From Basidiobolus meristosporus CBS 931.73 (taxonomy: Eukaryota; Fungi; Basidiobolomycota): a DNA stretch of 64,000 nt. Where the stretch lies: NCBI GenBank assembly GCA_002104905.1, contig MCFE01000025.1, positions 1 to 64,000 of the forward strand, given 5' to 3'. Under the pieces are notes generated by a model, which had not been told where the DNA came from, did not search any database, and saw only the letters and a program-made list of their open reading frames with translations. Made by a program: the position numbers and the translations under genes. Position 1 is the stretch's first letter, and each line of letters starts with the position of its first letter. This document shows, one piece after another, positions 1 to 64,000 of the stretch.

Positions 1-18
1 AAAACCTTTTTTCCAATA

Positions 19-2396
19 GAGGCGGGGAATGCACCTTCCAATCCGACCTCGTTTTTCGCGACCGCTCCTATAGAAGCAACATTCAATGAGTTGTCGAATC
101 CGTGGGGGCCACATAGTAATGGTCTGATCCTCGATAACTTGCTTGGTAAGTGTTGTTTAACGAGTACAATGAGTTAATAGCTCGAACAGTGAACCCGATT
201 GCCTTAATAGTCGGTGTAAGCCTGGCACCAATGTACTCGGACGTTTTCAACATGGTCAAAACCAAAGAAGGCTATGTCACTATAGATGCTCTTCATAGAG
301 TACTTGGTGCGTCCGGGTTGACCGCTGGCATGATTGAGAAGGTAAGGCGATATATATGACTGCGTACTCAGAAGAAGGGTGATGTTAAAATTACGAAACG
401 TAGATACTGGCGATCACCCTTCCATATGGCGAATCCAACATTGATCGCAAGGCGTTTGATGTGATCCTCGTGTTAGTTGCCCTTGCCCAAAAAAACATGG
501 GTATGTGTTCATCTAGTGCAAACAAGTTATCCACGACACTAATCGCTGTTTCACATGTAGAGGTGTCACTCGAGAGCATTGTCTCACACAAACAAGGCAA
601 ATAATCTTCTTTCAGTTCATTCAGCGGCGGACAAGTTCTTAATCGGTGGCACATTCAGATTTGCCTATACCTCTGCTACCGAGGCTTTCCAATCCGGCAG
701 GTGCCACAGACTCCAACGTTGAACCGACAGACAAAATCACTTCGATCAGCAGACCCTCCCCCGCTTCACATAGCTCAGAAGCTCTGCACTTATTAGACGA
801 TAAAGACTTGATCTCGGTACAAATCTCTCTACAGAAAGGCGGAGTGATCTTCAAGCATGTGAACTACATTCTAGAATCCAAAGTAGGACGTCCTTGATCC
901 ACCCCAATCGATTTATCACTATACTCAACCGCCTCTAGCAACACCTCTCATCAGTAACCCGAAGGTACAAAGACTTTTGGTGGCTTTTGGAAATATTGAC
1001 AAAACGATACCCATCCCGGATGTTGCCTACACTGCCACCCAAAAAGATCGGAGGTATGCAAAGGAGCCATTGACTCGACATGATATTTTAACCTTACACG
1101 CATTATTAGGGGACAAGACGTTCCTTGAGAGGAGACGCAAAGGGCTGTCCAGATTTATCAACTTCATTGCACGCCATCCAGTTCTAAAGAATGACAACAT
1201 AACTGTTGCATTTCTCACTGAACCGACCGTAAATACGCACATTGCTCATGATCTTCACCATGTGTCCGGGATACTAATTCTTCCATTACCTAAAGAGTAT
1301 GGAAGCTTACCGGAAGTTAAATACCGTCGATGTAGAAGAGGAGTTCTCAAAGATAGAGGTTACGGATCAAATCAAGGCCGCGGTGCCCCATGATTTAGAA
1401 GAAAAGTTAAGGAAGCTACGAGAGCGCTTAGATGCTTCGGTTGAATATTATACCAACCAATGTCTATTGATGGAGCGCATCGCCAAACGACAAGAAGGTT
1501 TGCATCTCATTCTCCGGCTTTACGCGAAATCACCGTCGTACTAAATCCATCCAGGCTCCTCCGAAGATATGGAACATTACAGCAGGATACTAGTGTAAGC
1601 TAGTTCGATTTCGCCCTCATCCTGATTGGCTATGCATAACTAAATGTTCGCTGATATACTAGGGCATTGGGGGAAAGCCCATGTCACGATTCTGGCTGTC
1701 TCGAATGTCCTCAGATCATCAGCGGGCTCAACACAGTAGCTGATTCATTCATTCGAGTGAGCGCTATAATGAAAGAAGCAGTATGTCCAGCTGGTTTCAC
1801 ACGATGGTTTGAATGAGTGAGTGATAACACTAGTACTAGGTCGATTCTTCGGTTAGTGGTGTAGTCGACCATCTAAGGCGTCAGAAGGAGATTGTGCTTG
1901 CGTTCAAGGTAACTACTATCCAGCTAAGATGGCTTCGTAAGCTAAACCGGTATTCTCGCCAGGAATTACTGGATCGCAAGGAGAAATTGATCTCAAGTGG
2001 GACAGAAACACTGGCCAGCCGAATCAAAGCCAACCAAGGCAAAATCGACCAACTTCGCGGTTCTAATGGCCCGACCAAAGAGATTCAGCGGCTAACTGAG
2101 GTGGTCTCGCAGGTAATTCCCTCACGATAGACAAACCATTTACTTCGCAAACTCTAAGGAGTCTTCAGGACCGGAAGGAGCTTCACGATGCCAAAGAACG
2201 GGATATCTTCATTCAATACTGTCTTTGGAGGGAATTGCAGTTTTATCACCAGAATACAACCTTCGTTACCAAATTGTATCAGCAATATGTCACGGATCAA
2301 ATCCGATTCACCACGGTACTAAATCAAGCATGGAAAGACTTATCTCCCACAGTGTGGAGTCTACCCGAATACAACACGAATACAATCTACCCATAA
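19..2396 (+). CDS. MVP1: Sorting nexin Mvp1/SNX8-like (PX + BAR), multi-exon, 5' end lies upstream of the window
   Basis: Spliced exons give [32 protein letters not shown], the PX core [25 protein letters not shown], and BAR helices (VEEEF...[17 protein letters not shown]; WRELQFYHQ...YVTDQIRF). Stop TAA at 2394-2396. Confidence 0.85.
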
Positions 2397-2772
2397 ACAT
2401 GAATCCCCCCTGATCACTCCGCGTCATTGGTCGACCGCTGCGAACAGCCACAAGTAGCCATTTCCAAATAAAAATCTGAACCAACTAGGCGCACTGTACC
2501 GAACGATAACTCCCACGTCAATAAGTAAATTGATTCTGTACCATAAGTCTACATGCGATTGGAAGGTGGTACTACCTTCTACTTTCTACCACTACTACTG
2601 CCATTACCATAACCTTATCGATCGATCCACAACCCTAAACGCTGCTTCCAGGCTTGATTGGTGGATGGGTGTTACAGCTCGTGATATATAAAAGTGAAGT
2701 TCCATTTGGATTGCATGATACTATTACCAAGCTGCCATTCCTCGTTTTGCTTTCGTACTGTTGAATTTATTT

Positions 2773-5291
2773 ATGCCACCAGCGAGCAATGGTCGATTAA
2801 TGCACGCGAAAATGTCCCAGCTATATAACGATAGAAACGAGCCCAATTATGAAACAGCGTTCATTGATGTACTGCTAGACCAAAACGCAGACAACGTATT
2901 GAATTGGAAGACGTCCAAACCCTTGACAGACTCATTCAATGAAAAGCCCAAAGGACGTACCTGCATACTTCGGCTTCAACTGAACCACAAGTTGTTTTTG
3001 ATTTGTTTGACATGGTTTCTTCTGATCACTGCAGTTGGTACCTGTGTATTCATCTACGGTCTACACCTAGATCATGAGCGTGTACGGAGCCAACTATATC
3101 AAAACTGCGAACAAAACAACTACGGCGTTAGATCTGTTCTGATGCAACTGGCGAATGACTTTGAAAGCTATTCCAACTTTGTCCATGCAGTGAATCAAGC
3201 AATGACCCAAGAGATTTTTCAAAGTTTTTCTGAGCTTGTGGCCCGGAACAATTACAATTATTCCTCGAGTTGGGTGGGTTGACTATCATACGTGTAACTT
3301 GATGCGAACTTCACTCTAAGCTTCACTCGTATCATCTAAATAGTATCCGCTGGTTTTTCACCACGAGCGAGAGGAATGGGAGCAAAATAGCAACTGCACC
3401 ATTTCAACATTCATGAAACGGGGAAATACATTTGAATTTGTACCGAGTGCACCCAGGACCATGTACCTTCCTCTTCATAGTGTATTAGGAGTACCAAGCA
3501 CATATAAAGGTAAACGCTCTTATTCAAGCCCTTGAAGTGCTACATACCCAACTTTACACATAGGTCTCGATTTACTGCAGACGAATGGGAGCGCGGCTAT
3601 ACATGAAATCTTGACTACTAGAAAACCAAGACTCGTCACTTTTGCTGACATGCTGTATAGTAGGAGCGGTGTAATCGGCATCTATTTTCCGATTGATGCA
3701 GGTCTCACCGCTACGACAGATCACTCAGAGAATACAACAGCAGCCAAGGGTCCATACTCCCTCCCGCTTGGCCTATTCTCCATTACAGTCGATGAATCAT
3801 CGATAGCTGAAAAAATGGAACCGTTCCTTACTCCGGTGGGAAAATCATGGATCAGAATAGTAAATCTCTATGACAACTCCACCGTGTACCGCACTGGCGG
3901 TGAGATTCATGATTCTGAGGATTTTCTCCAAAAAGCGATATCCACAGACATGGCTTTCTGCGGCCAGGAATGGATAATTGAGTGTTATTCTTATAAGCCT
4001 AGTTTTCTAACTTCAACTACCCAGCTGCTCTTGTTATTGTCCATCCTATTTTGCATTATTTTCTCCACCATATTACTTTTCGTATTCACAAGGAGGTACC
4101 TTAAGGCCAGGAAGGAAGTTTTCCTTGGAAACCAAAAGCTTCATCTTTCCAATGCCCTAGTGAAGAACTTGGCTACCAATAGCAAAGCCATCCTGATGTC
4201 CATCACCGACCCGCTCTTGCTGTTCAACCGCGATGGTAAGATAACCGGCGCCAACGCTTACGCCTTGTCCAGGACAGGCTATACCTCTGATGATATCAGT
4301 AGTTCCTCCGAGCTTGCCATCAAGGATGTCATCAACATCGCCCAGTGGACAGGCAGTGTAACCCGCTTGGTGATTGAGCCAGGGATGCGCGAAGTCACCA
4401 TCACCTGCAAGAATGGGTCGCAGTTCTTTGCCGAGGCGAACTTCAGTGCACAGACTGTGATCGGGTCAAACTATGCACAGGTGGTCACATTCCGCGATAT
4501 CTCGGCGAAGAAGCAGGCGGCAATCGATCTGTGGAATGCGAAGGACAAGGCGGAGAAAGCGGACAAGTCCAAGGGGGACATCTTGTTGTATCTGTGCCAC
4601 GAGATCCGGAACCCGGTCCATGCGATTGGCGGGTATGCTCGGTTGCTGATGGAACAGATGGAAGATGAGGACGAGCCTTCAGAGGAGATGGAGAACATCC
4701 TCTGCTCCTCAAAGTTCCTCAGCGAACTGGTCAATGAAGTGCTGGATTTGGCCAATCTGCACGACAATGACCTGGTGTTGAACGAGAGAACGATCAGCCT
4801 GGCAGAGTTGCTTGCCACAATCAACCACCTGACATCTCCAATGGAAGGGAGCAAGTATCAGCTCACCTCCACGCTCACAGGCTCTGGCCAGGTGAGGGTT
4901 GTGTGCGACCCTAGTGCCCTCCAGCTGGTGATCCATCGGCTGGGATGCCTCTTGTCAGACTCGACTAGCATCGATGACCACGAGGAGGCCTTGATGCGAG
5001 TGGATGTGGTGCTAGTCAAGGAGGATGCGGAGTGCGCCATCATCAAGTACCTCATCCAGTGCCCAAACAAGGTGATCCCCTCGCACTACCTAGCCGTTGA
5101 CTTTGACCCGCTGGCACAAGGGAACGGCTCGATGGGGGATCAGTTTGGGATGAAAGGAATCTCACTAACTTTGACTCGGATCATGATCCAGAAGCTGGGT
5201 GGCAAGTTGATCTCCACTTCCGACACCAGGATCGGCACTCAGTTTAGCTTTGAGTTGCAGTTCAAACGGTCCCCAGACCATCCCTCATCAT

Positions 5292-5326
<35 letters not shown>

Positions 5327-6066
5327 CCCTCTCCATCATACCAGCCAGAGAGCCCTTTGGATGAGAATACAAGCCCTCCAGAGAGCCAGCCACATTCCGA
5401 GGGGTCAGTCCCTATCATCAGGCCCAGCACACCAGAGATCACCCGCAAGAAGGGGAAATCGAAGCAGCCACGCACAAAACCAAACAAGAACAGGGGTCAG
5501 CCACTCGGGGTAGAATCCAACTCGAGGGGATCGCCGATGGAACCAACAGCCAGCCATCACGGAAAAGTCATGTAAGTTGCCATTCCATTCAACATTTGTC
5601 TTGCGAGATCTGTCCATTTGCTGGCGCTTGCATACTACACATCGCTTGGAAGACCGTCCACTAACCTGGCGTCCCATGATCTAGCCTTGCTGAGGACAAT
5701 CTGATCTGTCAAAAATTGGCAGCCCGACTGCTCACCAAGAATGGGTACGATGTGACCACCGCGAACAACGGGTTGGAAGCGGTCGAGGCTGTGGAGCGGT
5801 CCCCTGACTATGATATAGCCTTATTGGACATCCACATGCCCCTGATGGGAGGACTCGAGGCTGGGCGGGCGATGCGGGAGAGACTTGGGTTTTCAGGACA
5901 GATAGTGGCATTGACAGCGAACACAACCTCGGAATACCAGCAGGCCTGTGTGGATGCCGGATTTGATGCCTTCGCACCAAAACCGATTAAGGAACAGGAG
6001 TTACTCACCCTGTTGACGCAACGTAGCTACGAATCAAAGGAAGTTTCAAAACCCAAGAGTGGCTAG
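2773..6066 (+). CDS. Hybrid histidine-kinase-like receptor 1: TM-CHASE-TM-PAS-HisKA-degenerate HATPase-receiver (4 exons; introns ~3274-3343, 3510-3563, 5572-5684)
   Basis: TM1 KLFLICLTWFLLITAVG; CHASE-type motifs W|YPLVFHHEREEWE, MYLPLHSV, GLDLLQTN, FCGQEWIIECY; TM2 LLLLLSILFCIIFSTILLFVF; PAS/PAC ending FRDIS; H-box CHEIRNP; receiver VILAEDN...LLDIHMP...ALTA...PKPI. Confidence 0.9.
4170..5984 (+). repeat. Direct repeat copy A (~1.8 kb): PAS-HisKA-HATPase-linker-intron-receiver cassette
   Basis: Near-identical to 7906-9683 by line-by-line comparison; flanking sequence on both sides does not align at DNA level. Confidence 0.97.
5285..5338 (+). repeat. (TCGTCC)n(TCGCCC)n hexamer microsatellite encoding poly-Ser/Ser-Pro
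   Basis: tcatcatcctcgtcctcgtcctcgccctcgccctcgccctcgccctctcca; contracted by 22 nt in copy B. Confidence 0.9.
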
Positions 6067-6559
6067 CTATGGCTTTCATGTAACGCAAAAAACCGCAGAC
6101 AACACGATATTCTAGATATGCATGAATTCTTTAATCTTAATGTGTATATAATTTAGGATGTACAAAATTTCATTTGTGAAGTAGCACCAACTCTGACCAG
6201 TAGTTTAACCATTTCTGGATAGATGAAAACAGTCTAAATCCAAATCCCCTCCATATTTATTGTGCACCCACGAATGCAAGTGATCGATCGATGATTGGCA
6301 TGGGAAATATCACAGCCCTGTATCTAACCTCATTTAACCATTTTCAATACTCCACCAACTCTACTGCGATGGCAATCAGCAATTCCCCTACAATTCCCCT
6401 ACAATTCTATATCGATTACCATAATTCATGACTGACTAAACTTGGTAACTCATAAGGCCACATACAACCTCAGCAAACTCTATTGGCATTTATAAGTACC
6501 TGACAGAGTCTCTAGCACGTTTTCAGAATTTTGCGCCAACGACATCCACCGTTTCGTTC

Positions 6560-9500
6560 ATGCCAATCCCTGCTATATCGCGGAAAGGCTCGCATACAGG
6601 CACAACATTTTTTGACATACTAAACGATGACCCTGATGAAATCCTTGAAAATGAGAAGGATACAAGTTACCAAGAACCGCAAGATTGCGTACACAAACCC
6701 AGGAAAACCCGATTTCAACGATACAAACTCTTTTTAGTTTGTGCAGCCTGGTTTATAGTAACCTCAGTAGTTGGTGGCAACCTGTTTTACTATTCTTCCC
6801 GCATGGACAGGCAATCCATGCAAGAAAAACTGGCAAGTAATTGCCAACAGAGCACCAACATATTGAAGAGCACCCTGTCTCGACTGATCAACGACTTGAG
6901 TAACCACGCCTACTTTGTGAGCTCGGTAGGGCAGGGGATGACTTACGAGATGTTCTCAACATTCACCAGCTATGCAACTAAAGATAGTTTGAAGTATGCA
7001 TTGGCTTGGGTAAGGCTGCCTCCTCAAACATTGAAGCTAGCCATTCATATCACTCATAGTTTATTGTTTAGCAACCACAAGTGAAACAACACGAAAGAGA
7101 AGAATGGGAAGCACAAAACGGCATTAATATCACTATTGTTCAAGAGACATCGTCAATGTTGTTGAAAACCCCAAGTCCAATGCAACCTTACTACTATCCA
7201 ATCTTGTATGGAGTAATGTATGATACTGAACATATTGGTATGCACTAATTATACACGAATAACCTGGATCAGATCTCCTGAAACGTGGCTAACTTGAATT
7301 TTCAGGGATTGATGTGCTTCAAACAAATCGATCGGACACAATCCTGAAGGCATTGGGGACCTTAAAAACTGCAGTCTCTCCAATCAGTGAGTTTAAGCTC
7401 ATGGGGTTCGACGGGATTCGAATATACCTGCCTGTGCTGGTAAACCTCTACCTTACTGACAAAGGCGACTATAGTACTTTCAGAAATAACCACACCAAAG
7501 TCCACGAAAATGTACTTGGATTGGTTAGTCTGAGTGTGAGTATCCAGAATATACTCACGAATGCGATCAATATCTCCGATGGAAACTACATTCGGATCAT
7601 TGATAAAACCGGCAATGACTATATGATCTACAGCAATAACGGAAAGGAAGAACTTCCCGGCGATATCTTCGAATACAGAGAGGAGCTTTCGTTTGGCGAT
7701 CGTGAATGGCATATTTCTTGTTATTCCCCCCCGCTTCCTTTTTTCCCAAGCAAAACCAAATCTTCCCTCTTCTTCGCGATCATTCTTTGTACCATATTTT
7801 CTACCATCATTCTCTTCATCTTAACCAAAAAGTACCTCAAGGCCAAAGAGTTGGTATCCATTAGAAGCAAAATGCTTCAAGATTCCAATGCTTTGGTTAC
7901 CGATATGGCTACCAATAGCAAGGCCATCCTGATGTCCATCACCGATCCGCTCTTGCTGTTCAACCGCGATGGTAAGATAACCGGCGCCAACGCTTACGCC
8001 TTGTCCCGGACAGGCTATACCTCTGATGATATCAGTAGTTCCTCCGAGCTTGCCATCAAGGATGTCATCAACATCGCCCAGTGGACAGGCAGTGTAACCC
8101 GCTTGGTGATTGAGCCAGGGATGCGCGAAGTCACCATCACCTGCAAGAATGGGTCGCAGTTCTTTGCCGAGGCAAACTTCAGTGCACAGACTGTGATCGG
8201 GTCAAACTATGCACAGGTGGTCACATTCCGCGATATCTCGGCGAAGAAGCAGGCGGCAATCGACCTGTGGAATGCGAAGAACAAGGCGGAGAAAGCGGAC
8301 AAGTCCAAGGGGGACATCTTGTTGTATCTGTGCCACGAGATCCGGAACCCGGTCCATGCGATTGGCGGGTATGCTCGGTTGCTGATGGAACAGATGGAGG
8401 ATGAGGACGAGCCTTCAGAGGAGATGGAGAACATCCTCTGCTCCTCAAAGTTCCTCAGCGAACTGGTCAATGAAGTGCTGGATTTGGCCAATCTGCACGA
8501 CAACGACCTGGTGCTGAACGAGAGAACGATCAGCCTGGCAGAGTTGCTTGCCACAATCAACCACCTGACATCTCCAATGGAAGGGAGCAAGTATCAGCTC
8601 ACCTCCACGCTCACAGGCTCTGGCCAGGTGAGGGTTGTGTGCGACCCTAGTGCCCTCCAGCTGGTGATCCATCGGCTGGGATGCCTCTTGTCAGACTCGA
8701 CTAGCATCGATGACCACGAGGAGGCCTTGATGCGAGTGGATGTGGTGCTAGTCAAGGAGGATGCGGAGTGCGCCATCATCAAGTACCTCATCCAGTGCCC
8801 AAACAAGGTGATCCCCTCGCACTACCTAGCCGTTGACTTTGACCCGCTGGCACAAGGGAACGGCTCGATGGGGGATCAGTTTGGGATGAAAGGAATCTCA
8901 CTAACTCTGACTCGGATCATGATCCAGAAGCTGGGCGGCAAGTTGATCTCCACTTCCGACACCAGGATCGGCACTCAGTTTAGCTTTGAGTTGCAGTTCA
9001 AACGGTCCCCAGACCATCCCTCATCATCCTCGTCCTCTCGCCCTCTCCATCATACCAGCCAGAGAGCCCTTTGGATGAGAATACAAGCCCTCCAGAGAGC
9101 CAGCCACATTCTGAGGGGTCAGCCCCCATCATCAGGCCCAGCACACCAGAGATCACCCGCAAGAAGGGGAAATCGAAGCAGCCACGCACAAAACCAAACA
9201 AGAACAGGGGTCAGCCACTCGGGGTAGAATCCAACTCGAGGGGATCGCCGATGGAACCAACAGCCAGCCATCACGGAAAAGTCATGTAAGTTGCCATTCC
9301 ATTCAACATTTGTCCATTTGCTGGCGCTTGCACACTACACATCGCTTGGAAGACCATCCACTAACCTGGCGTCCCATGATCTAGCCTTGCTGAGGACAAT
9401 CTGATCTGTCAAAAATTGGCAGCCCGACTGCTCACCAAGAATGGGTACGATGTGACCACCGCGAACAACGGGTTGGAAGCGGTCGAGGCTGTGGAGCGGT

Positions 9501-9750
9501 CCCCTGACTATGATATAGCCTTATTGGACATCCACATGCCCCTGATGGGAGGACTCGAGGCTGGGCGGGCGATGCGGGAGAGACTTGGTTTTCAGGACAG
9601 ATAGTGGCATTGACAGCGAACACAACCTCGGAATACCAGCAGGCCTGTGTGGATGCCGGATTTGATGCCTTTGCACCAAAACCAATCAAAGAACGCGATT
9701 TACTCAATATTCTAGGCAGCAAGAAGCAAGCTCGCTCAGAGATAGAATAG
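6560..9750 (+). pseudogene. Hybrid histidine-kinase-like receptor 2 (same architecture), frameshifted before and within the receiver domain; truncated allele, young pseudogene or assembly error
   Basis: Same intron positions as copy 1 (~7010-7071, 7238-7305, ~9286-9384). CHASE motifs W|QPQVKQHEREEWE, YYYPILY, GIDVLQTNRS, FGDREWHISCY. A 22-nt deletion at ~9037 shifts the frame to TAG 9225-9227; a 1-nt deletion at ~9587 gives TAG 9602-9604. The ancestral frame ends at TAG 9748-9750. Confidence 0.8.
7906..9683 (+). repeat. Direct repeat copy B of the signalling cassette
   Basis: Matches 4170-5984 apart from about 17 substitutions and three deletions (22, 14 and 1 nt). Confidence 0.97.
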
Positions 9751-10768
9751 ATCGCCTTGTAGAAACGTATTTGTTCCATAATTATTAATTCCACTAATTA
9801 GCAATTTCTCGGAGTTTCACATGTATATATTGATACCACACATATGTAATGACTCGTTTGTTGACAAAAGAAGTAAAGCACGCAGCCAATCAATGTACTC
9901 TCCGATTTTTGCGATTTCGAGTATCCAATTGCCGCGCACCAGAAATCTCCACCAAGCAGAATTTAAGGTTAGAGTAAGGAATCTGACCCCAGTTCTAGAT
10001 AGTTCGAGCCGAATAGCGATCATCAGAGTCTTTGGCATCCATGACCGACGCGATAACCTCCCTCCCCATCGACGGAACAATTTCGGGAGACATGAAATCC
10101 CAAGAAGCTGTGACGTCAAGGGAACTAAGATTATTGTCACGCTGCACGGTCAGGCATGCAGGGGCAGCAGTACTCTATGGTAGACGGATAAAATGGGAAT
10201 TTCACAACAAAGCATAGAATGGAGCGAGAACTGCCTTTTTCGGAGGAAAAATCACAGCGCAACCTATGTCTGTTCACATCATCGTTTAGGGACAAACATA
10301 TCTTAAATGGAGTAGCTGTTGTTGAATGTATCAGCCCCGACTTGCAAGCTCGTTACTTGCGAAGATTTTGAGTCAAAATGGCAACTGGGATCCAATGCGA
10401 CCTGACAAATTCTCGATCATTGAAGTCAGCATACGTACCGTGCTGTCGCGATTTCTCTGGTGACATGGCGAAGGATTGGATCCGAATCAGACCAATCTTC
10501 GTTGATTAGCATTGTATATCATTGTGAAAATTGGGTTACCAAGGCTCTGCTTCGACTTACAGGCCGACACTTCCTTTTCTATATTTAGTTTATCCTAACG
10601 ATATCGGGAAACTTTGTGAAGAGATCCCATTTAGTCCGGCTATTTTGGTATCGGTTCAGTCCTACCCACTGCCCTGCCCATTGCAGTAGCCAACCGTCTC
10701 TGGAATATAAATAGTTGGCATCGTGGAAATACGCCACGGAATATTTGAACGGTGCTCTCAAGCGCAGA

Positions 10769-11321
10769 ATGGATCTAAAACTCCTCCTGAACCCGGACAT
10801 CACCACGACCCCCACCACCACACCAATTTTCACGAGAGAGCTAAGCTATCAGAAAGGCGCACACTATTGTTTATGGAAGGGATGTGGAAAGTCGTTTACT
10901 AGGAAGCCCGATCTCCTGAGGCACCAGCGGATACATACCGGAGAGCGTCCCTACAAATGCTCCTGGAAGGGATGTATGAGAGAGTTTATCCAACGCTCAA
11001 CACTAATCATCCACTACCGATCGCACACTGGCGAGAGGCCATATCACTGCGATTTCGTAGGATGCCACCAATCCTTTGTGGATGTAAGTACCGTCTAAGC
11101 TCTAGGAAGAACCGAGTTGGTTATTAACCCGCATACGCAAGTCTTCCTCTCTAGTCAGGCATAAACGAGGCCATACTGGCTATCGACCGTATGGATGTCG
11201 GCATTGTGAGAAAACCTTCACCAGGAAAACCTCGCTGACAAGACACTTACAAACATGCCACCAGGAGCTGGGCCATATATTCGGGACATACCACAAATCT
11301 TTTGGCTCAGTCAAAAAGTAA
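10769..11321 (+). CDS. Small C2H2 zinc-finger protein with four fingers (intron ~11084-11141)
   Basis: [36 protein letters not shown]...[14 protein letters not shown]...|[40 protein letters not shown]; TGERP linkers; stop TAA at 11319-11321. Confidence 0.9.
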
Positions 11322-11666
11322 CCTACCTGTGGACCGATTCATAGAACATATCATCATAGTAGCATTTTTGAACCTCAAAATCATCGGAAAATGGATTTCC
11401 CTTCATTGAACAAGGAGAAGATGGATAGATTTGTGTGTATAAAAATCCTTAAATTTCTAGATCATCATCTTGCCTGGTTTGTTTGGATAAATGCAGAAAT
11501 TTCGGAATATTCAACAACCAACTTGGTCTTATTTTAAACTTGATCTGTTTGATGCTGGCTGAGGCTAAGACGTTTCTTTTTCATTTGATGGAAAAAAATT
11601 CTTCAAGTAGTGTCTAGTTATTTAAATTATCAGCTCTGATTCTCTACTCCAGTACTGGGTGGGCAA

Positions 11667-12894
11667 ATGACTTCGACTTACTTTAAGCCTGGTGTGTATG
11701 ACATCAAAGTTGGGTCTACGTTCGAAGACAAGAATGACGACTCCTTCTATACGTTCAGATGTAGGAAAACTCGAGGTCCGTTTTGTTGTGCGTACGACAT
11801 ACTTATTTCTCTCCATCCCTAGACAATTTCAAGCCCGATTCGATCGATTACGCCAAAGATGCAACCTTACAAAAGGAGGCTGACGGCCAGTTTTCTGTCG
11901 AATTCCAGAGTCACCAGGTATACACAGCTTGGAATTCCGCTTTCTGTTCAAGCTAACCTATCCGATTTTAAGGAAGGGGAAACCCATTCTTTCAAGGGCA
12001 CCCAGACTCCCTCCAAAGATATAGAATGTCTTCTTATTTACGATGAGGAGACAGGGGTATGCATTCTTCTTCAATGGTTTTGCTACCTCGATGCTAACTC
12101 ATTATCCAGACTTTTACACTTGAACGTCAAGCCTCCGCATTTACTTTGAAGAATGTTCGACGTTCAAAGGCGACAGATATGGAATTAGATCCCACACCTT
12201 CCCTAGTCTTACCTGCTTCGTCAAGCGTCCCCAAATCACCAGGTGTCGGGGTTACTCCAGGCTCTGAGAAGGATGGTGATGAAATGGACCTGGATCTTGA
12301 CACGATGTTAGAGGAGGAGATTGACAAAGCCCTCGATGCTGAGCTCGGGGAATTGGATGGAGACGACGAGAAATCAGGGGACGAATTCGAAGAAGTTGAA
12401 GTTCCAGAGATCAAAGCGCCTCCACCAGAGCCTTATCCACGCACACCCAGTCCAGCCCGCTCTCCCTCACGATCACCTTCCCGGACAGATAAAGGCAGGA
12501 AAGATACTAAGCGTGGATCATTCAGTTCCTCTTCATTCTCTTCCTCCGGGTCTGGTTCGAGTTCCTCCGGCTCAGAGTCCGATTCCGGATCCAGCTCATC
12601 CGGGTCCAGCTCCAGCTCGGGGTCTAGCTCGGGATCAGACTCGGATAGCTTTTCAGATTTGGAAAAGGATATCGAATCGGGAGTCAACTCCGATTCGAAA
12701 AAGAAAAAGCCATCCACTGAGGAGCCCAAGGTATTTTTCACGTAGAATTCTAATGTTCTTGCTCATTCACTAATCATCAACATAAATCACAGGCACATAG
12801 CGGTCCTATCTCCTTGAGTGCTCTCTTAGGGGACGATGATGACGACGGCAATGAGAGAGACGAAGCCGGGATCACTTCAAGTGATGAGGATTAA
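11667..12894 (+). CDS. EAF: ELL-associated factor (EAF family transcription elongation factor), multi-exon
   Basis: N-terminal EAF-type motifs FYTFR|YNFKPDSID and HSFKGTQTPSKDIECLLIYDEETG|TFTLE, followed by an acidic/Ser-rich tail ending GPISLSALLGDDDD...SSDED*. Confidence 0.75.
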
Positions 12895-13004
12895 CAACAA
12901 CGCAACCTTACTTTTACACTGTATGTACATTATATTAATAAACCTTGATTTCATAATATGTATCATATAGGTGTTGTTTATTTACATGGGGCTATACAAT
13001 TACT

Positions 13005-14100
13005 TCACACGGATATTGCTCTAGACACAAGGTTCTCGTTCTCGATGTAAGGAGGTGGTTGTACAAATGGCGAGTTGGGAGTCTCTGAGAACGTGTATGG
13101 CGGCAACGACTGGACTACGTCCCTGGTGTTCGATGACAACACGAGCACTGGCACCTCTAGAGAGACTACTCTGGTTCCCAAGTGCGCATCCTTCAATTTG
13201 ACTTTGAAAGCCAATATATGGTCGACAGTGAACCATTTGGTATTGCAACTGAAGTGAACGTTGCGTGGAGAAATGCGGACATTTAAAGAGAGAGATTGAG
13301 ACTGTAATTCCCGTGGGGAGATGCTGCTCAGCTTGATCCAACTCTCCTCAACAAGATTAGTGTCAGCCTTGGGTATATGGTTGGTGATATTCTCTCTGAT
13401 ATAGCAACCAACTTTCAGGATTTGGGTGGTAGACCGGATCCGGTCAAGCTTGAAGTCGACAGGAATATTCTCGTCGAATCCCACCATCCTGCTAGGCAGG
13501 CTGATTTCGTATGTTAGGATATTGCTCCATTCGGAGCAGAGATGGACAGCCTGGGCAAGCTCGGAATTGAACAAATCAGGGTAGCGACGAACAATGATTT
13601 CCTTTCTCGTCACCGTGTTTCCTCGCAAAAAGCCTCGATATAAGGTTGCTTCCAGCTTGTATTCGATCCCACCGTTATCCAAGTGGATGGTCACAGGCAA
13701 AGAGCCGTTGAAGACATACTCGAAGTCAAAGGTATGTACACCCGCCGGCAAAGTGTGGTTTTTTGGTCCAGGCTTCACAAGTTCCCATCTTCTATCAACC
13801 AAAGCGTTATTTGAAAAATGCAAAATTGACTGGTTACCACGAACTTGAAAGGACAAACGATAATTAGCCCAAACGAACTTCTGGTCAATAGTGTGCGTCT
13901 ACTCTCTTACCTTCATTCCAATTTTGATAAACAACCCCCAGCAATTGGAGGTCTAACGAGACGAAAGATATCGCCTCCTTAAGATTCAGTATCACGCTAC
14001 CCCTCAGTAGAGCACCCGCGGACTCGGGCGGTGAGCCGTTGAAAGCAAGAACCTGTTGCTCCAACAATATCTCTAGTGATAGCTTCTTCTTGATAATCAT
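13005..14100 (-). CDS. Alpha-arrestin (arrestin-N/-C domains with PY motifs), 2 exons
   Basis: Exon 1 LRGSVILNLKEAISFVSLDLQLLG; exon 2 LPAGVHTFDFEYVFNGSLPVTI...GGIEYKLEA...WSNILTYEISLP; C-terminal LPPY and PPPY motifs. Confidence 0.9.
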
Positions 14101-14611
14101 GGAATAATATGGCAGCACGGTGAAATCTATTAGCGCTGCCAATACGGTTATATATATTTGGCAATGTTTCCTAGCCCCAAGTAATGCAATATCTTCAATA
14201 GAATTTCATTGGGAGCGAAAATCCCTCATTCCCAGAGATCCTGATTCGCCCAAATCCAGAGTAGCAGGTGATGAGCGATTTTTGCTCAGGAGTATTTGGT
14301 AACCAATTACACGTTAACCTGCTTCGTGACCATGGTCAAGGTGAAATTCCACACACTAACAAATATTTACGACTTCTCGGTTAACTTATTCGTGATATTA
14401 ACCAACAACGTCAGTACCACCAATCAAGGAATTCTGCACCACATGGGCCACGAGAAACAGAACCGAACCCCTTGAACCCAAATGCAATTATCAGTGCCAA
14501 TGTTCTCTAAATGACCTATAAGGTTTATCTGCTCCCTGATTGCGATAAGGGAGGGCTGTTTGCTCTTCACGTGCGATGATCATCTCGGCGCCTTACAAAA
14601 CCTTTTACTAA

Positions 14612-14739
14612 TTCTAGAAGCATTTTTCAACAACAGCACCTAACTATTTCTAGAAGCATTTTTCAACAACAGCACCTAATTATTTCTAGAAGCATTTTTC
14701 AACAACAGCACCTAACTATTTCTAGAAGCATTTTTTCAA
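14612..14739. repeat. 36-bp minisatellite, about 3.5 copies
   Basis: Unit TTCTAGAAGCATTTTTCAACAACAGCACCTAACTAT starts at 14612, 14648, 14684 and 14720; head-to-tail, no spacers. Confidence 0.95.
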
Positions 14740-15836
14740 TGGCAACATTCCACCAGCTCTAGGATTAATATCAAAATCGAAATACTCCCCAGCCACAGGA
14801 AGTTTTTTCTATTTCAGTCCTAAGGTTTATTCCATGCTAACTTTATTTGATCCCACCCCCTAGTTTTCCCCAAAAATCATATTAAGGAGATTTGGAGGGA
14901 AAACCTTTGACCGGCAGTTGAATAGACAATGGGGAGTTTTAAGACTGTTGAGGAGTGCATGCCTCGGTCTAACGCATACAATGGTGGCCCACTAATTTGT
15001 GTTGATAGGCATTCGCAACCAGCATCGGGCCAACCATTGAGCTAACCATTGAACCACTGCACGGCTATATGTATGTAGCACAATATTGCGATCACCGAAT
15101 ATCCATACGGACATATCCTCCTTTAGCTTATTAAAATATCACAGATCTTGCGCTTTAGATGTATCGTAATCACCGAGACCTTAATCAGGCCATTCCGCAC
15201 GTGTTAGTCAATGCCGAAGGAATGCGATGGTTTTGCAGAGGAAATACGACAGTTTAGGGGAGGGGAAGCACATCTGTATGGTTTTCGTCGAGTGTCGTGT
15301 GGCTAAATATAGTATATGCTCGTGCTCAGGATAGTGGTGACTATATAGTTGAGATACAGCTCCCACGCAGATGCAATGCCTACTATCGTGTATCGGCCCC
15401 TATCCCCAAGAAATTTGCCAGAGTGACCCAAGGTGTTGATTCGAAGGCATAAAGTGACAACAACCTTCAGTGTTTTGGCTGCATTGCAACAAGAATAGAT
15501 GGGTTCAACGAAATTCCGACTAGCAATTAGCCTGGGTTCCAGATCTCTTGCGTCCAAAAGGCCCTGAAACGTAGGTTGATACTGGGCCATTGCTTCAATA
15601 AATATGTATATGTCACGAACAGCATCCCAGACGTTTCAATTGAATATATTTAAGGTTAGTGAATAATGATCCATCAGTAGGATCCGTTGATATCTTCCGA
15701 TATGTTTTCTTTAAATAGCAGCGGTAGCGCGCGATGGAGAGTCAGATCTCCCACTTTTTGCATCTCATCCTCACGTTTCTTCCACCTTTTTATATACTGC
15801 ATTCACTCCATTTCAGTACCACACAAATACCAAACC

Positions 15837-16390
15837 ATGGCCTACTCGATTGCTCGCGCCCAACATAACCCTAACTACAAGGCTCTTCCACACACATTGA
15901 TCAGTAAGTCCATAGACATCCCCGTTCCACCTCCAACATCGTACTAATCGAGCCATCAGATTTCACCGCCGAATCGATGTGTAGCCTTTTGAACTGTAAA
16001 AATCGCCCATTAGTGCACATTTCCTTACCAGAGCTCTTGCTGTTCATTGAGCGTCTCACCGAAAGGTCGGGAATTAACACCATCACAGGGGTGGTTGCAC
16101 TTATATACGTCTACCGACTAAAGGCGAGACTTCCCGCAAGGGCCCAGGGGGAGTACGGGACCTCCCACCGGATCTTTCTGTCGAGCTTGCTGGTCGCTTC
16201 GAAGTATTTATACGGGGAGGAGAGTTTAAACAATCGCGCCATGGCCGAGATTTCTGGGGTGTTCACCACCGCGCAGGTGAACCTCATGGAGAAAGAATTC
16301 CTCGGCCTGTTGGATTATCAGGTCTGGGTCAACGACGAGGAGATTCGGGATTTCCTTGAAGAGCATAAAGCAGAGCTTTGCTTCTTTTAA
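15837..16390 (+). CDS. Pho85-type (Pcl) cyclin, 2 exons
   Basis: LPELLLFIERLTERS...VVALIYVYRLKARLP...GTSHRIFLSSLLVASKYL...NNRAMAEISGVFTTAQVNLMEKEFLGLLDY is a Pcl1/2-like cyclin box. Confidence 0.9.
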
Positions 16391-17398
16391 ACCACACCGC
16401 GATTCGACGGAATCCACGATATCCTCCACGCCCTTTCCATCCGTTGATTGTGATGTAGATATTCATGTATATAGTTAATCTAATCCTAGTATTATAAACG
16501 ACAGTCCATTTTGCTATGTTGCGTATCAGAACCCATCCTGATAGATACCAAGCACTCACCCAGCTGCATAGTAATAGTCTTGGGTATCCAACCTAACGCC
16601 AGATACACCGATTGTCAGATAAGCACATGTCATCGATTGTCAAGGTTTTAACCGCGATCCTCTCCACAGTCCACGGAAATAAATGCTATTCGATGACAGG
16701 TGATCTGCTTCTCGATTTGCCAGATTGGGTGGGTGTGACATATCTGGTAGGACATTGTACTTCTTCCTCTAGTTGGTGGAGCATCGTCCCTCTTCCTCTG
16801 TCCACGTTAGGTCTAGGTGCTGATGTGATGCACGGGATGGTCATCTGCAGTCACACCAACCAGACCTGGTTGGTCGCAGATGGATATTATCAGCAGGCCT
16901 ACTCGTACGATATATGACGTTGGGAGCGACACCACCCGGTTGTTGATAACCCGAATCATCATTACAATCCTGATTGTAGAGTGGTCGATAATTATCCGAA
17001 TCATCATTACCACCCTGATTGTAGGATTCTGATCTCTATTGTTCTTATTATTATTATATACGCTTACCTTCTATCTGTCGATAATGTAGCGTCATGGGAT
17101 GCATTATCCGATATGTCGAACAGATTGCCTTGAGTTAGGTATTGTGAATTAATACAAACATGGTCACCAATTGCGTTCATTGAGTGTTGGATGGTCAGTT
17201 ACACTATTGTTCCGACTGGCAGTGCTGGCTAGTCCAGGTTTGTCCACATCTGCGATTAGTTTAATAGTTGGTTTATTTTTACAGATTTTTTGATTTGATT
17301 ATTGGCATGGAGGGAATTCAGGTCCAAGATTCAGATTCATGACTTGTGAGAATTAGCATATACATAGGGGTGACCGGTACAAGCCTATCCAATAGACC

Positions 17399-20300
17399 TC
17401 ACAATGGTATCTCTTGCTTGGTGCTTATCACATTTAGCGCGGTAGGTATCAGTAGCTCCCAGGCCCCGCCGCAAACACAAACCTTGCGGAACATGGACTG
17501 CCAAGGAGTGAGCATCCCATGTGGATCGTTTTCATCGATTTCCGCGGCCGAGTAACGAAGGCATCTGGTTGGTAAAAAAATAGCTGATGCATAAGCAAAC
17601 GTGTCACCTGTGGAGGGGATAAGGTAGGTCAAACCTTTTGCATTGTGAAATGTGATTTGCTTTCAGTAGCCGAGTCTTGCGAATAACGTCGATACACCCT
17701 TTAGCATGTTCGAATTGCTTCTTGGAATCCAATTTAGACCTTAATCCTTGGTCAACCTTGCGCAACTCCAACCATTCCAAGTCGTAAAAGAAAATGTTTG
17801 TAGCCTCGAAAAGCGCAGCGAAGTGCTGCGTGAATTTCTCTTGAATTTGTTTAACCGAGTCGTGAAGCTGTGAAGAGACAACTGACTCTGCAACAGTAAT
17901 GCTATCGATTTCATGCCGATCGGCGCCTAAGCATGTAAAATATCAGTAACCTATCGAGTGGACTCGTGCTTACATCCAGATAACATTACCCAAGGATTTC
18001 TTCTGCTCTTCGATAACGGACGAAATTTGGCCAAAGTAGTCATGCAGGTCGTTGATTTTAACTGGTCGCGTTGCCATTATTTCGTTGAGGGCTTTTAAGC
18101 ATTCTCTGCTTTCTTCAGAGTTGCTCTGCTCAAGATGAAGCTTCAGTCCACTGATCAGGAAAAGAATGTTTCGAATATTGAACACTAGATGTGGTCGATA
18201 ATAAAGCGCCAAATGGGAGGGACTTGAATATATATCCGAAGCAGTGTCTATAAATATGATATTAAAATGCATGTCGTGCGTAACCCGACTTGGTTCAACT
18301 CGAGATGTACCTGATGCTGTTTTGGGTGGGCCAGTTATTTTGAAAAAGGAATCCGTATTTCGTAAAATGAATACGCAGCTATCCAGAACCCATGCAACAA
18401 GAGGAAGGAGAGACTTTATAGTATCCGGATCAAATTCTTGTGGCTTGAATGTTAAATCCTTCACATTCTCCTCAAGATAAGTTTTGATCTCGTCAAGATC
18501 TTCGCGGCAACTAGCCATAAAGGCTTCGTGAATGAATTGATACTGCAAAGCTAGGTAGACGTTGATGAATTGTATTGGCTTCCCATTGGCATATTTGAAC
18601 ATGAGAAGCTGTGTAGCAGAGACTCGTCTGATCAAAGCTAAATCGAGGGTAATCTCATGTCTCTCGGCAGCAGTATACAAGACAACGTGAAGCCTTTTGA
18701 GGATCTTTTCCGGGAATTCTGTGATCGTTCAATCTGTATTAGGAAAGGTCACTGTCAATCTCTCAAATCTAGTGTTTTACTCTTGTCTTTGTTCTGCTTC
18801 GTTAATCGAAGAACCGCTTCAATTAAATCAGTCGGATCGACGTTGTTCAATATGCATAGAGCCAGTTGGCAACTCAGCTGATTTGTAGCGATTGTTATAT
18901 CTATATAGACATCGCCATTTAGGGCATTTCAAGTTGATGTTGAGAAGGGCTGATAACCTTACCTGAATCAAAAGCAATATCAAGTGGTAATTTACGGAAT
19001 TGTCCAGTTGAATCTAACACAAGGAGGAAAATATCGTTTGGAGAAGCGCAACAATCTAAAGGGAAGGCTTTGGCGCAATCTGGGTGAATGCTTGATACTA
19101 GTACGATACCATTGTATGCACTTACTGGGTCGCTCATCCTCATTGCCACATATACTTGTATAACCAACTGAACTCAAAGTTATGCTAATTCAAGTAAAGA
19201 ATGAGTTAGTTGAGATTCGGGCAACAGGCGGGCTAATGCCCAGGCGGCCAATCTTACTGACCTATCCCTGAGTTCAAGTTTTCCATTTGAAAGGCCGAGA
19301 CAGATCTGCTGCTTTGATTTCAGCAGAACAACACATGTAACGATGGCCTCCTCAATCTCGGCGTTGCAGACATAATCTAGTATCTACACCAGTAGCCCTG
19401 TTTTCAGTATTGTGCTCTACTTCTAAATATAATATTTGACCATATACCCGCTTTGTAATGCTGGGCGGTTTGTCTGAATCTGAAGAGCCGATATTCCGAA
19501 AGGCAGAGTGCAACTGCACCTCAGATTCTTTCAATTCCCAACAGTAAAGTTTACTGATGTACTTCGCGTCCGGAGCATCTAGAGATCATGGGTCAGACCA
19601 CAATTAACCTGCTTCAGCAGTAAATTTCTGTACCTTGGTTTGTCCCAGTGATGATTAGGATCCGTGTGTTTCTTTCACTAGTGGGGGGTAATAATTTGAG
19701 ATGTAGTAGCGAGCAGTGCGGATTCTCCAAGAAATGGGAGTCTATGGCCTGATCTGATAGATGGATCTTGGCAACCGATTCGCATTGAATAGCTAAAGCT
19801 TGTGTAATGGTGAATAAAATGAAACATCCATTCTCGGTTCAAAAATATGTAACTACCAGGATCAACCGCTAAAAACTGGACAACCACTTCAAAGAGAGAT
19901 AGCATCTTGGTTTGGGAATTTGCTTGGTATACCGCCAACAAGAGTTTTCCATCTAAGCCAGAGAGATCATTTAGAACAGGAAAAAGGAAACAGATGAGCT
20001 GGGCAACGCACTATCCGTAAGAACAACATCACAATGAGAGATACGGTTGCCATCGCCATTCTTTCCACCGAAATAGGGAAGAGATGCCTCCAATTGGGAG
20101 AATAACGTCCCTTCGTGTTGAAAGTGAACGACAATCTAGAGTAGATAGTATGTATCAGAATTACGTTACAATAAAATCATTCCGAAAGAATACGAACCCT
20201 TCCAGAGGCCAAAATAACCAGAAATGCCAAATGACCGAATGGATTGCGAGGCCCTTTAAACGGGGATCTAGAGAAATGGCATGTGCCATCTTCAGTTGTA

Positions 20301-21090
20301 TCCATCTGGGTGTCGTCTAAATTTTGCTTGAAGGGAGACTTTATATGATACTAATATGAACCCCAAAAGTTAGTCGAGATGAATGCGCGTTTCAATATGC
20401 AAAGTGATTCATACATCTCTATCGGTATGTAGCCATTCGAAATGGATCACGGGTTGTTCGAAATTAGCCTCGTATATACACAACCATTCGTTAATGTAAG
20501 TCTGTGTTGAGATATCTCTAATTTAGTCGGGGAAGCTTCAAGAATCTCTATTCCAGGTACTGACCTTGTTTTCCCACAAAACCACTTTTCCGGATTCATC
20601 GATGGAGGCTAAACAGGCTCCTCGCTGGTTCCAAACGAAATCAACCACTTTGTGTTTTTCGTGATGGCGATTTGCGATGTCCACGGGAATCGGGTTGCTG
20701 GAGAAATCGCATACATCTGTGTTGGGTGTATTAACAGCAGTGGTTATCTGCGAGCTAAATGTAATATTAATGAGCTAAAAATAACACGGCATTTGCGAGG
20801 AGGAAAGAGATATTAACGTTTTTAATTGAGTTCCGGACTTAATCGTGGGATCGATGGTTTGAGTCGAAGGATTCGTTGCGTGGGCGATGATATTTTGAGA
20901 TGACCAGCTTGATAGTCTTTAAAGACGTAAAAAAATTGCCTTCAATAAGTACATCCGAAAAAGACCAAGTCGCGTCACTAGCGCGGATATCTCAATCAAG
21001 TACTCACCGACTTTTTCCCTGAAAGCAGAGGGAGGAGTAGATATATTCCAATTTATTCCAAGGTGTTAGTGGTGTATCTGTTTGCGTCAT
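17399..21090 (-). CDS. MED16: Mediator subunit 16 (Sin4), many exons
   Basis: Assembled exons give SWSSQNIIAH, VVDFVWNQRGACLASIDESGKVVLWENK, SLLPLVAWVLDSCVFILRN, and a C-terminal IDVIRKTRLL...CKR|C...W...FRKVCVCGGAW zinc-ribbon typical of Med16. Start and internal exon boundaries are approximate. Confidence 0.75.
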
Positions 21091-21769
21091 CTCTATTCAC
21101 GGTCTTGAAGCGCCAACTGATACTTGGCTTATTCTAGAAGCAAATTCACCTTGGAAATTTGTCATGTAAAACTTGGTTTCTACAAATTGGCTCATACAAT
21201 GGGGTCCGTTAAGCTGACCCTAGAAATTAATTTTAATCTTGAATTAGACTCGGTTATATATAAGTAGATTTTGACAATCCTCGAAGTCGACGAATTGCGT
21301 AACATATCTGCTAAATTACATAGCATTGATACATCCGACACATCGTAAGCTTATTCCGAAGACTCAACAAATCGATTGTCTAACACAATTCATATGATCA
21401 ACAAGAATGAGAAAAATTTTGAGTATCCACATGTAGTTTGAGCATTTAATCAAAATAAACAATTCTGTTTTCCACCACTTATGATAACTGATTGGCGGAT
21501 ATCCGATAGTGTTTTGAATTGTTTTCTTATGGAAAAACATCTAGAAGAGGATCATTTGCTTCGATAAAGCCATAATCACAATCACAGCTAATGCTCACCT
21601 ACCATTTAACCTCTTTCTGTTTCTAGCGTTATTGTGAATCTTTTCAGTTCTTTATACTTTTCTTAGAATTCCTTTAGGCATAGCTGAACTACTTTTAACG
21701 AGCTATACCTGTATTTGCCATTGAAACATATATCGATCCTTCACACGAACTCAACACATTGCTGGAACA

Positions 21770-24700
21770 ATGGATCCTGATAAAATCAATGTTGCCATCA
21801 GGGCAAGACCCTTAAATCAACGGGAAATTAGTAGTGGACAACGTTCCGAATGGACAATCGAAGGAAATAGTATATGCTTAGCTTCACAAGATAATCGGGC
21901 GCCTACGTCAACATACTACTTTGGTATACTCTAAAGTATTTTGAGACCCTGTTTTGCTGTTCTCTAAGCTAGCTTCTATTATTTAGACAAAATTTTCTCC
22001 GAAGAAGCAGATACAACCGAAATATACGATGTCGTGGCAAAGAATATTATACATTCCACCATGAACGGAGTTAATGGTAGTTTACTGGTTATGATCTGGT
22101 TTTGTTTATTATTCAACTCACACGGTTATTTTCTAAAGGAACCATTTTCGCTTATGGTCAAACTTCTTCTGGTAAAACGGTAAGATAAACAGAGTATTCT
22201 AAGTGTACGCCTTACAAGATTCACTAACTTTGGCAATTTTGTCATCATAGTTTACTATGCACGGTACCAAAGAGGAGCCTGGTATTATCCCTATGGCGAT
22301 CGAAGATATATTTCGCTACATATTGGAGACCCCTGATAGAGAGTTTCTTCTGCGCGTCTCTTATTTGGAAATATACAACGAGGTCATCAAGGATCTGTTG
22401 AATCCAGAAAACGAAAACTTGAATATCCGTCAAGACCCTACACGTGGTGTCTTTGTAGGAAAACTCACCGAAGCTATCGTGCTTAGTCCTGAGGAAGTCA
22501 TACAACTCATGAAGAAAGGAGAAAGCAATCGACACGTTGGTGAAACAAATATGAACGAGAGAAGTAGTCGTTCTCATACGATCTTTCGTATGGTTATCGA
22601 AAGTAGAGAAAGATCCAAGGAGTCGAAACGTGATTCACAAAGTAATGTGGGTGGAGCAGTTAAAGTATCATCCTTGAATCTCGTCGATTTGGCTGGTTCA
22701 GAAAGAGTTGGTCAAACTGGTGCTGAAGGTATCCGTTTGAAAGAAGGAGGACACATTAACAAAAGTTTGCTTGCTCTGGGGACAGTCATTGCTAAGCTAG
22801 CCGAACAAGAGAACGACCGTGGACATATTCCTTATCGTGACTCGAAACTGACTAGAATCTTACAGCCATCACTTGGTGGGAATGCCCGTACAGCTATTAT
22901 CTGTGCCATCACTACTGCAAGTAATTTTTATGAAGAAACGACCAGTACGCTCAAATTTGCCAGCAGAGCCAAGACTATCAGCAACAAACCCGAGGTTAAT
23001 GAAGTTCTTACTGATGAAGTTCTTCTAAAGAGATATAGAAAACAAATCAACTCCTTGAAGAAGCAACTTGACGAAGTTAAAAATCAGAAAGATGACGAAG
23101 ATACTAAGGGGCCCAACCCTGACGAAAAGCTGCAAACCATGCTCAAGGAGAAGGAAGAGGAAAAGACCAGGCTGCTTTCCCACTATGAGAAGCTTAAAAG
23201 AATGATCCTCACTTCTACACACATGAATTCTTCCGCAGCGATTAAAACTGCGCAAAAGGTTAGAAGACGCACTTGGTTCCCAGGGTTCAATAATGATAGA
23301 AATGAAATCAACCAAGAAGGAGCTGACACAGAGCAAAGTAATAACTTTGAGGTCAACCGAAAAGCGGAGCGGGTCAGCATCGTTTCTCAGAAAACCAGTA
23401 CGGAGATTCTTGATCGGGTGACTCATGAGATGACCAAGATCAAGAAAGAAAAAGACGACTTTTCTGCCCGTGTAAATACTTTAGTAGATGATCGTCAAAA
23501 GATTATTTCATCTATAAAGGAGCTTGTTGAATCGGAGCTATCAAATCAACAGCTGGAGACTTTGCCTCAAGAGCTTAAATCACTTGGCAGTTATCTGCAT
23601 GAACTCAAGTCGTCCCTAGAGTACAACAAATGTGTTATTCAGAAGAATGCCGAGGTATACTCTGAAACTGAGCGATTCTTACAAATGGAATCCAAATCCA
23701 TTCAGAATGCATATCAAGAAAAAATCGACGAGTATGAGAAGTCTATCAAATCGTTGCAGGTTACCATCGAGAAAACTCGGAATCAAATGGAGGAATACCG
23801 GAGAGCGCAGAAAGAGGCTATCGAAGAGCGTGACGCCGAAATTCAGGTCGCCAAAAAATCGCTTGCCGATATTGAAAGCAAGTATAACGCCGTTGTAGAG
23901 AACAAAGAGAAGGAATTACTGGCCTCTCAGACTGAGATTCAAACTCTCACTGAAGCAAAAACTTTGCTTGAAGAGCAAGTCGAAGAGATTAATGCTGAAG
24001 CTGATGAGCTTGTTCTGCAGTTCAACACTCAACTTGAAGAAAAACAAGCGGAAATAGAAAATGCCGTTCGAAAGTTAAATGAACTTCAAGAGGAGTACGA
24101 CATAGAATTACAAAATCATCAAGCAGAAATCCAAGATTACCAAGCTCAATTAGAGACCATCGCAGAGGAACATGTGCAGATTGTTCAAAATAGTCAAGAT
24201 GAGCTGAACAATGTCAAGGCGGAGCTTGAGAAGCTACAAGAGGCTAAGGCTCACCTAGAAACTATGAAACAAGAAGAACTCGCACTTTTGAAGGAGCAGA
24301 TGTCACATGAAGCAAAGAAAGCGGAGGAGGAAATTCAACTCATTTCGGAGGCTCGTGATAACGCTAACAGTGACCTAGAAGAATTGAGAACCCAGCTTAC
24401 AGCAATGGAAAGTACCCATGAAGAGAAATCGAGGGAGCTTGAGGATAATATTCGCCGTCTTTCTGAAGAGCAGGAATTGGCTGTTGCTCAGAATGATTCT
24501 CTTAAGAAAGAAATATCTGACATTCAGAGCCAGTATGACTCTCTTGTTGCTGAGCATTCCTCTACGAAAGAAACGATCTATCAGCTAGAGCAGCAGGCTT
24601 CCGAAATGACCTCAACAAATGAGAATCTTCAGAAATCTTACCAAGAAGTAGATGATCAACGCCAATCTCTAGAAGATCGAAATACTGAACTTTTGTCAAA

Positions 24701-27700
24701 GTTGGTGCAGTTAGAGGAGCGCTTGGTACTCTCTGAAAAGGCTGCTACCGAATTGAACGAAGATTTGGCTAGGCTCCATACGCTCAAAGCTGAATTTAAT
24801 TCTAAAGTTGCGGAGGTTCAAGATTTGCAATCGTTGGTTTCCGATCTTAAGGAAAAGCTAGAAGCATCGGATTCTCAGATCACTCAGCTAAGTACTCAAG
24901 GCGAAGAATTGTCCAGTAATTATGAGGAAGCCAAGACTCAACTTTCCAAGGCCGAGGATCTGATTTCCAGTTTGAATCATGAAAAGAATGATTTATCTGA
25001 GAGATTAGTCCAGTCACAAAATCTCAATGCCGAGCTCAAGCAAGCGATGCAAGGAAGCGACTCTAGTATGTTTGAGATGCAAGAGACCCTCGAAGCTGAG
25101 AGGCGCAAAATTGCAGAGTTCCAATCTAACACTAAGCAGCTCGCTATTCAACTAAGTGATCTGCAAGAGAATCTTGATTCAAAGGAGTTGGAACTCTCAG
25201 AAGAAGTAGAGAAGAGCAAGTTGAAATTGGATGAGCTTCGTGAGCAATCTCAACGCCAAGTAGAAGAGATGAAGGCAGAATATGAAGAGATGCTTGAAAA
25301 AATGAGATCCGAGCTTGGCGAAGCACGTGAGTTGACCGAGCAAACTGAGCAGCAAAAGAACGAGTTGGAGGTAGAATTTAAAGGAATGCTGGATTCTGCT
25401 TTCGAGGAAAAAGATCTCGTTTTGGAGCAGCTTACAAAGTCACAAGAAGAATGCGAGTCTCTGAGAGGTAAACTGACTCAGTACGAGGAGAAAATTGCCG
25501 AAACAGAAGCACTTCTTGGCGAGCAACAGTCGCAAACCCAGGACTCGTTGAAGAGTCTACAAGAGGTTACTGCTATCAAAGGTGAGCTTCATTTGAAGAT
25601 TGCTATTCTGAAGCAGCAGCATACTTCAATCATGCAGGAGCACAAGGAAGAGATTCAAGCACTTCAGAGTTTGCTCGAAAAAACTCTTTCACATTTTGTT
25701 TCATATGTTGAGCAAAATCAAGCCGAACTCGATCAGCTGAAAATTGAAAAGCAAAAAGCAAGCGACGATTTAGCTCAAGCAAACAAAGAACTAGAGGAGT
25801 GGAAAGTTAGCGCTAGCAACAGTGACGATCGACTAGGCAACATTGTCAAATCACTTGAGCACGAAAAAGAAAGATGTGCCCAATTAACTAACGAGATCGC
25901 CAATGTCAAACGCGACTTGGAGTCGACCAAGGAGACACTCAAAGAGAAGAATACACAGATTGAACTTCAATGCGATGAAGCTGAAGAAGCTCTGGCCCAG
26001 GCAAATGAGGACTCTGCCGAAAAGATTAGACAATTGAAAGAGATCCATGCTGATCAGATTCAAGATCTCGAGCGTTCCCTAGAAGAAAGCGTTGCCGCTG
26101 TGAAAATGGAAAGCAGTGAGAAATTGAAGGCTACTATCGATTTGTATTCTGGCAAGATTAGAGATATGGAGGGTAAATTGGAGGATTCTAATAACGAGTT
26201 GAAAATTCTTCGGAACACATTGTCGGAAACCGAGAAGAAGTACAAGCAGTTGAATTCCAAACTTGAAGGTGGAAGTTATACTCCCGTTCAAGATTATCAA
26301 AATGCAGTCGAAGCTCTTCACGCGTATGAGTTGGAACTTACCAAGACTTTGGAGTTGCTGAAAAATGAACGAGCTCAAAGTGAGGCTTTCAAACAAAAGT
26401 ACTATATGTTATCAGAACAGCTCGATAATGTCAAAGAACAAATGCAAGAGCAGGAGTTGAATATTTCCAACCAGGCAACACATGATTTCGAAATCAAGAT
26501 CAAACAGCTGCAGGAAGAACACAATCAAGCAATTGAATCTCTTCGCAAGCAACTTAAAGAATCCGAAAGCAGCCTTGATTCTTCCAAGAGTTTAATCAAT
26601 GAACAGGAGAATAAGTTAAAGGTACTGGAGGAGACTCATGCTCGAGACATACAGTCATCTTCGAAACAATTGGATGAACTTCAACAAGCGCTCGATGCCT
26701 CTCAGCTTGTTGTCACTTCTCGGGATGAGATGATCAAGGAAATCGAGAACAAATACACTCAAACCATAGATGAGTTACGTGCAAAGATTTCCGAAACCGA
26801 ACGAGATCTTGAGATTACTGAACAGATGGCTTCTGATCAAACAACAAGCGCAAAAGAGCTTGCAGCAGATGTCGAGTCTCTTCAATCAGAAATCCTGAAG
26901 ATGAAGGAACAGAATGCTCAATTACAAACGAAAAACTCGGATTTGGAGAGCAAACATCAAGAACTCATCGCCTCTGTTGCAGATTTGCAAACACAATTAG
27001 AAGCATCAGCCAATATCTCTCAGGAAGCAATGGATCTAAAGACAGAGCTAGCCGAGGCTGATAAAAAGCTTCATGTTGCCAATGAAAAGCAAATGACTCT
27101 CCAAGATCAAGTCCAGGATCAAAGTGAACAGATCAAAGATCTCTCCGAGGAGCTCGAGAACCTTGGCAACGATCTTAAAGAGCAGCTGTCAAATGCGGAA
27201 GAAATTAGTCGTTTGAAGAGTCAGATGTCCGACTTGGAAGAAAAACTTCAAATTTCTGCCAGTGAAATTTCATCCTTCAAGCGCGAGAACGAACTTCTTG
27301 TCGAAGAATTGGCTCATTCAAAAGATAAGATCGAACAAGTAACATCCGAGTTGACATCCGGCGAACACGAAAAAGCTGTAAACCTTCTCAACAGTGAGTT
27401 GTCTGATAGAGAATCTGAGCTCCGTAATATCCGCAAGGATTTGACAAACTACAAACAAGAAACGGAAAAAGAGATTATGAATCTGAAGAAAGAAGGCAAG
27501 CTAGCATTGGAGACGTTGGCAGAGGAATTTGAGAAAAAGGAGAAAGCTTGGCTTTCGGAGAAAGACAAATATGAAGCTACCGAAAAACAGCTTCAGCTAG
27601 AGATTGACCGAAACCAAGCACTCTTCGCCAAAGAAAACAAACTCAAATCCCTCAAGGTTGTTGAATTGGAAGATAAAGTGCGTGAATTGACGGAGAATTT

Positions 27701-28439
27701 GTCCGTGGGCCAGCAAAAACTTGCTGGGTTGCAACAATCATTGCATCAGCGTGAAAGTGAGGTCGAGTTTTCTAGCAAGAAACTTCTGAAGCTTGAAACC
27801 CAAATCTCCAAGGAATCTTCTGAAGTCGAGCCCAGTCATGATACTCCGGATGATCAATTGGATGTCGTGCGTAGCTTAAACAATGAGTTGGATCAATTGC
27901 GGTCCGAGAACGAAGTTCTTCGAAAGGAGTATCGTACTATTGTTCTAGTGAAAAACAACGAGATATCCAAAAGCCGTCAAACTGCGGATGCTCTTCTTCA
28001 AGCGCAACTGGAAAATGACAAGTTGAAGAGAAAAATCGATTCGTTGATGTCAAACACCAAAGAAGAAATCAAATCACCAGAAAACAATCCTCCAGCGAAG
28101 CGACACACTCGTAGCAGTAGAGCTTCCAATTCAACTTCTGAAATCTCGTCAGCTATTGTATCACCTAAGCGTAAAGTGGTTGATGTTGCGGTGGAGATTG
28201 AGACCAAGGTAGTAAGTCCTACAAGGCGCTCAACAAGAACATCATTGAAGAAAGCTCGTTTGGAAAGTACAGATACTGTCTCGTCAGAAATCAAATCAAT
28301 GGTGTCGAACGACGCCAGTGTAGCTGAAGAGAGTAAGCCAACCAAGCCTTCCAGACGACTTAGGCCACTCCGATCTCGCCGTGGAGCAAACAAAGACGAC
28401 GATGAAGAAGCAGCTACGCCCGAGTGTAACCAACAGTAG
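21770..28439 (+). CDS. CENPE: Kinesin-7 (CENP-E-like) with ~1700-aa coiled-coil stalk; three short 5' exons plus one 6.2-kb exon
   Basis: INVAIRARPL, P-loop split over introns (AYGQTSSGKT), switch I MNERSSRSH, switch II [30 protein letters not shown], kinesin-7 signature KVRRRTW, C-terminus PECNQQ. Confidence 0.9.
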
Positions 28440-28751
28440 ACAATACTTCATTATCCTCTATTTTGCGAACCTGGCCAACATTATTATATATGTAAGATAC
28501 TCTAGCAAACAACGCTTCATTCATTGCTTCTTTTTCGGGTTTTGAACTTATTTTTTAGAAACATGTACTATGTAATACTCCTTCAAATATATACTCAGGT
28601 GCCCTGTGAATAAACAAAATGGCAGACGAATACTTTAGGTGGTACATGATTTAATATGAAAAAACCACAGCTTGCGACATCTTCACTTAAAACATTCTAT
28701 AACTACATTCAAACATTGTTTAAAAAGCATTGATTTCACATAAAAGATGGC

Positions 28752-31700
28752 CTAGTCTTCATAATAGTCTCTGGATCTTCTCGACCTCGAGTGGCTTTCC
28801 CGACGAGACTTGCGGTGGGATCGATGATGGTAGTCATAGTCTTCATCTCTAGCCTCACCCTCCTCAATACTAGAAGTGCTCATAGCATCATCATCTCGTT
28901 TGGATTTCTGTTGATGGGAAACACGCTTACTAACGAAACAACCATAGGCAGCTGAGTAGCTTAGGCACGTACCTTTTTTTTATGCTTTCTGCGCTCATCG
29001 TCACTATCGGATGCATCCGAGTCATTTCTATGGCGGCGCGACTTGTGGTGCTTTTTCTTGCGGTCTTTCTTGTGTTTCCTCTTACGGGAGGACTCTTTAT
29101 CATCCAGCTCGCCTTCCTCGGCTTTCACTGTGCCTTCTTCACTGTCTTCTGCCCGTTCTTTTTCCTTCTCCTATTGGGAATTAAGCTTTCGTGAGACGCG
29201 GCATCAAAAACACTAAATGATGTGAACTACCTTCAACCTGTCCAGATATTTCTGGAACAAATGCTGGCGCTCCTCTTCCGACTCCACAGCCTTAAACTCC
29301 TCCTCATTTTCAATTGAAGGGCGCACCTAGTTGAACAGTTAATGGCTCGCCCACGATACCGATCTACCTAGGTAACTCACCTCGCTCCAATGAGTATCAA
29401 CAGAGACATGGGGCTTCAGGTGCTTTAGCAGATATTTGAAATCATCCGCGATTCTTCTTTTGCGCTTCTGCTCCTTTCTTTGCTCTTCCTTTTGCTTACT
29501 GATAGCTTTTTTCTGGATCTGAGCCCAGTGGTTAGCTAGGAGCACCCAGTGGTCGAAGTAGAAAAAACTAACCTGTTCGAAGATAGCCTTTAATTCCTCC
29601 TCGGGTATCGCAGATACTTCTTCGGTGCCTTTCAATGCCTCGGTGAACGAACTGAACGTGTCATCAGGGGCGATGGCAATGTTTTTCTCCTAGAAAAAGA
29701 GGGTCAGTAACACCCTAAAGAAGGAAACACGGCTCTCGTCACCTTTAAGATGTCGGTTATGAGCTTGCGCTTCTGGTAGATCTTTTCATCTAGCATTTCA
29801 ATGGCATCCCAAAAGAGCTCCAGTGGGGATGATCCCGGCTGACCCAGCATGCTGATATAGCACTCGTGATCCTTGACAATAGGATAGAAATCCTCCCAGC
29901 GCGATCTTACTGTGATTCTTCCGGACTTGATCGAGCTCTCTATCAAATCCTGCAAGTTTCCTGGTTAGCAACAGATGCTGACCAAGGGTTGAGGGGAATA
30001 TTTACTCTAATGGCGTCTCTGTTCTTACGCTCCGTGCGTATACGCGCTTCTTTCTCTCTCTTCCTCTTGTCCATGTACTCGTCCTCTAGCTTCTTTATGT
30101 GCTCCTCAAATACTGCTAAAAAGTCCAGAGCATCCATCGCCTCCCAAGAAACATCCTGAAAGCCAGGCGATCCTCTGAAAATGGCCTGGGCATCCTTCCA
30201 GCGTGTCTCTCTGGTGATCTCAGGGATCTCTTCAAGAAGCTGAGCAAATCGCACCATACCCTCTTTGCGCTTGATACGCTCTTGGTCCTGGAAGCAGCGG
30301 GATGTGAATGGCTAGTCTTGGGAAAAGCCTCGTGTAACGGAGATACATACCTTCTCTCTCTTTTTCACTTCGTAAAGATAATCTTCATAATAACCTCGCA
30401 TCTCTTTCTCATCGCGAATATGCTGGAATGCCGAATCATGTCGCAGAATCTCCTTAGCTTTCCTGGTCCATGTGTTAGAGGTCAATGTGCTGGGGAGTTG
30501 AGTTAAAAACACTAACGAACCTCCAGCTAAATGCAGATGTGATTTCCGGATGCTTTTCCAACATCAAAAGGAAATCTCCTCGATTCTTGAGCGTCCTGAC
30601 TTTATATTCTTCCTGTGCATCATTTCGAGAATTAGCTGTGATTCCACGACACCCCGCCTATCTCACTCACCTCTTCGATCCTTTTCCTGTCTTGAACGTA
30701 TTTCTGGAACGCCTGCTTTCTTTCGGCTAACGATTTCAAAGAGCGGTAGATAGGGTGGCTGATGACCGCTCTCATAGTCTGCTCCCACGACCATGAAGAT
30801 GTAACGCCCTGAAAATAGACATGAGACTGCCATTCTCCAAGAAGCCTAAGCTCTGCTACTAACCGTGTCCTTGAGCAGTTTGAAAAATGCCGTCTCGGCC
30901 TCCTCCTTAGTCTTGAAGTCAATTGATATATTCGAGATAATGGGGACAGGCTTGCTCGGGGGTGTAGCTGTCTTGGCGGTAGATGGAGGAGTGCTGATTT
31001 TGGAGGGAATAGGAGATGCTCGAGCCACTTCGAGAGAAGTAGGCTTAGGGGAGGGCTTACCCATCGACTTTTCTGCCGATTCTATATTGTGAATGAAGAT
31101 CGACGTTTCCAGGTCTGCTTAGTATCCAAAGTACAAACGTACGTTTACATCATAAGCAAGGGTTACCTTTGAACTCTGCTGGCATCTCCCAAGTTGTGAC
31201 TTTGGTGGATGAGTTGTGGTAATACTTGCGACCATCCTCCGTTGTGTACTCTTTCCATAGACTTGAATGTTCCGAGGGCTGTGGCGTGGCATTGGCGTTG
31301 GGAGATTTCACCGGGGTGGCTTCACCTTCTTGCGCTATAGCACATATTAATCGCACGTCAACGTGAATCCGCTAGAGTCGAAACTACCTTTTAATTCGCT
31401 CGGTGCCTCCCAAGTGGTAACTTTGGTCTCAGTGTTGTAGTAGTACTTCTTTCCATCTTTTGTTGAGTACTCTTTCCATACTGTACTCTTGGGCTGTGTT
31501 TTCTAAGCACGGTTAGAAAATAGGATTAGCTTTTGAGGCTGGCAGTGGAGAAATCACGCGTTGAATACCTCGCTGGGAGTAGAAAAGTCCGCAGGCTTCT
31601 CCCATAGGCTCTGTTTTGTTACTGAGTTATAGTAATATGTTCTACCATCAGGCATTAAATGTTCTGACCATGTCTGGCTAGTTTGATTAGCTGTAGACGG

Positions 31701-31816
31701 CTATGAATTGAACATACAGTGTGAATTCAACGATCACGATCAAAGGCTATGTCGCAATGCTGAGCGATGCGGAAAACATGTACACTTACTACGTGATCTT
31801 CTGGTGTCATTTGCAT
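28752..31816 (-). CDS. PRP40: Prp40 U1 snRNP factor (2 WW + FF domains, RS-like tail), multi-exon
   Basis: WW motifs ([26 protein letters not shown]), [51 protein letters not shown] repeats, basic His/Arg/Ser tail. Confidence 0.9.
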
Positions 31817-32302
31817 ATTATCCGAGGATGCCCACGACATCAGAAATTAGGTATACGATACAGCTGTAAAAAATAAACCCAACCCTCTGATACTTGCCGT
31901 TCACACGAAATCTATATATCATCCTATTTGGATGCGGTTTTTAATTTCACTATTCAAACTGATCGATACGAATTCCACCGAAAAATGGCAAAGCCGAAAT
32001 ACATTCGGCATTCGATGGAGGATTTGGCCGTGCTTGCAAAATCGCCCAGTGGTGCAATGCAATTAGCATGTTTATTCGGGGTCGCTATACTCAATATTAT
32101 TTGAACTGTACATATGGAAGGGAAGACCACCGCATGATACTTAGATCTTACGAGTGCCTGGTTTGACAGCTGTGAGTCTCCTAGAAGGCATAACAGAAGC
32201 ACGAACGCTCTTGCGCATCTTGGGGTTGGCTACTCGCGAGGCAGGCTCTGTATAGTTGGTAATATCAATAACCGTTGACTAGGTAAATGGTAGCCGAGTT
32301 CT

Positions 32303-32979
32303 CTAACCTTGTTGATTTTTCATCGCCTTGAGGGCTTGCTCTTGTTCGATTTTTTTGCGCTCTTCTCTTTCCCGGCGCTCCCTTGCTTCTCTCTCCCTCC
32401 TTTCCTTTTCCGCTTTCAGTTGCTCGATTCTCATTTTATCCTATTGCAAGTCAGTTTCAGCGGAAAAAAAGTACGAGTGGATCAAGACATACATGCGAGA
32501 CTCCCTCCCAGTTAGAGTCCGAGAGTAACTTCTGAGTGTGTTGAGTTTGGGACAACAGTTTGGACCACACGTTTAAGAGGCTTTCGGTTTGACCAACAGT
32601 ATTACTAAAATGCTTGCCGCCGTGCAGAACGAGTGAGCCTGGGAAATACAAGGACAGAATAGGGTATGTGCGATACCTGGAGTTTGATACGGGTTCCACT
32701 CAAGTTCTCTTTAATTTTACACAAGGCTAGATTCAGCTGCTGGGCCTTTCTCAATTCTTCCGATAGGAAATCATGCTCGCTGGGGCCGTTCTTTGTTTTT
32801 AAGAACATATGCTTTGAAAGGACTTCGGTATCATCAGCATCGGAGAATCCACTTTCAGACAGGCCAAGGGATCGCTCGGGAGACTCGTGGGAGTTGTCGA
32901 ATATGTTGGTATCCTCTAGGCAGCTGTTGTCATCGTAACTACTCTCGAACTCGAAGGATTCGGTTTCTACCATTGCCAT
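32303..32979 (-). CDS. DUO1: DASH/Dam1 complex subunit Duo1-like, 3 exons
   Basis: LRKAQQLNLALCKIKENL...|HFSNTVGQTESLLNVWSKLLSQTQHTQKLLSDSNWEGVSH|DKMRIEQ followed by a charged coiled coil; matches the Duo1 LL..W..ILSQ..H...L.....W.G motif. Confidence 0.75.
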
Positions 32980-33392
32980 ACTGGAAAATGTGGGGATAGT
33001 GTGTGAGAAGTGAGGAACCACCGTATTAGCTACTACTACGCCGTAATGGTTGTTTTCGAAATAAACCTTGAGTAAACAAATAACACTAACCAATTATTAG
33101 GTCACAATCAAAATCCAATCTAACTAGATTGATTAACTGGGACACATATATCTGGATAGAGATACATGCAGATCGTGAATTCTTGATGGTTCTCATCTAT
33201 TCCTGTCCTGATTAAAATGGCCAGCATTTCTGCGGCTACTGGGTAATATTCCTCTAATTTCTATCCACGTAGATCCAATCATAGTTGCTCACGTAAAATT
33301 TGTTACTGAATTTTGCCATCGAGCCGTAGATCTAAGATTTATATTTAACACCGCAAGCGCAATGGACTGTCTTCAACTGTTCATTGCCCAAA

Positions 33393-34713
33393 ATGCACGC
33401 TCGACAGTACTCTTTGCTTATACTTCTTTTGTCAGTTCCCTTTATCTCTGCATACGTAGCAAATGACAGTTCCTCCGACGATGTGATCTGCCCCGGAGAT
33501 GGCGCCTGTTACCCACGAATATTTGAAGCGACCACGGAATTTCAACCGATCAAAGAAGGCCAAGAAATACCTCCAGGTAACGAGGTTTTTGTGACAGATA
33601 TCACGACGACAGAATACTCACAGGCTCTGTTTTGAAGGTCTCCATGTTCGCTTGAACGTTTACACTGGGGAAAAGGAAGCAAAGCTCATGGATAATGAGG
33701 ATACCACGGCAGATCATTCGTTAACCGTGAACCCTGAAGAAGAATACTCCATAGTACCAGTGAGCAACGACACAGACCCCGCTCAACAAGTCGTAGAGGA
33801 TACCGTTCCTCCAAAATTCAACTCTGAATTTAGGGACTCCTCCAAGCCTAATGCGCGAATTCCACAATCTGATCACCAACGCTTTGAGGCCAACCTCAAG
33901 GTCGTGTCAAACCCTACTGAATACGAAGAAGTGGAGCTTTTGGAAGCATTGGATAGCATGGAGGATCTTGTTCACGAGATTGACTTTGGAAAGCTCTTGG
34001 CCAAAAACGACGGCCTGGGTCAAGTTGCCGATTTCATGGATACCAAGTGGTCGGACGCCATCAGATTGAAAGCAGCAACGATCATTGGATCTGCTGTGCA
34101 GGTAAGACCTACCCCAAACCTATATGCGGCATTTAGACTAACCTCCTGCTCTTAGAACAATCCTCCTGTCCAGCAATCTGCACTACAACTCGATTTGGTT
34201 GGTCGTATGTTGACTAGGATTTCGAGCGAACAGCAACCGAAGGTTCTCTCTCGATACATGTACGCTCTCTCGAGTATGGTCCGAGGAAACACCCAGGCTA
34301 TCAAGGTAGTAAACGAGAAGGGTGGGTTGACCCAGCTCGCTGGGCTTTATGTGAAGCATCAGAACGAGGATTTCCGGAAGAAATGCGCCATCTTTGTGGC
34401 CGATTTCTTAAACCCAGACATGGAAGAGGTTGAGGAGTTGACTGAGCAGGTTGAGGTGCCCAGCAACATGTTGGCCAGTGAGGGAACGGAGGATTGGTGC
34501 CAACATCTCCAGAAGACACTTCTCGACTCTAGCATTACCCAAGATACCAAAGAAAAGACCATCCGAGGACTCTCCATGGTCCGGTCACAGGCCCCTGTGC
34601 CATGCGCGATCACACCAGAGCTCCAGCCATGGATCAAATCCGAGCTGATCGAGTTCGAGAGCGATCAGGATTTCGACGAGTACACTCGTATGCTTCGCTC
34701 TCTAGAAGAATAA
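33393..34713 (+). CDS. SIL1: Sil1-like ER nucleotide exchange factor for BiP, 3 exons
   Basis: Signal peptide, then CYPRIFEATTEFQPIKEGQEIPPG|LHVRLNVYTGEKEAKL, LDSMEDLVHEIDFG, AATIIGSAVQ|NNP, armadillo-like body. Confidence 0.88.
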
Positions 34714-34915
34714 TTTTGTACTATTTCTTTTTACTGTTGTAACTGGTATTTGTCTCAATGTATAACTAGTCGTGAAATAATAAATCTGCTTATAGTGAAA
34801 AAATCTGGTGGTGGCAGGGCCGCGCATATAGCTTAATCCAAATTTGCCATCCCGATCGAATAATTTTTCCTTAAGACTGGCACGCCTCTCGCGGAACTGC
34901 TTATTCTCGAAGACC

Positions 34916-36348
34916 ATGGCGGTTATGTCCACCCTCATGTTCCCGGTACGCTTGTGCCGTGGGGTATTCTATGGCGTTTCCCTGTTCAGGTACCTTGTTC
35001 TTTGTGCAAGAGCGGTGGCCAGATCGCTGCTAACCGCTGTATCAGTTTTGCTTGCGGCATGAATGCCCTTCAGTTCATTGCTCTACCTTTCCTAGTTTGT
35101 TCAAAGAGATTAAGCTACGAATTCAACTCCCACATCGCTGGGACTATTTGGAGTGTCATGCAGGTATGCCATTTCCCACGAGAGAGTATCTGACTACTTG
35201 GTTAACCGCCCTGCAGAGAATTTTCAGGGTAATTTCCAGGTGTATTACTTTTGTCAAGGAAAATCTACTCAAACGCTCCACGTCCTCGCGAACCATAGTG
35301 TCGGTATAAGGGCCGTATCACATACTCAGGCGATTCACTGCCAGACGGAGAGAGCGCCATAGTAATCAGCAATCATGTATCTACTACGGACGTATACCTT
35401 ATTCACTCGGTAGCCCAAGCGAAAGGAATGCTTCCTTACTGCAAGGTAAGCTCTGTCATACCAAATATCAGTGCTATTTACTTACACCCACAATAGTACT
35501 TTGCCAAAGATTCCCTCAAATATGTAAGTGCCGCCGATTTTGCAAACAGCGACGGAGTATTGACCACCAATTCTAGATTCCCTTTTTCGGCTGGGGGATG
35601 TGGGTAAGTCCCAGCACTGTTTGGTGATATCTTACATATGCTAAGATGATATCTAGATCATGGGCATGTTGTTCATCAAAAGAAACTGGATGAAGGTACT
35701 TCTCAAGTTAACCAACACATACATAGAGCAGTCGCTGATTTGGAGCTTAGGATCAAACCCGAATCATGAACACCTTTGCCCGATTCAAAGCGATCTCCGC
35801 TCCGGTCTGGGTCGTCTCATTCTTGGAAGGCAGTAGAATCAGCGCCTCCAAACTAGCCAAGGTAGCTACCACTGACGAAACGATGCCAATCGCTTGTGAG
35901 GCTGATCACATCTGTTTAGGCCCAAGTATTCGCCGCTGAGAGGGGCCTTCACGTACCCAGAAATATCTTGGTACCCCGCACTAAGGGATTCGTAGCCACC
36001 GTACAGGCCTTGAGGGACAGTCACGTCAAATATGTTTATGGTAAGCTAACAAGGACGAAGTCCGCTTAGTGGGGCCGTGAACTAACCAGTCAATGGGCAG
36101 ACCTGACCCTGGCCTATTGGAATAAGGTCCGTGGATTTTGTGCCGCTCCGGGTATGGTCGGCGTCCATACCCAGTGCCTGGACGACTACAAATTCCACGT
36201 TCATATTCGTCGCTTCTTGATTTCTGAACTACCCGAAGACGAGGAGAAGTTAAGTGAGTGGGTTAGACAGATCTACCAAGAGAAGGACGACTACTTAGAT
36301 GAGCTGAAGACCAATTGGGAGGCATCCGAGTTCCGCTTGAAGCCCTAG
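34916..36348 (+). CDS. Lysophospholipid acyltransferase (AGPAT3/4/LCLAT1-like), multi-exon
   Basis: Motif [22 protein letters not shown], motif [17 protein letters not shown], and C-terminal [29 protein letters not shown]. Confidence 0.88.
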
Positions 36349-36697
36349 TTTTCATACTGAAATCCATTTTTATAGAGGTGCCAGTCTGGGGGAGGGCTGG
36401 CAATGAGGAATATGAATCCATTAAAGATCAATATCAATACTCGACTCCGAGGTTTAGACTAGGTTTGTTTGATCAATTTAATGGAAAGCACGCTCAAATC
36501 AACGAGTGTTCGGCCAGAAATTAGGTAGCGTGATAGGATTTTATCTTGCATAAAGAATGGGCTACAGTATGAAGAAGACACATCTAAGATGAATGTGGCA
36601 AAACATAAAAAATGTGTGCGAAAAATTAAATAACAATTTTCACTGGGAATTATGACTATACATTCAGTGTTTATCGTGATGAATGATCAAGAATAAG

Positions 36698-37941
36698 TTA
36701 GACCTTGACTGAAGAGAGCTTGTCAGCAAGCTCATCGACTTCATCCTTCTCCTTCTCCTCTTCTTCCTCCTCCTCTTCTTCGGATGCTTCTTCCTCCTCC
36801 TCGTCTTCACTCAACTCCTCCATGTCGGAAAGGGAGCCAAGAGCTTCTTCGTTTCCATTCTCCGAAAGGATCTCACGAATCTTGTCGACAACATCGCTAT
36901 CCTCGGGGAAATAGTTTCCGTTGAGCTCGAGAGTGCGGAGATTCTTCATGGTGGCAACGGCATCGGCAAGAATCTCAGCGGCATCTTGCTGAATTTCATT
37001 ATAGGTGAGAATCAACTCGGATAGGCACTCGTGTCCAGACTTCAAGGCCTCAGCGATGGCAACGCCACCACGCTTGCCAAGAAGACAATCACCAATGTTC
37101 AAAACAGACAATTTGGGCCATGAAGGCAAAGCATCGGCAACGGCTCTGGCTCCTACATCGGTGAAAGTGTTGTCTTGAAGATCGAGAACTTCAAGGCTGG
37201 AACACTTGGCCAAGGACTTGGCCAACAGTTCAATGCCTTCGGGACGGATACCATTTTGAGGAAGACGGATTTCTCTGAGAGTACCGTGAGCTTCGAAAGC
37301 CTCAGCAAGAGCCTTGGAAGAGCCATTCTCAAGTCTGTTACGACCAGCGATGATGGTTCTGAGAGAGGAGGGACGTCCTTCAGCAACATTCTTCTCTTGG
37401 GCTGCCAATAGGGCCTTGGCAATAAGGTTGCCACCTTGAACACCGAGACCGTTGTTGTTGAGCTTCAATACTTGAAGATGACGGTTGTTAGCAAGGAAGT
37501 CAACCATAGGCTCAGCACCAGCAGGCCCGAAAGCGTTATCACTCAAGTTCAACTCGATGAGCTCCTCCTTGTCCTCGAGGGCATCACAGATGGCTTTCAA
37601 TACGGGAGGGATTTCGGAACGGAGACGACCAGTGAAGATATCACTCAAGTTCATAACCTAAAGGGCCAGACACCTGCGTTAATGCTGCTTATTCAGAGAG
37701 AGAGAGAAGGCCTTTCTACGGCCTCGTTTTACTTTACCTTTAAGGATTTCTTCTGCTTGAAAGCTTCGGCCAAAGCTTTACCAGCTTCAACACCGACAGT
37801 GTTGCCGCTCATGACGACCACTTCAAGGTCTTCGAAGGCTACGATTTCTTTGACGAATTCCTGAACATCTTCGGCGGTCTCAAGCTTGAGTCCTTTACCT
37901 TCGATGCTCCAGACTTTGGTGAACTCTTGTTGGGTGGCCAT
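36698..37941 (-). CDS. RNA1: Ran GTPase-activating protein (LRR + acidic tail), 2 exons
   Basis: SIEGKGLKLETAED, LSDIFTGRLRSEIP, LSDNAFGPAG, AGRNRLENG, poly-Glu tail. Confidence 0.95.
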
Positions 37942-38533
37942 TTTAGAAGAAAAAAAAGGGATAACCTAGTAAATAAAGGAGAAGATATTTACGATAATAT
38001 TGGGCTACTCTAATATAAGTGCTGACCCGAGTTCATGGCAACCTTTTTTTTTCTTGTCTACTCCAGCATAACAATCAACCCAGCTCCTCAGGCAAATACA
38101 CTTGGTTTCGTAAACAATCAGTGGTATCTCACTGATTTGACCCAAATAGATCAACCGGATCTTACGGCATTAATGTTATGTGACATTACGAGTGGAAGGT
38201 ATAGGCTGGCCTTTATTAGGTTCACTTATTGTGATGTGATCTAAGATAAGGCTGCGCTCTCAAAAATCTCACTTGACTTCCAGAAGCACAATGAGGTGGT
38301 TTGGGCCATATACACTCTATATGGTAAGGCCAACAACGTAGCGCCCTTCAGCCACTCTCCTGTGAGTCAGTAGTAACGCTAATGAAGCCCACAAAGTGCT
38401 ACTCCAATTACGAATCTGGTATGGATGGCCAGTTCGAGAACAAAATTTTATTTCAAAAATACTTATCAGCTCGATTGTCTATTGCTCGTATCTCCATCAA
38501 CTCGTATCATTTCGGCCGTGGGCATTCGTCACG

Positions 38534-40063
38534 CTAGTTGTTCAACGACTTCAAGGCCACGATGGCATCCTTGGTACCAAGAATACATGAGATCACTCCG
38601 ACCACGATGCAGATAAAGCACATCACGTAGTCGAAAATGCTGCGACGGAAGTTGAAAAGCTTCAGGTAGCAAACAACGGGTAGAATGAAAATGACCATCG
38701 TGTTCGATATGGCACCGACCAACGACATGAATGCACCAAAGTCCTTCACAAACATGGCAATGATGGTGAGGATAATCAAGATTGCTGTGCGAAGGGCGAG
38801 TCGATAAGTAAATGACCGGGTTCGAGAGCGGTAGGATGTGCTAATCTTGAAGTAGCCTTCGAGCTGATAAAACGGGATGATCAATATCTATGCTCTGAAC
38901 AATGCTCAATTACAGTGATGACTTACCTCCATCGAAAAGCTGGTCAACATGATTGGTGCCGCCAACAAGACGTGGAGTGTAATGGCAATGGTGGATGTGG
39001 TGTTCAATGCGCCCTCAGGCAAACTCAAGAAAATCGGCGACTGGGACGATTGACCGTAGACATAATAGCCGAAGATACCTGCGCACAAGTAAATAACGCA
39101 GCAAGTAATACTTCCATATAGAAGAACCTTGGGCCAGTCTTTTGGCCGCTTCATTGTTTGCTCAATGTGGGGATATACGGGCGTCCCGCCAAAACAGAAA
39201 CTGATGGATGCTATTCCCATAGGCAGGCCAGAATAAATGATAGTCTCGTGTCGTTGGTGTTGGTTCTCTTCAAGATGGGTGAACCCAGCGATACCAATAA
39301 CGATGACAACATAAATAGTGGCAATAACGCCGAAAAGTCTTCGCAAAGGGTTAGACTACGACGAAGGACCACAAAGAAATTGGGGGACACTCACGCCAAC
39401 CATGATACCTCCTTGAGAGTACGCAAGGTAGCAAAGGGAATCCATATGAGGCAGGCAGCAGTAGTTACCCTATACAACCAATAGCATAAGAACCCTATTC
39501 GGTGGATAAGAAGGTTCGCAATCTACCAGATTTTGCTGTCTACGTGTAGACCCAGCTGATTAGTCAAATCTTGTATGCTGATTTTCGTCAAGATAAGGTA
39601 GAGACAAGACACTCCAAGTAAAATGGAGTATTGGAAAATCTGGGTGAAGATTTTGCCAAAGCGACCAAAGGCTGCCTCACCAATTGCAGCGTAGCCGTCG
39701 AGGCGATGCTTCGGTCTAAATTGTCAAGAAAATCAGAACTTCACCTCGGAACCACAAATAAGGAACACATAAGAACCCTTTGTAGTATAAGCATTTAATC
39801 AAAATCGAGCCGGTGTAAGTAGCAAGAATGGCGGACACAACGGTGATTAATACGCTAATCCAACCGGCGAGAGTGAAAGCGTAGGCCATTTGGAGGACAC
39901 CAGTCCCAGCAACAACACATACGATATTGAAGAAAGCGCCAAAGCTTGAGCCGGTTCGCTCATATTCGCCAACATCGTAGTTGTACTCCGTCTTGCTCGT
40001 CAGTTGCTCCTCTTTGGAGCCCACCGTTCGCAACTCTATGTCCTGACTAATTCGGGCTGCCAT
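38534..40063 (-). CDS. AAAP/Avt1-like amino acid transporter, multi-exon
   Basis: GSSFGAFFNIVCVVAGTGVLQMAYAF, SISFCFGGTPVYPHIEQTMKRPKDW, SLVGAISN...FILPVVCYLKL. Confidence 0.9.
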
Positions 40064-40808
40064 GTTGCTTGACAGGAATACCAAGAGCAAGTTAAGGGTC
40101 TAGCTCGTTAGGCCATTTTTTCTTCACTTTCAATCACCACTCTGATGGAATTTCCATCTTTGGAAAATGCGGCCAAATATATAAATTCCAGGAAATGATA
40201 CGCTCCTGTTCCGAAAGGTCAGATTGTACAAGTGGGGTATGTCGAAGAGTATGGTAAGGCAGACCAGTCAATATAGACAGTGCTCTAGATCTATTACGTA
40301 ATAAACACCCTCTGGCTGGCTAGAGTTAATCCTCCGAGCAGCACTGGAGAATAAATGGATCGACATTGTTCAATTCTAGGCGCCGGACAATGATGACACT
40401 GCATACTAATCAACAGCTTGATACCAAACCTGCTGCTCTCCCACAATGGTCCGGAGATGAGCTAAACATTATGACATTCAACACTACAACCATTACCACA
40501 TTAGTAACCGTTGCTCTAATTCATAAATTGCCTAAAAAAACTTAATTTAAATCCTGATGCAACATGACTTGTTATGCTGATTATATCCCTCAATTATATT
40601 AAAATGTCACTGAGGAGAGTCACACACCCTTCTACCCTTGCATAATAAGCCGTGGTCAGCGGGATATTGGCCATCAAATAGACAATCCTACTCTGTTTTT
40701 CAACAGCTTACCTCGCGTTACTTACCTTTCGTGTTCAGCAGCCATTTCTACCCTATTAGACCTAAATATCGAACTTTCCACTAGTTTTATCAAGAGCTGC
40801 AAGTACAA

Positions 40809-43800
40809 ATGCGAAGAAATAACAAAGGTTCTACAGAGCCTCTAACTGGTGAAGAATCGGAGGACAACATTTCTTCAGGTACTGATTGATCCTATTTTCG
40901 TGGGATATTTTCCCCTGAACTTCAACTTGAACATTAACGCACGACAGTTGTTGCTTCCACAGCAGGCTCAGATGGGCACGAGAGCAACCCTATATTTTTA
41001 CGACCTAGCATACGGCGCCAACGCTCCTCTGAAAATAATGTCAGCAAAACCCCGTCGAACACAGAAGAAAAACCTTGCGACTGGGACACCACACTATTCT
41101 TACTTCGTCAAAAAGCGAGGCAGCATAAAAAGTCCGGGAGGGAGGTGCAAAATGACAGCGCACTGGTAGGAAAGCCTAAAGCAGTGCGTAGCTCAACCTC
41201 CAATAGCAATTCCAAGGATGAGAATCCTGACTACAAAGGTGTCGAGAGCGAACGACCCGAGCTTGCTGCACGAGCTGCTACCACCGGTAGCTTACCTGGC
41301 ACCAGCAAAGGGCGACCACACGCAGTTCAATTCGATAATGTTCGAGCGGACACTTTTGCCTCTCTTCCATCGCTGAGCCATGGGGAAGGCGGGGAGCCTA
41401 TTTCCTCCGATTCAGTGAAAATGAAGTTCCGTCGTATCATGAATCGTATGTCTTCTTCCAATATATTCCACTCATCCAACTGGAAGAAGGGGAAATCCAA
41501 GTCTGCCTCAGACTTTGCAAGCTTCTCGCCCCTCATGGAGACTGCACTGGCGATTCCAATCTTTTGGGTGCAAAGAGATGAATGGGGCCTCAAACCAGTA
41601 AGTCTTCGGTGCGTTTATCATGTCAGCATTGCCACCCATCTAACCCTTGATGCTCACAGCCTCCAATAGTGTTCCAGTTCCTTAAGCTTCGGATCACCGA
41701 GTCTGACATCAACCCGAACAAACGGCTACACCAAGATCATTTTTATTTCAGAATCGAACTGGAATATGGGGACGTGAAATGGGTCATCTACAGGCGAATG
41801 TACGATTTCGTGAGGCTACACACCCTCCTTACATTTCGCCATTTCCAAGGAAGGCTGCCCAAGATACCGACATTCCCTAGCCAACTTAGTTATGCAGTCG
41901 ACAAAGTGCTAGATAGGGTGCATGGTGGCGGTGGGAGGGATGAGAGGCTTCGACAGATTGCTTACGAACGAAGGAAGGCCGTTGAGAAATACCTGCTAAA
42001 ACTCATGAGAGTTCTAAACTTAAGAGTGTCGTTTGAGTTTTGTGCCTTCCTTGAAGCTAGTACGGTCTCATTGATCCGTGACCTGGGTTGGAAGGGGAAA
42101 GAGGGGTATCTTGACAACCGTGTGAAAAAGACCGTTGGACCCTGCTGCACCGGAGTTCGACCCAGTAGATGGCGCTCTGATTGGATAGCCATTAGAGATT
42201 CATGCGTGATATTCTGCAACTCGATCAGCGATAGCTCACCAAAAGACATTCTACTCTGCAACAAAGATTTCACCATCGAACACTCGGCGGATAGCAAAAA
42301 CCCGCTTCGACGCAGAACAATCACAATCGGAAACAAGTTCCGTAGAATCGATTTACGCGCCAGTAGTGAAGCACATGTCCATGAGTGGATCAAGAATCTG
42401 GAGCAGATTCAGAGGAATTCCCTATGGGTCCAGAGAAACCGGTTCGATTCGTTCGCCCCTGTTCGGGACAATGTCAATGCTCGATGGTTTGTCGATGGAG
42501 CCGACTATTTCTACGAGCTTTCCGAGGCACTTTTGAATGCAAAGCACACCATATATATTGGTGACTGGTGGCTTAGCCCGGAAATGGTAAATATCCATGA
42601 TCATTACCGCGCATAATTTCACCCAAACCCGTCAGCGTACTCACCTATACACCTCCGACAGTACCTTCGAAGACCCCCCAAGGAGAACCAAGAGTTCCGT
42701 TTGGATCGGCTACTGCTCAAGAAGGCGGAGGAAGGACTGGCAATCTATATTGTTGTTTACAAGGAGGTGACATACGCGCTTCCCATCTCGTCGCAGCATA
42801 CAAAAGAAACCCTGAAGAGCCTCCACCCCAATATCGTTGTGCAACGCCACCCTGACCATGCACCCGGTGGGACTATGTTTTGGGCGGTATGTGTGTTTTA
42901 TACGACTCTCAAAGCTTCATGTGGCCAACCCTAATACGTTATATTCCATTTCCACAGCACCATGAAGTATGCGGCGATTTTGGTTTAACCGGCATTAAAA
43001 CTAAGAAACTAAATATTTTTTAGAAAATGTGTATTATAGATTCCGAGGTAGCATTCATGGGTGGTCTTGATTTGTGTTTTGGGTACGTGATTCCGTGAGC
43101 TTGCACACCTATTCTTGAGCACTTCTAATGCCATGCCATACAGGCGTTGGGATACCCATGCTCATCGTCTAGCCGATTATCACAAGGATCCCGAAGATGA
43201 GATATGGCCTGGCCAGGACTACTCTAATCCTAGAATCAAGGATTTCCAGGATGGTAGGCATTGACCCGGATTTGGCCTCCACACAAGTACTGATTGCTTC
43301 TCCCAGTGCAACAATTCAACGTCGATATTATCAACCGAAAGAAACTTGCTCGCATGCCTTGGCACGACATTGCCCTTTGTGTTTACGGAAGCACGGCAAG
43401 AGATATAGAGCGGCACTTTATCGAACGATGGAATTTCATCAAGAGTTCAAAAGCTACCCAGAAACAGAATGTCCCCTACCTAATCCCTAAAGGGGAGTAC
43501 GCGATCGGGCGCAACGAGAATGAGAAGAAAGGCACCTGCCGTATCCAGGTACTCCGCAGTAGTGCAGAATGGAGCAGTGGCATCGAGCGCGAGAATTCAA
43601 TCTACGACGCATATGTGGAGTGTATCAGTAAAGCAAAGCATTTCATTTATATTGAAAACCAATTTTTTGTCACAGCAGCGACGGACACCTCCGGGTACAC
43701 CATAAAGAACAGAATTGGTATGGCCCTGGTGGAGCGCATCATCAGAGCCCATAAAGAGCAAGCGAAGTTCAAGGTCGTCGTTATCATGCCACTACTTCCC

Positions 43801-45392
43801 GGTTTTGAGAATAGTATCGACGCCAGTAATGCGACAACGATCAGACTTGTGATGCATTGGCAGTTCATGTCCATCTGTAGAGGGAAGAATTCGATTTTCG
43901 AATGCCTCGCTGCCGAAGGAATCGAACCCAGCGACTATATCACCTTCTTTGGACTGAGGAATTACGATTACATACGAAACCCCAACTATACCGGCTCTGA
44001 TGACAAGGCTGAGATGGATGATGAGTTCAACTTCGACGAGATGGATGAAAATGACCCCGGCGCGGAGTTCGACCACATATTTGTCGAGGGTACACCTGCT
44101 GATATGCACACTCACTCGCATTCCTCTGCGAATAAAAAACCATCGGAGAACCTTCCCGATGACTCTGGTAATTCCGGTAGCGAGATGTTTGACGAGAAGA
44201 CAGCCATGAATGTGCAGGCGGATGAAGACACAGGTCCAAAGAAATCGCATATCCAACGGATGGAATCATCAGTCGCTCCAGACGGACTTAAAATTGACAC
44301 AACCCAAGGACGTTTGAACTTCGAACCATCAAAACAGGACAATGGTCCAGGATCACCAGATGCCCAATTAAGCAGTCCAAGCAATGACCATCTGACAAGC
44401 CCCAAATCACCCTCGCGCCTGTCCGTCGGATCTAAAAACTCCATTTCCTCCAAAACTTCACAAACAGATGAAGCACCGGTCTCACAGACTCCGGCTGGCT
44501 CCAATGTCGTGACTAGACATGACAAGGTCCCTAGGGAGGGAAGGTTTATTACCGAGTTGACGTACATTCACAGCAAGTTGATGATCATTGATGATCGCAT
44601 TGTTTTGTGTGGATCAGGTATGAAAGCAACTTTTCCTTGATCATGTGTAGCTGCATCCTAATATCTCTCAGCCAACATCAATGACCGCTCCATGCTTGGA
44701 AACCACGACTCGGAAATTGCATTGATCATAGAAGATGAAGAAGGCGTGCCCTCCCGGATGAATGGCAAAGAGGTTTCTCGAATTTCACTTGAATCTAGCC
44801 ATATGTGATATTAACGTCATTTTGAATAGTATTTGGCCTCCAGATTTGCGCATTCTCTTCGTTGCTCGTTGTTTAAGGAACATCTAGGCCTGTTGCCGGA
44901 TATGGACATGGCGGAGCTCACCAGGTCGGTCAATGAGGCCACCAGTGAGTCAAACACTAGCTCGGTCTCGGAGGGAAAGAAGCCGGAAATCAACCCAGAT
45001 GATATAGTCAAAGATCCGCTCTGTGATGACTTTTTCAATGACACGTGGCTGAAAACAGCGCGTGAAAACACGGAGATCTTCCGTGACGCTTTCCGATGTG
45101 TGCCTGACGACACAGGTTCGTAAGACTAGCCATATTTGTTTGGGATCGTTTTACTCATGGTTTTTGTTTAGTGACCACATGGGACGAGTATAAAGCTTTC
45201 GTTCCAGACCCACAGATAGTCAAGTATGGTCATTTGGCGCTGAAAGCCCTACCTAGAGAAGCAGCCTGGGGCTTGTTATCGCATATCAAAGGACATTTGG
45301 TTCAATTCCCCACTCAATTCTTGAAAGAGGAAAACCTAAATGCTGCAGTATTCTCGAGGGAATTCTTGGTTCCTGTAGACGTTTTCATTTAA
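40809..45392 (+). CDS. SPO14: Phospholipase D1 (PX, PH, two HKD motifs), multi-exon
   Basis: PX ([15 protein letters not shown]), [11 protein letters not shown]...WFVDGADYF...DWWLSPE, HKD1 split by an intron (WAHHE|KMCIID), RMPWHD, YIENQFF, HKD2 [11 protein letters not shown]...GS|[10 protein letters not shown]. Start exon inferred. Confidence 0.93.
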
Positions 45393-45702
45393 GACAGCTG
45401 GGTTTTAATGAGCCTGTAAATTTATCGCCAACTATATTTTGTAACTCAATGTACTTTTGAATTGACATAAAGCATTTCTGACTATTCGACCATCTTACTT
45501 TGCTTTGCGCCAGAGGTTTGCCCTCCAGATATGCTTGGTTGATAATTGCAGAGGCGATCCCCTAATTCGCTCAGCATGCTTTGATACCGATAGATCCGAT
45601 TTGGAAAAAATTCCATAATTGCCTCAAGGTCGAAAATTTGTTCTTCTGAGATATTACAAGTCTTTCTTCAGTTTCCGCACATCTCTTATTGACAACCTTT
45701 AG

Positions 45703-46206
45703 ATGACCACCGAAAACACAACACAGGCTGTACTTGACAAACTGGCTTGCTCCCCCTACCCATCTTGGGTTGTGTCTGCCATGTGTAAGTATTTCCACCG
45801 TTGAAACACTTACGTCTGATACCCGCATCTAATTCCTCGGATCATTTTAGGCGCATTTGCTATGCCACTCTCCTTAAGAAGGTTACCAGGCGTGCCTTCT
45901 TTCATCCAGACCCCCTCATTCGCTGCCATTTTTGGAGGTGCCGGCTATGTTACCTCCTGTGGAGATTACGAGAATGGTGCTGGCATTGCCACTGGTAAGT
46001 GCATTCGGCATGTAACATGCAACAGTACTCTTTGCTCACTGCTCTTTTAATGTGCACACCATATAGCTTGGTCCATAACGTACCTTGTTCTGAACGTAAA
46101 TAAGGCACTCCGGTCCAAACGCCCAATCCCTATCTTAATGTTGACCACAGTGGCTGGCAATGGATTTATCTATGGACAGAAGTATTTCCGAGAGTACTTT
46201 GCCTAA
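45703..46206 (+). CDS. AIM19: Aim19-like small membrane protein, 3 exons
   Basis: Spliced product ...SPYPSWVVSAMCA...FGGAGYVTSCGDYENGAGIATAWSITYLVLN...NGFIYGQKYF contains the GD..NG.G...AWS..YL motif. Confidence 0.7.
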
Positions 46207-46630
46207 ACATCGCAACATGGCTTGCTGGCTGCATTGTCCTCTGGCGCCGTTTTTGAACTCATAACACTGCATACACTCATCGCTATATTAATTCGGAAAA
46301 TCACCCACACTATGGTATTCCACCCACCATATCCATTGAATTGAACAAACCCGCATCACAACAAATAAAAACGGCGGACCCCTTCAATGTTGGTGTCGAT
46401 GGCTTTCTTTATTGTGCGACAATGACGACGGGGTGAATATATAGTTGCTAAAGCTGAAAAACGGACATCTATACTGCTTCGATATTTGGTGTAGTTCATG
46501 GGCTCCCGCTACAAGATCAAAGCCGGATCTAGGAGAATATTATCCGACGATTTGCATGCTCTCTAGCAACCAACGATACTTTGGCGAAACTGTGCTCCTG
46601 GAAAGGAGCATGGTCACTTCAATGTACAGC

Positions 46631-47118
46631 TCAGAGACTGAAGGTTATTCTGAAGGCGAACGTAAGCCCTAGCGCGACAAAAACGATGATTGTAAGTGCA
46701 CGTAACGCGTTATCGTCATCTATAGGGAAGGAAGCTGAGGTTAAAAACAGTGGAAGAGAAGAACCAGAAGCAGCTTATTACCGTATGTTCCGATATCTTT
46801 TCTAGAGATTTTTCCCGCTCGCCACCTGAATAAGTAAAGGCCGTACAACATAATCCCAACGGAAATGAGAGATAGGAATATGGCGGACACTGTGCTTACA
46901 GAATCACCAAAGTTAAGCAACCCCATAGCTAGGCCGCCAAGGATAATTGCCAAGTTCATCCAACGAAGGAAAGTACGTTCATTGGCAAAGTAGGATTTGG
47001 GCTGCACCTTGTTAGGACCTTCAAATGCATTTGGCTCCTTCGCCACAGCAGGCTCACGGTATGTGTCCAGAACATCGCTCATAGTTGGGGCAATGTTATT
47101 TTTTCTTGCAGAGGACAT
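46631..47118 (-). CDS. Vtc1-like DUF202 three-TM protein, 2 exons
   Basis: [35 protein letters not shown]...YRW-type helix...TY|DDDNALRALTIIVFVALG; stop at 46631. Confidence 0.85.
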
Positions 47119-49034
47119 TCTTGGCGCCGGTAACTTGTAGCAGGAGGGGATTACGAGTTGTTGATGGGTTTTCCATACGGCCTGGCGAATATAAGGGCGA
47201 TTTTCCAGTTAAATCCCAATTCCCAATTTCGATGATAGCTCGCCCTGCAAGCTTACCATTTAGGGGTGCTGGCTGGGTATATATGATTTCAATGGGATTT
47301 CTATTACATCAACATACCCGCACCCTATCTGACTACCTTACCCACCCTCCCTGATTTGTTACCATGAAAGTGTTACATCATCTCATTAAGGGAGCCTGTG
47401 GACCTCGAACTTGCAGTGCACACAAAAAGCCACTCTGCTACCCAGGATATTCAGCTTAACACAAATCTGGTATTTGGCAAAAGAGGCTATTCAGTGATGA
47501 TATTTAATTATTTGGGTAACAGGATTGCCATTATGCAATTCTTTAGAAATGGATTCGACAAAAGTGACCTTCTATAAACAAGAGCGACTAGCTAATCTGG
47601 CGTTACCCTTGTGTGCTGTCGACGCTACACCAAGAGGTTTTTATTTCTTGGCCATGTAACCATGTGGGCAAAGCGACAAGTTCCACTGGGCCATCGAAGC
47701 GTACAACCACGAAGTTCAGTTTGGGTTTACTTTCGTTCAATTTCTCCGAAATCCTCTTTCCATCCGGATATCAGAAATAGATACGACTCTCACCTCTTCC
47801 AGGGAAGGAGCCAATGTAGATGGCCACTGCGAGCACGAGGTTAGGTTAGATTAGATTCAGACCTGAGCGCTACAGATCTTGTTGGAGATAAGGTTGCCTC
47901 TCCAACCAGTGGTTACATGCCTTAGGCTGCAGATTGACACTGATACATAGCTGGCAATTCTGGCAAAAGATCGGTCTTACACGAACCCTTTTCGTCTACG
48001 ATCTTGGACTCTTACGGCAAAAATTATTTGTGAGGGTATTTCTATTTTAGTGCAAGCACTGGGAATATGAAGCCAAAGCCATGAGGACTCTACTTGGCCA
48101 CCCATTGGACAGCAAGGTTGAACAGCGGCCTGAGGTAAATATGGAATTAATATATCCCAAGTAAACCGAATGCCATTGCAATAATGACACGAATGCCACC
48201 TCTACGTTGGCAAAGAGGTTGCCGAAGTGAACTTGCTGCAACGGGATTTGTGCGTAGGGGATGCAACGGTGAAATTTTGGTTACAGGGTCCAATTATCCC
48301 TACAGCCCATTAAACGGATATAGAAGTTTTTCCTGGGTACCAAAAGCAGTAGATGGGCCTGTGGTTGCGGTGAGAGTCCATATCAACCCCATGACAAAGA
48401 GATTTGTACAAATTGTGGCTCAATTAGTGCCAGTAATCCCCAAGTCCCTCAAACCTCAGGCATATGATCAGAACACCATTAATGATGCACCCTGGACATG
48501 GCCAAAACTCATGAAGATAGCGAAGTGATACAATGACCGTAAAGGAATCCTCCCTTCGCAGATTATTAATAGAATTGCCTACCATCTATTCCTTGCGATA
48601 ACCACCGATCACTTGGTAAAATCATATGCTTTGGTATGGGCCATTCCATCACCCCAACATCCGTCGTAAACTTTCTATTCAGGGACATCGGGTAAGTACC
48701 GCATGGGCGGCCTGCACATACTAAACCCTATTGAAAGAATGGTCACAATCGAGAATCTAATCTATTCCTGAAGGTTATCTATCGCATTGTTTATATCCAT
48801 CGAATGGTTGCCGGATTGTAATTCATGCTAAATTCGATATATTCAATTGGGTTTCCGAATTTGGGGGGTGGGGATGCATATAAAGGTTGGTTCGTCATCC
48901 CATTTCATCATCACCTCCCAAGTAATTCTCAATTATCTTTTCCAAGCCGTAAGTCTTCAAGTGCTCTGTCTTTTTGCATTGCTGGTATCGCGTTTATTAA
49001 CCGTATTTCGCTTGATAGTCCATAGCATATAGCA

Positions 49035-51155
49035 ATGAAATTCGGCTCACAGCTTCAAGAAATCTTGTACCCTGAGTGGCGTTTCTATTACCTTGACTAT
49101 GACGGTCTTAAGCGTATGTTGAAGGAACGCCTCAACGACTTCACTGAGAAAGACGAGGCCAAGTTTGTTGAATTCTTGGAGAAGGAGTTGGAGAAGGTCT
49201 ACACCTTCCAAACCGTCAAGCTTGGTGAAATCAATAGAAGAGTGGAGTTCAGTGAGCGTACTGTTCAAAAGCTCTCCAAGGGTTCTGATGCCTCTGAGCA
49301 GGATTATGCTGATGTTGAAGAGGATATCAACCGAGTTATCGCTGAAGTCAATGAATTGGCAAAATTCACAAGACTTAACTATTCGGGTTTCCTCAAGATC
49401 ATCAAGAAGCACGACAAGCATACCACTTACTCACTCAAGCCCATGTTCATGGTGCGCTTGAATGCCCGCCCATTCTACAAGGAAAACTTCGACACTCTCT
49501 TGCTAAAGCTTTCTAAGCTCTATGATATCGTTCGTAACTGTGGTCAGGCGGGCAGTAACAAATCTGCTGCACCTGCTGGCGGTTCCCAGAACTTTATCCG
49601 CCAAACCACCAAATATTGGGTGCACCCAGACAACGTCATGGAGGTCAAGCTTCTGATCCTGAAATACCTACCTGTACTCGTATACAACGCCAAAGAGGGA
49701 GGCGATTTCAACCCTGCCGTTAGCTCCGTATACTTTGATAACGAGTCGTTCGATCTGTATACTGGCCGCTTAGAAAAGTCGGAGGGAGCCGAGGCCATCC
49801 GTCTTCGTTGGTACGGCAATTCCAGCAATAACGAAATCTTTGTTGAAAGAAAAACCCACCGCGAGGATTGGACTGGAGAAAAGAGCGTGAAGGAAAGATT
49901 CCCTCTCAAGGAGAAGTACATCAACGACTATCTTCGCGGCGATTTCACCATGGATAACACCATTCAGAAGTTGAGAGAGAGAGGTGCCAAGTCGGAGAAG
50001 GAGCTCAAGGAACTCGAGCAACTCTCCAGTGAGATCCAGTACAACGTCATTACCAAGAAACTTAATCCTACTATAAGAACGTTCTACAATCGTACAGCAT
50101 TCCAGCTTCCTGGTGATGCACGCGTCCGCATCTCACTCGACACCGAGCTAACCTTGATTCGTGAGGATAATCTTGATAACGTCGAAAGATCGGGTAAAAA
50201 CTGGCGCCGCACTGATATTGACACCGACTATCCTTTCTCTCAATTGGCTGATGCCGATGTCTGCCGTTTCCCTTACGCCGTTCTCGAAGTGAAGCTTCAA
50301 ACCCAACACGGTACTGAGCCACCACATTGGGTTACGAATTTGGTTGAAAGCCACTTGGTTGAATCGGTTCCCAAGTTTTCCAAATATATCCATGGTGTTT
50401 CTACCTTGCTCGAGTCTCGCGTGTCTCTTCTTCCATTCTGGCTTCCACAGATGGATAAAGATATTCGCAAATCCCCAAATAGAGAACTGCTTTCTATCAA
50501 AGACTCTGGAAGTAGCCATAGCAATGAAGATAGAGCTTCTTCGTACGGCTCTTCCCGCCGCAATCGCTCATCTCGCCATCAAGAGCCCGAGATTCAAGTT
50601 GTTGTGGATGGCTCTTATCAAAGAACGGATTCTTCGAGATCAAGAGGAAGAGAGCTTACCGATGCCGAGTATGATGAGAATGCCCCTCTCCTTCGTGAAT
50701 CCCGCAGTCGCTCCCGCAAGGCCAACGGTGCAGGATTCTTCAGCGGCCTCTTCAACAGATCCCGCACACCTTCTCCCGATACCCCCAAGGTCCGCCAACC
50801 TGCGAAGCGTATTGCTATCCCAGTGCGTGTTGAGCCCAAGGTCTTCTTTGCTAACGAGCGTACCTTCCTATCCTGGTTACATTTCACCATTGTCCTTGGC
50901 GGTCTAGCCCTAGGATTGTTGAACTTTGGTGACAGCGTCGGCCAAATCTCCGGTGTTCTCTTCACACTCATCTCCATGGGAGTGATGATCTATTCTTTGG
51001 TTTTGTACCAATGGAGAGCCGAGCAAATCCGCCAAAGAAGAGCCGGCCCCTACGATGATAGATTTGGACCAGTTATTCTAGTTGTCGTACTGTTCTTCGC
51101 CGTGTGCATCAACTTCTACTTGAAGTTCACCAGCAACTCAATCAGCAAACCTTAA
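49035..51155 (+). CDS. VTC4: Vacuolar polyphosphate polymerase Vtc4 (SPX-VTC-DUF202), intronless
   Basis: SPX start MKFGSQL...YLDYDGLK; catalytic motifs [30 protein letters not shown] and PKFSKYIHG all present; C-terminal [12 protein letters not shown] block. Confidence 0.95.
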
Positions 51156-51949
51156 ACGCCTCTCGAATGCCCCGCACACCTACTTTCACTGAATTATTAC
51201 TAGAACTGGATCAACCTCATGTATAGCTATCACACGTTGAATCCCAAGCAACTGGATATCCCCCTTCTTGCTATGTGTCCCCTTACCTTACCTTTCCTTT
51301 CCTTTCCTCATGCGATCATTAATTTTTATCTGGATTTTACCAACATCTCAAGTTTTATTCCATAAAGAACGATTTTACCATTACTCCAGTTCCAGAAGAG
51401 CAGAATCGAATTCTTGATCATTTTAAATGTGATGCTAAGCTCAATCGCCGGCGTACTCTAGATTGCACTTCACCTTACTCAGCATAGTTTATCAAAGCAA
51501 GCCCAGCCTAGGTTCTGGCATCAAAGCTAGTGATGTTTTTGGGATGACCGTAATCAGCGACTGCCGATTGCATTGCATGATTTTTAGCTCGCTCAATGCC
51601 CCAAATGGCCAAGGAAGCCTTAAAGCCATTAAAGATCTCAGGCGGTGAGCGGAGCCTTGAAAAACACAATTCGGTGGGCGACGAGAAATTTCTCGGGATT
51701 TTTTTTTCATTCACCATGATTCAGTGAACATTTGTAAACATTTACCTCTCATTGGTTTATTCAGATTGTGGAATCAGTTCAATTAATTCGTTCGATCGTG
51801 GGTTGTTTCTTTCTCTCTCTCGCCGTTTCGTAGCTAAGCGACTGTAATCTTGGTAAGCAGTGAATCGCACATTCACACACAATGAATATGTTGTACTGAT
51901 CTGTATGTCCATCAATTCTTTCGAAACACCCATCCATCAACCACAGAAA

Positions 51950-52315
51950 ATGGCCAAGGAACAAAAGGGTACCAAGCGTTCTACTCTCTCTGACGTCGTC
52001 ACCAGAGAGTACACCATCCACCTTCACAAGCTTATCCACGACCGTTCTTTCAAGAAGAAGGCCCCTACCGCTGTCAAGGCCATCAAGGCTTTCGCTACCA
52101 AGCAAATGGGCACCGTCGATGTCCGTTTGGATCCTTCTGTTAACAAGCAAGTTTGGAGCCACGGTATTCGCAACGTTCAACGTCGTATTCGTGTTCGTCT
52201 TGCTCGTAGACGTAATGATGATGAAGACGCCAAGGAGAAACTTTATACTTATGTCACCTTCGTTCCTGTTACTTCTTACAAGGGCCTTCAAACTGAAGTC
52301 GTTGAGGACAACTAA
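51950..52315 (+). CDS. RPL31: 60S ribosomal protein eL31
   Basis: [12 protein letters not shown]...FKKKAP...[44 protein letters not shown]; strongly biased codon use. Confidence 0.97.
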
Positions 52316-52804
52316 TTGTTATTGTATTAAACCATCTAGCCTACTTCCGGCTAGAGATCACAACAACAAATATACCTTTCAACTATACATCTTGTTATTC
52401 TTGGCATCAGTGCTGTGAGCGCGGGTGAAGGCTGATAACTTGGCACAGCGGATATTTCCTGTCTCATAGAATAGCGGGGTGGTTGGGAGGTGCACTTGGC
52501 GTGGTGTGGTCATGTTGGGTTGGGACACATGCAAGCAAGCAGTCTCATCTGCTTAGCGGGGAGAAACCAATTCTCACCATCGCTACCCAACTGGACCGTT
52601 AACTTCTTGCCGAAATCACTGACTAACGAACACTTGTGACGTCAAACTTGTGGCAATAGTGGATAGGATAGAATGAATTGATCACATAAACACAATTGGG
52701 ATATGTATATTTTATTCTTCCGAACGCTGGGTGATGGCGCAGCAGCGGAAGAGGCTCTCTAAACAAACATGACGAAGTAACGTCTGAGTACATGCTGGAT
52801 TAAG

Positions 52805-52830
52805 TGTGCGTGTGTGTGTGTGTATGCATG
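52805..52830. repeat. Short (TG)n microsatellite
   Basis: gtgtgcgtgtgtgtgtgtgtatgcatgta in the intergenic region between RPL31 and the RanBPM-like gene. Confidence 0.7.
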
Positions 52831-53116
52831 TATAACTCATTATTCTCATGACTAGCTTTTGGGCTCAAGTGATGACTGATCACCAAATGATATCGCGAAC
52901 TCTGTTTGTAATATTTGAATATTTCAGTTACTAGTAAAATAGATTATTGGGATCAGCATTGTCAAACCTAGGGCCAATTTGGGGATGCATCAAGGCTTGA
53001 TCGTCCTCTTCCGTAAGCGGTCTCAATCACATCCCAACTGCCACTGACTTCCCGCCAATTATCCCCTTATCCTTTCAGAAGCAATAGATTTCGCTTGAAA
53101 ATATCTTTCTAAATAC

Positions 53117-55224
53117 ATGACAAACTCAACGGGAACATCTTCAAGAAGAGCAACCTCCCAATCCTTGGGGTTTAGTTTTGGCTCCTCTCGTTCAGCTTCC
53201 TCAATTTCTGCTCCGATTCGTCCCAGCATTTCCGGCTCTCCTGCTGTGACTTCCACTAAAAACCCGGCTGTCCGCCCAAAGATTCCAAAGTATTTAGAGG
53301 ATACCGCATACGCTGAAGTATTAGATGCTGCTTATTGCGATCCATCAGTGGATCCTAATCAGGTGGACCTTCCTAATCTCCCTACGAGCTGGAACGGTAA
53401 AGACAAATGCTCCCTTTTGGAGCTATCCGCTGACGGCCTCAGAGTAAACTACATAGGTATGGCAAGAGTAAGTAATCTACAAGCTTGTATTTCACTGTAG
53501 TAATCTGTATATCTGTCCCTGCAGGTACTGGTAAATCCGATAATGACGCAGCAGCAGTAAGATCAAACCATGCTATGCCACCTCAATGTGGAATATTCTA
53601 TTTTGAAGTAGAAATCATAAGTAAAGGAAGAGATGGGTACGGATGGTGCTATTTGTCTCTACATTCCATAAGTAGTCCCTGACAAACGTTGTGTAGATAT
53701 ATAGGAATTGGGTTTTCCACCCACGGAGTGTCCCTCAGTCGCCTTCCTGGCTGGGACCCTAACTCCTGGGGATACCACGGTGATGACGGGCATTCTTTCT
53801 GCTGCTCTGGCACTGGTAAGCCCTACGGGCCTACCTATACCACTGGTGATATAATCGGTTGTTGTGTCAATTTCCGTGATGGCTCCGCGTTCTATACCAA
53901 GAACGGCGTGTTCTTAGGTGCGTACGGGTATTTCGTATAACCAACTAGGATATTTTTCTTACCCCACAACCGTACTCGTTAGGTATTGCATTCCGTGACC
54001 TCAAAGGAACACTTTACCCCTCTGTTGGCTTTAGAACCCCCGGAGAACAAGTTGAAGTGAACTTTGGCCAGAGACGGTTCAAGTTCGACATCGAGCATTA
54101 TATGAAGGTGAGCATTCGTTGAAAATTTCAACATGAGAGACGGACCTAATGCTCTCACCGTTGCAGGAGGAAAAAACCAAATTGTGGGATATGATCAACG
54201 CGACACCAACCCCGCCCATCTCCCAATCGGCACAAATGATCTCCCAACATAATATTTCCTCGGAAAATAACCTTCCAAGCATACTTAACGAGCTCATCCT
54301 TTCTTACATGGTACACCACGGATATAGCGAAACGGCAAAAACCTTTGCAAAGGACATCATGGGAAGCCAGGATAACTACGACTCCGTTATGGGTAATAGT
54401 CTGAGCAACAGCGAGACCGATGTTCGAAACAGACAGAGTAAGTGTATTCAGATAAGGCATCAAGGAAGTGCAGGGAACTCAACCTACACCTTTTAGAAAT
54501 TCGTGGCTATATTTTGGATGGAGATATTGACTCTGCAATTAAGTTATGTGACGAGTGCTATCCTGATGTTCTCAAGAACAACGAGCCTATCCTATTTCGA
54601 CTTCGCTGTCGTAAATTCATCGAAATGATGCGCAAGACAGTGGTGAATTCTAACGGTAACCATGGTGAAGAGGAGGATGAAGATACAATGGATGTTGATG
54701 ATGCCAAAAGTGAAGTTAGAGGCCGGAAAAGAAGACTGAACCCAGAAACCGACCTGAACGCTTTACTTGAAGCAATGAAATATGGCCAACAATTACAAGC
54801 CGATTACAAGGACGATGAGCGTGAGGATGTCAAAAAGACCCTAGTGGTAAATTATTTTTTTCTAGTCTTCAGACGAATCCATCATACTGATGTGGGCATC
54901 TCGTTAGGAAACATTCTCTTTATTGGCATATCCAAATCCCGAGGATAGTGTTGTGGCTCATCTACTTGATTCTGCTTGCCGAGAGCCGGTTGCCAATACT
55001 CTTAACAGCGCTATACTGGGTGAGTTCGAATTCAACCTATATTTCTCCAAAACCATCACATCGTCGTACTCACATTCGCGCATTCACAAGTATCTCAAAA
55101 TCGCCCGCCTATTCCCCCACTTGAGCAAACCTTCCGTCAAACCTGTGTTGTTGTCAAGGACCTCGTCAAGCAAGGAGTGGGCAACAGCGCCTTTGTCAAC
55201 GTGCACAAAGACTGTTTGTTATAA
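53117..55224 (+). CDS. RanBPM/RanBP9-like (Gid1) CTLH-complex subunit: SPRY-LisH-CTLH-CRA, multi-exon
   Basis: [47 protein letters not shown], Lis[47 protein letters not shown]...[13 protein letters not shown]. Confidence 0.92.
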
Positions 55225-55818
55225 TTATTCATGGAAACCTCTGGATTCATCCGAGGGGAGGGGTGCCAACCAGGGGGTCTAGAAGAATGCCAAATTTGAA
55301 GTCATTGTTTATGATGGGGACGTGTCGTTTTTAGTAGACAACATCTACGAAGCTTCAATCCTGATACAGCTCGATTCTCACTTGACATCATCGTTTTCGC
55401 ATTCTCTGTATACATACACACCGATCTTAATTCGTCAATTCCTTTAGCAAGGGCCGTGGCCTCTAAAGTATGTTTACTTGTTCTCTGATCTCGGGTATTT
55501 TTCCATTTCCTTTTTCTGTTCGTCTCTTTAATCCTATCCCAAAGAGTCTTAACCTGATTGTGATGTCACTGATATTTCGAAATGCTTTACTTAATAAAAT
55601 CCAATGGAAAATGTGGCCAGGTCCGTTGGTTTGTTGGCACCGACCGGTGGTGCTTTGGTGGGGGCATTACCGGAACCAACATCGTCACGTGGTGTTGGCG
55701 GCAGGTATGAATTGTCAAAAATATCGTACAACTAAAAGGATAAGATACAGTGAGGATTATAGGGTGGGAATAGGCTCTGGGACGTAACGGCATGGGATCC
55801 GTTCACGAATGCGAACCC

Positions 55819-57369
55819 TCAAGTTCGTAGACTGATGAATGCGATGAAGGCTACCAGGAGCGCACTGAGCACGGTCGGGGGAATGTGTAAGTGGGCTCCT
55901 TGGGATGTTGTGAGGGTAGTGAAGCTATTGCAGTTAGGTGCGGTTCCATAGTCTAGGCTTGATGGATCCGGGCTGGGGCAGCTGAATTGGAAAAATGCTG
56001 GGCAGCTTCGAACCACCTCCAAACAAACGTCCAGACATGGTAGGTACTGCATGAAGGCGTTGGTCTGATTCAGAAAGAATGGTCCGACGGCATACGCGTT
56101 ATCGTTGCGGTATTGCAGCCCGGGGGCTTCACCGCCTGGAGGCTTCCCGCCAGCACACCTAGGGATGGTGATGGCACACACCCAGGTGCGATACGCATCT
56201 AGGCAATGTGTGCAGTTTCGCAGTGGGGAGTATACAGTGCTACAATCAAATCGTCCCAGGGCTTTCTCGAATTCCAAATACCTCGCGTGAGCATAATCGT
56301 CATACATCTTCGCTAAAGTCGCTTGGTTGGTGCCGTTGCTTAGACTAGGTACGGCATAATTGACCTTGGTGCAGAAATTGGCGGGCTGGATTACTACACA
56401 GTTACTTTCTATACATCGAGTCAGACCTGGGTTCTACCGAGATACGATGCTTACTAGAACACTTACCTGTTTGAGCAGTACCAAAAGATACCCCTCTCGT
56501 TACTCGCCTATACCGAGTGGGCCCGGTAGATTCCTCAACATGGTAGATTCGATAACTTGTGTTGACGTTGAGATCATCGACATGAAAGCGAACTGATTCT
56601 TGGGCCAAATCTCTTTTCACGTGGAACGACTTTAAGGATTTTTTGGATAGCATACAGAGCGGCATCCAAGGGAGATCCTCTTGTTCCTGAAGGACGTATG
56701 CTTTGAAAACATTGGGTCTCTTTGTATGTTGGGGCATGGAAAAAGCCGCGGTGTTGTGATCGGCATCATGAAAGGTGATTGAAAGTCCACTTTCGTTCTC
56801 CATGAAACCTGTCAAATTTTGGAATGCTCGTTAGCTACATCCCTATTTTTGAGCGGAAGAAATTGGTTGGGAATACCAGTGGTGGAAATGCTGAGCTCGT
56901 ATTGCCAGTGATTCTCTTTAGGGTTGGTTTCTGCGAGATGAGGGGCATGTACTCCGACATACAAGCTTTTGGTGGGAGAGATGTTTTCTACTACCAGGCG
57001 TATATACTCAAGGCCCACATCTTGCTTAATCTTCAAGCTAGAGTTGTCACTAAGCTTTCCATCGGGGCCAGAGGTGGGATGGCTTTGTGAGAGGGATATT
57101 TCCAGTGGTTTCAACTGGCTTGCGTGCTCTGGTAACGAGCAAATAGACAGGCTAATGTATAGATTATATGTTTTGGGTGCTGAGATAGCGTCAAGAATAG
57201 GGTTGGAAGCATCCAAAGCATCATAATAGTAATGTGAGGTTTCTCCGCTGTGAATGTCCCCACTTGCAATAGTATTCTTGACTAGGGGAATAGTGATGGG
57301 GGAAGATAGGACCAATACTTTGAGGGAGACAAGTGTCAAGAATGCACCATACATCATCCAGCCTCTCAT
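55819..57369 (-). CDS. MID1: Mid1-like regulatory subunit of the Cch1 calcium channel (NALF-type Cys-rich domain), multi-exon
   Basis: Signal peptide; Cys-rich C-terminal domain FDC...YSPLRNCTHCLDAYRTWVCAITIPRC...YLPCLDVCLEVVRSCPAFFQFSCP. Confidence 0.88.
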
Positions 57370-57987
57370 TCTCTACTTTCTGGTTAAAGCTAGGTGTGTG
57401 TCGCCCTCAGATGCAGTAATCAATATATCATGAAAAATTGCCACTTGAGCCCCCTTCCAATGTAGGAAATATCAGTAATTAAGTTTGGAACCGCTGAAAA
57501 TAAACATCAGTCAAATTGGATATGGCAAAGCAGTCTAACCTCCAACATATTCATTAATCATCATCCAACAACTGCCATCCGTCATTGCGCCGAGACAGGA
57601 ATACCTGATCGTGTCACCATTTAGTGGAAGATTCCATCCAGTTCGGATGGATTTAGCCATGAAATGGACACTCGGATTACGTGAGGAAAGATGATCAACG
57701 ACTAAACTTGTCCATAACATAAGAATGATTCCATTTCATCCAATCGTTATGCAACATCTGGCTATATCATTATAAGGGAAAATAGGCGGATATTTGCATG
57801 CTCAGGATTAGTCCCGATTCCCTTTAAAACTCAGTCTGTCTTTATCAATAACTTATCCACACTCATTAACGAGGTAAACACCCAACCAAGCCTCCTAATT
57901 CCTACCCCCTACCCCGCCTCCAGCCTTCATATCCTTGAGCTTTTGTTGAAACTTTTTGGAATACAATAGAGTCCGCTCTTCTTCGAG

Positions 57988-59306
57988 ATGAGTTCCTCGG
58001 GTTGCGAAATTAAAATCTACGTCAGATCACCCAACAGCACAATCCCCAAAGATTATCACATCACCACCACCCCTGGTGCTAAGGTTGTTTCCGTCAAGCA
58101 GAAGATTCACGACACTTTGGAGTCACATCCAGCCGTTGAAGACCAGCGGCTGATTTTCCAGGGAAAAATTTTGGTCAACGAGGATTTGATTAAGGATGTA
58201 TTTAAGAAGGTATTTCGAAAGCTGGGGTTCGGTCTATTTGGTACGTCTAGTGACCTGTTTGTATAGGTTGATCCCTCTGTCCCTCAAATATTTCACTTGG
58301 TGGTGAAATCTGGTCTCAACTCCGAACCTCAACCACAAGCCGCCCCCTACTCTGGTCAGTCTTCCAGCAGTCGCGAAAGCAACTCCACCAACCCTTTTCT
58401 CCGCTACCGCTTCCAGTCACAATTCGATGAATCGTTCGAAAACTCCTTCTATCAAGCCCCGCCCGCCAACAGCAGTCCTACTTACAGCCCCTTGCCTCAA
58501 AATCCCGCCATTCCCCCTCATATGATCACACCCATGGGACTACCGTTCCAGTATCAATATGTTTTGATCAAGTAAGTATTGTCGTATGCTACTTCGGTTG
58601 CGTAGTACTAAGAGAACTTTAGCGGCCTGCCCTACCTAATGCAAGTGCCGAATCACCCTGCCTCGAACGCTGCAAATCCGATGAATTATGGTACTGGTAT
58701 TGTCAATCCTCTGGAGGCTGCCGAGCCTCTTATGGCACAGGCCCCGCCTAATCCGATCCCTGCCGAGATCAATGGTGCACAACGTAATCGGCAAGTAGCC
58801 CATTCGATATGGTTGGTCTTTAGGTTGGTGTTCTTCGCGTACCTATTCGGCCAAGGTGCTAGCTTTGAAAGAATGATCCTCATCTCGTTGGTTTGCATGG
58901 TGGTCTATTTGTAAGCATCTCTAGTTGGTTGCATGCTCACCCAGGTAAAGAGTACTAACCAGGAGCAATCGATAGATATCAAACGGGTAGACTTCGCGTA
59001 GTCCGTGTTCAAATCAACCAGTTAAACCCCAGAAACCCTCACGACCTCTTTCCTCCAAACCATCCGAACCTTGCACAGCCACCGCAGCAAAACCCAACCC
59101 AACAGCCACCGCAACCACAGCCCCAGCCTCAGCCCCAACCCCAGCAAGAAGCCCCGGCCCCACAGCAGGAGGCTCCACAGCCGGAACTACCACATGACTC
59201 CTTGGGGGTCCTGAAGGTTGCGGTCATGACGTTCTTCCGATCCATCATTCCAAGCGACCAAATACGGGACATTCCACCGGAGGATATCCAAAACGAGATG
59301 TTCTGA
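57988..59306 (+). CDS. Herp/HERPUD-like membrane protein with N-terminal ubiquitin-like domain, 4 exons
   Basis: UBL fold (IYVRSP...VKQKI...HPAVEDQRLIFQGKIL...|IFHLVV), Pro-rich linker, TM hairpin IWLVFRLVFFAYLF...VYL|YQTGRL, tail TFFRSIIP. Confidence 0.75.
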
Positions 59307-59567
59307 TCCCCCGCCCATGCAGACCCTCATCAGCGAAGGGAACTTTCTGATCACACTCGCGTTCAAAGACGTGCTGGTACCCGTTGGAAGTGAACCTTGA
59401 CCGAATGTTTATTTACGCCTTAGATTTGCCAATGGTCAGATGCCCTAAGTAGTGGTTTATTTTAATAAATCAACAAAACGGATCATGTCTATGATGTATT
59501 TGACAGGTGGATTAAGCAATATACACGTTTGCAAGGATTGTATTAAAATGCGAAGTTGGAGGGATGC

Positions 59568-62500
59568 CTAGATGGTCAGCAACGAGGTTCGATGGTTGGT
59601 CTGTGTCATTTGTGGCTGCGAGGAGGTTGTATCCTCTGATTCGGAGATGGAGGGTGGATTAAGATGAGGATAAGCGATGCTTTCCTCCTGGATGATATGG
59701 ACATCCTTTGGCCAGAACGTACGGATGATGTAGTCTATCACAAAATCGGGTAGAAGTGCCAGTACGCTTCCCAAGAGGACAGCCAGATAGTAATCGGGCA
59801 TCCTATGCATGGCCACAAAGACCCCTTTATCCAGAAAGCCGATGAACTCTCCGATGTAGAAGAAGAGAATGTACACGATCAGGCTTAGGAGTAGAGTCAC
59901 GTACGTTGGCCAAACCCAGTAGCGGACCATCAAGAAAAACTTCACGTACACCACAATCAGAATCATGGTATCTGCCAAGAAGGCTTGCATTCGGAGGTCC
60001 ATCGTCTGGCCATCCCCGTAGAAGCTTCCGTACTGCTGGATGAACGAGATGATGATGTACACTGCAGCAGAGTGCCACAGCGAAGAAAAGCCCCAGTAAA
60101 ACCACAGCTTGGTGTTCCAGTAAATCCCGCCCTTGACCTCCTTGTAGAGACGCGGATACTGGGCAATCTTATCCTCAGCGACGTCCTTGTCAAAGATGCC
60201 CGCGGCGATTGGCGGGATGCACGTGAAGATGACATTCCACAGAGTCAAGAAGACGTCTATATAGATGGATTGACCGGACCAGGCGCTTTGAATACCAAAC
60301 CAGTATTGAACGGTGATAAGGGCGATGCTCTTGTAGAAAGAATAGTAGATCATCTCGGCGATCCTCAGATGCGAGAATCGTCCATGGACAGATAGCAGTC
60401 TTCCCAGTGACTTGAACTCATTGAAAGAGTAGTCACTGGCGCGAACCGCCTGCGCCCCCTCCATTCCTTTGATCCCTATTCCTACGTGGGCCTCTTGGAT
60501 CATGCTCACGTCATTGGCGCCATCACCAATGGCCAGGGTGACTTTCTGGAGTCGTTTCTTCACCATTCTTACCACCAGCGACTTTTGCAACGGGGTGACT
60601 CTGCAGCAGATTACCGAATGGCATTTCTCGGCAATCTTCAGGAACTTGTCGATCAGCGCATCTTGGCCAAGGACGTAGACCAAGGCCTCACCGTTGACCA
60701 CAAGCGCGTTGACTCCTATCTCCTGGTTTTCGAGGAAGTTCTCGATCTTCGCCATCTTCTTCTCGCAGTCGACCTCGGAACGGCCATTCAAAATCATCAC
60801 CTCCATGTCCGCCGAGAGCAGTCTGGACGACTTCCCGATTTTGATGGCGGTCTCCTGCTTGTCTCCGGTCAACAGCCATATCTTGATATCGCACTTTAAC
60901 AGATACTCTATGGTCTCGGGCACCTTATCCTGGAGTTTGTCCTCGATAGCAGTGCATCCTAGCAACAGCAGGTCTCTTTCGACCATATCGCAAGCTTGAG
61001 CAAGCTTCTTGGGCCGATCCGAAAGGGCCCGCTCTGCATACTCGTATTCGGTTTTGAAGGTCTCGTACTCCTCTCTTGTAAGCTTTCTCCAAGCGACCAT
61101 CAAAGTACGAAGACCGCTGTCGGAGAAATGATCCAAGACAGAGGTGGCCTCATCCACGGACTGGCCCTCTTGGAGTCTGCTAAGAATGATATTGTCAGCT
61201 CCCTTGCAGTACAACTCTATTCCGTCCTCAGTCTCCACGATGACCGACATACGCTTTCTGTCCGAGTTGAACTCCAGCACATTTAAAATCGGGAAATGCA
61301 TCTCCCTTCCAAGATATGAGATAGACATGCTGTCTTTGCTTCTCGACAACAGCTCGATCTTGTTTTCCTTCAGCGCAGAAACAATGGCTATTTCGTCAGG
61401 GGATGGGGACTCATAGCTCACCTCCCCTGTTTTCTCGTCATCCACCGTCATGACCTCGTGGCACAGGACTAGTGCGCGACAGTACGTGTGGGTCAAGTCC
61501 TGAGTGGACCGTGACGAGCTCTCCAGGCTGGACATGCGCTTCAACAGCGAGCCGGGATTCTTGAGCTCGCTGATCAGCCTCTTCCCAATACACCAATGTG
61601 ACAGCTTCATTATGTTCTGTGTGAGCGTCCCGGTCTTATCCGAAAAGATGTATTCCACCACGCCAAGATCCTCATTCAGGTTGGAGCTCTGCGGTTTCAT
61701 ACGATCCCCATTGGGCGCCCTCATCTGATCATCCCAGTTCATAAATATGATCTGTACCACTCGGACAATCTCCACAGTGACAAAAACAGAAATGGGGATC
61801 ACATATGTATAGATTACAAAGAACGTCATGAAATCCGCCACTACGCTCTATTGGGTGGGTGAGTTGGGATTAGTGAGGGGACTTCCATACCGAGGCGAAA
61901 TGGGATCTACCTTTGCCTTGGTTGACTTCTCGTAGGGGGTCACTAGATACCATGCGTTCGGGAAAGAGTAGTTCTCTTGTGCGCTCTGGGAAGATTCGTA
62001 AGCATGGGTGCACCATGGAGGCAATCTGTGTTCTTACCGAAGGTATGTATTCGAAGCAGATGCTGGATATCAACAAAAACAAATTGAACACAAAGATCCC
62101 CAGCAACATCCGGTTTAATTTCCTCTCCATGGTGGAGAATTTCAACTTGGAGTTCTTGAGATTCCTAAAGTGGAAGTGCGGTTAGTCGTGCCCTCCGCCT
62201 ACGAGACGCATCAGGTCCTACCGGAATATCTTGGTGTCTGAACCGACGTAGACTGCGACACCGTAGACGTATTCGGTATTCTTCAGTATGGTACCACGCA
62301 GCAGCATGTTGTCCAATACAAGTGGCTCCACGCTGTCTTCACTCTGGTCATGAAGAATGGCTCGTCCGTCGAACGACGTCAACCTCTCGTTGGGTTCTTC
62401 GCATTGAACACGCCCATGGATCCGGGCGATTTTCTATTTCCGAGAAACATTTAGATGCGGTCGAGTTGCCAAGGTGGCGATAACAAGCTTACTTCTGGAG

Positions 62501-63427
62501 TATCTGATTCATGTGTGAACGGCACTGCTAATTTGCGCTTGAGGTTGGTTTCCCCATCCAGCTCCACAGTCTCGACAAAGCAGGTGTCGTCCTCGGTGCT
62601 GGTGCTCAGGATCATCAAATCGGCTGGGATCTTCTCGTTTTTGAAAATCTTCAGCTGGAATTTTCGATTCGATTCAACAACGATTTCACTACACATCACC
62701 CGAAATGCACACTCACCACATCCCCTGGTACGATGTTTTTACAGACGACGTCTTCCAGACTCTGGTTGCTTGCTTTCTTGTAGATCTGGTTGTTGGCTTG
62801 CTTGTCCTGCTTGTACCGTTTCTGGAATCGATGCAAAGTCAGTTAGTTGGCCCGGTCGCAAAAGGCAGCCGCTGTCCGCTACGTACAAAATCCTCGAGTG
62901 CGTCTTTCAGGGCGGTGACAGTGAGTACAAACAGTAAGGGTAGAATCTGGGTGATCGGCTCCAGGGATGGCTCTATGGCAACAAATATGGTCCCAAGCAG
63001 GAAATAGAGATTATAAAAGCGTCGGAACTAGGTTTGAGTGGAGCAATAGGGAAGTAGTTAGCAACATTTGGGCCCCGTGGGGTCGAGTAGGTGGTCGGTA
63101 TGGGGTGACACTTACTTGATAGAACAAGTTCTTCGGTAGAAACGTCAGTATGGTATATTTTGTTGTTCTGATGTAGTTCGTGGTGTAGTGGTATTTCTCT
63201 CTTAGGTCGACCTCGGGCTCGTTGAATACGACCTCGTAGCGAACTTCGTTGGTGTCTCGTCTTACGAGCTGCGGTGCAGCCACCACACTACTACTACTGT
63301 TGTTGAAATGCTGGGTGCGGAAGGTGGGTTGGGAGGCGGGGGGAATCCGATCCACCCCGCTTGTGGAGGAAATTTGTGTCGAGGCCAAAGAAGACGTATC
63401 GTCTTCCCTATGTTGTGGGGCCAGCAT
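59568..63427 (-). CDS. P4-ATPase phospholipid flippase (Drs2/Dnf family), multi-exon
   Basis: NYIRTTKYTILTFLPKNL, LDGETNLK, YVIPISVFVTVE, phosphorylation motif DKTGTLT, LEFNSDRKRMS, WLLTGDKQETA, AIGDGANDVSMIQ. Confidence 0.96.
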
Positions 63428-64000
63428 ACGATGTGTGAAGTCAAGGGTTTCAAGGCGAAGAAGTGGTGGACCAGATTAATAGGGATTTAAGTTCGGACCG
63501 AAATGGAAGATTGGAAGGAATTATGTTACAGCGATAACCAGAAAATTTAAAATAGCATCGAAAATAGGTTGATCGATTTTAGCTCTTTATATTGACATTT
63601 ATATACTGTTCCCGATTTCCCGTTCCTTTTGGAGATCCGTCATACGATATAGGTATAAATTAAATAACAAGTGCGAAAATATCGTTTGATCAAGGGCGCT
63701 GAATGCCTGCGAAGAGATTGACTATTCGTTCTGTAGAGCAGAGTGGGCTCGGTCATGTCGCTTAGCTGACTTGAATACACTCGTAGGTGCTAGGGAAAGT
63801 CCGATGTTTTCCCGAAGAACCATTTGGCCTGTTATTGTCGGAAATATCACACCGGCCATGGTTAATTTGTACCATCTCCGCAGGATCATCGCCCCGACAT
63901 TCCGATGTTTAAGGCGATGATGATTATTGCGATGATTTTCGCATGGCTATGCAGATTGGACGGGGTATTGCCGAGAGCGGTGATGTAAATATAAGACCTG

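Follow-up and report, generated by a model that had tools for sequence, protein, structure and literature searches.

In Basidiobolus meristosporus CBS 931.73, the first 64,000 nucleotides of contig MCFE01000025.1, the window analysed here, carry two neighbouring genes for CHASE receptors, termed A and B, whose sensor halves are only distantly similar and whose cytoplasmic halves are nearly identical as DNA. This locus raises the question of whether the identity is real and, if so, how one half of a gene pair came to be young and the other old.

Two tandem CHASE receptor genes

The public gene calls place a PX gene, gene A and gene B in this order within the window, and the features of the locus are as follows:

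1..2396, + strand: PX/Snx8-BAR gene (public gene calls), the upstream synteny anchor
2773..6066, + strand: gene A, CHASE hybrid histidine kinase of 1018 aa, spliced translation open from start to stop
2773-3273, 3344-3509, 3564-5571, 5685-6066, + strand: gene A exons, splice sites read from the sequence
2773..4169, + strand: gene A sensor half (N-terminus, TM1, CHASE, TM2, juxtamembrane segment), old sequence with orthology signal, GC3 0.48
4170..5984, + strand: gene A tract, very probably converted (PAS, HisKA, degenerate HATPase, Ser/Pro linker, intron 3, REC), nearly identical to 7906-9683
5572..5684, + strand: gene A intron 3, within the tract, with a 14-nt indel (5597-5610) and 2 substitutions relative to B
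5985..6066, + strand: gene A's own C-terminal tail and stop codon, diverged yet homologous to the tails of B and of B. ranarum
6067..6559, no strand: intergenic spacer between A and B, GC 0.385
6560..9750, + strand: gene B, K493DRAFT_296463 (protein P0001), public model, twice frame-broken as assembled
6560-7009, 7072-7237, 7306-9285, 9385-9750, + strand: gene B exons (public gene calls and splice sites)
6560..7905, + strand: gene B sensor half, 51.5% identical to B. ranarum P0005
7906..9683, + strand: gene B tract, very probably converted, nearly identical to gene A 4170-5984
9036..9037, + strand: break 1 of gene B, 22 nt absent relative to A in the hexamer-repeat coding sequence of the Ser/Pro linker
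9586..9587, + strand: break 2 of gene B, 1 nt absent relative to A (GGG to GG) in REC coding sequence

The public record (L001) corresponds to window positions 1-19604 and is the same record as the window, so it provides no independent check on the assembly. Its annotation of gene A is limited to the REC exon (5686-6066). The two genes had initially been described as having the same architecture and intron positions, and they are indeed collinear direct copies, 3.7 kb apart, with three introns matching in both position and phase. A further family copy in B. meristosporus was sought among annotated proteins using the exon-3 protein, the core alone and the sensor profile, and the only matches were B. 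ranarum relatives. Unannotated genes such as gene A escape a search of this kind, and the count of two genes taking part in homogenisation in this genome therefore applies to its annotated proteins.

Gene A has the domain order CHASE-TM-PAS-HisKA-(degenerate HATPase)-REC, with TM segments at aa 73-99 and 369-401, and in both genes the CHASE loop lies between the TM pair. Both products are very probably membrane receptors: the CHASE domain, framed by two TM helices, lies outside the cytoplasm, and PAS, HisKA, a degenerate HATPase, a linker and REC come after it. Recognition of CHASE (PF03924) required spliced models; Pfam searches on single exons did not find the domain, because two introns split it. 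Against the Pfam cut-off of 25 bits, P0001 scores 28.2, the B. ranarum orthologue of A (P0004) 27.8, and the orthologue of B (P0005) 24.4, slightly below the cut-off. Spliced gene A was compared with our own profile, built from Pfam-verified CHASE domains from outside Basidiobolus, and matches about three quarters of it at 24-28 bits (E 1e-9 to 7e-11, one target), more weakly than gene B matches Pfam.

The HisKA domain (PF00512) scores 44 bits in both genes (44.2 in P0001), with the H-box HEIRNP, and REC is complete in gene A at 75 bits (PF00072, 74.9) and scores 36.4 bits in P0001. HATPase_c (PF02518) falls below its cut-off of 26.4 bits, at 18.9-19.8 bits in B. meristosporus and 24.7 bits in B. 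ranarum. Alignment with five CHASE kinases reveals other residues in place of the G1 DxGxG box, an N-box that has lost its first Asn and a G2 box kept only in part; the same degeneration is present in B. ranarum, indicating that this state is old and conserved. Of the elements that define a CHASE hybrid kinase, these proteins have CHASE, HisKA with its His and a receiver with its Asp, and lack a catalytic HATPase_c with the full set of N, G1, F and G2 boxes.

Gene B, as assembled, loses its frame twice. After break 1 its kinase frame ends at a stop codon (9225-9227), and break 2 puts REC in two frames, the pieces of which score 47 and 22 bits (PF00072). P0001 gets to REC solely via out-of-frame sequence and terminates within this domain. 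Illumina contigs hold a third, in-frame linker form at break 1 that is absent from the assembly, so that one or both of the assembled linkers must be in error or variable; at break 2 they have the extra G, and the 14-nt insert is also present. Given the in-frame linker form, the breaks in gene B may be assembly errors. The frameshifted tail of P0001 was considered as independent support for the breaks and dropped, since the window is the same public record. The initial annotation had each gene resuming its own in-frame tail: the tails are distinct and homologous as described, however that of gene B is out of frame through the 22-nt and 1-nt losses.

A near-identical tract with discordant trees

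As initially claimed, the CHASE halves cannot be aligned as DNA and are distantly similar as protein: no DNA similarity between A and B is detectable upstream of 4057/7795, and the sensor halves share 31% protein identity. At the 5′ edge of the tract, identity jumps from 63% to 98%, and the approximately 99% identity noted from 4170/7906 to 5984/9683, intron included, was recovered as 17 substitutions (~0.9%), 15 of them transitions, and three indels, with B lacking 22 nt in the linker, 14 nt in intron 3 and 1 nt in REC. These 17 differences are evenly spread, as expected after one event. Those in coding sequence comprise 13 synonymous and 2 non-synonymous changes, indicating constraint on both copies, and intron 3 has 2 substitutions in ~100 aligned nt. 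The dS between the A and B cores is 0.03-0.06, and between species it is saturated. Because silent and non-coding sites are homogenised, protein-level constraint is excluded as the cause of the identity. The 3′ edge is also abrupt, and beyond it the two tails are diverged but homologous. RIP-like mutation, prompted by the 15 transitions among 17 substitutions, was ruled out by the mixed directions of change and by the synonymous nature of 13 of the 15 coding changes.

Exactly at the tract edge, GC3 in both B. meristosporus genes climbs from about 0.5 to about 0.73 (0.48-0.51 outside the tract and 0.70-0.76 within it; Fisher p = 2e-8 and 3e-6), with a smaller step in B. ranarum. The rise fits the footprint of GC-biased conversion, as a correlation in which the changes are not polarised. 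One gene elsewhere in the window, unrelated to this pair, likewise has a high GC3 (59568-61841, 0.68).

Both genes have orthologues in B. ranarum, and the order PX gene, A, B is conserved there, with one contig (L002) carrying the PX gene followed by the A orthologue and another (L003) carrying the 3′ half of A followed by the B orthologue. The sensor of gene A is 39% identical to that of P0004, and the B sensor is better conserved between the species (51.5% vs 39%). Separate trees of CHASE sensors and cores, proposed initially as a check, are discordant. In the sensor tree BmA pairs with BrA (98/94) and BmB clusters with BrB and BrB2, and forcing BmA and BmB together is rejected by the AU test (p = 2e-7). 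The core tree, for which the B. ranarum A core was joined from two contigs over a 48-nt overlap with 1 mismatch and the B. ranarum B core consists of its first 300 nt, pairs BmA with BmB (100/100) and BrA with BrB (100/100), and rejects the forced grouping of BmA with BrA (p = 1.7e-45). Quartet sites follow the same division: upstream of the edge, 48 support orthology, 26 species and 7 the third arrangement, and the corresponding numbers in the core are 1, 72 and 0. With cores grouping by species and the orthology tree rejected, the cores must have been homogenised independently in both species.

The 5′ edge in B. ranarum falls at the same alignment column, where identity goes from 60% to 93%, and the 3′ edge (L003 vs L005) is similar to that in B. 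meristosporus. This parallel homogenisation in two species with nearly equal limits goes beyond what was initially proposed. At least three B. ranarum genes have core segments in common, and in a third copy, BrC (L004), the core has escaped conversion and is ~70% identical to the others. A recent duplication of the whole gene followed by fast divergence of the sensors was ruled out by the presence of B. ranarum orthologues for both sensors.

Probable gene conversion and its alternatives

Collapse or chimerism in the assembly, with one true core behind the 1.8-kb identity, would be one account of the tract. Illumina contigs from the same strain were used to examine this, and in them the core collapses into a single 1.8-kb contig, mixing A-type and B-type letters in a mosaic, at ~1.2x the depth of the flanks where ~1.7x is expected for two copies; depth here does not equal copy number. 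However, the same contigs support all four junctions (A flank to core, core to A tail, B sensor to core, core to B tail), giving the short-read graph two core entries and two exits, and a single contig spans the spacer continuously from 5943 to 7935, linking the A tail with the B sensor, so that the path must traverse the core twice. Runs X1 and X2 differ in the letters chosen at 9112-9127, and both variants thus occur in the reads; nothing of the locus was found in runs X3 and X4. The independent B. ranarum assembly has the same tandem layout and pattern. Both core copies physically exist on this evidence, which is not airtight, and an assembly artefact is largely refuted and highly improbable.

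The initial proposal that gene conversion overwrote the PAS-HisKA-REC core of ancient paralogues is strongly supported by the orthologues, the discordant trees, the homogenised silent sites and the Illumina junctions. Tree discordance, homogenisation of silent and non-coding sites and sharp ends within collinear homology, all diagnostic of gene conversion, are present. A and B are very probably ancient tandem paralogues whose cytoplasmic module was overwritten by interlocus gene conversion separately in each species. The A/B duplication would be older than the divergence of B. meristosporus from B. ranarum, and since that divergence interlocus (ectopic) conversion between the direct copies would have overwritten the whole cytoplasmic module per species, very recently so in B. 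meristosporus (tract of at least 1815 bp, dS ~0.04). The tract probably stops where old divergence leaves insufficient homology, namely in the juxtamembrane segment 5′ and the last ~25 codons 3′. Homology too low outside the tract would cause repeated events to keep the same limits and the sensors to stay outside. Recurrent conversion may also have raised silent-site GC in the tract through GC-biased conversion; it is GC3 alone that suggests recurrence in B. meristosporus. The repair mechanism, and the setting of the limits by homology and not by selection, are likewise what we infer from these patterns.

Gene B could instead be a decaying pseudogene passively overwritten by A, with real frameshifts and one working receptor at the locus, as the 22-nt and 1-nt coding losses in the assembly and the termination of P0001 inside a REC domain that it reaches through out-of-frame sequence would suggest. 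However, neither the assembly nor P0001 counts as independent evidence, since both come from the window's own record, and the Illumina contigs have the extra G, the 14-nt insert and the in-frame linker form. Neutrality since homogenisation predicts 14-25 non-synonymous differences where 2 were seen (P <= 8e-5), and between species the sensor of B is more conserved than that of A; decay of gene B is possible but is not the favoured reading. Selection might also keep one identical output, or HisKA heterodimerisation, for diverse CHASE sensors and remove conversions into the sensors. This would explain why the tract is exactly the cytoplasmic module, why both limits recur in two independently homogenised species, and why core segments are common to at least three B. 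ranarum genes, and the ratio of 13 synonymous to 2 non-synonymous differences agrees with it. However, the same limits are expected without selection, as identity is ~60-63% just outside them; the unconverted BrC core argues that core identity is not obligatory, and one of the two participating B. meristosporus genes is frame-broken as assembled. We consider this selective explanation unlikely. The receptor repertoire proposed initially would amount to two genes in this genome, with no further annotated copy, and their common output has a degenerate ATP-binding domain. Its fullest form, a selected, boundary-locked cassette kept identical in parallel in at least two species, whose products heterodimerise as RetS-like phosphatases or phospho-sinks within one phosphorelay, is slightly less likely again; as the ATP-binding domain looks dead, the receptors would act in these roles and not as kinases. 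Were the limits selected, the locus would show input diversification with one output held constant.

Comparison with known systems

As gene conversion, the locus is clean yet ordinary and adds a new instance to a known process. As domain-restricted concerted evolution it has textbook clarity: the trees disagree, the events run in parallel in two species, the limits repeat and GC3 steps up at the edge. A literature search for gene conversion among histidine kinase paralogues returned nothing. Trees of the kinase core will mislead on the history of these receptors.

Fungal CHASE hybrid histidine kinases are homologues of cytokinin receptors, designated group XIX (Herivaux et al. 2017, PMC5285503; Kabbara et al. 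2018, PMC6324907), for which ligand binding is assumed by homology in the literature. The Basidiobolus proteins resemble this group in placing CHASE within a TM pair and ahead of HisKA and REC, and differ in a HATPase under the Pfam cut-off and without a G1 box. Gene B is listed there as Bm|296463|, the "unique" Basidiobolus homologue, however the locus carries a second, intact, unannotated gene, A. This corrects the record to two CHASE receptor genes in B. meristosporus, not the single one cited for gene erosion, and the published model of gene B contains out-of-frame sequence.

Weak sequence matches (E ~3e-4) included the RetS-type structures 6dk7 and 6dk8 (PDB) from Pseudomonas. Like RetS, the Basidiobolus module has a HisKA-type dimerisation domain next to a catalytic domain in which canonical ATP-binding motifs are missing, and this analogy suggests a possible role as phosphatase, phospho-sink or heterodimer partner; the sensor domain and the organism differ.

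Fungal ribosomal protein genes, with their parallel concerted evolution (PMC6993855), and human segmental duplications that undergo gene conversion (PMC4467073, PMC3790853) share with this locus paralogues that are closer within species than orthologues between species, homogenised silent sites and intron, and a kilobase, GC-enriched tract with parallels in related species. Unlike those cases, conversion in Basidiobolus affects only one half of a modular receptor gene, stops at repeatable limits and leaves the ligand-binding half with its ancient divergence. The NWD/HNWD non-self recognition genes of Podospora, in which the recognition (WD-repeat) module is exchanged and diversified (Paoletti et al. 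2007, PMC1805685), are likewise a fungal signalling family with one module in concerted evolution and the remainder not; in Basidiobolus, however, it is the output module that is homogenised, and the recognition module stays outside.

Gene models and public annotation of the locus

Positions 1-19604 of the window match the start of contig MCFE01000025.1 (GCA_002104905.1, B. meristosporus CBS 931.73) exactly. The publicly annotated features of this area, and the exon structures of the two tandem CHASE genes, are as follows.

1-2396, PX/Snx8-BAR gene (public annotation)
5686-6066, 'Response_reg' product of 126 aa, standing alone (public annotation); the last exon of gene A
6560-9604, CHASE/HisKA/REC protein K493DRAFT_296463 (P0001), 907 aa (public annotation); gene B
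2773-3273, 3344-3509, 3564-5571 and 5685-6066, exons of gene A; introns all GT-AG
6560-7009, 7072-7237, 7306-9285 and 9385-9750, exons of gene B; intron positions and phases match gene A

The CHASE-TM-PAS-HisKA part of gene A (2773-5684) is without any model in the public record, in which the last exon alone is called. The product of gene B is listed as Bm|296463|, the 'unique' cytokinin-receptor homologue of Basidiobolus (Herivaux et al. 2017, PMC5285503); as gene A is mostly unannotated, the single CHASE kinase that the literature counts for Basidiobolus is an underestimate.

The spliced translation of gene A is open throughout its 1018 aa, and the architecture and intron positions that the initial annotation saw in common between the two genes are borne out. 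Both proteins contain two hydrophobic segments flanking a loop of approximately 270 aa. P0001 (28.2 bits) and the B. ranarum orthologue of A (27.8 bits) both score above the cut-off of the Pfam CHASE model, and the spliced sensor of gene A reaches 24-28 bits against a custom profile made from CHASE domains that Pfam verified in unrelated proteins. HisKA and REC are clearly present in the cytoplasmic part; the HATPase domain (4880-5290 and 8616-9010) scores under the Pfam cut-off and, when aligned with ordinary CHASE kinases and HK853, is without the G1 box and without the first N-box Asn in B. meristosporus and B. ranarum alike. As B. ranarum shares these losses, the pseudo-kinase-like state is old and conserved. 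The weak PDB matches included RetS structures.

Two copies of a near-identical core

Comparison of the two genes by BLASTN and MAFFT identified one shared block only, with no further copy found elsewhere in the 64 kb. Between 4170/7906 and 5984/9683, where approximately 99% DNA identity including the intron had been noted, the genes differ by 17 substitutions, of which 15 are transitions, and by three indels. Identity just outside the 5′ edge drops to about 63% and no DNA similarity is detectable upstream of 4057/7795; the sensor halves share 31% protein identity, in agreement with the earlier description of them as unalignable as DNA and distant as protein. Past the 3′ edge the tails are diverged, with homology still recognisable.

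The tandem near-identical cores are very probably not an assembly artefact. Contigs (not raw reads) of two Illumina-type runs of CBS 931.73, X1 and X2, lead from the A sensor into the core (ending at 4199 or 4216) and from the core through the A tail, spacer and B sensor into the core again (5943-7935 or 7952). The B tail, too, is joined to the core (starting at 9642); with two entries and two exits, the path has to cross the core twice. The letters of X1 and X2 differ at 9112-9127, so both variants are present in the reads. The runs agree on the letter at 12 of 13 variant clusters of the core contig (7906-9671). The depth of this contig is only about 1.2 times that of the unique flanks, less than its two expected copies would give.

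Sensor and core histories in two species

The layout of the locus is the same in B. ranarum (GCA_040143965.1), implying that the A/B duplication predates the split of both species. One contig (L002) has the PX gene, then an A-type sensor (P0004), and breaks off within the core; another (L003) begins in the core and continues through the 3′ half with an A-type tail (P0003) and a B-type sensor (P0005), ending in the core. While dS between species is saturated, the A and B cores differ by a dS of 0.03-0.06 in B. meristosporus and of 0.31 in B. ranarum, for which the 'A' core is these two contigs joined over a 48-nt overlap with one mismatch, possibly a collapsed consensus, and the B core is represented by 300 nt only.

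The discordance between CHASE and core trees proposed as a test by the initial annotation was found, the sensors grouping by orthology and the cores by species. With ten CHASE outgroups, the sensor tree unites BmA with BrA (98/94), BmB falling with BrB and BrB2; a tree constrained to join BmA and BmB is rejected (p = 2e-7). The core tree recovers (BmA,BmB) and (BrA,BrB), each at 100/100, and rejects forcing BmA with BrA (p = 1.7e-45). Quartet site patterns supporting orthology, species and other groupings number 48, 26 and 7 upstream of the tract edge and 1, 72 and 0 in the core, with the switch at the edge itself.

The limits of the tract are parallel in the two species. Identity between B. 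ranarum A and B rises from 60% to 93% at the alignment column of the B. meristosporus 5′ edge. A second tandem junction, comprising an A-type tail, spacer and second B-type sensor (P0074), lies on L005 (JASJQH010009772.1, 1-2885); its REC part shares 97% identity with the one on L003 until about the same 3′ limit and is divergent beyond, the two junctions being about 68-78% identical outside the core. This gives B. ranarum at least two tandem pairs, besides BrC (P0002 on L004), a separate copy resembling A, the core of which is only approximately 70% identical to all others, indicating that homogenisation does not reach every member. The public name of P0002, 'Enoyl-[acyl-carrier-protein] reductase ... 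mitochondrial', is a mis-annotation of a CHASE-kinase fragment (TM, PAS, HisKA).

Frame of gene B and origin of the shared core

The tails of A and B are distinct, as initially described, but their resumption in frame does not hold for gene B as assembled. The 14-nt indel of the block falls inside intron 3; gene B has further lost 22 nt in a coding hexamer-repeat Ser/Pro linker and 1 nt (GGG to GG) in the REC coding sequence. Its kinase frame meets a stop codon at 9225-9227, REC is spread over two frames, and P0001 contains about 60 out-of-frame linker residues, skips the start of REC and terminates inside it. In X1 and X2 the core is collapsed to a single 1.8-kb contig carrying the extra G and the 14-nt insert, with an in-frame linker 6 nt shorter than that of A and absent from both assembled copies, meaning that at least one assembled linker is wrong or variable. 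This third linker form (5280-5345 / 9016-9059) consists of one TCGTCC and four TCGCCC units. Tract differences between A and B include 13 synonymous and two non-synonymous changes, where 14-25 non-synonymous changes would be expected had B been neutral since homogenisation (P <= 8e-5). Given this deficit and the short-read forms, the breaks in gene B either arose very recently or are errors in the assembly consensus.

GC3 in exon 3 of A and B steps from 0.48-0.51 to 0.70-0.76 at the tract edge (Fisher p = 2e-8 and 3e-6 for the two genes), with GC at codon positions 1 and 2 almost flat; the corresponding rise in B. ranarum, whose cores resemble each other less, is small (0.34 to 0.46). The association is correlational, one unrelated gene of the window also having a GC3 of 0.68, and fits repeated GC-biased gene conversion. 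An uninterrupted 2060-aa ORF on the + strand (22257-28439) has a low GC3 of 0.43.

These observations are best explained by interlocus gene conversion of the ordinary kind, acting between tandem paralogues, which would recur over time and be kept to the cytoplasmic module because homology is lost outside it. The stronger idea of the initial annotation, a selected repertoire of variable sensors with constant output, is required by nothing here and appears improbable: only two genes participate in the B. meristosporus genome, where searches for relatives found no additional annotated family copy, one of them (B) is possibly broken, and the shared module may lack kinase activity. Our literature search found no paper on such conversion in histidine kinases or Basidiobolus CHASE genes; concerted evolution driven by conversion is well documented, parallel fungal cases included (PMC6993855, PMC1805685, PMC4467073).

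Follow-up and report, generated by a model that had tools for sequence, protein, structure and literature searches.

Several described proteins combine a DHp domain with a CA-like domain incapable of catalysing autophosphorylation, the arrangement proposed here for a pair of fungal receptors, and these include DivL, PsmA, ChpT/Spo0B and the subfamily-2 ethylene receptors. DivL and PsmA are bacterial pseudo-histidine kinases that act through protein contacts and lack a phosphorylatable His; PsmA lacks the ExxT/N motif as well. ChpT and Spo0B are soluble and carry neither a sensor nor a receiver. In the subfamily-2 ethylene receptors (ETR2, EIN4 and ERS2), which are thought to act in complexes with subfamily-1 receptors, the His and the other kinase motifs have mostly been lost. 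From the perspective of phosphate removal, the closest precedents are EnvZ, AHK4 and RetS. According to titles listed among the references of PMC5727384, EnvZ-N347D is kinase-minus and phosphatase-plus and performs reverse phosphotransfer, and the EnvZ DHp domain alone is a phosphatase; going by these titles, a DHp domain with an H-E/D-x-x-T/N motif is sufficient for both reactions. The D/ExxT/N motif is in turn cited as needed for the phosphatase activity of HisKA proteins (PMC12963549). The CHASE receptor AHK4 dephosphorylates HPt proteins via its receiver Asp973, which takes back and releases the HPt phosphate, and its kinase-poor wol allele retains this activity (PMC6963811). RetS, a hybrid sensor from Pseudomonas aeruginosa that works on GacS by heterodimerisation, siphons or removes phosphate from another kinase instead of feeding a regulator (PMC12189002).

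Within fungi, CHASE kinases have been proposed to be plant-hormone sensors and assumed to be ordinary kinases. These CHASE-domain hybrid histidine kinases reportedly form group XIX of Kabbara et al. 2019. In Basidiobolus, a single CHASE kinase was counted by Herivaux et al. 2017 (PMC5285503), namely the "cytokinin receptor homolog" Bm|296463|, which became the published example for the lineage and is presented there, in general terms, as an illustration of gene erosion; searched by term, the text contains no discussion of the state of its CA domain.

The window analysed here, the 64,000-nucleotide stretch MCFE01000025.1:1-64000 of Basidiobolus meristosporus CBS 931.73, contains two tandem CHASE-PAS-HisKA-CA-receiver genes, A and B (Table 1), the second of which encodes Bm|296463|. 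As in other fungal CHASE kinases, a TM-CHASE-TM arrangement is followed by HisKA and a receiver. The CHASE profile PF03924 (cut-off 25) scores 28.2 bits in P0001, the gene B protein, and 27.8 bits in P0004, the B. ranarum ortholog of gene A. A Pfam scan of gene A exon 1 alone returned no CHASE match, and hydrophobic segments can be read from the sequence on both sides of CHASE in both genes. Set against the account in PMC5285503, the locus holds a tandem of two genes, has a PAS domain inserted between membrane and DHp domain, and carries a degenerate CA domain.

Table 1. Features of the tandem receptor genes A and B, in window coordinates
Feature	Position	Strand	Evidence or remark
Gene A exon 1: N-terminus, TM1, start of CHASE-like sensor	2773..3273	+	tblastn with B. 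ranarum P0004 residues 3-148
Gene A exon 2: continuation of CHASE-like sensor	3344..3509	+	homology to P0004
Gene A exon 3: end of sensor, TM2, PAS, DHp, degenerate CA, Ser/Pro-rich linker	3564..5571	+	
Gene A DHp (HisKA) domain	4541..4786	+	Pfam, 47-kinase alignment, AF2
Gene A CA domain (HATPase_c-like, degenerate)	4787..5269	+	47-kinase alignment, AF2, Foldseek, sub-threshold Pfam
N-box helix, remodelled: Q->L, N->R, 3-residue insertion, Mg-ligand Asn->Asp688 (4958-4960), K->S	4907..4984	+	
G1-box remnant: D-x-G-x-G -> C722-P-N724-K-V726	5054..5080	+	
Former ATP lid and G2 helix (G-M-K-G-I-S-L), best-conserved CA stretch	5081..5200	+	
Gene A intron 3 (GTAAGT ... CTAAC ... TAG, 113 nt)	5572..5684	+	spliced product K-V-I-L-A-E-D-N
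Gene A exon 4: intact receiver domain	5685..6066	+	Pfam Response_reg E 6.9e-21
Gene B, tandem paralog (JGI 296463, K493DRAFT_296463, P0001)	6560..9750	+	
Gene B DHp and degenerate CA	8277..9029	+	tblastn; protein 99.6% identical to gene A
Gene B frameshift 1: 22-nt deletion relative to gene A, CCTCGN (Ser-Pro) microsatellite	9036..9037	+	
Gene B frameshift 2: 1-nt deletion, G-run inside receiver	9586..9587	+	

Joined across its four exons, gene A has 1018 codons with canonical splice sites and no internal stops. The splice donor of exon 1 is GTGGGT at 3274, and both introns upstream of exon 3 (3274-3343 and 3510-3563) have GT...TAG ends. Exon 3 holds a long open reading frame (3611-5575) and matches the Pfam profiles HisKA (E 2e-11), PAS_9 (E 5e-4) and, below the cut-off, HATPase_c (E 0.037). 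The receiver emerges once intron 3 is removed, and the residues at the spliced junction occur likewise in B. ranarum P0003 and P0090. GenBank covers only exon 4, as a 126-aa protein, and exon 1 has no annotation there; gene A is the intact twin, almost wholly unannotated, that stands beside the published gene.

Gene B places a diverged CHASE sensor on a PAS-DHp-CA-receiver body that is nearly identical to that of gene A. Between positions 4170 and 5300 of gene A and the matching stretch of gene B, 11 of 1131 bases differ, ten of them synonymously, and seven of the differences fall inside the DHp+CA stretch; the 3' halves of the two genes, about 99% identical, have been homogenised by recent gene conversion. 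As assembled, gene B is frameshifted and has no complete receiver; the published Bm|296463| is the damaged member of the tandem pair. Both of its indels fall in repeats, one a microsatellite and the other a homopolymer, and could also be assembly errors; with gene B frameshifted, one or more copies may be dying.

The sequence-only reading had claimed that the DHp and receiver domains keep their phosphotransfer residues but that the ATP site of the CA domain looks dead. It covered the stretch from 4598, the first base of the H-box His codon (CAC, 4598-4600), to 5262, at the end of the CA domain, and all the motif strings that it quoted are present where it placed them. When the DHp+CA stretch of gene A (window positions 4541-5293) was aligned by MAFFT with 47 canonical bacterial histidine kinases, the H-box H-E-I-R-N was seen to retain the His (His568), Glu at +1 and Asn at +4 (4610-4612), as claimed. 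The DHp residues H20, E21, R23, P25 and G31 are retained, and the +4 residue, N in gene A, is T in 85% of the 47 relatives. Equally, gene A has the receiver residues E895/D896 (5692-5697), D940 (5827-5829), T969 (5914-5916) and K991 (5980-5982), all of which are read after splicing. His568 is the phosphorylatable His and D940 the phospho-acceptor of the receiver. In gene B, the receiver residues E-D, D, T and K are obtained only when both frameshifts are read through.

The CA domain has replacements at positions with 98-100% invariance among the 47 relatives, namely at the N-box (Q129L, N133R, N140D and K143S), at G1 (D174C, G176N and G178V), at F191 (F191L) and at G2 (G204M and G208S), where G206 is the only one of the three glycines left. 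Retained are D123, F188, G206, G221, S227, G232 and F235, and HMMER alignments to the solved kinases HK853 and GacS place the residues as the 47-kinase alignment does. The degeneration that had been read from the sequence is therefore confirmed at G1 and G2. The G1 Asp, which is the ligand of the adenine amine, is invariant across GHKL ATPases; all Basidiobolus copies spanning the position have Cys instead (P0002 ends upstream), and sequence alignment to canonical and solved kinases places no replacement Asp or Gly at G1. The claimed loss of the N-box is borne out by N133R and K143S but has to be qualified at the position of the Mg-ligand Asn, to which both MAFFT and HMMER (against HK853 and GacS) assign Asp688 and which is occupied by Asn in B. 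ranarum P0003 and P0090. As for alternative Asn or Asp residues in the canonical positions, which the earlier reading had named as evidence against itself, one is accordingly found at the N-box and none at G1. Together with the Pfam scores given below, these replacements make a strong case that canonical ATP binding has been lost, and from them we infer the loss of ATP binding and of autokinase activity; the Asp or Asn at the Mg-ligand position and the retained G206, G221 and F188 leave weak or unusual nucleotide binding conceivable.

Scoring against the HisKA and HATPase_c profiles, proposed earlier as a check, separates the two domains. HisKA lies above its cut-off in gene A (44 bits against 26.9), while HATPase_c (cut-off 26.4) is below threshold in all scanned Basidiobolus copies, with 14.9 bits in gene A, 19.8 in gene B, 18.9 in P0001 and 24.7 in P0003; in genes A and B the match is limited to the C-terminal two-thirds of the profile. 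The same profile, PF02518, is present in 84 of 84 hits from outside Basidiobolus in the protein search. The AF2 model of DHp+CA (pLDDT 82, pTM 0.75) forms two long DHp helices (2-42 and 48-74), and the CA domain is predicted to adopt a normal Bergerat alpha/beta fold against the DHp hairpin even though the ATP-site residues are lost. Foldseek returns GacS, RetS and HK853 as the best matches (E down to 1.8e-15), with ZraS also among the closest structures, matches these four and CpxA at probability 1.00, and bears on the overall fold only.

That the same degeneration occurs in both copies, as had been pointed out, is correct, but it reflects gene conversion and not independent retention: with so few differences between A and B, copy B is not an independent replicate. 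The independent evidence comes from the B. ranarum copies. The C, N, M and S substitutions are common to A and B of B. meristosporus and to P0003 and P0090 of B. ranarum, and the tandem order and its flanks (PX/Snx8, A, B, C2H2, arrestin, cyclin) are conserved in both species, from which it follows that the degeneration of the CA domain is older than the split between them. Substitution rates were estimated as omega between the B. ranarum paralogs and as dN alone between the two species, whose synonymous sites are saturated (pS 0.8-0.9). Between P0003 and P0090 the CA domain has a dS of 0.70, a dN of 0.094 and an omega of 0.135, with omega at 0.16 in the receiver and 0.47 in the linker. Between gene A and P0003, dN is 0.30 in the CA domain, about five-fold under the 1.45 of the adjacent linker, and about 0.11 in the DHp and receiver domains. 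Conservation within the CA domain peaks in the former lid with the G2 helix, where 32 of 40 residues are identical to P0003, compared with roughly 35-57% in the rest of the domain. GC3 is 0.72 in the B. meristosporus conversion tract and 0.45 in B. ranarum. These rates, and the predominance of synonymous differences between A and B, show purifying selection on the CA domain and support a protein that is functional rather than eroding; the ATP-binding domain of the whole clade appears to be catalytically stripped and yet is under selection.

The most likely reading, which we hold with moderate confidence, is that a CHASE-PAS receptor acting as a phosphatase or phosphate sink on the Ypd1 relay is the product of gene A and of that part of gene B which precedes its frameshifts. 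The protein would be a membrane receptor whose transmitter joins a working DHp domain (His568 and the E-x-x-N phosphatase motif) to receiver Asp940, and in which the CA domain, deprived of canonical Mg-ATP binding, would survive as a folded, non-catalytic regulatory domain. Since such a CA domain does not bind Mg-ATP canonically, the protein could not start a phosphorelay alone. The phosphate would be made by the canonical hybrid kinases of the genome and carried by the HPt protein (Ypd1), from which it would flow in reverse to the receiver Asp. The DHp phosphatase motif would then assist in its hydrolysis, or His568 would store it, at a rate set by ligand binding at the CHASE sensor. Both the direction of phosphate flow and the control by ligand are inferred. 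ADP or ATP bound to the CA domain stimulates many HisKA phosphatase activities, a stimulation that would be absent here and that counts against a phosphatase. On this account, the informative assays would concern phosphatase or sink activity toward Ypd1 and not kinase activity.

A phosphatase, sink or phosphotransfer role fits, by analogy, the precedents of EnvZ-N347D, the isolated EnvZ DHp domain and AHK4. The B. meristosporus proteins share with EnvZ-N347D, as its title describes it, an Asn-to-Asp change at the second N-box Asn; the EnvZ variants, however, were made in the laboratory from a bacterial kinase that is not a hybrid, whereas here the change is natural, affects a eukaryotic hybrid and is accompanied by the loss of G1 and G2. 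Like AHK4, the Basidiobolus proteins are CHASE receptors with a receiver Asp, but AHK4 has a canonical CA domain and is a kinase with cytokinin bound, while they appear to have been fixed by evolution in the kinase-off state; there is no close sequence relationship between the two beyond their common domains. RetS is among the best structural matches of the DHp-CA module (TM 0.67-0.74), a likeness in overall fold. The membrane CHASE sensor, the PAS domain and the fused receiver set the Basidiobolus proteins apart from the soluble ChpT/Spo0B layout, and the retention of the His, the phosphatase motif and the full receiver sets them apart from the subfamily-2 ethylene receptors.

The catalytic deficit would also be compatible with forward signalling if the receptor heterodimerised and the CA domain of a competent kinase phosphorylated His568 in trans, the mode of action proposed for subfamily-2 ethylene receptors. 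Hybrid kinases, plant AHKs and ethylene receptors do heterodimerise (PMC6963811; PMC12189002), His568 and the entire DHp domain are strongly conserved (dN about 0.11), and a pure receiver-based sink would not need a phosphorylatable His. DHp pairing specificity, however, normally restricts heterodimers to close paralogs, and two protein searches found no close canonical paralog with a matching DHp domain; the DHp domains of A and B are identical, and the paralogs P0002, P0003 and P0090 are all degenerate in the regions that each of them covers. We consider this reading unlikely. A scaffold that functions independently of phosphorylation, in the manner of DivL and PsmA, would bind a protein on its DHp-CA surface and pass on the state of the sensor by contacts. 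That the former lid and G2 helix are so conserved points to a surface with a role in binding or regulation, but the same stretch could equally be a CA-DHp docking surface that gates phosphatase activity. Moreover, the His, the ExxN motif and all the catalytic residues of the receiver are retained here and the receiver has a low omega, which argues that phosphoryl chemistry is still used, and by virtue of His568 and E-x-x-N the Basidiobolus proteins probably work differently from DivL and PsmA. We regard a pure scaffold as improbable.

That the proteins are still autokinases, with non-canonical ATP binding in which Mg is chelated by Asp688 or Asn and the G1 Asp is substituted by other residues, is very unlikely. 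An Asp or Asn does occupy the Mg-ligand position in all copies, and the Bergerat fold, G206, the G3 glycines and F188 are retained, but the G1 Asp is replaced by Cys throughout the copies covering it, both G1 glycines have become bulky, N133, K143, G204 and G208 are lost and three residues have been inserted into the N-box helix; going by the title cited in PMC5727384, a single N-to-D change already makes EnvZ kinase-negative. Least probable of all is the erosion of a decaying cytokinin-receptor-like gene, with the dead CA domain as an early stage of pseudogenisation, for which speak the published interpretation, a CA domain no longer recognised by Pfam and the two frameshifts of gene B downstream of it, but against which stand the clean structure of gene A, the open frames that persist in B. 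ranarum for the 3' halves of both A and B, the constraint on the CA domain relative to the linker, the identity of the replacement residues across species and the repeat context of the gene B indels.

Within the phosphatase or sink account, a more specific proposal, which we hold only tentatively, is that the locus encodes a natural 'wol-type' CHASE receptor that is limited in its catalysis to reverse phosphotransfer and phosphatase activity, by which it would drain the Ypd1 relay in response to an extracellular ligand, and whose ATP lid has been repurposed as a conserved switch surface. If true, the locus would provide the first HisKA pseudokinase among eukaryotes in which His, phosphatase motif and receiver are all retained, and the tandem pair, in which two different sensors are joined to one homogenised signalling body, would have been kept under purifying selection since before the species split. 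The clade also offers a natural system for studying how a DHp-receiver module works without nucleotide, and what purpose is served by keeping a CA domain after the loss of ATP binding.

A full HMMER search restricts this type of CA domain to Basidiobolus; after the Basidiobolus dead-CA proteins, the next matches are bacterial-type kinases at about 25% identity. Horizontal transfer from bacteria was considered, the nearest canonical relatives being bacterial-type, but an identity of about 25% is uninformative in this respect. Queried with residues 60-400 of P0001, its CHASE region, a word-based protein search yielded no protein other than P0001. The combination of CHASE with HATPase was observed in the hits P0078, P0079 and P0082.

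The kinase core of gene A at 4598-5262, whose bounds coincide, as the sequence-only reading had placed them, with the codon of the H-box histidine (4598-4600) and the end of the ATP-binding (CA) domain (5262), lacks the canonical ATP site and retains an intact DHp domain with its histidine and E-x-x-N motif. The stretch 4541-5293 was aligned with two homologues from B. ranarum and 47 canonical bacterial kinases drawn from the protein search (alignment A1), and every column at least 80% conserved among the canonical kinases was tabulated. The conserved DHp residues are kept in full (K11, L15, H20, E21, R23, P25 and G31), and position +4 has Asn instead of the Thr of most relatives, both being compatible with the HisKA phosphatase motif. 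Within the CA domain, the replacements Q129L, N133R, N140D, K143S, D174C, G176N, G178V, F191L, G204M and G208S fall on positions that contact Mg-ATP in canonical kinases, and the residues retained (D123, F188, G206, G221, S227, G232 and F235) are mostly structural. The N-box helix carries a three-residue insertion, and HMMER alignments to the solved structures GacS 7z8n, HK853 2c2a and 4jas agree on residue placement.

The motif strings quoted in the sequence-only reading were exact, and the alignment to the HATPase_c profile that it had proposed left the CA domain below the cut-off of 26.4 bits in the four copies scanned (14.9-24.7 bits in gene A, gene B, its public protein P0001 and the B. 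ranarum protein P0003), whereas PF02518 is present in 84 of 84 non-Basidiobolus matches of the protein search. Because the residue table, the structure alignments and these profile scores agree, the CA degeneration, as read from sequence, far exceeds ordinary family variation. An AlphaFold2 model built on A1 (mean pLDDT 82, pTM 0.75) presents a DHp hairpin and an alpha/beta CA domain, with lower confidence in the former ATP lid and the loop that follows the N-box helix; Foldseek matches in the PDB at probability 1.00 are exclusively histidine-kinase cores (GacS, RetS, ZraS, HK853, WalK, CpxA and DivL). The degenerate CA is thus predicted to be a folded CA homologue rather than a disordered remnant. 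Searched in full with HMMER and a CA-only profile (A3), 1.84 billion cluster representatives yielded P0001 and the B. ranarum protein P0090, and no others, below 1e-30. The next match stood at 1.3e-10; that one and three others inspected (P0091-P0094 in all) have the canonical D-x-G-x-G, both N-box Asn positions and G-G-T-G-L-G-L. So far, this CA type appears confined to Basidiobolus.

The receiver of gene A is intact (Response_reg E 6.9e-21, Pfam), with the acidic pair E895/D896, the phospho-acceptor D940, T969 and K991 all in place, as had been claimed. Removal of a 113-nt intron joins linker to receiver in frame, and the spliced junction residues are those of B. ranarum P0003 and P0090. By descent, judged from HisKA domain, predicted fold and receiver, the proteins are clearly members of the HisKA hybrid kinase superfamily; the defining motifs tested place them outside its functional autokinases, and autokinase activity has very probably been lost. 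According to its title, as cited in PMC5727384, a study of EnvZ (Dutta and Inouye 1996) reports that a single Asn-to-Asp change (N347D) gives a kinase-minus, phosphatase-plus protein capable of reverse phosphotransfer, and a second title cited there (Zhu et al. 2000) describes the EnvZ DHp by itself as a phosphatase. The CHASE receptor AHK4 strips phosphate from HPt proteins via its receiver Asp, an activity that the kinase-poor wol allele keeps (PMC6963811), and loss of the ExxT/N motif has been taken as loss of phosphatase activity (PMC12963549). By analogy with these systems, we consider it somewhat better than an even chance that a sink or phosphatase mechanism is the main function: the receptors, modulated by ligand, would serve the Ypd1 phosphorelay as drains or as reverse-relay stations, and canonical kinases of the genome would feed that relay. 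Trans-phosphorylation of the receptor by a partner kinase is a rival. Another is a scaffold that works independently of phosphorylation, in the manner of DivL and PsmA; these two lack the histidine, which the Basidiobolus proteins keep. ChpT and Spo0B have neither sensor nor receiver, whereas the Basidiobolus proteins have both, and subfamily-2 ethylene receptors, unlike them, have mostly lost the histidine. For the drain or reverse-relay reading, the closest functional likeness would be AHK4 in phosphatase mode, together with engineered kinase-minus, phosphatase-plus EnvZ variants.

Residual, non-canonical ATP use is a further rival, and on this point the claimed loss of the N-box Asn residues stood only in part. 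The second N-box Asn, the Mg ligand (HK853 N380, EnvZ N347), is Asp in B. meristosporus and in the B. ranarum fragment P0002, and is still Asn in P0003 and P0090. The G1 Asp, the residue that recognises the adenine amine, has become Cys in each Basidiobolus copy covering that position, and in the copies covering G1 its two glycines have been replaced by Asn and by Val/Thr; since the G1 Asp is Cys in all of them, Asp or Asn at the Mg-ligand site would not rescue the pocket. This Cys (5060-5062 in the window; homologous positions in the B. ranarum contigs L001 and L004) is conserved in all covering copies, and a second conserved Cys immediately precedes the N-box Asp position (V/I/L-C-D).

In B. 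ranarum (GCA_040143965.1), the locus is split over fragmented contigs, and both species share the gene order PX/Snx8-BAR, CHASE A, CHASE B, C2H2 zinc finger, unknown gene, arrestin and cyclin; since this arrangement matches the window, duplication and CA degeneration are older than the species split. By the Nei-Gojobori method, omega between P0003 and P0090, a pair that spans CA, receiver and linker, is 0.135 in the CA (dS 0.70, dN 0.094), 0.16 in the receiver and 0.47 in the linker. Between B. meristosporus gene A and P0003, given as dN only because dS is saturated, values are 0.30 for CA, 0.11 for DHp, 0.11 for receiver and 1.45 for linker. The best-conserved part of the CA is the former ATP lid and G2 helix, with 32 of 40 residues identical versus roughly 35-57% elsewhere in the domain, which suggests that selection targets a CA surface, not the nucleotide pocket. 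Plain gene erosion, also a rival, might find support in the lesions of gene B, but sequence and model together show a CA that is predicted to be folded and under constraint despite its lost ATP site. A third paralogue fragment, P0002, lies on the 1.5-kb contig L002 (JASJQH010011702.1) and covers the CHASE end, TM, PAS, DHp and CA start; it is distinct from the A and B orthologues, has a likewise degenerate N-box (R at the first Asn, D at the second) and could represent either a third gene or a diverged haplotype.

Both tandem genes encode, in order, TM, CHASE, TM, PAS, HisKA (DHp), CA-like domain, Ser/Pro-rich linker and receiver; locus coordinates equal window coordinates, the window being the opening 64 kb of contig MCFE01000025.1 of B. 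meristosporus CBS 931.73. The gene A model, built from the B. ranarum homologues P0004 and P0003 and from canonical splice sites, joins into 1018 codons with no internal stops; searches were run per exon, the joined protein serving for codon and stop counting alone. Gene B is Bm|296463|, the Basidiobolus 'cytokinin receptor homolog' of Herivaux et al. 2017 (PMC5285503). Public annotation of gene A consists of one 126-aa stand-alone 'response regulator' model, and its sensor-PAS-DHp-CA body (2773-5571) has no public gene model, so that the single CHASE kinase counted for B. meristosporus in the literature is an under-count.

Coordinates of the tandem CHASE receptor genes, of the gene B deletions and of the B. 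ranarum counterpart
Feature	Position	Strand	Description
Conserved-order flanks	1-2396 and 10700-17000		window flanks carrying the shared gene order
Gene A	2773-6066	+	four-exon model derived here
Gene A exons	2773-3273, 3344-3509, 3564-5571, 5685-6066	+	homology and splice sites
Main exons, genes A and B	3611-5575 and 7314-9227	+	long ORFs
Gene A intron	5572-5684		GTAAGT, CTAAC branch site, TAG
Public receiver model	5686-6066		stand-alone 'response regulator'
Gene B	6560-about 9750	+	GenBank/JGI protein K493DRAFT_296463 (P0001)
Gene B deletion vs A	9036/9037		22 nt in linker CCTCGN (Ser-Pro) microsatellite; shifts frame
Gene B deletion vs A	intron		14 nt; harmless
Gene B deletion vs A	9586/9587		1 nt in receiver G-run; shifts frame
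B. ranarum L003			PX/Snx8, then A 5' half (P0004)
B. ranarum L001			A 3' half (P0003), then B 5' half (P0005)
B. ranarum L004			B 3' half (P0090), then C2H2, arrestin, cyclin genes

The degeneration was said to be the same in both copies, and so it is, the two genes being near-identical from about 4170 on (4170-6007 vs 7906-9706, about 99% identical; 11 differences in 1131 bases over 4170-5300, 10 of them synonymous); gene B is, however, no independent replicate, and it is damaged. The sensors share only about 35-45% identity. GC3 reaches 0.72 in the tract common to both genes, versus 0.47 further 5' within that exon and 0.45 in the orthologues from B. ranarum, and the composition profile shows this jump as well. 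Near-identical 3' halves, diverged sensors and raised GC3 together point to GC-biased gene conversion in the shared tract. In B. ranarum, too, the PAS region is more similar between A and B than it is between orthologues of the two species. The public model 296463 bypasses the lesions with odd exons and stops inside a receiver that lacks Thr, Lys and the acidic pair; the two indels that shift the frame reflect either genuine pseudogenisation or an error of assembly. Degenerate CA domains are already known as a phenomenon, and gene B is published; new here are the residue-level demonstration of a stripped CA domain, the sequence-derived evidence of purifying selection and genus-restricted distribution, the finding that the published gene appears to be a frameshifted copy adjoining an intact unannotated twin, and the functional reinterpretation of the pair.

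Elsewhere in the window, an uninterrupted 2060-codon ORF (22257-28439, + strand), which looks ordinary, accounts for a pronounced purine skew between 22 and 28 kb; at its N-terminus, 241 residues align with the Kinesin motor domain (E 4.5e-86) over profile positions 92-327, so that the motor probably starts in an upstream exon. A tandem repeat at 14607-14735 has 3.6 copies of a 36 bp unit with 96% matches.
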